Source: Macrostomum lignano
Lineage: Eukaryota
Length of the DNA stretch: 37,320 nucleotides
Direction of reading: 5' to 3'
Assembly (NCBI GenBank): GCA_002269645.1
Contig: NIVC01003862.1
Coordinates: forward strand, 1-37,320
Positions 1 through 37,320 of the stretch are shown piece by piece. A model generated the notes under the pieces. It searched no databases. It was not told the origin of the DNA and saw nothing but the letters and a program-made list of their open reading frames with translations. A program made the position numbers and the translations under genes. Position 1 is the stretch's first letter. Each line of letters opens with the position of its first letter.

Positions 1-639
1 TTGACGTACTAGAAAACTTCAAGTTTCAAAACTTATATTGAACCATGTGTGCGTCTTGATGCATAAACTTTATTAAACCGTTTTCCTTAGAATTTTCACC
101 TAAGCAGGTAAATATTAGAAGAAATTTTAGCTGTTTTTGTTCTCTTGGATTGTCAGTCTCGTAATATCGTATTGAAGCGGGCAGTTGCTACTGCTTGCAG
201 ACTTGAAATTGTATTTGCGGAGAGCAAAAAGTTCTTACAAGCATGTGCGCACAATCAGGTTAAATAGGCCAACGTGCTAGTTAGTCAGTCAACCCCAACC
301 CCCACGTAGCTCAGGCTGGGTGGGCGAACCCCCACCCCTAATCTCCGGGTGGGTGGCGCATAGACGCGGCGTGATGAGGTGGGCGCGAGGGCACCTAAAC
401 GGCCGTCCTCAGGTGCGCTTGCACTCGTCCGCCACAGTATATTGAAAAAGAATTCAGAAGAAAACTTCGGATAGATGAACAAATATGCTATTTTTACATA
501 GAATAATTTATTATTGAGGTTTAACTTCTGTCTAAAAAGTTCGCAAATATGAACAGGTAATTTTGATTTTAAAAATTGCTGGAAAGATTAGTGAATTAAT
601 AAATAAAGTTCACATTTGAGTTGTCAATGTTGTTCAGTA

Positions 640-1381
640 TTAGTTCTGCAGACTGAACTTCACCCAGCCTGGGTTCGTCTCGATGCTCTCCTCCACTTGG
701 GCATCCGTGAACAGCAGCAGGCGGCAGTCGTGCAGCTTCCTGTGGTACAGCGCATGTCGGCAGGTTCTCGCTCGCATGCAGGCGGCCACGCAAGCGACCG
801 AATTTTTCACCTTCTTCAGATCGCTATAGCAGTACTCGGTGTTGCGGTTGAAGTGCCGAGCCTTGAAAGCTGCTGGTCTCCAAGTGGTTTGACTCGAAGT
901 TTCAGTCTGCAGCGCGGCGACGTATTCACACATGAAGCCGCGCAGGTTCGAGCAGGGGAGATCAGCCAACTTGCCCGGAGCATTTTTGCTGCATGATTAA
1001 ACAGTCCCGGTTTTTGTCAATATTATTAGGTTCTTCGGTCCCCCACAATGTATCATTAAGCGGCAGAACTCCTTTGTTGTTGATCAAATGCCAGCTAGAC
1101 CTGCTCCTGTCTCTCTCGTCAGGCAAGTCGGTGACTCCAAGCCAAAGATGATTGGGAACCGAAATTGACATGCTGCCAAGCAGGATCAGGGTGCCGTAGT
1201 TGCTGACCAGCTCGCCTCCAATGGACATGCACTCAGCGTTCGCTTTGCACCACGTGTAACTGTTTAACTCACTAATATGGACGCACTTGCCAGCCCGGAG
1301 GCTGTAAGGCTGGGGGCACAAACTACCGAATGCCAGTGGCAGGAAATTTGCAAACCAAATATTCATTGAAAGCAAACGCAT
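640..1381 (-). CDS. Secreted C-type lectin domain + C-terminal PAN/apple-like domain protein (~246 aa if repaired), intronless, interrupted by a 1-nt frameshift
   Basis: ORF 962..1399 has a signal-like N-terminus (MRLLSMNIWFANFLPLAFGS, ATG at 1381) and CTL motifs (C..KC, WCKANAEC, WLGVTD, W..EPNN...DC). ORF 640..969 supplies the CTL end (ADLPCS...FMCE) and a PAN-like Cys pattern (CVAACMRARTC...DCRL). Removing one base from the T5 run at 983-987 joins them as MQQNAPGKLADLPC. Confidence 0.8.
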
Positions 1382-1817
1382 TTTCCAGTCACTCGGCAAA
1401 GGCTTTGACGATTTTTAGTGGGACGAATTGTAAAGCTTTTAGGTGTCCTATCTGCTCGTTATACGTTATCGTATTTATCTAATCCACGGTGCTTGAAAAT
1501 GCTCCATAAAATGAAAAAAATCCATCAAGCAATTCTATAAGGCAGTTCAGAAACCACTCTGACTATCATGAAAAATGGATCTGCTAGACTTCGAAATTAG
1601 GTTACGGTTGCGCCAACATGGGAGACACAAACACAATGACTGATACCTAATGACATAAAATGATTGACAGAAACATTTTAGATACTCATAGAGTTTCTCA
1701 TTTCCAAAAAATTGGCAGTTTGAAGTGCCCTTTAAACGGAATCTCTCACAGGCAAAGCGTGAAACATTTTATCGTCATTTATGTGATATCTGGGAGCCAA
1801 AAACGTTAAAGACTTGC

Positions 1818-4144
1818 GTCTCAGTGTTTTAGAATCTCAGTGTCTCAATATCTCAGTATCTCAGTGTCTCAGTGTCTCAGTGTTTTAGAATCTCAGTGTC
1901 TCAGTGTCTCAGTGTCTCAGTGTCTCAGTGTCTCAGTGTTTTAGAATCTCAGTGTCTCAATATCTCAGTATCTCAGTGTCTCAGTGTCTCAGTGTTTTAG
2001 AATCTCAGTGTCTCAATATCTCAGTATCTCAGTGTCTCAGTGTCTCAGTGTTTTAGAATCTCAGTGTCTCAGTGTCTCAGTGTCTCAGTGTCTCAGTGTC
2101 TCAGTGTTTTAGAATCTCAGTGTCTCAATATCTCAGTATCTCAGTGTCTCAGTGTCTCAGTGTTTTAGAATCTCAGTGTCTCAATATCTCAGTATCTCAG
2201 TGTCTCAGTGTCTCAGTGTCTCAGTGTCTCAGTGTCTCAATATCTCAGTATCTCAGTGTCTCAGTGTCTCAGTGTCTCAGTGTCTCAGTGTCTCAATATC
2301 TCAGTATCTCAGTGTCTCAGTGTCTCAGTGTCTCAGTGTCTCAGTGTCTCAGTGTCTCAATATCTCAGTATCTCAGTGTCTCAGTGTCTCAGTGTCTCAG
2401 TGTCTCAGTGTCTCAGTGTCTCAGTGTCTCAGTATCTCAGTGTCTCAGTGTCTCAATGTCTCAGTAACTCAGTAACTCAGTGCCTCAGTATCTCAGTATC
2501 TCAGTGTCTCAGTATCTCAGTATCTCAGTGTCTCAGTATCTCAGTGTCTCAGTGTCTCAGTGTCTCATTTTCGCAGTGTCTCAGTGTCTCAGTGTCTCAA
2601 TGTCTCAGTGTCTCAGTGTCTCAGTGTCTCAGTGTCTCAGTGTCTCAGTGTCTCAGTGTCTCAGTGTCTCAGTATCTCAGTGTCTCAGTGTCTCAGTGTC
2701 TCAGTGTCTCAGTGTCTCAGTGTCTCAGTGTCTCAATGTCTCAGTATCTCAGTGTCTCAGTGTCTCAGTGTCTCAGTGTCTCAGTGTCTCAGTGTCTCAG
2801 TGTCTCAGTGTCTCAGTATCTCAGTGTCTCAGTATCTCAGTGTCTCAGTGTCTCAGTGTCTCAGTATCTCAGTGTCTCAGTGTCTCAATATCTCAGTATC
2901 TCAGTGTCTCAGTGTCTCAGTGTCTCAGTGTCTCAGTGTCTCAGTGTCTCAGTATCTCAGTGTCTCAGTGTCTCAGTGTCTCAGTGTCTCAGTGTCTCAG
3001 TGTCTCAGTGTCTCAATATCTCAGTATCTCAGTGTCTCAGTGTCTCAGTGTCTCAGTGTCTCAGTGTCTCAGTGTCTCAGTGTCTCAGTGTCTCAGTATC
3101 TCAGTGTCTCAGTATCTCAGTGTCTCAGTTTCTCAGTATCTCAGTGTCTCAGTGTCTCAATATCTCAGTATCTCAGTGTCTCAGTGTCTCAGTGTCTCAG
3201 TGTCTCAGTGTCTCAGTGTCTCAGTGTCTCAGTGTCTCAGTGTCTCAGTGTCTCAGTATCTCAGTGTCTCAGTGTCTCAGTGTCTCAGTGTCTCAGTGTC
3301 TCAGTGTCTCAGTGTCTCAATATCTCAGTATCTCAGTGTCTCAGTGTCTCAGTGTCTCAGTGTCTCAGTGTCTCAGTGTCTCAGTGTCTCAGTGTCTCAG
3401 TATCTCAGTGTCTCAGTATCTCAGTGTCTCAGTGTCTCAGTGTCTCAGTATCTCAGTGTCTCAGTGTCTCAATATCTCAGTATCTCAGTGTCTCAGTGTC
3501 TCAGTGTCTCAGTGTCTCAGTGTCTCAGTGTCTCAGTGTCTCAGTGTCTCAGTATCTCAGTGTCTCAGTGTCTCAGTGTCTCAGTGTCTCAGTGTCTCAG
3601 TGTCTCAGTGTCTCAGTGTCTCAGTATCTCAGTGTCTCAGTGTCTCAGTATCTCAGTGTCTCAGTGTCTCAGTGTCTCAGTGTCTCAGTGTCTCAGTGTC
3701 TCAGTGTCTCAGTGTCTCAGTATCTCAGTGTCTCAGTGTCTCAGTATCTCAGTGTCTCAGTGTCTCAGTGTCTCAGTGTCTCAATGTCTCAGTATCTCAG
3801 TGTCTCAGTGTCTCAGTGTCTCAGTATCTCAGTGTCTCAGTGTCTCAATGTCTCAGTATCTCAGTGTCTCAGTGTCTCAGTATCTCAGTGTCTCAATGTC
3901 TCAGTATCTCAGTGTCTCAGTGTCTCAGTATCTCAGTGTCTCAGTGTCTCAGTATCTCAGTGTCTCAATGTCTCAGTATCTCAGTGTCTCAATGTCTCAG
4001 TATCTCAGTGTCTCAGTGTCTCAGTGTCTCAGTGTCTCAGTGTCTCAGTGTCTCAGTGTCTCAGTGTCTCAGTGTCTCAATGTCGCAGTGTCTCAGTGTC
4101 TCAGTGTCTCAGTGTCTCAGTGTCTCAGTGTCTCAGTGTCTCAG
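1818..4144 (+). repeat. 8-bp tandem satellite, consensus TGTCTCAG, ~290 units
   Basis: Directly visible. Variants TATCTCAG, TGTCTCAA, TGTTTTAG, AATCTCAG and TAACTCAG are all 8 bp. The long SVSQCL ORFs are translation artefacts of the repeat. Confidence 0.98.
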
Positions 4145-4213
4145 AGCACAGTGCTGTAATGGATCATTAAGCTTCGCTTGTATTTTATAACTAAGCAGAC
4201 AGAACACTTTAGA

Positions 4214-4224
4214 TTTATTTTATT
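4214..4224 (-). promoter_or_regulatory. Candidate polyadenylation signals (overlapping AATAAA) of the CNBD gene
   Basis: Plus-strand TTTATTTTATT, ~110 nt downstream of the minus-strand TGA at 4334-4336. Confidence 0.4.
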
Positions 4225-4333
4225 TCCATTAATCAGGAACTGAAATTAATACCCACTCAAATCCAAAGTAAACAAATTGAGTCATAATCTTCCTGTATGA
4301 AAAATTTGTTCAGCCCAGAACCGATTTTAAAAA

Positions 4334-7300
4334 TCACTTTCTATCAACGCCTGTCAGCGGACGAGTGAGCTTCTTCTCCTCCATCAACGCCTCGACCAGC
4401 ATCCGCTTGTAGGCCTCCCAATCCATGGCTGACTGCAGCCGGCGCTGCAGCTCCTCGCGACTCGGAAACTGATCGATCTGGTTGCGCAGCCTGTCCAGCA
4501 GCTTTCTGGGCGCCTGCTCGATGAAGAATTGCCGGTCGAGCAGTAGGCATTCCGCCCCGTTGCTAACCACGCACAGGCTCGGCTGTTGGTTGCGCTGCGA
4601 CGAGCCCGTCGGCTGCTGGAACAGGTGCTGAAGACCGAAGACGCCACCACGGGTCAGGGTGCACAGGCGAACGAACTCAGGACTACCCGATACCGGCAGT
4701 TCCTGCGAGGAAGTATCTTTTTATGGTTAATGGCTTAGTAAACACGGGTTTCTGCTGCTGAAAGAGTATGTACGCAGCTTTCTACAATTGAAGTGTTTTA
4801 TTTAATTAAAATTGCATCGTTTTCCTAGAAAACTTAGAAAGTGCTACAATTGAAGCCGAACTATATTTTTTAACTTTTTGTGTGATAATGGTGTCTTCAA
4901 TTAATTTGTTATAACTATTTAACTTTTAATCCTAAAAATGCTATAATTTTTTCATTCTTCTCTAACCTAGATTGCTGTCTTGTTTATCCACGACGCAGGC
5001 ATCCCCTTTTGAATTAAGGAGCTCAATGGTTCAAGAGTTCTCAGAAAACATGATTGTGGTCATGCAAGATGAATCAGACACAGGAAGTTAAGTTTCTCAA
5101 ATCAAAGCCAAAATAATTGAATTTATCCGATTCTCTTAGTACAATCACTGAGTTGGTTAGATGACGTCACTCACCAGCACTCCGTCGTCCAATTCGTCAT
5201 AGAACGTCTTTCGTCCCATTCGAACGGTTGTTGAACCGTCTTGGCCTTGAACTGGAAACGCATCAGAGTAAAGTGTATCGATGATAATGAACGCTGTTAT
5301 GAAGGTAGACACATTTTTGTCAGGCGAGTTTACATGTAGCATGGAAGGCATGTAAGAGAGTGAAGATATGTACACTCTCTGTGGATCATGGCTAAAATTA
5401 AGTTAAATTAAGCCCTCTTCGATGTAAATCGCAGGTCGCAAAACGTTGGAGTTGGTGTTGGACCCACGTACCGCGAGCTTGCTTCAAACCTGTCAGTCGC
5501 AGTTAGTTTGCAAATGAACGTCCAGCTCACTCACCAGACTCCTCCTTGGAGAAAAAGTTGGCCTGAAAGTGTTTAAATGAGATAATTTATTAAATATTTG
5601 AGCTGTGTGTAAACTCTTCTAAAACAAATTCGATTAAGTCACAAATGTTCAAGCGCCTACCATTGCTTGACTCTTAGTCTCAACGCTCAACGGTCGCTGC
5701 TGCTTCAGCCTGACTCTACCGGCGGATTTAGCCGCAGAGCCGCGAGCTCTCGCGCCTCTGATACTCGCAGAATTTTGCGAAGTCAAAGTCGCGGCAGCTA
5801 CCGTCAGCGGTCTGTCTGGACGGTCAACCAACTGCAGCTGTCTGCTCTCAGCGCCGGCCGGCAGTGCCGACCTGGCCGGTCGGAACATCCCAGTGCTGTC
5901 GTAGAACTGCCACAAGTATGGCGCGGCTTCTTCAATGAGGCGCCGCTGGTGGCTGGTTTGCAGCAGCTCACCGGATGCGTTGGCCACTAGCGGTTGCGTC
6001 TTTTGTAGAGCAAACAGTACTTGAGCGCTTCCCTTGATATCGGCGAAAAAAAGGCAAAATTCTGTTAATAATTAGATGATTCAGTAACGTAATAAGGTGC
6101 ATTAAAACCAGCTATAAACGCAGCCTGCTCTAATGGGCAGCTGTGCAACCGACAGCTCAGCCGCAGCTATTGCGCGGCGCATCTGAAGGCATCTGAAGGC
6201 TCATCCCGTGTTGATTGACAGTCGATAAAAAGCCGATAAACGGTAAAATAAACAATCGTAAAAGACATCGTTTAAATATAAATTTTACTGCCCGAGATAA
6301 ACATACATATTATTTCCAGATAAATGTGAGCAACATTTCTGTTTCTAAGCCAAATTGTCACATCTATTATTTTTATTATTCTTTCTTTTTCAAAACGAAA
6401 ACCCGGAAAACCACAGTAATATGTAAATGTTGCAAAGAGCACAATGCACTCACAGACTTGACAATGTAGATCCATCGGGATGCACGGCTGTTCTTTACCA
6501 TTACAACGGATCTTCTGCAACAGATTGTGTTGATTAAAGATGACTAGCCTGTCTGAAAACGGCTCAAACTTAAAAAAGAAACTGCGACGCCCTACTTAAA
6601 GTAGCAGAACATGAACTTGGCATGCTGCTTCTGCAGATGCTGAATCGGCCAGCCGCGTAGGAAATCCAGACTCCTGCAAAGTCAATAATAAAACTTTAAC
6701 TCCAATGCTTCAATGCTTCCCCAGAGTCACTGCAGAGATCAAGTCTCCAAAAGCGTTACCTGACAAATTCTTCGTGATCCGGGTCTGTAACGGTTTTCTG
6801 CCCTCCTTGCATAAAAATTGCTTCGTAAGCCTGAAAAATTCGTCGGGAGTCGTCTTGCACAAAATTTACACCCATGAGGGCCAACCCCAAAGGAACAGAG
6901 AGTACATGCTTGAAGATTAGAAATTCAGAGCCGCTGTAAACCCTGAAATTAAGGGCTTCTCTATCGCCTTGTTTATTTAAAATAAGCAGTGTTCAACACG
7001 GCTTTTCTGCAGCGGAACCCAAACGACTATGGAACTAACCACAACACTCACTTCTGCTACCCCGGACTGATGACTTGAAATTATTTAACAAGTCATAGGG
7101 AATCAGGTCTGATTTTAGTCTCTTTCGTTGTTACTTAATTAGGCTATAATTATGTTTCTCAGCTTATAACTCTGTACATGAAATACTGAGTGTTTCGGCA
7201 CAAACTCATCCCGCTTGCATTTTCAATCTGTCCCTGTGTGACTAAACTAAACTCTTACCGGAATATCGATGGCAAGAAAGTCGCAGTCGGTCTTGCAGAC

Positions 7301-10300
7301 AACCGTGCTCTGTCGCTGACTCCGATTGACAATCGCCAACTCGCCGAAGCTGTCGCCTTTGTTCAACTCAACCACGGTGTGAGCAGTGTCAGCTGACTGG
7401 TCCAGAACGCACACCAGAACTGCAGGATTGAGAAGCAACATTTACTCAATATTACTCAAAACTGTAAAGGCGGTAAGATGTTTTGCTCGTGCTCTCCAAT
7501 TGTTGCCTTTGCTCTCTCCCTCCGGCTGTTCCGCTAATTGATTATCCCTGCCCTGATGGGCAGATGTGCAACCGACAGATCAGCCGCAGCTATTGCGCGG
7601 CGCATCTGAAGGCTGCGTACGGCTGTTCAGTCCAAGGACTGGGGGGTCGCCACACACACCCTCAGTTACCCAGGTAATGCTGGCACCCATTTTACAGCTG
7701 GTTGAACTGAAGCAATGCAGAGTTAAGTGTCTTGCTCAAGGACACAAATTGTTCCTGTGTAATGGGGAATCGAACCCACGACCTTCAAGTCGTGTGTCCG
7801 ACGCTCTAACTACTAGGCTACAGCCCCCTAGAGTACTAACCAACAAACTATGAACAACTGCAAGCAACAATGACCACGAGCAAGGAATGTAAATTTCTAC
7901 CAAAATGTAGCTCGTAGAGGCTTTAGTACAATGTAGAAAAGTCAAATCGTGTAAATTCTTACTACTCGTAGTAAAGTTTCCATGATACTAATAACACTCA
8001 AAATACGCTTCCGCAGGACAAGAGCAACTCACTGATTGTTAGACCCTCCAACGTTTTGTACAAAATATCTCTTTACAATCTGCATAGAAAGTTTACTCAC
8101 CAACACCATAGGTGATGAAGTAGAACGCGTGAGCCGGGTCATTCTGCCGCACAATAACTCGACCAGATTCATAGCTGTCAACGGCCGATCGATTTCTAAT
8201 AAGCTTAATAAAAGTTTGAATAGAATCAAGCCCCCGCGAGTTTACCTTTCCAGCACTCCCATTCGGGCTAGATTCCGCTGCATCCGCACCGGATAGTCAG
8301 CCAGCTGCTGAATGCCTCTGAGCGCAATCACCGCCTGGAAATGAGCAGTTCACGGATTTACAAAATGTCGGGGTTTAGCCAGTACTGCCTCCTGTTAATA
8401 CGGTCTCATATTTTTATTACAGACATAAAAGCTAGCACTTTTGTTGATTGAATTTTTCACACAAGTTTTTCTTAACTTTGGGCCTTCAAGTAACATTTAT
8501 TATTTAATGAAGTAGTACATACAAACTCACCAAAGGTCCTTTCATTTTGCTGAATTCATTTGTAAGCCTTTTAGAGTAGCAATATACGCCCCCCGTTGAA
8601 GAGAACAAAAAGAATGTAATAAAAGAATTAATTTTAAGTAAACTACATGTATCTCCTGACTTCAGCCTTTATATCTCAGCAATTCCCCCAGCAAGCCTTG
8701 ACATCTCAGCAATTCCCCCGAGCAAGCCTTGACTTCTGAGCAATTCCCCCTGTTAGCCTTGACATCTCAGCAATTCCCCGCAGCAAGCCTTGACATCTCA
8801 GCAATTCCCCCAGCAAGCCTTGACAACTCAGCAATTCCTCAGCAAGTCTTGACATCTCAGCAATTCTCCCCAGCAAGCCTTGACAACTCAGCAATTCCTC
8901 AGCAAGTCTTGACATCTCAGCAATTCTCCCCAGCAAGCCTTGGCATCTCAGCAATTCCCCCAGCAAGCCTTGAAATCTCAGCAATTCCCCCAGTAATTCT
9001 TGACATCTCAGCAATTCCCCCAGCAAGCCTTGAGATCTCAGCAATTCCTCAGCAAGTCTTGACATCTCAGCAATTCCTCAGCAAGTCTTGACATCTCAGC
9101 AATTCTCCCCAGCAAGCCTTGGCATCTCAGCAATTCCCCCAGCAAGCCTTGAAATCTCAGCAATTCCCCCAGTAATTCTTGACATCTCAGCAATTCCCCC
9201 AGCAAGCCTTGAGATCTCAGCAATTCCTCAGCAAGTCTTGACATCTCAGCAATTCCCCCAGCAAGCCTTGGCATCTCAGCAATTCCTCAGCAAGCCCTGA
9301 CATCTTAGCAATTCCCCAGTAAGCCGTGACATCTTAGCAATTCCCTCCCAGACTTGACACAGCTATTCCCCCGAGCAAAGCATCCCCCGATAGCAATAAG
9401 CTTTTTAGATTTGCCAAAAAACATCCTGCACTTTTGATTTGCATTAACTCCGCCCGATGTCACTAACATAGTTAATCTCTTCCTCACTGCGCTCCTCCGG
9501 ACACTTGGCCAAAACTCTTCGCGTCTCAGCTGACAGCCGCATCTGCCGGTTGGCTTTGAACTCGGCCTTGTTGAACACCGAGTAGCGACCGCCGCCGAAG
9601 CTACTGTTGCTGCTGCGGCTCAAGTCTATGGTCTGCTGCTGCGAGCGGAACGTGTTGCCCAATCTGCGGCTGCAACGAGGGGATTGGCGACAGCTCTTTT
9701 ATAAAGACTACCCTGAGCAGGCACACGAGCGGGGGATACGTACGCAGTCATACGAACAGGCACACACTCACACAGGAGTGTACAGCGGCACAAACTTTAT
9801 TTATCGTTAGGCATGTACACTTCACTGTGCCTTGGGGGTTGGCCCTCAAGGCCGTTAATTGCACGAGCAGAGCCAAGCCGATATTCCAATTCAGCTCCAA
9901 ATTAATGTGACTGCACTTGGAATCGAGCCTGGGCCGCTGGCAAATACGCATATAGAGATCTACGCTAGACCACGGGGCTACGGTCTGACTTTCTGTTTCA
10001 TACAGAGCAAGAAAATTCAATTTGAAGATGGTATAAATCGACACGATTATGAACAAGATAGATTTCTCACCAAGTCAGACGGTGTTGACAGCACAGCCTG
10101 AACACGGCAATCACTAGACGATAGTAAAAGTTCAACTGAAGCCGCAGCTGCTTCTGAAAAATGCAAAATGACGAGGTGTAGGCTATGGAAAATGTCTGCA
10201 TTCAAAAGATACCTTCGAATGGCCAGTTATGACGAATAATAAAAGAGGGCTGTAGACACCCTAGCGCAACGCCTTTTGGTGACATCTTCACAATTGACTG

Positions 10301-11097
10301 GTGACAATCAATCAGCGTTGAAGGCAATTCTGCGTCGATCGTCAGACGTGTACACTCTCTGTGCCTTGGGTAGTTGGCTTTCATGGCTGTCAATTTCGTG
10401 CACGACCACCCCCCCCCCCAAAATAAATTAAAAATAAAAGGCTTAGCAGGTAAAATTCGTATCAAACTGCATTACCATTCGCTGCCTCTTTGCTTCCAAT
10501 TCTTCGCTGTCGCAGCCCAGCTCTTCCCGAATTGAGTCGCCGGGTTTCTGCCTGGCAACCATCGCTGACAGGCTGTTCTCGCGTCTGTAAGCCGAAGATC
10601 GCCTCCGTCGCAGAGAGCAGGAGAGCTGGCGCTCCTGAATCAGGTAGCCAAGCCGCGCCCGCTGCAGGCTGTCGCTCAGCGGCGTACCGCCGCCTGCGGA
10701 CGACGACAGGGAAGCCGTCAGAGAGGCCTGCCGCTGAAGCAGGTAGGCCTGGACTAAATTATCCCCAGACGACTGTCGAGAGTTGCTGCTCAGTTGAAGC
10801 CGAAGGTTCTCCAGGACACCGGCCCGGCTGACCGACTGGCGACTTGAGCGCCTGACGGTTGACATCTGCTGAGGCCTGTCATCCAGATCGACTGCATTGA
10901 GCGACTCGTCAAACGTGACGAGGCCAGCGAGGCGTCTGCAAGCGAATGGTCGCTAGCGAATTCAAATTAAGAAAACTTTGCGTACAACCAGAGGTATCAC
11001 CAGATTTTCATGAAATTCACCTGTTAAAGTTTCTACGATTTCCGTTGTCCTCAGCGCGTTGTTGGTCTGATTCATGTTTGCTGCTATAGTCGTCCAT
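4334..11097 (-). CDS. Cyclic nucleotide-binding domain-containing protein (CNBD2-like, two CNB domains), 14 coding exons, 733 aa
   Basis: Exons assembled by hand with consistent phases and GT-AG ends: 11097-11021, 10935-10476, 10153-10071, 9669-9468, 8334-8246, 8174-8101, 7419-7259, 6830-6760, 6673-6596, 6514-6454, 6032-5661, 5562-5535, 5251-5175, 4702-4334. Total 2202 nt with no internal stop. CNB-A: RVIVRQNDPAHAFYFITYG...GDSFGELAIVNRSQRQSTVVCKTDCDFLAID. CNB-B: WIYIVKSGSAQVL...GGVFGL...LCVVSNGAECLLLD. Confidence 0.88.
6124..6190 (-). mobile_element. 3' fragment of SINE family A (intronic)
   Basis: Near-identical to 7550-7612 (ATGGGCAG.TGTGCAACCGACAG.TCAGCCGCAGCTATTGCGCGGCGCATCTGAAGGC). Followed by a 10-bp duplication, ATCTGAAGGC x2. 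Confidence 0.8.
7536..7828 (-). mobile_element. tRNA-derived SINE family A with CORE-like central domain (intronic)
   Basis: Minus strand has an A-box-like TAGCCTAGTAGTT and a B-box GGTTCGATTCCC. These are followed by TGTGTCCTTGAGCAAGACACTTAAC...TCAGTT...CTGTAAAATGGG, which resembles the MIR/CORE-SINE core as I recall it. A second copy lies at 11615-11890. Confidence 0.85.
8671..9360 (+). repeat. 30-bp minisatellite (GACATCTCAGCAATTCCCCCAGCAAGCCTT), ~23 units, in CNBD intron 4
   Basis: Directly visible. The 10-aa periodic ORFs (PPASLDISAI) are artefacts of the repeat. Confidence 0.95.
9775..9985 (-). mobile_element. Second tRNA-derived SINE family (B), intronic
   Basis: Minus strand has A-box-like TGGTCTAGCG and B-box-like GGCTCGATTCC. 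Its 3' part (GCCAAC..CCCAAGGCACAG.GA.GTGTACA) is shared with 10290-10410. Confidence 0.6.
10290..10410 (-). mobile_element. 3' fragment of SINE family B
   Basis: About 60 bp similar to 9811-9870 (plus strand GTACACT..CTGTGCCTTGGG..GTTGGC...CA.GGC.GT.AATT..GCACGA). Boundaries are approximate. Confidence 0.5.
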
Positions 11098-11614
11098 TTC
11101 TTGCCGTCAAGGCCTCCCAGCGTTTGAATTAGGATGCGCGGAAAGCCCGGGTATTTCTCTAAGTCTATAGAGACTTCCCAGCCTTGTGAGTCTAGTGGAA
11201 ACTGGGAAACTCAAATTGGGCAGGACAGGACAGGATACTTTAACTTGTCCTAAATTCAGGTCCAACATCCTGCATCGCATATCGACTTCATCCTAACAAA
11301 AACTGTTTTCAGTTCAAGCTCTGCCAAGACAGATCCAAGCGGCTGACTCATAATATTTCAGCGATCGCCAAAACTTTGTGATGGAATGGGCGGATTTTTA
11401 AATTTTACGCGATTATATATGTAAAGCAATGCTCGCGCTCGTCTTAAACTTCATTGCAGATGAACAGAATGCATTTAAATTATTTAGCACTCAAAGGCTG
11501 TAGTTCTAAAAAAATTTATATTAGTAGACTCTGACTAGCAGCACATAGCTTTTTTACAGTTGTTACTTCAAGTAGCTTGCATAAAATCTTAATTGCCTAA
11601 AAGAATTGCTCTAA

Positions 11615-11890
11615 GTGTTGCAGCCTAGTGTTTAGAGCGTCGGACTCACGACTGAAAGGTCGGGGGTTCGATTCTCGACCCAATCAGGAACAATTTGTGT
11701 CCTTGAGCAAGAAACTTTACTCTGCATTGCTTCAGTTCATCCAGCTGTAAAATTGGTGCCAGCATTAGCTGGGGTAATTGTGGGTGTCTGCGCCCCCCCC
11801 CCCCCCAGTCCTTGGACTGAACAGCCGTACGCAGCTGCGGCTGAGCTGTCGCCGTTGCAAATCTGCCCATTGGAGCAGGTGTAATCAATT
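11615..11890 (+). mobile_element. SINE family A, second near full-length copy
   Basis: tRNA-like head (GCAGCCTAGTG...GGTTCGATTCTC), CORE-like block TGTGTCCTTGAGCAAGAAACTTTAC...CTGTAAAATTGG, and the same 3' tail as 7536-7620 apart from a short internal deletion between AGC repeats. Confidence 0.85.
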
Positions 11891-12538
11891 AATAATTATT
11901 TTCATTGCAGAAAATTTGTGGTTTTCAAACTTCGCAAACCCCCCTCCCCTGACCTTCAGTTGCATCGATCAGCTGCCATTTTCCTGCCGATTATTAGCCA
12001 CAATCTGCCTCAAGTCGGAGTTTTTACCTAAGACGGAAACCCAGTTGACTAAATTTGAAACGCTATGTATCAATCTTTCCAGACAGAATGTGCGATCTAA
12101 GAACCACAACTTCATTATGAGCTTTGACAGCCTCGAATGCATTTGATAGTTTTTTCTTGAAAAACATGTTAGTGCACCTCGGATAAACATACGCATGAAT
12201 GGACTTGCTGAATTTTGCAATTACTAAATCGAAAAGTTTATAGCTTGTACAATGATAATTCAAGCTTCCAATATCGCTAATAGAGTTTGAGGCGAAAAGC
12301 AGCGTAGAAAATTGCACGATATAGCCAGTGCAGCGTCCTTTTGTATTACTATTATGCATCTATTTATGACTGGGCACTATATGGCGTCAGGGATGTCATG
12401 AAGCCATGCAAGCATCAGCAGCCAATGAAATTCACGTGTTTTTTCAGGTATATTGTATTATCTCAGCAGGCAGATAAATGCCTGTTGAAATACACTCTGA
12501 TGCTGGAGTTTTCAACTGAAATCCAACACATCAGACTC

Positions 12539-13683
12539 ATGACCCGCTTTAGTTTACACCGACTGACTGCGTCTCTCATTCTCTGGCTTACTCTGCTGTC
12601 GGTAGCCAGAATTGTGCTCAACCCGGATGTACTTTTCCCTTCACACCGGCCGCTCTCCAACTCAAGCGGCGGTCCCAAGCTGCGCGATCGAGCACCCGTC
12701 AGCGCTCCGGCTCTGCCATGCGAGAACCGGCTGGTGTTCAAGGACTTGTCCTCAAATCTGAAGATTCCCAGAATCATTCACTTCACCGCCAAGAGCGAGT
12801 TCATGCTCAACAACTACAAGCGCTACCTGAAGCGGTGGTACGAAAGCTACTCTAACTTTACGTTCTACCTGTGGCGAGATGCAGACGCTCTGTGCCTTTT
12901 GCGACTTCACTATCCGGAGCTGCTTGAAGAGTTCGAGAGCGAGCTGCAGACACCGTTGGAGCGGTCAGACTTCATCCGAGCACTGGCGCTGTACCACTTC
13001 GGAGGACTGTACGTGGACATGGACACTCTCCCAGTCAGGAGCATGGAGCACCTGTTCGACAATCCGATGAGAGGCGCCATGGTCGCACAGGAGCCGGAAG
13101 AGCACGCCGTCTTCCTGTACAACTTGAAGTCGCTGGTGTCGAACGCCGTGATGTTCGGCATTCCAAGCACCCGTTTTATTACTACTACGTGTGCAAGATG
13201 CTCGCCAAGATCCGCAACCTCTCACCGAGTCCCAACCGCATGAGGACCAACTTCGAAGCCACTCACATCACGGGTCCGATTCTGATGAAGCAGGTGCACG
13301 AGAACTACACCCAGCTCGGTCTGTGCCCAGCCGAACAGGTCAACTGCTCAGTGCACCTGTTTAAGCCGGACGAATTCAGTCCGAACTACGACACGATCCA
13401 GAAGCGTCGCATCCAAAACATCTGCGTGCGGTACTTCAAGCTGCTCAATAGAGAACAGAGACGGCTCTGTAACAGTCTATTAGAGCGTCGGTTTATCCAC
13501 AGAAGGCTCAGTCTGCCGACGCTCGCAGTGCACGAATTTCAGCACTTAAGCGGGTACCGACGAAAGCCAAAATCTTTAGATGTGAAGAAGAATCAGAGCC
13601 AGGTGTTGGTCAGTGATTACTTTAATATATTGACGGTCATTCCGCCGATAAAATGGTACGATTCTACACAGAATCAGTGCTGA
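12539..13683 (+). pseudogene. Glycosyltransferase (DXD sugar-binding, GT32/SUR1-OCH1-like) copy 1, frameshifted (pseudogene or sequencing error)
   Basis: Near-identical to copy 2 from 12567 onward. One G is missing at 13164/13165 (TTCCAAGCAC vs TTCCGAAGCAC), which splits it into ORFs 12341..13243 and 13189..13683. It has its own N-terminus (MTRFSLHR); an alternative in-frame ATG lies at 12500. Confidence 0.85.
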
Positions 13684-14376
13684 TTTCCTAACTGTGATTC
13701 AATTAATCTTTCGTTCATTGCTTAGAAGAGGCAATTCTGAGTATGAGTACATTTGTAATCTAATGAAGTACTATATTTTCTTTTCTGTGAATGCAATAGT
13801 TTAATTGGTGTCTTGTGGCTGGTGTCTTCGAGTGGAACGGTCGTGAATTGCAAACAGGATGTCTCTAAACTGCCTCACTGCATATGCATGCTTCAGATAT
13901 CTTCTCATTTTTTATATTGATAGCGAATACAAAATGACAATCGTCCAAAATCTTCAGTCTTACTGGATTCCTTATTTGATACGTGCTTTTCTGCCTATCT
14001 TCAACTTTTTTCATTGAGACACTATTTGAGCTGCTGGACAATTTATTTTAATACCAATTTAGATAGAAAAAACTGTATTGATAATGAGAAACGCCTTCAC
14101 CCGTCTACACACCCGGCTAAATGCTCAGAGCAAAACTCATTTTCAGAGTTGTTTTTGAGTTCACCTGACAGCCTAGCAGGAGGCTTTATAATTCCGCAGA
14201 CAATTAGGCAAGCACACGTACTGTGTGAGCCGTCATGCTGGTCTGACTTTCTGAGTCTGTATATCTGAGTCTATCCCAGAATTCAAGCTATATAATTTAA
14301 TCTATCGTTTTCACGTTCAGAACTGAATTTATAGGTCTGGAAAATGTCTCCTTCATACACGTAAAAGTACTTGCAG

Positions 14377-14598
14377 TTGCAAGTGCTAGTGTTGTATTTT
14401 TTGCTTCCGTCCGTGTGGGCCGCAGACGGGGTGATCGGGGGTTCGGGGTCGGACTGCCCAGAGCTTGCCGGGTGTGATAGGCGAGAGAGTGGCGACCCCG
14501 AGGCGTACGGACACTTCGAGGTGGAAGTGGAGAGCCTGGGAGCGTACAGACACTCGTCCAGCATGGAATATTGTAGGAATACATGTCGACCCTTGTAG
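14377..14598 (+). CDS. Candidate exon of a small secreted Cys-containing protein (start codon and exon structure unresolved)
   Basis: Follows a TACTTGCAG acceptor. Has a hydrophobic signal-like stretch LQVLVLYFLLPSVWA, a strong GC3 bias in this frame, and Cys in CPELAGC and YCRNTC. No in-frame ATG in the exon. Confidence 0.4.
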   Translation: MQVLVLYFLLPSVWAADGVIGGSGSDCPELAGCDRRESGDPEAYGHFEVEVESLGAYRHSSSMEYCRNTCRPL

Positions 14599-14756
14599 TA
14601 CATAAACGAGTTGAAAATTGCTCATGCCTCTTAGCTGCATGGCGGTCCGAAGACGCAGCGTGGAGGCGAGCGTCGCCCATTCCGCAATGCTCATGCCTCA
14701 CGCTGCTCAAACTGCTTTTGAAGCGCCAGCTCGATGAAAATTCGATGAAGATCTGA

Positions 14757-15305
14757 GCCAGCACCAAGGGGCGCCAGCACCAAGGGGCGCCAGCACCAAG
14801 GGGCGCCAGCACCAAGGGGCGCCAGCACCAAGGGGCGCCAGCACCAAGGGGCGCCAGCACCAAGGGGCGCCAGCACCAAGGGGCGCCAGCACCAAGGGGC
14901 GCCAGCACCAAGGGGCGCCAGCACCAAGGGGCGCCAGCACCAAGGGGCGCCAGCACCAAGGGGCGCCAGCACCAAGGGGCGCCAGCACCAAGGGGCGCCA
15001 GCACCAAGGGGCGCCAGCACCAAGGGGCGCCAGCACCAAGGGGCGCCAGCACCAAGGGGCGCCAGCACCAAGGGGCGCCAGCACCAAGGGGCGCCAGCAC
15101 CAAGGGGCGCCAGCACCAAGGGGCGCCAGCACCAAGGGGCGCCAGCACCAAGGGGCGCCAGCACCAAGGGGCGCCAGCACCAAGGGGCGCCAGCACCAAG
15201 GGGCGCCAGCACCAAGGGGCGCCAGCACCAAGGGGCGCCAGCACCAAGGGGCGCCAGCACCAAGGGGCGCCAGCACCAAGGGGCGCCAGCACCAAGGGGC
15301 GCCAG
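14757..15305 (+). repeat. 16-bp GC-rich minisatellite GCCAGCACCAAGGGGC, 34 units
   Basis: Perfect head-to-tail units with no spacers. The 16-aa periodic ORFs are artefacts. Confidence 0.98.
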
Positions 15306-17263
15306 AGTAGGTGCTGAGGTGTGAAATCATTTTGTCAGCTTACTAGGGGAGGGGGCGTGTTGCGCCCCTCTGCCACTGTGGCTTACGCTTTAGTAAAATA
15401 TGTCTCCATAAAACTTTTCCTACTACTTGCATTTGTAGCACTTATAGTAGTACTTTAAGTTTACAATTTTTCAGTATAAAGGTTATCCAAACTGGAGGTG
15501 CTTGAAGCTGAAAATGTAATATGGAGAAAAAAGCCAGAATTTTTATAGCATTCTACCAACTCAATGTTTGATTAGTAAACAAGTCGTTATAAGGTGAACA
15601 AATGCATTGATCTGGTACATCTTGTGTACTGGATAATTGGCATGCAGTGGCACTGAGCAGGTGCCAAAAGTTCACCTCTAAATTGGCAATGATGAACGCA
15701 GGTTTACTGGCAGTAAGAACTGTAATTCAGTCCATTTACATGTAGACTAAATAATAAGAAAGGTGATTTCTACCCAGATTAAACACTAGCACAAAGGTTT
15801 TCTACACTTGCCTAGCTACCCTGCATGCAAGATACTGCAGGATGCCTACATTCTGGCATTAATTATTCAGTTGCTACAGGAGAGGGTAAACTCATACTCG
15901 CTGAGCGAGTATTTGGGCAGCAGGTCATACTGAGCAGCGGTGGGACACCCTACAGCAGACGGATCGACTCTGTAGAAAATTTCTTCTTGCTCTATCATCC
16001 GTGGATTCTGCATATATCCGGTAGAACCTATTTCTCATACTTGTACCAAAGCTGTCAACCGCAGGGTATTAAGGCAAGGACTACTACATTCGAAATTATA
16101 TCCTAAGTGCATGTTGTATGCCTAAAAATCATTAAAAATGGCACAACATTAAGATTCATTAGTTTTGTGAATCTATTTTTATTATTAGCTGTTACACATA
16201 TTTATACCGTAATGAAACTAAAAATCATAAAATCGATAATGACTACATGTACGGTGCAGTACCTGTAGGATTGTAGGCAGCATATAAAATTAACATAGGA
16301 TCCTAATTTCATAAATGAAAAGCTATAATAAAGACAATTGACATCAAAAGATGAACAATGAGTCTGTTTCCAATCAAAAGCGATAGCCAACATTTTTTGT
16401 ACTGAATTAAAAATAAAAAACCTCTTATCTTGATCCGTAAAGCTTTTTCGGTGAAACCTACCTCCTAAAATATTCCCAGAAACGTAGTTTTCCCTCAGAT
16501 TTGAGTAGTCCAATTGTTTAGCTAATTTTATATTTTTGCAGACGAAGGAGAAACTGTTAAAATTATGCATGTATATTTTTAGAAATTCCTGCTTGATTCC
16601 AATATTCTGATTTTATTTGCAAGACAATGGTTTTTAGCTTTTATGACAATGAGCATTGATTATCTATTTTTAACTCTTCATATTTATCTTATTGCTCAAT
16701 GGAAAAATAAATATTTAATTTCCAATTTTCAGTATTGCAAAGTTGAGAAAAAGGAAGTGGAACAAAGCAAAGGAAAAAAAACCTAGTTTTCTTGGAGAAC
16801 ATGTCTCCTCAGTGCACCAGAAAAGTACATAAGTGGCGAGGCGGATAAGCAATAAAAATGAGTTGAATTCTCAAGCAGTTTATCGCAGTAACCTATAAAT
16901 AATTTACTGCACGGCTGATCAACTATCCCGTAGAATGTGAACGACTTTTCAAGATCATTACTTGTCAGGCAAACTCATCTTTGACTTGGCTAATAAGATG
17001 AACTCTCACAAAAGTTGAATTGTAGCATTAAGCCTTCATGAATAAACCATCTGCCAAAACTGCAGTTCTCAAGCCAGTAAATGCCTGTTTTACTTCCTTA
17101 AATTATTTGATTTAACGTTGTTGCGTTTCAGCCCTTGAAAGGCACTACACTGAATGGTGCGCCAGAGCCAATGGAATTCAAGCCAGTGTTAGTTAAGCTT
17201 GGTTTAGCTTAGGTTAAATGTCTGTCAGATGCAAGCTATGCTCGCTGCTTGCCACTTAACGGA

Positions 17264-18427
17264 ATGAAACCGAGACGACTAACCTGCCTTATCGTTCAAC
17301 GCAGACTGGCTGCGTCTCTCATTCTCTGGCTTACTCTGCTGTCGGTAGCCAGAATTGTGCTCAACCCGGATGTACTTTTCCCTTCACACCGGCCGCTCTC
17401 CAACTCAAGCGGCGGTCCCAAGCTGCGCGATCGAGCACCCGTCAGCGCTCCGGCTCTGCCATGCGAGAACCGGCTGGTGTTCAAGGACTTGTCCTCAAAT
17501 CTGAAGATTCCCAGAATCATTCACTTCACCGCCAAGAGCGAGTTCATGCTCAACAACTACAAGCGCTACCTGAAGCGGTGGTACGAAAGCTACTCGAACT
17601 TTACGTTCTACCTGTGGCGAGACGCAGACGCTCTGTGCCTTTTGCGACTTCACTATCCGGAGCTGCTTGAAGAGTTCGAGAGCGAGCTGCAGACACCGTT
17701 GGAGCGGTCAGACTTCATCCGAGCACTGGCGCTGTACCACTTCGGAGGACTGTACGTGGACATGGACACTCTCCCAGTCAGGAGCATGGAGCACCTGTTC
17801 GACAATCCGATGAGAGGCGCCATGGTCGCACAGGAGCCGGAAGAGCACGCCGTCTTTCTGTACAACTTGAAGTCGCTGGTGTCGAACGCCGTGATGTTCG
17901 GCATTCCGAAGCACCCGTTTTATTACTACTACGTGTGCAAGATGCTCGCCAAGATCCGCAACCTCTCACCGAGTCCCAACCGCATGAGGACCAACTTCGA
18001 AGCCACTCACATCACGGGTCCGATTCTGATGAAGCAGGTGCACGAGAACTACACCCAGCTCGGTCTGTGCCCAGCCGAACAGGTCAACTGCTCAGTGCAC
18101 CTGTTTAAGCCGGACGAATTCAGTCCGAACTACGACACGATCCAGAAGCGTCGCATCCAAAACATCTGCGTGCGGTACTTCAAGCTGCTCAATAGAGAAC
18201 AGAGACGGCTCTGTAACAGTCTATTAGAGCGTCGGTTTATCCACAGAAGGCTCAGTCTGCCGACGCTCGCAGTGCACGAATTTCAGCACTTAAGCGGGTA
18301 CCGACGAAAGCCAAAATCTTTAGATGTGAAGAAGAATCAGAGCCAGGTGTTGGTCAGTGATTACTTTAATATATTGACGGTCATTCCGCCGATAAAATGG
18401 TACGATTCTACACAGAATCAGTGCTGA
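17264..18427 (+). CDS. Glycosyltransferase (DXD sugar-binding, GT32/SUR1-OCH1-like) copy 2, intact, intronless, type II membrane topology
   Basis: MKPRR + TM helix (LAASLILWLTLLSVARIVL), KIPRIIHFT, ERSDFIRALALYHFGGLYVDMD (DXD), SNAVMFGIPKHPF, TGPILM. Confidence 0.92.
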   Translation: MKPRRLTCLIVQRRLAASLILWLTLLSVARIVLNPDVLFPSHRPLSNSSGGPKLRDRAPVSAPALPCENRLVFKDLSSNLKIPRIIHFTAKSEFMLNNYKRYLKRWYESYSNFTFYLWRDADALCLLRLHYPELLEEFESELQTPLERSDFIRALALYHFGGLYVDMDTLPVRSMEHLFDNPMRGAMVAQEPEEHAVFLYNLKSLVSNAVMFGIPKHPFYYYYVCKMLAKIRNLSPSPNRMRTNFEATHITGPILMKQVHENYTQLGLCPAEQVNCSVHLFKPDEFSPNYDTIQKRRIQNICVRYFKLLNREQRRLCNSLLERRFIHRRLSLPTLAVHEFQHLSGYRRKPKSLDVKKNQSQVLVSDYFNILTVIPPIKWYDSTQNQC

Positions 18428-19120
18428 TTTCCTAACTGTGATTCAATTAATCTTTCGTTCATTGCTTAGAAGAGGCAATTCTGAGTATGAGTACATTTGT
18501 AATCTAATGAAGTACTATATTTTCTTTTCTGTGAATGCAATAGTTTAATTGGTGTCTTGTGGCTGGTGTCTTCGAGTGGAACGGTCGTGAATTGCAAACA
18601 GGATGTCTCTAAACTGCCTCACTGCATATGCATGCTTCAGATATCTTCTCATTTTTTATATTGATAGCGAATACAAAATGACAATCGTCCAAAATCTTCA
18701 GTCTTACTGGATTCCTTATTTGATACGTGCTTTTCTGCCTATCTTCAACTTTTTTCATTGAGACACTATTTGAGCTGCTGGACAATTTATTTTAATACCA
18801 ATTTAGATAGAAAAAACTGTATTGATAATGAGAAACGCCTTCACCCGTCTACACACCCGGCTAAATGCTCAGAGCAAAACTCATTTTCAGAGTTGTTTTT
18901 GAGTTCACCTGACAGCCTAGCAGGAGGCTTTATAATTCCGCAGACAATTAGGCAAGCACACGTACTGTGTGAGCCGTCATGCTGGTCTGACTTTCTGAGT
19001 CTGTATATCTGAGTCTATCCCAGAATTCAAGCTATATAATTTAATCTATCGTTTTCACGTTCAGAACTGAATTTATAGGTCTGGAAAATGTCTCCTTCAT
19101 ACACGTAAAAGTACTTGCAG

Positions 19121-19343
19121 TTGCAAGTGCTAGTGTTGTATTTTTTGCTTCCGTCCGTGTGGGCCGCAGACGGGGTGATCGGGGTTCGGGGGTCGGACTG
19201 CCCAGAGCTTGCCGGGTGTGATAGGCGAGAGAGTGGCGACCCCCGAGGCGTACGGACACTTCGAGGTGGAAGTGGAGAGCCTGGGAGCGTACAGACACTC
19301 GTCCAGCATGGAATATTGTAGGAATACATGTCGACCCTTGTAG
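19121..19343 (+). pseudogene. Second copy of the candidate small secreted-protein exon, frame-disrupted
   Basis: Same sequence as 14377-14598 except for G/C homopolymer length changes (G5/G4 swapped around TTC; C4 to C5), giving a net +1 frameshift. Confidence 0.35.
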
Positions 19344-19501
19344 TACATAAACGAGTTGAAAATTGCTCATGCCTCTTAGCTGCATGGCGGTCCGAAGACG
19401 CAGCGTGGAGGCGAGCGTCGCCCATTCCGCAATGCTCATGCCTCACGCTGCTCAAACTGCTTTTGAAGCGCCAGCTCGATGAAAATTCGATGAAGATCTG
19501 A

Positions 19502-19840
19502 GCCAGCACCAAGGGGCGCCAGCACCAAGGGGCGCCAGCACCAAGGGGCGCCAGCACCAAGGGGCGCCAGCACCAAGGGGCGCCAGCACCAAGGGGCGCC
19601 AGCACCAAGGGGCGCCAGCACCAAGGGGCGCCAGCACCAAGGGGCGCCAGCACCAAGGGCGCCAGCACCAAGGGGCGCCAGCACCAAGGGGCGCCAGCAC
19701 CAAGGGGCGCCAGCACCAAGGGCGCCAGCACCAAGGGGCGCCAGCACCAAGGGGCGCCAGCACCAAGGGGCGCCAGCACCAAGGGGCGCCAGCACCAAGG
19801 GGCGCCAGCACCAAGGGGCGCCAGCACCAAGGGGCGCCAG
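19502..19840 (+). repeat. 16-bp minisatellite, second copy, 21 units (two are 15-bp variants)
   Basis: Same unit as 14757-15305. 334 bp equals 21 x 16 minus 2. Confidence 0.98.
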
Positions 19841-20860
19841 AGTAGGTGCTGAGGTGTGAAATCATTTTGTCAGCTTACTAGGGGAGGGGGCGTGTTGCGC
19901 CCCTCTGCCACTGTGGCTTACGCTTTAGTAAAATATGTCTCCATAAAACTTTTCCTACTACTTGCATTTGTAGCACTTATAGTAGTACTTTAAGTTTACA
20001 ATTTTTCAGTATAAAGGTTATCCAAACTGGAGGTGCTTGAAGCTGAAAATGTAATATGGAGAAAAAAGCCAGAATTTTTATAGCATTCTACCAACTCAAT
20101 GTTTGATTAGTAAACAAGTCGTTATAAGGTGAACAAATGCATTGATCTGGTACATCTTGTGTACTGGATAATTGGCATGCAGTGGCACTGAGCAGGTGCC
20201 AAAAGTTCACCTCTAAATTGGCAATGATGAACGCAGGTTTACTGGCAGTAAGAACTGTAATTCAGTCCATTTACATGTAGACTAAATAATAAGAAAGGTG
20301 ATTTCTACCCAGATTAAACACTAGCACAAAGGTTTTCTACACTTGCCTAGCTACCCTGCATGCAAGATACTGCAGGATGCCTACATTCTGGCATTAATTA
20401 TTCAGTTGCTACAGGAGAGGGTAAACTCATACTCGCTGAGGGAATATTTGGGCAGCAGGTCATATTGAGCAGCGGTGGGACACCCTACAGCAGACGGATC
20501 GACTCTGTAGAAAATTTCTTCTTGCTCTATCATCCGTGGATTCTGCATATATCCGGTAGAACCTATTTCTCATACTTGTACCAAAGCTGTCAACCGCAGG
20601 GTATTAAGGCAAGGACTACTACATTCGAAATTATATCCTAAGTGCATGTTGTATGCCTAAAAATCATTAAAAATGGCACAACATTAAGATTCATTAGTTT
20701 TGTGAATCTATTTTTATTATTAGCTGTTACACATATTTATACCGCAATGAAACTAAAAATCATAAAATCGATAATGACTACATGTACGGTGCAGTACCTA
20801 TAGGATTGTAGGCAGCATATAAAATTAACATAGGATCCTAATTTCATAAATGAAAAGCTA

Positions 20861-22026
20861 CGAGGGATGTTCCATAAGTACTTATACTTTTGCATGCTGC
20901 TCAGGAACTACGCAACCAATCATTGTAAGTTTTATGTCGCTGGAAAGCGGCTTTACTCATCTTTAATCTGTCGCCAAAATCATTTCGTTCTGTCAACTAT
21001 GTCAAAAGTTACAACAAAAAACGTAGTCAAAGGTCACCCATAGACTTACAAGAAATTTTCAAAATCAAAACTTCAAAGTTCAGCACGCAGAGTTATTTCG
21101 GATTCTACATAATGCATTCTTTTTTGCTTCATAAGCGAATGCCACACCCTTTTCGTCTATGGAAAATACTGGCCTAAGCTTTCACAGCATCTTAATCTTA
21201 AGATCACAGCATCTTAATCTTGTAAAGTTTCACCACCTTGGCTGCTGCTGCATCACCATGGATGTGAACTCAAGGGAAGGACAGCGCGCTGCAATTTTTA
21301 CCCTCTGGAAACTCGGAAAAAAGCGATCAGAGATTTATGCGGATTTATGCAACATTCATGGAGCTAATGCGGTGAGCAGGATGACCGTCTACAACTGGGT
21401 TGAGCAGTTCGAAGCAGGAAGGACCAATGTTGCTGATTTGCCGAGGTCGGGCCGCCCCTGCACATCAGGCTCTGATGCTCTCACCGATCGAATTCTTGAT
21501 CTGCTGGACGAAGATTGTCGGCTAACGATTCGACAGATTGCAGATAGACTGGACACGCCGAGCACAACTGTGCATCGCTGCTTGTCGCGCATGGACTTTG
21601 TCAAGCTGACTGCTCGTTGGGTGCCACGCCTACTCACCTCGGACTTGAGACTGCAGAGGCAGCAGATTTGTCAGGCCAATATTCGGATGATGGAAGAATA
21701 CGGTGGTTGGGATCTCTTCCATCGAATGATAGTCACTGGAGATGAAACCTGGATTCCCCATTTTGATCCACCAACGAAACGTGATTCCCAGGTCTGGATG
21801 CTGAAGGGCTCTGATCCTCCGGTAAAAGCTCAAAGGGACGCACATGGAAAGAAGATCATGCTGTCTCTGTTTTTCGACTGCAATGGTCCTCTAACTGTCG
21901 AGTTTTTGGAGCCAAACACTACAATAAACTCTGAGCGCTACGTTGAAACGCTAACAAAGCTGCATCATGACATCCAGAACAAGCGTCGTGAAAATCCCAG
22001 ACCTTTCATTCTTCATCATGACAATG
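20861..22026 (+). mobile_element. Tc1/mariner (mariner-type) DNA transposon, 3'-truncated, left end only
   Basis: Absent from the paralogous site at ~16325. Begins TA|CGAGGG, a mariner-like ITR start at a TA target, and encodes a mariner transposase. No right ITR was found. Confidence 0.93.
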
Positions 22027-22055
22027 TAATAAAGACAATTGACATCAAAAGATGA
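21258..22055 (+). CDS. Truncated mariner transposase (265 aa), reading through into host flank
   Basis: N-terminal HTH region, ARWVPRLLT linker motif, first catalytic Asp in IVTGDETW, second in HHDN. It then runs into host-derived VIKTIDIKR*. The YSPDL motif and third Asp are missing. Confidence 0.88.
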   Translation: MDVNSREGQRAAIFTLWKLGKKRSEIYADLCNIHGANAVSRMTVYNWVEQFEAGRTNVADLPRSGRPCTSGSDALTDRILDLLDEDCRLTIRQIADRLDTPSTTVHRCLSRMDFVKLTARWVPRLLTSDLRLQRQQICQANIRMMEEYGGWDLFHRMIVTGDETWIPHFDPPTKRDSQVWMLKGSDPPVKAQRDAHGKKIMLSLFFDCNGPLTVEFLEPNTTINSERYVETLTKLHHDIQNKRRENPRPFILHHDNVIKTIDIKR

Positions 22056-22964
22056 ACAATGAGTCTGTTTCCAATCAAAAGCGATAGCCAACATTTTTTG
22101 TACTGAATTAAAAATAAAAAACCTCTTATCTTGATCCGTAAAGCTTTTTCGGTGAAACCTACCTCCTAAAATATTCCCAGAAACGTAGTTTTCCCTCAGA
22201 TTTGAGTAGTCCAATTGTTTAGCTAATTTTATATTTTTGCAGACGAAGGAAAAACTGTTAAAATTATGCATGTATATTTTTAGAAATTCCTGCTTGATTC
22301 CAATATTCTGATTATATATGCAAGACAATGGTTTTTAGCTTTTATGACATTGAGCATTGATTATCTATTTTTAACTCTTCATATTTATCTTATTGCTCAA
22401 TGGAAAAATAAATATTTAATTTCCAATTTTCAGTATTGCAAAGTTGAGAAAAAGGAAGTGGAACAAAGCAAAGGAAAAAAAACCTAGTTTTCTTGGAGAA
22501 CATGTCTCCTCAGTGCACCAGAAAAGTACAGAACTGGCGAGGCGGATAAGCAATAAAAATGAGTTGAATTCTCAAGCAGTTTATCGCAGTAACCTATAAA
22601 TAATTTACTGCACGGCTGATCAAGTATCCCGTAGAATGTGAACGACTTTTCAAGACCATTACTTGTCAGGCAAACTCATCTTTGACTTGGCTAATAAGAT
22701 GAACTCTCACAAAAGTTGAATTGTAGCATTAAGCCTTCATGAATAAACTATCTGCCAAAACTGCAGCTCTCAAGCCAGTAAATGCCTGTTTTACTTCCTT
22801 AAATTATTTGATTTAACGTTGTTGCGTTTCAGCCCTTGAAAGGCACTACACTGAATGGTGCGCCAGAGCCAATGGAATTCAAGCCAGTGTTAGTTAAGCT
22901 TGGTTTAGCTTAGGTTAAATGTCTGTCAGATGCAAGATATGCTCGCTGCTTGCCACTTAACGGA

Positions 22965-24125
22965 ATGAAACCGAGACGACTAACCTGCCTTATCGTTCAA
23001 CGCAGACTGGCTGCGTCCCTGATGCTCTGGGTTACTCTGCTGTCGGTAGCCAGAATTGTGCTCAACCCGGATGTACTTTTCCCTTCACACCGGCCGCTCT
23101 CCAACTCAAGCGGCGGTCCCAAGCTGCGCGATAGAGCACCCATCAGTGCTCCAGCTCTGCCATGCGAGAACCGGCTGGTGTTCAAGGACTTGTCCTCAAA
23201 TCTGAAGATTCCCAGAATCATTCACTTCACCGCCAAGAGCGAGTTCATGCTCAACAACTACAAGCGCTACCTGAAGCGGTGGTACGAAAGCTACTCGAAC
23301 TTTACGTTCTACCTGTGGCGAGATGCAGACGCTCTGTGCCTTTTGCGACTTCACTATCCGGAGCTGCTTGAAGAGTTCGAGAGCGAGCTGCAGACACCAT
23401 TGGAGCGGTCAGACTTCATCCGAGCACTGGCGCTGTACCACTTCGGAGGACTGTACGTGGACATGGACACTCTCCCAGTCAGGAGCATGGAGCACCTGTT
23501 CGACAATCCGATGAGAGGCGCCATGGTCGCACAGGAGCCGGAAGAGCACGCCGTCTTTCTGTACAACTTGAAGTCGCTGGTGTCGAACGCCGTGATGTTC
23601 GGCATTCCGAAGCACCCGTTTTATTACTACTACGTGTGCAAGATGCTCGCCAAGATCCGCAACCTCTCACCGAGTCCCAACCGCATGAGGACCAACTTCG
23701 AAGCCACTCACATCACGGGTCCGATTCTGATGAAGCAGGTGCACGAGAACTACACCCAGCTCGGTCTGTGCCCAGCCGAACAGGTCAACTGCTCAGTGCA
23801 CCTGTTTAAGCCGGACGAATTCAGTCCGAACTACGACACGAGCCAGAAGCGTCGCATCCGGTACACCTGTATTCGGCGCTACAGGACTTTAAAAAACCAA
23901 CAGCGGCGACTTTGCAATAGTCTGCTTTACCGCAGGTTTGCAAACAGAAGGCTCACACAGAAAACATTTGCGGTCCACGATTTCCGGCACTTCAGCACCA
24001 ATAAGCAGAAGAGAAAGTCGTCTAAGAACAGACAGAAGGGTTTAGTTCTGCACGGGCCTTTGTTTAATGCTTTCACAGTTATTCCTAGTTTGAAACAGTT
24101 TAATTCCACTGAGGAGCAGTGCTAA
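22965..24125 (+). CDS. Glycosyltransferase (DXD sugar-binding, GT32/SUR1-OCH1-like) copy 3, intact, divergent C-terminus
   Basis: Same motifs as copy 2. The protein is almost identical up to ~23840, then strongly diverged but still open to the stop (ends ...STEEQC). Confidence 0.92.
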   Translation: MKPRRLTCLIVQRRLAASLMLWVTLLSVARIVLNPDVLFPSHRPLSNSSGGPKLRDRAPISAPALPCENRLVFKDLSSNLKIPRIIHFTAKSEFMLNNYKRYLKRWYESYSNFTFYLWRDADALCLLRLHYPELLEEFESELQTPLERSDFIRALALYHFGGLYVDMDTLPVRSMEHLFDNPMRGAMVAQEPEEHAVFLYNLKSLVSNAVMFGIPKHPFYYYYVCKMLAKIRNLSPSPNRMRTNFEATHITGPILMKQVHENYTQLGLCPAEQVNCSVHLFKPDEFSPNYDTSQKRRIRYTCIRRYRTLKNQQRRLCNSLLYRRFANRRLTQKTFAVHDFRHFSTNKQKRKSSKNRQKGLVLHGPLFNAFTVIPSLKQFNSTEEQC

Positions 24126-25039
24126 TTTAGTGAAGTACTGTCGTTGCTACCTCCGAATTCACCAAAAGGAATTGAAGATTTATGACAAAAAATTAGCTAT
24201 CCCTTCGCAGTGCAATCTTAGCTGATGCAATACCGCTATTTGCAGACTAGCTTATATTCTTGCAGTGTTCTCAAATATAGATCTGATTTATGAAACCATT
24301 AATAACGTGCGAGATTTATGAATCGTCTATCTGGGCGACGCTTGGGTTTTGAAGTTTGATTTGCACTTTTCATATAATTTACTTTTTACCCTCTTCATCT
24401 TCTTTCGTGTTGCCAAAAGACAAGGCAAAAGACAACCGAAAGACAACTAAAAGACAAGGCAAATAGTGCGTTAGCCTTGGAATGGATGCTTCAAAAATTC
24501 ATGCATGTTTGCAGGGCTAAGAGTCTGAATGCTTGATTGACAGCTGCAGTATAGAACACTTTTTATTGCTCTCTGCTGGTTTTCAGCGTGAGTCTCATCC
24601 TTTTTATGGAATCCCAATGCAACCGTTCTTGCTGGCTCATCTTGAAGATATTGAGCTCGATATTGCACCTGGGGTCTAAGATAAACGTGACAAAGTGAGT
24701 AACATGTATCACACTGGCTCTTGAATTCTATCGATTGAGTGTTTAAAAAATCGATATTGTTATTCATTAATAAAATATAGTGAAAGTTAGCAATAGTTTG
24801 ATTACAAATGCTTTAGACTTATAGCTTTTTCCATTAAAAAATTCTGGAAGCAAGAATGTTCCAGAAAAAGTTCCAAATTCAACTAACTATAGTTGGAGTA
24901 CTACACCTGCAACATTCACGCTTCTATAAACATTGCTGCGATTTCACGTAAGCCTTTAGTGCGTTTTACTGCTTTGGCACTCGTGCATGAACTCTTAATT
25001 TAGAATAATTGTATCAGGACTTATTTTCAATCTAATTTT

Positions 25040-26700
25040 ATCATTCTTCAGATTGTCTGGAAATTGAGTACGTCAGCCTAATAATGGGACTTCTAATTTC
25101 AACGTGAATAGAAATTTTTGGAAGCTTTCTATTTTTATAGATTTTTTGTTTTTTAACGTGTCGGACACGCTTCTGAAACTCGTCGGTACAAGTAAGCGTA
25201 TTTGGTTTTTCATTCAAATTGGTGCGTGATCTTCGGCAGGACTGACGACGTGGCAGTTGGTAGAGATCTTGCGGCACGCAGACAGAACAGAGAAAGCCAT
25301 AGACAACGGAAATCTGCTTGGTTTTAACTGCAAGCAATTTAGGCCAAGCTGGAAGCCATGGCTAAAGTAGAGAAATGGCACAGAGAGGACCATACGCTAA
25401 AATCAGTCTGTTGTACAGAGAGAGAGAGAGAGCAGAGTGAATGCATGCGTGACCGGTACTATTGAGTTTGATGTTTGTGAAATACGAGCTAAACCAAATC
25501 GATAGCAGAAAACCTATTTGCTGGGTAATTTCAGTTCTTAGCCTATGGTGAATGAAAACCTTTTCGGACCAAAAGCCAAAGCCGCGATATCGAGGCTGCT
25601 TCCCGTTCTCCAGGCGATGGTTTTGCTTCTCAATTTCTGCTTGAAGAAACTCTAGAACATGTGCTAGTAGTGCATGCACCTTTGGACTAATGTTGAAGTT
25701 TTAAGTTTAAGTTATGTTGATGTAATGCTGGTCTGGGAAATTCCGAAATAGCTTGCTTCAATCCAGGCAGTATGGCTCATTGCCAAAGCACATGCGCTTC
25801 ACATTAGGCAACGCATGGAATGGAGAACTGTTCCGTCATGTTGCTTTGGCCGGCAAGATGTTCAGCTGTCTTGTCCAGGATGCTGCCGTCAGTAGTATAT
25901 GCTGCAAAAGAATCCGCCGCCATCGATTCCAATGGTTGCTATGCAGTCTCAGAAGGATCCATCCGTCGGTCTTCCATTATTACCAACATCTGTGCAGTAC
26001 GCAACGATTCGCAGCTCTTGCTGGGTCTCTCTTAATTTGCAACGAAATCTGTGCAACTTCGAAAAACTCCAGGGTAATGATGTCAATCTCTCGGAGTTTC
26101 TGCTCAAGATGTCGGCTCAATTGAATAGCCTCCTTGTCATTCGCGTATCTACTGCGCCGCCTGCTTAGTTTGCCGCTGGCTTAGCCTCAGGTCCCACTGA
26201 AACTTGCTGAACCTCTCTGAAGAAATTGGATCCGCAAAGTCTGTTCGGCGCCAGAATCTCAGCTCCACGCTTGTCCATTGACAGCTGCTCAGAAAGATTG
26301 GCACGCCTTTATGTGATTATGCAGATGTGACCTTTTCCTCTGTTGAGTTCAGAACGACAGCGTCAGCAAAAGGTGACCGGATCGGCAGGTGACAGTGGGT
26401 CTGAATTATCAGTCAGCGGGCGCCCGACGGGCCGATGCTTTGCTGTTTCCTGCAGTCCTTCGCCGATTGGAAGTTCGCGCGAAATCAATCAAACAGATTT
26501 TGCGCTCACACCGAAGACTTTGTTGCGTTAGTGGTGCTAGCAAAACAGAATTTTGCTGTAAGCTGGACAACTTAACAACGCGCTTGGCTACAGCCTCCTT
26601 TGGAAACATATCTTTCTCGTACAACGTAGAGTCGAGGTAAGGTACATCTCGTTTGAGGAAAGCCAAGAAAACGAAAGCAAACACGAACATTCGCATTTTT
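25040..26700 (-). other. Possible decayed or fragmented coding region of unknown identity
   Basis: Several minus-strand stretches read like protein, e.g. DVPYLDSTLYEKDMFPKEAVAKRVVK and a coiled-coil-like DKEAIQLSRHLEQKLREIDIITLEF/SKLHRFRCKLRETQQELR across a T5 run. They are broken by stops and frameshifts, and I recognise no family. Confidence 0.25.
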
Positions 26701-27619
26701 CTTTAATAATACGAAATTACAATTTATTAATCTTAAATTAATCTTATATAATCTTATCTTATATACTAATCTTATAATAATCTTACAATTCATTAATATT
26801 ATTGTTGTTGTTGTCTTATTTTAAAACAACGCAAACTACTTTAGTAAGTACTAGTGTTTGTGAATCTTGAACTCAAATTCATTTATAATTTACTACATGT
26901 ACAATCTTTAAGTTTTCAGCCACCAGTGTTACGTATTTGCAGATTTAGATTGTGTGAGAACGTATGGGTTCAGAATGCAAAAAAATGCATTCATTAAATT
27001 GATTAGACGTAGGAAATTATATATTTTACTGATCTGAAGTCAATGAAATCACTTACATACAGCTACTCTGCCAGTGGCATGCAGTTAAAAAATAAATTTC
27101 GGCCATTTGCACGCTTGTATTTAATAGGACAAAATATTTAGAATTCGCTGGAAATCCATAAAACACCTCGTAAATGTCATTTTGAATGATAACGTGCTTT
27201 TTAAAACTATTTAAAATAGATAGAAAAGTATTTTATTTACGTATTTTATATTAATAAAGGAAATATTCCTTCCGTCTGAATAGCTTTAGTTTCAAGCAGT
27301 ATTACTAACGTGAAAAAAACTAACCAAATGCCAACCAGGATCTAACGTTACTCGTAACGTTACTTTGGACTGAAGGAAATGGTAACTATTAATTGGAAGA
27401 CTGTTATACTTAGCTAGTTATATAAGTTATAAATTAAAATTATTTTGATTATTAGTCCGAGAGGCAGCTCGTAGTTTTTAATCTCTGGAAGAATTTTAAA
27501 AGGAAGTGCTTGTTTCAAGTATCCATTTATTCAGAGGTAAAATATTAATAGATACCATATATATTACGCACTTCAAATACATACATACTATCTGTGAGTT
27601 CTGGCCTCCATCGTCAAGT

Positions 27620-29152
27620 TCACAAGTTGGCCCGCCGCAAAGAAATTGTATAGTAGGAGAAGCAAACGATGGACACAAGCTGGCACACAGTGCTTGCCAC
27701 GCCTCCGTACATGTAGCAGACGTAGCCAAAGCACTCCGGTATGCTAGCAGCAGTCCCAGGGGCCGTGGAATTGAACGCGACGCCGCCTGTCTTATCACCG
27801 GAAGTTGTTCGAATTTGAGCGTCGTACAGAGCGCCGAATTGCAGAATAAGAAGCAGGCCAGTTGTTGAAGCTAAAAGAAGACAGGAAGAGTAGAGCCGTC
27901 CGAACAGGTGCGGCTTTTCAGTCATAGAGATGATCACGGGTGGAATGGTGAATAGGGTGGCGTTGTTGATACTATCAAAAACGTAGGCCGTAATCGTAAT
28001 ACCAAAAGCTGACACGCCTGGAAGCAGTGGGACGCTAAGAAGCAGCGTCGAAGGAGCGCCGAAGCAGACCACGCTGGCAAGCAAAACAGCAGATCGATGA
28101 CTTGCCTTCGGTAGGTGTCTGTCAGTAAGAAGCCCAATCAGACAGCGCCAAGCTATGCCCACCAGAGTTGGAAACCAAAAATAGTAAACGTCGTATTGAG
28201 TCAGCGACAAACTTCGAGTGACGCTAGTCAGGTTTAGAAAGGTTGTCAGGTTTGCTCCGATGGACAGAGCAACGCCCAGCATGAGAGGCATGAAGCGATC
28301 TGAGCAGCACACGGTAAAAAAGTATTGTGTCTGCGTCAGGAAACCGTCCTGCGGTCGAGTGTCGATCGTCTCAGCCGTCGCAGTATGCGTTTCGTTCATG
28401 TTAGAGTTGAATGCATCCTGTAGTTTCTGTCGATCCTGTTCCGGTGGCTGTTTGTCTAGAATAGGGCTCGATTCGCTAGGTTTTTCTTTATCCAAAGAAT
28501 CATCGAACGGTGTTAGAAAGATAAAAGCGAACACATGAATAGTGGCATTTAAAACTAGGAGCACGATCCGGGTGCCTACAGGTCTCTGGTCGGTGTTACT
28601 TCTGTGCATATTGTCGAAGACCACGTAGTAGATGAAGGCCACAACTGGGGGACCCAGACTGAAGAAGTTGTCCGCCAGCGTCATGACAAAGACACGTTGA
28701 CTCGATGAGAAACTTTTCATGCAGCAACCAATCGCAGCCACGTAGCTGTAGTTGAAGCTGTGACCGTACAGGAACAGCAGAATGAACAGCAGCCATAAGT
28801 TCTGGCGCAGCGGCTCTGGATACGCCATTGCGACGGCAACAAAAGTCATGGACAGCGTGGAGAGGACGCCACTGAAGACGACCGAAGCTCTCGTACCAAA
28901 ACGGTCGTAAAAGAGTCCGCTGAGAAAGATTAGCACTGTTCCCAGGTACAGTAGAGCAACGCTAAAGTCCAGTTGTCTCTGGTTTAGTCCATAGCTGAAC
29001 TTTATGAAATTGGCAAATATAGGGCCTGAGACACACTGGCCAGCCATCATCAGAATTAAACAGGCGCTCATTAGCAGAAGGCATTTTCGCCGAGAAGTCT
29101 CCGTCATGCAGACATTTTTCACCGTTTCCGGTTGCTGCTTAGTATCATCCAT
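27620..29152 (-). CDS. Major facilitator superfamily transporter (Nodulin-like/NFD4/MCH1-like), intronless, 510 aa
   Basis: Long ORF with about 12 hydrophobic helices in two bundles around a polar central loop. MFS motif A is SGLFYDRFGTR, echoed by IGLLTDRH. The N-terminal F..F.K..YGLNQRQLD pattern is typical of the Nodulin-like/MCH1 group. First ATG (MDDTK) is at 29152. Confidence 0.88.
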   Translation of the reverse strand: MDDTKQQPETVKNVCMTETSRRKCLLLMSACLILMMAGQCVSGPIFANFIKFSYGLNQRQLDFSVALLYLGTVLIFLSGLFYDRFGTRASVVFSGVLSTLSMTFVAVAMAYPEPLRQNLWLLFILLFLYGHSFNYSYVAAIGCCMKSFSSSQRVFVMTLADNFFSLGPPVVAFIYYVVFDNMHRSNTDQRPVGTRIVLLVLNATIHVFAFIFLTPFDDSLDKEKPSESSPILDKQPPEQDRQKLQDAFNSNMNETHTATAETIDTRPQDGFLTQTQYFFTVCCSDRFMPLMLGVALSIGANLTTFLNLTSVTRSLSLTQYDVYYFWFPTLVGIAWRCLIGLLTDRHLPKASHRSAVLLASVVCFGAPSTLLLSVPLLPGVSAFGITITAYVFDSINNATLFTIPPVIISMTEKPHLFGRLYSSCLLLASTTGLLLILQFGALYDAQIRTTSGDKTGGVAFNSTAPGTAASIPECFGYVCYMYGGVASTVCQLVSIVCFSYYTISLRRANL

Positions 29153-30089
29153 TAGTGAAGAAAACACTGCGCCGGAAACTTAGTTTCTAATTAGTTTTAT
29201 AGATGTGTAGATCGGTAAAATACCTGGTATGTGGCGTCTTAAGCGAGAAATGTTCAGTTTAGGAGCTTGTGGATCTTGCTCTGGGTTTTTTATGGCACCC
29301 TAACTATAGCTTTTTTGAATTCTTCTCCGCCTTGTCCTGCACTGCTCTATATAATCGGAGGAAATTATTGGGTGCGCGATCTGTTACGCAAAAATATTAT
29401 AGGCGATTAAAACTGTAAGCTCAACCCCGGATCGAGAGTTAACCAGCTGTACCGGGAGTTCACATTCTCATATTAAATGACTTCGATCCCTTCTTTTCAA
29501 TTGCTCAACTATAATTCACATTGGTACATTATTAAGCTCAAGCATTTCATAACCACCCTGAGTAAATACAGCACTATATCATGCCAGAATTATTTAATGC
29601 AAACTCATGTGGACTGAGAATGCTCACTCTGAAAAAAACCCGTGGCCTTGCAGTTGCTTTGACTCAATGCAGCGCCCCCCCCCCCCTGTATCTTATTTCG
29701 GACTCAATACGAGCTAATCTACATGCATGAGCAACTGGGCTCAAAATGGGATCCGAAATAAGCAAACTATATATTGCATGTTAATATATAGCGAAGACAC
29801 CCCTACGCAGGCAGGCAATTCTCGTGGACAGAATTGAACTCCTGACATAAATTTCCGCTCGCGTATACTAATAAACAGCGAAATTAAGTCGCTTAGCTAT
29901 ATACTGTGCGTTCAATTATTCAGCCAATGTAGTTCAATTCAAAGGCGGCTCGAGTTTCTATTCAGAAACCTATGAACAAGCATGTGGGTAACGTGATCTA
30001 CAATATTGGGTGTGGTTACGTGCATACATGTACGAGTATATCCGATACATGTATGCACTATAGCTATAGCTATAGCTATAACTAGATAT

Positions 30090-32129
30090 TTGAAGGGCGA
30101 GGGCCTTTCAAAACCGCAAAGCTCACGTTACCCTCATACGGTGGATCATGTACATGATCTCTAACCGTACGGTCACTGCCCAACTTCTCGGGCAAACTGC
30201 CTCCGCCAGAGTCTGTAAGGGCGGACCCCAAGGCGGAGTCCACACCCCGACGCTCTGGAACCTGGTCATGGACGCTCTTCTGGGCGACTCCCGACCTGAT
30301 CCCGTCCTAAAGTCGGGTATGCTGACGACGTCACTGCCATTGTGGCAGGGCCATCCCCCAGCACGCTCAGGGATCTGATGCAGAGCTTTATCCGCAAAGC
30401 AGAATCCTGGGCCAATGACAACGGTCTGGAACTATCTGAGCCCAAAACTGTTGCCATATGTTCACCCACAGAATACGCTGGAACATACGACCTCTGCAGC
30501 TATACGGCAGAGATATTGCCTTCGCGCACCAGACCAGATGTCTCGGGGTCATACTTGACCACCGGCTCAACTGGTCCTTCCACGTGAAAGCAAATGCCAA
30601 GCGTGCCTCAGCCATCCTGGCCCAGCTCCGACGAGCACTTGGCACCTCTTGGGGTCTATCCACAAAGCGACTTTGGTGGATCTACACTTCCGTAGTTAGA
30701 CCTGCCATTACGTACGCCTCGTTGTCTGGGTCAGCGCTACCCAGGTCAAAAGTCATGCAGATTTGCTCAACACGATCCAGGCAGAGCGTGTAGGCTTATC
30801 TGCAACGCCACCAGGTCCACGCCCTTTGCCGGCATGGGGGCCTTCCTTAATCTACCGCCTCTCGACCTCTTCGTCAGGGGTGAGGCGGCTAGAACGACGC
30901 GGCGTTTACTCGATGCCGGTGTCAAATTCCTTTACATGAGGGCACCTGCTAAGCGGAACCTCGTCCCGCATAGCGACCTGTGCCTCAACATTCTCAACGA
31001 GTGTCAGGCCAATCGCGTCTTCACCGATGGCATTGCCTCAACGCTCAACCTGAGACAACGCTACTCTGTAGCTATCGACTCATGCGATACCATCAATGAC
31101 CACTGGAACCCTGGTGAGCTTCATTGCTACACCGACGGTTCTAAACAGTCAGCCAACACCGGCTTTGGTGTTGGAATCTTCCTGAACGGAAGGGTCATCG
31201 CAACCCACGCTCAGTACACTGGGGTCAACTCCAGTGTCTTCCAAAATGAAGTTCTCGCCATCAGCTCCCGCATCGCAGAGGTCCTCGCCACTGGCGTTAC
31301 CGGTAAGAACATCATTTTCCATTCGGACAGCAAAGCTGCCTTGCACGCCATCAGTGGCTGCAGCACCAATTCTGATACAGTCCTCGACTGTATCAAACTC
31401 CTCAACGTGTTGATCTCCACCAACAAAATCACCCTTAAACGGATTCCGGGGCATATGGGGATCCGAGGAAATGAGTTGGCTGACGCCCTTGCAAAAGTTG
31501 GCGCCTCCGGCTCCTCTCTCGGTCCCGAACCCCTTGTCCCGATTCCTGGCTGTGTCATTGACTCGCGAATCAAAACGTGGATCAGGACCCAGCACCGCTC
31601 GACTTGGGCGAACTGCACTACCTGCAGGCAATCCAGAGGCGCTGTCCCTCAGCCCTCTCACCAGCTCCGGAAGCTCCTCTTGAGCCTCTCGCGCAGAGAC
31701 ATCCGGGCTGCCACCATGACCCTCTCAGGTCACGGCTGCTTCTCTAGGCACCAGTACCTGCAGGGCAACGCCACCAACGCCACCTGAAGCTTCTGTAACT
31801 CAGGTGACGAAACCGCTGAGCATTTCGTCAGCATCTGTCCCGCCTTTACGCGAGCCAGACTCACTTACCTCGGGTCACACACATCTATTACTGAAGCGTG
31901 CAAACCCGAAAACTTTAATCAGCTCATGCGCTGCCTTCGGGCCACCCGCAGGGCTGAACTCTCATTTCCAGAGAGCACTATAGCTGCTTGCGACACTGGG
32001 GGACCTCCCTGGGCGGCGCCAACCCTTCATCTATAGCGACGCGTCGGCCATTCAGGGATTAGCAGAATGGGTGTTCGCGCCTTCCCGCTGTGTCCCTCTG
32101 GGACAGCCAAGTAAGTCAAGTAAGTCAAG
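30090..32129 (+). mobile_element. 5'-truncated, inactivated non-LTR retrotransposon (RT + RNase H + CCHC; probably R1/LOA/I group)
   Basis: RT motifs PQGG..PTLWNL, GYADD, KT, LGVILD..LNW, IYTSVVRPAITYA. RNase H motifs YTDGSK, QNEVLAI, SDSKAAL, IPGHMGIRGNELADALAK. C-terminal (C to stop)SFC...ETAEHFVSICP. At least four frameshifts and a stop at 31785. 3' UTR ends in CAAGTAAGT repeats. Confidence 0.93.
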
Positions 32130-32789
32130 CCGATACATATGCATCAAGAGAGGTATATATATATCCAGCAATACCAAACACCTCTCTTGATACCAAACGT
32201 GTGCTATAATCGTATAAGTCTTTGGAGTGTGACCACTGACCACATTTAATTGTTGGGTAGGACCGCGAACCGCCGAGGACCGCCGAGGGGGGGGGAATAT
32301 TTGGTGTCCCATCCCTGCCTCTTGGTGGGCGCCCCTGTCTATGCATAGCAAAACGAGGGGGGGTAGAGCCACAGAGGGGCGGCAGCTGCCCTTTTACATG
32401 ATATAGGCACTGTCCGTGGCCCTTTGTTCTTTTGCGGTGATTGTCTGCAGCAATTAATTCACGGAAGCCTTCAGAGGTCTGGGGTTGGTCAGCTGGCATG
32501 ACCTTATTACGGAATGCTCGATTTTAACAGAAATTTGCGCTTTCAGTTTTGCACTAGCAATCTAGTGTCCCCCTTCGGAGCGCCCAAAAAGTAAGGAGCA
32601 AAAATTATTCATGAAAAAAATTAAAAGGCACATTTTCTTAAGAACCAATTCCTTCTTCAGTTTTAAAAATCACCTTATTCAATTAAAAATTGTCACGGAC
32701 AAAGATGTTTGCTATGAATCTCTTTTTTATTTAGCCAAAAAGCAACAAAATAAATTAGCTTTCATAAAGATAGCAGACTTCCCCGTAAA

Positions 32790-32970
32790 TAGAAAACATC
32801 CCCAAGACAGCAAGCATCCCCAGACAGAAAGCACCCCACCCTCCAAGAGTAAGCAACCGCAGATAGCAAGCATCCCCCCAGGTAGTAAGCATCCCCCCAG
32901 ATAGCAAGCATCCACCAGATAGCAAGAATCCTGCAGATGGCAAGCATCCCTGGACAGAAAGAATCTCATA
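32790..32970 (+). repeat. Degenerate ~18-20-bp tandem repeat (CAGATAGCAAGCATCCCC)
   Basis: About 8-9 imperfect units visible. Confidence 0.7.
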
Positions 32971-33109
32971 CATATAGACACATGCAGCTAGTACCCCTCT
33001 CTGTCAAATAACAAATACCCCCACCCCCCTCGAGAGAAAGCACCCCCGACTCCAAATACAATATTAAGCACCCCCCCCCCAGATTTAATAGAAAGCATAC
33101 ACCACACAG

Positions 33110-33932
33110 CAAGTAGCTAGTGCAAATATTTCCTCCGCTAATGCAAATCGCTTTCTCAGGTTGTACAATAACCTCTTCTCAGCTAGTAGTGCAATAATTA
33201 TTTTCTTATCGAATGCAATAATCCTTAACTCATCAAGTGCAAAAATCGGTCTCAGCTAGTGCAATAATCCCTCTCTAAGCTACGCTTTCTCAGGCTGTGC
33301 AATACATCAAAGTCTCAGCTAGCGCAATATTAATAATTCCTTTTTTCAGCTAACATATTAATATAATCCTCATCTGAGCTCAGGCGCATCGCCATGGATT
33401 TTATGGTGGCGGGACAAAGCCAACAATTATACATGTACATGTACGCTCGTACATAGCTAAATTCCTACATGTACATTATTTTCAGAATCGGTGCTGTCAG
33501 CGCTCATTTTAGCGCCGCCGCAAGCACTCATTTTGGCGCCGCAGGCCCACTCATTTTGGCGCCCGGGCACTTATTTTAGCGCCACCGGCGCTATGTTTTG
33601 TCGCCCTGCAGCAAAATTATTAATTTCCATAACGGGTCATAAGGTATATGGGGTGGGGGGACAAAGCATTGGCATGCCCTCCCAGATCTTTTTTACAAGT
33701 GGGAACATGTTCGTTGGCGACGCCCCTGTCTGAGCTAGTGCAATAATCCTTGCATGGCTTATCAAGTGCAATAATCCTTGCATGGCTTATCAAGTGCAAT
33801 AATCCTTGCATGGCTTATCAAGTGCAATAATCCTTGCATGGCTTATCAAGTGCAATAATCCTTGGCTTATCAAGTGCAATAATCCTCCGTTTATCAAGTG
33901 CAATAATCCTCGGCTTATCAAGTGCAATAATT
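33110..33932 (+). repeat. AGTGCAATAATCCT-based minisatellite, interrupted by a hAT element
   Basis: Degenerate units at 33110-33375. Four perfect 28-bp units at 33737-33848, then three 24-bp units. Confidence 0.8.
33381..33728. mobile_element. Non-autonomous hAT-type element (348 bp)
   Basis: Perfect 8-bp target-site duplication TCTGAGCT (33373-33380 and 33729-33736). Imperfect 14-bp TIRs CAGGCGCATCGCCA / TGGCGACGCCCCTG. Internal CTCATTTTGGCGCC subrepeats. Confidence 0.85.
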
Positions 33933-34605
33933 CTGGTCTTTTTAATTAGTTCGAATTAAGATTCGAACCCAGATCGCTGCATTATAGCAGTCTAGTCTGT
34001 TCGCATCTAGGCTAGCTCTCATCGAATTTATAAATGAATGTGTAGCACTTTATAATTTAACACTTACACCAAGTCAGTTATGGGACATAATCAGTTTCGC
34101 AGCCAGTCAATATCAGTCTCAGTTAGTTAACAATATCGTTCCGCTATATAAATCAGGTCTTTAGGTATGCTTTTACGCTGCGTTTTCACTACTGTGACGC
34201 AATTTAATTCAGTGTAAAAATTCAGCCAGTACACAGACTGAATAGATAAAAGCCTATTGTGATGCAATCTATTTCAGAATCAGAATTTAACCAGTCATTT
34301 TTTCTCTAGCATTCTTACAATGCATGTAAGTCGAAAGAGCTGCTTGACTTCAGCAAAAAGCATGTTTTTTCTAATGTTTAATCCATTTTACATTTAGCAA
34401 TTTATTAGCCCCGGTGCTTGTACGTCACGGGAAAACTTCTGATCGAATTGTGCAAGTTTTAACAAAATCGGTTAAGCCGTTTTTTCCTAAATCTATCTCA
34501 CACATACAGACAACTCATTTTTAGCATATGGGAAAAAATTCTCTGGAATAGGAAATTCATTTAACGTGTGTATTAGTGTTCCAATATACGTATATTTTAA
34601 ACTTG

Positions 34606-35334
34606 GGGTGCGTTCGAGTGACTTAAAATGACTTAAACTGCCATTTTAACGTCCTTAGTAAAACAAATGTTAAGCAGACTAAATGTAAAAATAATCTAGG
34701 TAAATGATAGTCAAATTACAATTAAGAATTAATTCAATTTCTAAAACCGGTCTAAGATTAAAAAAACGTCGCCTATACTTCTTCCAACTCAACCTGAACG
34801 CCTAGGCACCGTTTTAACTTCGCTCGCAATTACCACATTTAATCGTAATTGAATATTTTGTATTCTTCACCTTTGTTCTATCATTTGCTTTCACGTCTTT
34901 TTGCTCAGTTCGCTGCCCGTCATTATAGTCTTTGAATAATTGCTTAGTACTAATATCACAGTCAACTTATATACGAAGTATACCAAATCATATTGTCTAT
35001 AGATTGTATATTGCTGTCCTGACGTGACGTGACGTGAAATATGACGTGAAAGCAAATGATAGAACAAAGGTGAAGAATACAAAATATTCAATTACGATTA
35101 AATGTGGTAATTGCGAGCGAAGTTAAAACGGTGCCTAGGCGTTCAGGTTGAGTTGGAAGAAGTATAGGCGACGTTTTTTTAATCTTAGACCGGTTTTAGA
35201 AATTGAATTAATTCTTAATTGTAATTTGACTATCATTTACCTAGATTATTTTTACATTTAGTCTGCTTAACATTTGTTTTACTAAGGACGTTAAAATAAC
35301 AGTTTAAGTCATTTTAAGTCACTCGAACGCACCC
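34606..35334. mobile_element. Foldback/MITE-like element with 292-bp TIRs, probably PIF/Harbinger-related
   Basis: 34606-34897 is the reverse complement of 35043-35334, with 2 mismatches seen. Spacer is 145 bp. Termini GGGTGCGTTCG; flanked on both sides by the 3-bp direct repeat TTG. Confidence 0.88.
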
Positions 35335-37320
35335 TTGGAATCAAGCGTTTCTAAGAATTTTTATTTCCGCGATTAGACTTTCTTAGATAAAAACTGAAAA
35401 AGAAAATGAATCACTAGGCAGGCATGAGAGTTATTCTGTCTGATGATTAGGTTAGGCTAAGAATAGGGCTTGTTCATGTTTTTAAATAATAATATTTTGT
35501 TTATCCACAATTGAGGATACTATCTGGACATAAATTCTAACTTGATATGAAACCAACAATAGTCTCGACTCTTTAAGAGGCTAGGATAGGACTAAGTTTA
35601 CTAAAAGAACGAAACTAGGAAACCAGCAAATGCCACACTAAAACAAAGAAAGATGCACCAAGGGTGCCAAGTGCCAAACTGATAAAATAATCAAATTCTT
35701 ATAATTGAATTAAACTTTTAAATGCAAAAAAATAGGCCTAACTAATTAGGCCTAATTAAATTGCCAAATATCTAAGACTTGTTACTATTACTTAGGCAAT
35801 CTTCTAGTTCTAGGTTACTGTGTTAAATAATTCACAATATACCAATATTGATGGGCCACAGAGGGCAGAAATGAGCTATAATGGCTAACGCCGATGTCGC
35901 CAAGGAGTATCAGCTTGTTTCTGCCTGATGCAGCCTATCCATATTAGTGTTATAGTTAGCAGACCCACTGAGACTGTCTATGGTAAAATCCCATTTATTC
36001 CTATGTATTCAGTAGGTTTCATGGCCTACTGGAATTGTCTATGGCAAAGTTAGAAGAGAGCGGGGTCAAAGGGCCCTTTTTGGGGGTATAAAGGCAGAGC
36101 CCCATAATGCCCATATTAGCTACTAGCACACATACAGATTTTTTTACTTATTGAAGTTGGCTTGTTTCAACATGCCTAGGCTAACTAAAATATGAATAGT
36201 AGCTAATTTCACCTTGCATTATACATTAGGTCTATATATTTATACATTTATTTATATAAATTTTATTTATAAATAAAGTATAGGCCTTGGCTTCATATGC
36301 AATATATAATGATATTGGGTTACTTCTGCCTTCTAGAATAATCCCACTGAGCACTGATGCTACCAAAGTTGTAATAGTGCTGTTCCCCTGTCTTTAAACT
36401 TAAAGAATAGTCTAGGCCTAATTATAATACCAAGTTGTAATAGTGGTTTTGCTTTTGTGTTTATAAATATCCTAAAAGCTACCACCAACTGTTCTAGATC
36501 TAATTCTCTACTTTCTTAGAATTGGTCTGTGAACTGTTCTTGTATATATCTAAGTCTGATTATCTAAGTATCTGTGAATCTGTCTAGGTATATATTCTAC
36601 TGGTATATGTATTGCATATCATCTTTTTAGTCCTAGGCATTCTCAAGATTAGAGAATCAGGAAAGGGATAGCAGCAATTTGTATAGGTTTTTATGTTCAA
36701 TCTATGCTTGCAATATAGGAGTATGTAACTCTCAGTCAATTTTTATTACTAATTCCCATTGAAAAAGTTATGCAACTGCATAGGCATAAAGGTGAGCAAG
36801 GTGCACAAGAGGCACTTATATTTACTGGCCTATTTTGTGTGTGTTTTGGAAATGCATATGTATGCACCTATTTATGCTATGACTTAATTCTTTTTGAAAA
36901 AAATAGTTTAATTAGAAATATATATACCCACCTTTCAAATTCATCTTTTATACATTTTCTGTGCCCCTACTGCACCTCCCATGCACCTGCTTTGCCTCAC
37001 TTGTGAGCCTACTGTTCATGTTTTATGCACCTCGAGTGCCCCTTATACACCTTTACTACCCCTATTGCCTCAACCAATCAAAATTGAGAATTCCCCTAAT
37101 GCCTAACCACTTCATCAATTGTACACCTTTCATGCCTCTTTTCAAAAATATTGGTGAAATTTAGGCATAAAAGGTGCACTCAGGTACATTTCCACAACAC
37201 GCATAAAATAGGCCACTAATATGCCTTTTTGTGCATCTCGCTCACCTTTTATGCCTATATAGGTGCATAACTTTTCCAATGGTTCAGTGTATTCCCTAAA
37301 TTTATGTGAAAAAGATGTAA

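Follow-up and report, generated by a model that had tools for sequence, protein, structure and literature searches.

A tandem array of three predicted GT32-like glycosyltransferase genes with a middle copy made of the downstream gene's front and the upstream gene's back

The analysed DNA, a stretch of 37,320 nucleotides referred to here as the window, contains three tandem glycosyltransferase genes. The middle gene consists of the front of the downstream gene and the back of the upstream gene. All features described are on the forward strand. Copy 1 (12539–13683) is an A-type gene with its own ATG and a short tail (MTRFSLHR...), and its reading frame is broken. Copy 2 (17264–18427; 387 amino acids) is a B/A hybrid and copy 3 (22965–24125; 386 amino acids) is of B type; both are open from ATG to stop. 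Utilizing tblastn across the window, we found no additional copies or fragments of the gene. In copy 1, one G is missing between 13164 and 13165 (context CC[G]AA), resulting in a premature stop at 13241–13243, and tblastn recovers the gene as two pieces in different frames, 12533–13177 and 13165–13680. This 1-bp deletion is its only lesion. The copy 1 coding sequence otherwise departs from that of copy 2 in three synonymous substitutions and a Thr/Ala change at 12566. Because CC[G]AA is no homopolymer, a homopolymer sequencing error is not an obvious cause of the frameshift, although error is still possible. The original prediction had proposed that copy 1 is frameshifted and that the hybrid may be the only intact A-type gene; copy 2 is indeed the only A-type reading frame open in the window.

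The encoded enzyme is predicted to be a GT32-like (Och1-like) type II membrane glycosyltransferase. It matches Pfam Gly_transf_sug (PF04488) at 43.8 bits, against a gathering cut-off of 23, and the same match is found in 61 of 61 relatives. Both D166 and D168 of the DXD motif (YVDMDT) are invariant. The best PDB match of the structure model (pLDDT 87), which is a predicted and not a solved structure, is Och1 (9n3s, E 2.8e-10), with a GT-A fold. Members of GT32 such as the fungal alpha-1,6-mannosyltransferase Och1 resemble the copies in the PF04488 domain, DXD motif, fold and type II membrane layout, but the copies are only ~16% identical to Och1. Among 1.84 billion representative proteins, no relative exceeded 41% identity. 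A toxin-like reading was also considered, as the domain of large clostridial toxin glucosyltransferases (PF12919) gave a match. That match is confined to the DXD loop, 27 of 382 profile positions and 27–37 residues of PDB chains, and therefore reflects a resemblance general to GT-A proteins. What is encoded is a type II membrane enzyme and not a toxin. Residues C302, C317 and H338, invariant in the 61 relatives, are kept in the C-termini of both A and B, and both ends look functional.

BLAST of the window against itself delimits three blocks. Positions 12561–16325 match 17304–20860 at 99.5–99.6% identity, 16326–18158 match 22027–23859 at 98.8% without a gap, and 12561–13414 match 23005–23859 at 98.4%. 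The tract common to all three copies is present as H1 (12561–13414; 98.4% identical to copy 3 and 99.5% to copy 2), H2 (17304–18158) and H3 (23005–23859), the last with two B-specific base patches at 23018–23031 and 23133–23153. Downstream of it, copies 1 and 2 alone share the A-type last 89 codons and following DNA (T1, 13415–16325; T2, 18159–20860). Upstream of it, copies 2 and 3 share the B-type upstream region and first 13 codons (U2, 16326–17303; U3, 22027–23004). The 3′ end of the first unit's block abuts the 5′ end of U2 exactly (16325/16326). An entire unit of 4.5–4.7 kb is repeated in tandem, and the spacer between copies 1 and 2 (13684–17263) is the same as that between copies 2 and 3 (18428–22964), save for a 1166-bp mariner fragment and 13 units of a 16-bp minisatellite.

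The minisatellite, GCCAGCACCAAGGGGC, forms a perfect array of 549 bp and 34.3 units in unit 1 (14757–15305) and has 21.3 units in unit 2 (19502–19840). An 8-bp tandem array of 2.3 kb, with 91–93% matches, lies at 1818–4144. The mariner fragment (20861–22026) is found in unit 2 only. It has a 5′ inverted terminal repeat beside TA, and its transposase matches both HTH_48 and Transposase_1, so that HTH and DDE domains are both represented; the open reading frame is cut after the HDN motif. A search for the 3′ terminal repeat found none. The empty site in unit 1 is exact (GCTA followed by TAATAAAG) and has no target-site duplication. The element is a fragment with neither two terminal repeats nor a TA duplication, which rules it out as a clean, datable standard insertion.

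To locate the switch in copy 2, we aligned the three copies and applied a maximum chi-square test to 197 informative sites with 10,000 permutations. There is one dominant switch point, at homologous in-frame positions between 17309 and 17317 (maximum chi-square 184; permutation maximum 23; p<=1e-4). The last copy-3-like site is 17309, which is G as at 23010, where copy 1 has A at 12566. The first copy-1-like site is 17317; 17317–17324 read TCTCATTC, like 12574–12581 of copy 1, where copy 3 (23018–23025) has CCTGATGC. The present switch interval is therefore CTGCGTC, 17310–17316. It corresponds to codons 16–18 of copy 2 and opens the most hydrophobic 19-residue window of the protein (residues 15–33). 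The original prediction, that copy 2 follows copy 3 through its upstream region and first codons and copy 1 from 17317, with the switch inside CTGCGTC in the transmembrane-coding region, is borne out in each quoted base and by the single breakpoint. The resemblance of copy 2 to copy 3 takes in 978 bp upstream together with the first 15 codons; from 17317 copy 2 resembles copy 1, as far as the 3′ end and ~2.7 kb further downstream. A single site, 12566/17309, sets the 5′ limit of the interval, which would otherwise span 13 bp (17304–17316). At the switch the copies are identical for 7 bp and then show 4 mismatches in 14 bp.

At four sites within the tract (17309, 17596, 17857 and 17908) copy 2 sides with copy 3, a pattern that changes confined to copy 1 could produce; 17623 is private to copy 2. 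Because all three copies are about equally alike outside the two patches, the A-type label of H2 rests on ten sites. The hybrid takes its upstream DNA and cytoplasmic tail (MKPRRLTCLIVQRR) from B, and its transmembrane variants and C-terminal 89 residues from A.

The divergence between A and B changes sharply along their length. In the last 89 codons pS is 0.78, which is saturated, and pN is 0.33, versus 0.036 and 0.006 in the shared tract; 3′ of the tract, A and B are 59% identical. The proteins diverge over the last 89 residues and at four positions elsewhere, with a single V/I change between residues ~24 and 292. Within the tract, most differences are synonymous, and they fall in clusters of 4 in 14 bp and 4 in 21 bp (permutation p=2e-5), consistent with unconverted patches. 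These values indicate that A and B are ancient paralogues whose first ~298 codons were homogenised by patchy gene conversion. A search for an orthologous or two-copy locus to polarise the sites gave nothing usable, the best protein match being 30% identity among 5.8 billion clusters and 41% among the 1.84 billion representatives. Upstream of the tract, the 5′ flank of copy 1 (12420–12520) retains residual colinear, ancient similarity, at ~63% identity, to the 5′ flanks of copies 2 and 3. Alignment of the last 160 bp of the flank with the B flank gave a local score of 15, compared with 8.4 ± 1.3 for shuffled sequence, and none of 1000 shuffles reached 15 (p<0.001). Together with its own in-frame ATG, which lies 22 bp upstream of 12561, this similarity indicates that copy 1 is a full paralogue.

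We find it probable that the order A, B/A, B is the product of unequal exchange between neighbouring paralogues, an anti-Lepore arrangement, a reading drawn from one assembled sequence. Two ancient tandem paralogues, A upstream and B downstream, both GT32-like type II membrane glycosyltransferases, would have become almost identical over the first ~298 codons through patchy conversion, their 5′ flanks and last 89 codons staying far apart. The B gene of one chromatid or homologue would then have paired within the converted tract with the A gene of the other. An unequal exchange there would duplicate in tandem a unit of ~4.5–4.7 kb, bounded by the 5′ edges of the A and B tracts, and leave A, a B/A hybrid and B in that order. 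Both the repeated spacer and the one switch at homologous in-frame positions are what such an exchange should produce. It would have been homologous, and 12561–13414 is the sole tract whose A/B similarity would permit recombination.

Besides the discordant sites within the tract, two observations complicate this picture. The switch lies 6–13 bp inside the 5′ edge of the 855-bp A/B homologous tract, and under a uniform spread of crossovers over the tract, one within 13 bp of that edge has a chance of ~1.5%. The 7-bp window is the present boundary and not necessarily the original crossover site, since the edge of 12561–13414 is also a stopping place for later conversion between copies 1 and 2, for heteroduplex spread and for an assembler overlap. 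The boundary may be the point of resolution at the edge of homology, or may have been pushed there by such conversion. Moreover, divergence is uneven along the duplicated unit: H and T together differ at 12 of 3216 positions (0.37%) and U2 and U3 at 11 of 978 (1.12%; Fisher p=0.011). One clean sister-chromatid event does not predict this, which requires either later conversion or exchange between haplotypes that had already diverged. Exchange between diverged haplotypes would also account for the mariner and minisatellite differences. Of the unequal A–B recombination originally predicted, then, the chimera and gene order stand, supported by the duplicated spacer, while the 7-bp mapping of the crossover does not necessarily follow.

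Units that differ like alleles could also arise in assembly, if the genome held only A and B and two haplotypes of one unit were joined through a false overlap of the shared tract. The units do show 0.37–1.1% substitutions and unequal minisatellite lengths, and one of them carries a mobile-element fragment where the other has an exact empty site. The join coincides with the extreme edge of A/B homology, the point at which a layout built on overlaps would pass from one read to another. In addition, the nearest relative of a neighbouring gene is from the flatworm Macrostomum lignano (51% identity), and duplicated, hard-to-assemble genomes are known in that lineage. We nevertheless regard an artefact as unlikely. 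The window is free of runs of N, and the 2.3-kb 8-bp array and the perfect 549-bp 16-bp array in the contig point to long reads, which would span the 4.7-kb unit. For a proper overlap, the assembler would have had to accept 98.4% identity across just 855 bp, with non-matching overhangs on both sides. A microhomology-mediated duplication, with its junction at the shared motif GACTGRCTGCGTC between an A and a B diverged over their full length, would explain without coincidence why the shared tract starts at the junction, where identity extends over only 7–13 bp. Copy 3 would later have had its body converted by copy 2, making the shared tract and leaving the two B-specific patches as unconverted remnants. 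This model, however, predicts that U2 and U3 diverge no more than T1 and T2, and the opposite is observed. It also needs conversion into copy 3 almost without homology on the 3′ side (59% identity), and a non-homologous event at exactly homologous, in-frame positions of two paralogues is hard to expect without guiding homology. We consider it quite improbable.

It is also conceivable that the A-type gene was originally copy 2, copy 1 being a recent partial duplicate (12561–16325) set beside unrelated DNA, and so the sole chimera. Copy 1 is the broken copy, its likeness to copies 2 and 3 starts at one base, 12561, and U and H of copies 2 and 3 form one ungapped match of 1833 bp with even divergence of 1.1–1.3%. 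However, a truncated duplicate should have neither the upstream ATG nor the ancient flank similarity described above, on which grounds we rejected truncation, and the exact abutment at 16325/16326 is explained by a tandem unit, unlike a dispersed partial copy. The chance that copy 1 arose in this manner appears very small. Gene conversion alone might instead have reshaped an old three-copy array, the B upstream tract being copied onto the middle copy with no crossover. Conversion has clearly been active here, as the shared tract with its patchy remnants attests, but the full spacers are duplicated, including non-coding DNA up to the mariner site. Practically the entire unit would thus have to be copied by conversion, which makes this in effect the duplication model, and we give a crossover-free origin hardly any weight.

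The original prediction also placed an A-type enzyme under the B promoter and cytoplasmic tail. The B upstream region and tail and the A 3′ end are there, but the contrast between the enzymes is narrower than that wording implies, A and B being near-identical apart from the last 89 residues and a few positions. In GT-A enzymes the C-terminal side usually shapes the acceptor site. A rather doubtful possibility is that concerted evolution is partitioned by domain: conversion would keep the donor-binding ~298 codons identical and selection would keep the C-terminal 89 codons apart. The exchange would have put an A-type C-terminus under the B regulatory region and tail, and the hybrid would have taken over the function of copy 1 as the latter decayed. 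Provided that the arrangement is real, it is a base-resolved case of a tandem enzyme family gaining a gene in which regulatory region, membrane anchor and C-terminal segment are newly combined, with conversion and unequal exchange acting on one 855-bp tract. It also carries two cautions: where a breakpoint maps to a handful of bases beside the limit of a homology tract, the exchange may have happened elsewhere, and young tandem units with allele-like differences have to be confirmed in reads.

The exchange that we favour is an ordinary mechanism, with nothing mechanistically new, and a known kind of event. Hybrids in the KIR complex (PMC2816608) and between GYPA and GYPB (bioRxiv 10.1101/083634), which arose by non-allelic homologous recombination, likewise combine a gain in copy number with a new hybrid locus in a tandem membrane-protein family, with breakpoints in near-identical paralogous sequence. 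Those cases have population data and spanning reads, whereas the array here is read from a single assembled sequence. The CYP11B1/CYP11B2 chimeric gene couples one paralogue's regulatory region, through an in-frame fusion, to the coding body of the adjacent paralogue. The array resembles both that gene and the mouse H-2 D/L hybrid (PMC2187929) in this pairing and in-frame fusion, although H-2 dm1 is a deletion product, unlike the duplication here. The anti-Lepore haemoglobin genes stand in the order delta, beta/delta hybrid, beta. Compared with them, the parents here are alike only in the converted 855-bp tract, with the switch at its edge; the upstream parent is frameshifted, and neither a reciprocal haplotype (Lepore-type, single hybrid) nor a parental one is known. 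What the two arrays share is a pair of tandem paralogues with both parents present and a hybrid in the middle, which takes its 5′ part and promoter from the downstream gene and its 3′ part from the upstream gene.

BLAST of the window against itself delimits the blocks of the glycosyltransferase array at 12.5-24 kb, in which copy 1 (12539-13683, +) represents the upstream parent type, A, and copy 3 (22965-24125, +) the downstream type, B. The 5' flank of copy 1, P1, extends up to 12560 and is followed by H1 (12561-13414), a tract common to all copies, and by T1 (13415-16325), the A-type 3' end and downstream DNA. For copy 2 (17264-18427, +) the order is U2 (16326-17303), B-type upstream DNA and first codons, then H2 (17304-18158) and T2 (18159-20860); beyond an insert of 1166 bp (20861-22026) come U3 (22027-23004), H3 (23005-23859), and T3 (from 23860 on). 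H1 and T1 match H2 and T2 at 99.5-99.6% identity, U2 and H2 match U3 and H3 ungapped at 98.8%, and H1 matches H3 at 98.4%. The spacers 3' of copies 1 and 2 consist of the same DNA. Three-way alignment bears out, base for base, the switch pattern of the original prediction, in which copy 2 was a B/A hybrid. Copies 2 and 3 agree 5' of 17304, where base-for-base alignment to copy 1 is impossible. Copy 2 has its last copy-3-like site at 17309 (G, as in copy 3; A at 12566 in copy 1) and its first copy-1-like site at 17317, from which it tracks copy 1 past the stop codon and ~2.7 kb further. The recombination test proposed for this alignment, run as maximum chi-square, places one breakpoint between 17309 and 17317 (chi-square 184, 197 informative sites; largest value among 10,000 permutations, 23). 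The switch, CTGCGTC (17310-17316), covers codons 16-18, where the most hydrophobic segment, LAASLILWLTLLSVARIVL, begins. At the level of sequence, the chimera is confirmed as correctly seen.

The frameshift suspected in copy 1 is present: one G is missing between 13164 and 13165, with a premature stop at 13243. The frames of copies 2 and 3 are open (387 and 386 aa), and copy 2, proposed to be the only intact A-type gene, is the sole open A-type frame within the window. It does carry B upstream DNA and the B tail, as claimed. Besides the 1-bp deletion, the coding sequences of copies 1 and 2 differ only in a Thr/Ala replacement at codon 16 and in three synonymous changes; their 3' coding parts are identical. 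Because copy 1 is otherwise near-identical to copy 2, its inactivation is either very recent or a consensus error.

The repeat units measure 4743 bp (unit 1) and 5701 bp (unit 2), a gap explained by a mariner fragment, a minisatellite, and two single-base indels. Both A-type 3' ends are followed downstream by the 16-bp minisatellite, GCCAGCACCAAGGGGC (14757-15305 and 19502-19840): unit 1 has 34.3 repeats, all perfect, and unit 2 has 13 fewer, 21.3 at 98% matches. The minisatellite pushes local GC up to 0.50-0.53. The 1166-bp mariner fragment has no counterpart in unit 1, where the empty site is exact (GCTA/TAATAAAG versus GCTA/CGAGGG...GACAATG/TAATAAAG). Its 5' terminal repeat, CGAGGGATGTTCCATAAGTAC, adjoins TA, and its transposase ORF (21159-22055) ends abruptly just after the HDN motif. 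A 3' repeat and a target duplication were both looked for and neither was found; the fragment looks more like a one-ended or captured insertion than normal transposition.

The divergence between copies 2 and 3 changes sharply along their length. Their last 89 codons, A-type and B-type respectively, are saturated at synonymous sites (pS 0.78, pN 0.33), whereas the ~284 preceding codons in H give pS 0.036 and pN 0.006. The 3' edge of H is abrupt at 18158/18159 (identity per 100 bp 1.00, 0.66, 0.57), as is the 5' edge at 12560/12561. The flank of copy 1 shows weak, colinear similarity to the B flank (local score 15 versus 8.4 +/- 1.3 in shuffles, p<0.001), and copy 1 has an in-frame ATG of its own at 12539. 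Together, the saturated tails, abrupt edges, flank similarity, and separate ATG indicate that A and B are ancient full-length paralogues. Their first ~298 codons were homogenised, an age and a conversion tract that the original prediction did not see. Ten A-versus-B differences remain within H, clustered as four in 14 bp (17317-17330) and four in 21 bp (17432-17452; permutation p=2e-5), and have the look of unconverted remnants. Of the 11 differences between copies 2 and 3 in this tract, seven are synonymous, and the first 298 residues differ at only four positions. The "A-type enzyme" of the hybrid holds for I20, L23, V60, and I293 together with the C-terminal 89 residues, but amounts to no more.

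The unequal exchange of an A-B pair put forward originally is retained as the most likely explanation. The spacer is duplicated, and both ends of the tandem duplication lie at one and the same position, in frame, within the paralogues on either side, which is the signature of such an exchange; A and B would have recombined to give a duplication in the order A, B/A, B. The ~7-bp mapping, however, stands as today's boundary and was over-read as the crossover site. The switch sits 6-13 bp within the 5' edge of H, outside which A and B have no tract to pair in; the 14 bp directly after the switch hold four mismatches, and 101 identical bases come next. Were exchanges spread evenly over the tract, a switch that near the edge would have a chance of ~1.5%. 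A single sister-chromatid event should leave the units equally diverged, but 12 of 3216 positions are substituted in H and T and 11 of 978 in U (Fisher p=0.011; non-coding T alone versus U, p=0.010). Outside the two patches, H1, H2, and H3 show roughly the same similarity to one another (3-5 differences per ~820 bp), and four sites (17309, 17596, 17857, 17908) unite copy 2 with copy 3; these can be private changes in copy 1, or conversion. Later conversion between copies 1 and 2 may have run to the end of homology, with P1/U heterology as its left limit and the mariner as its right limit, moving the boundary to the edge. Alternatively, the exchange may have joined two already diverged haplotypes, in which case the uneven divergence and the mariner and minisatellite differences would be allelic from the outset. 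Both options fit the edge position, the uneven divergence, and the likeness of H, and under either the 7 bp is the present boundary.

The main rival is that the assembler stacked two haplotypes. The units do differ in the manner of alleles, and an overlap layout would change over at a homology edge; yet the contig has zero Ns and carries a 2.3-kb array of 8-bp units and a perfect 549-bp array of 16-bp units, suggesting unit-spanning long reads, and we consider stacking unlikely. Somewhat less probable still is a microhomology duplication of then-diverged genes with later conversion into copy 3. It accounts for the junction coinciding with the tract edge, but an unguided event would have had to hit positions that are homologous and in frame, and the order of divergence it predicts is the reverse of that observed. 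That copy 1 is a partial duplicate is contradicted by its own ATG, its flank similarity, and the exact abutment at 16325/16326, while conversion alone collapses into the duplication model because entire spacers are duplicated.

Each copy is one open frame, whose product has a short cytoplasmic tail, a single hydrophobic segment at the N-terminal end, a stem of low confidence, and a catalytic domain. Pfam Gly_transf_sug (PF04488) scores 43.8 bits against a cut-off of 23 and is matched by 61/61 aligned relatives, in which the DXD motif (YVDMDT) and ten further positions are invariant. The best solved match of an AlphaFold2 model (pLDDT 87) is fungal Och1, a GT32 mannosyltransferase (E 2.8e-10, from predicted structure). 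Pfam and PDB matches to bacterial toxin glucosyltransferase domains span just 27-37 residues at the DXD loop; a toxin-type reading was dropped, the likeness being the common GT-A fold only. Among 1.84 billion representative proteins no relative exceeds 41% identity; distant PF04488-type relatives of this lineage number more than 4000. The divergent C-terminal tail is modelled well and contributes helices and one strand to the catalytic domain. Family-invariant C302, C317, and H338 are retained in both A and B, and so both tails look functional. In GT-A enzymes it is usually the C-terminal part that determines the form of the acceptor site, and A and B may differ in acceptor.

Elsewhere in the window, a 2.3-kb tandem array (1818-4144) of ~290 8-bp units, GTCTCAGT, with 91-93% matches, gives rise to long but spurious ORFs in each forward frame. 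An inverted repeat of ~210 bp (7612-7822 and 11619-11835, 86% identity) brackets ~3.8 kb containing a 30-bp tandem array (8664-9345) and ends ~700 bp 5' of copy 1; the interval 7612-11835 is possibly a mobile element bounded by terminal inverted repeats. In an AT-rich part (GC 0.34), 729 bp at 34606-35334 form a long palindrome or foldback, with a 90.6% match to their reverse complement. An intronless MFS transporter ORF (27620-29167, -; 515 aa, MFS_1 and Nodulin-like domains) has its best database match in the flatworm Macrostomum lignano (51% identity), hinting at a flatworm source for the window, one not represented in protein databases. The GC-richest part (0.55) holds a 317-aa ORF with an RNase H domain (30834-31787, +), possibly a retroelement remnant. 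A 145-aa ORF at 962-1399 (-), weakly matched by a C-type lectin domain (E 4.8e-05), may be a single exon of a larger gene.

The window lies in an animal genome, and the unequal-exchange route is already well known. Anti-Lepore globin genes are a duplication product of the same kind, which the array order A, B/A, B resembles. KIR hybrids (PMC2816608) and glycophorin hybrids (bioRxiv 10.1101/083634) are comparable duplication products.
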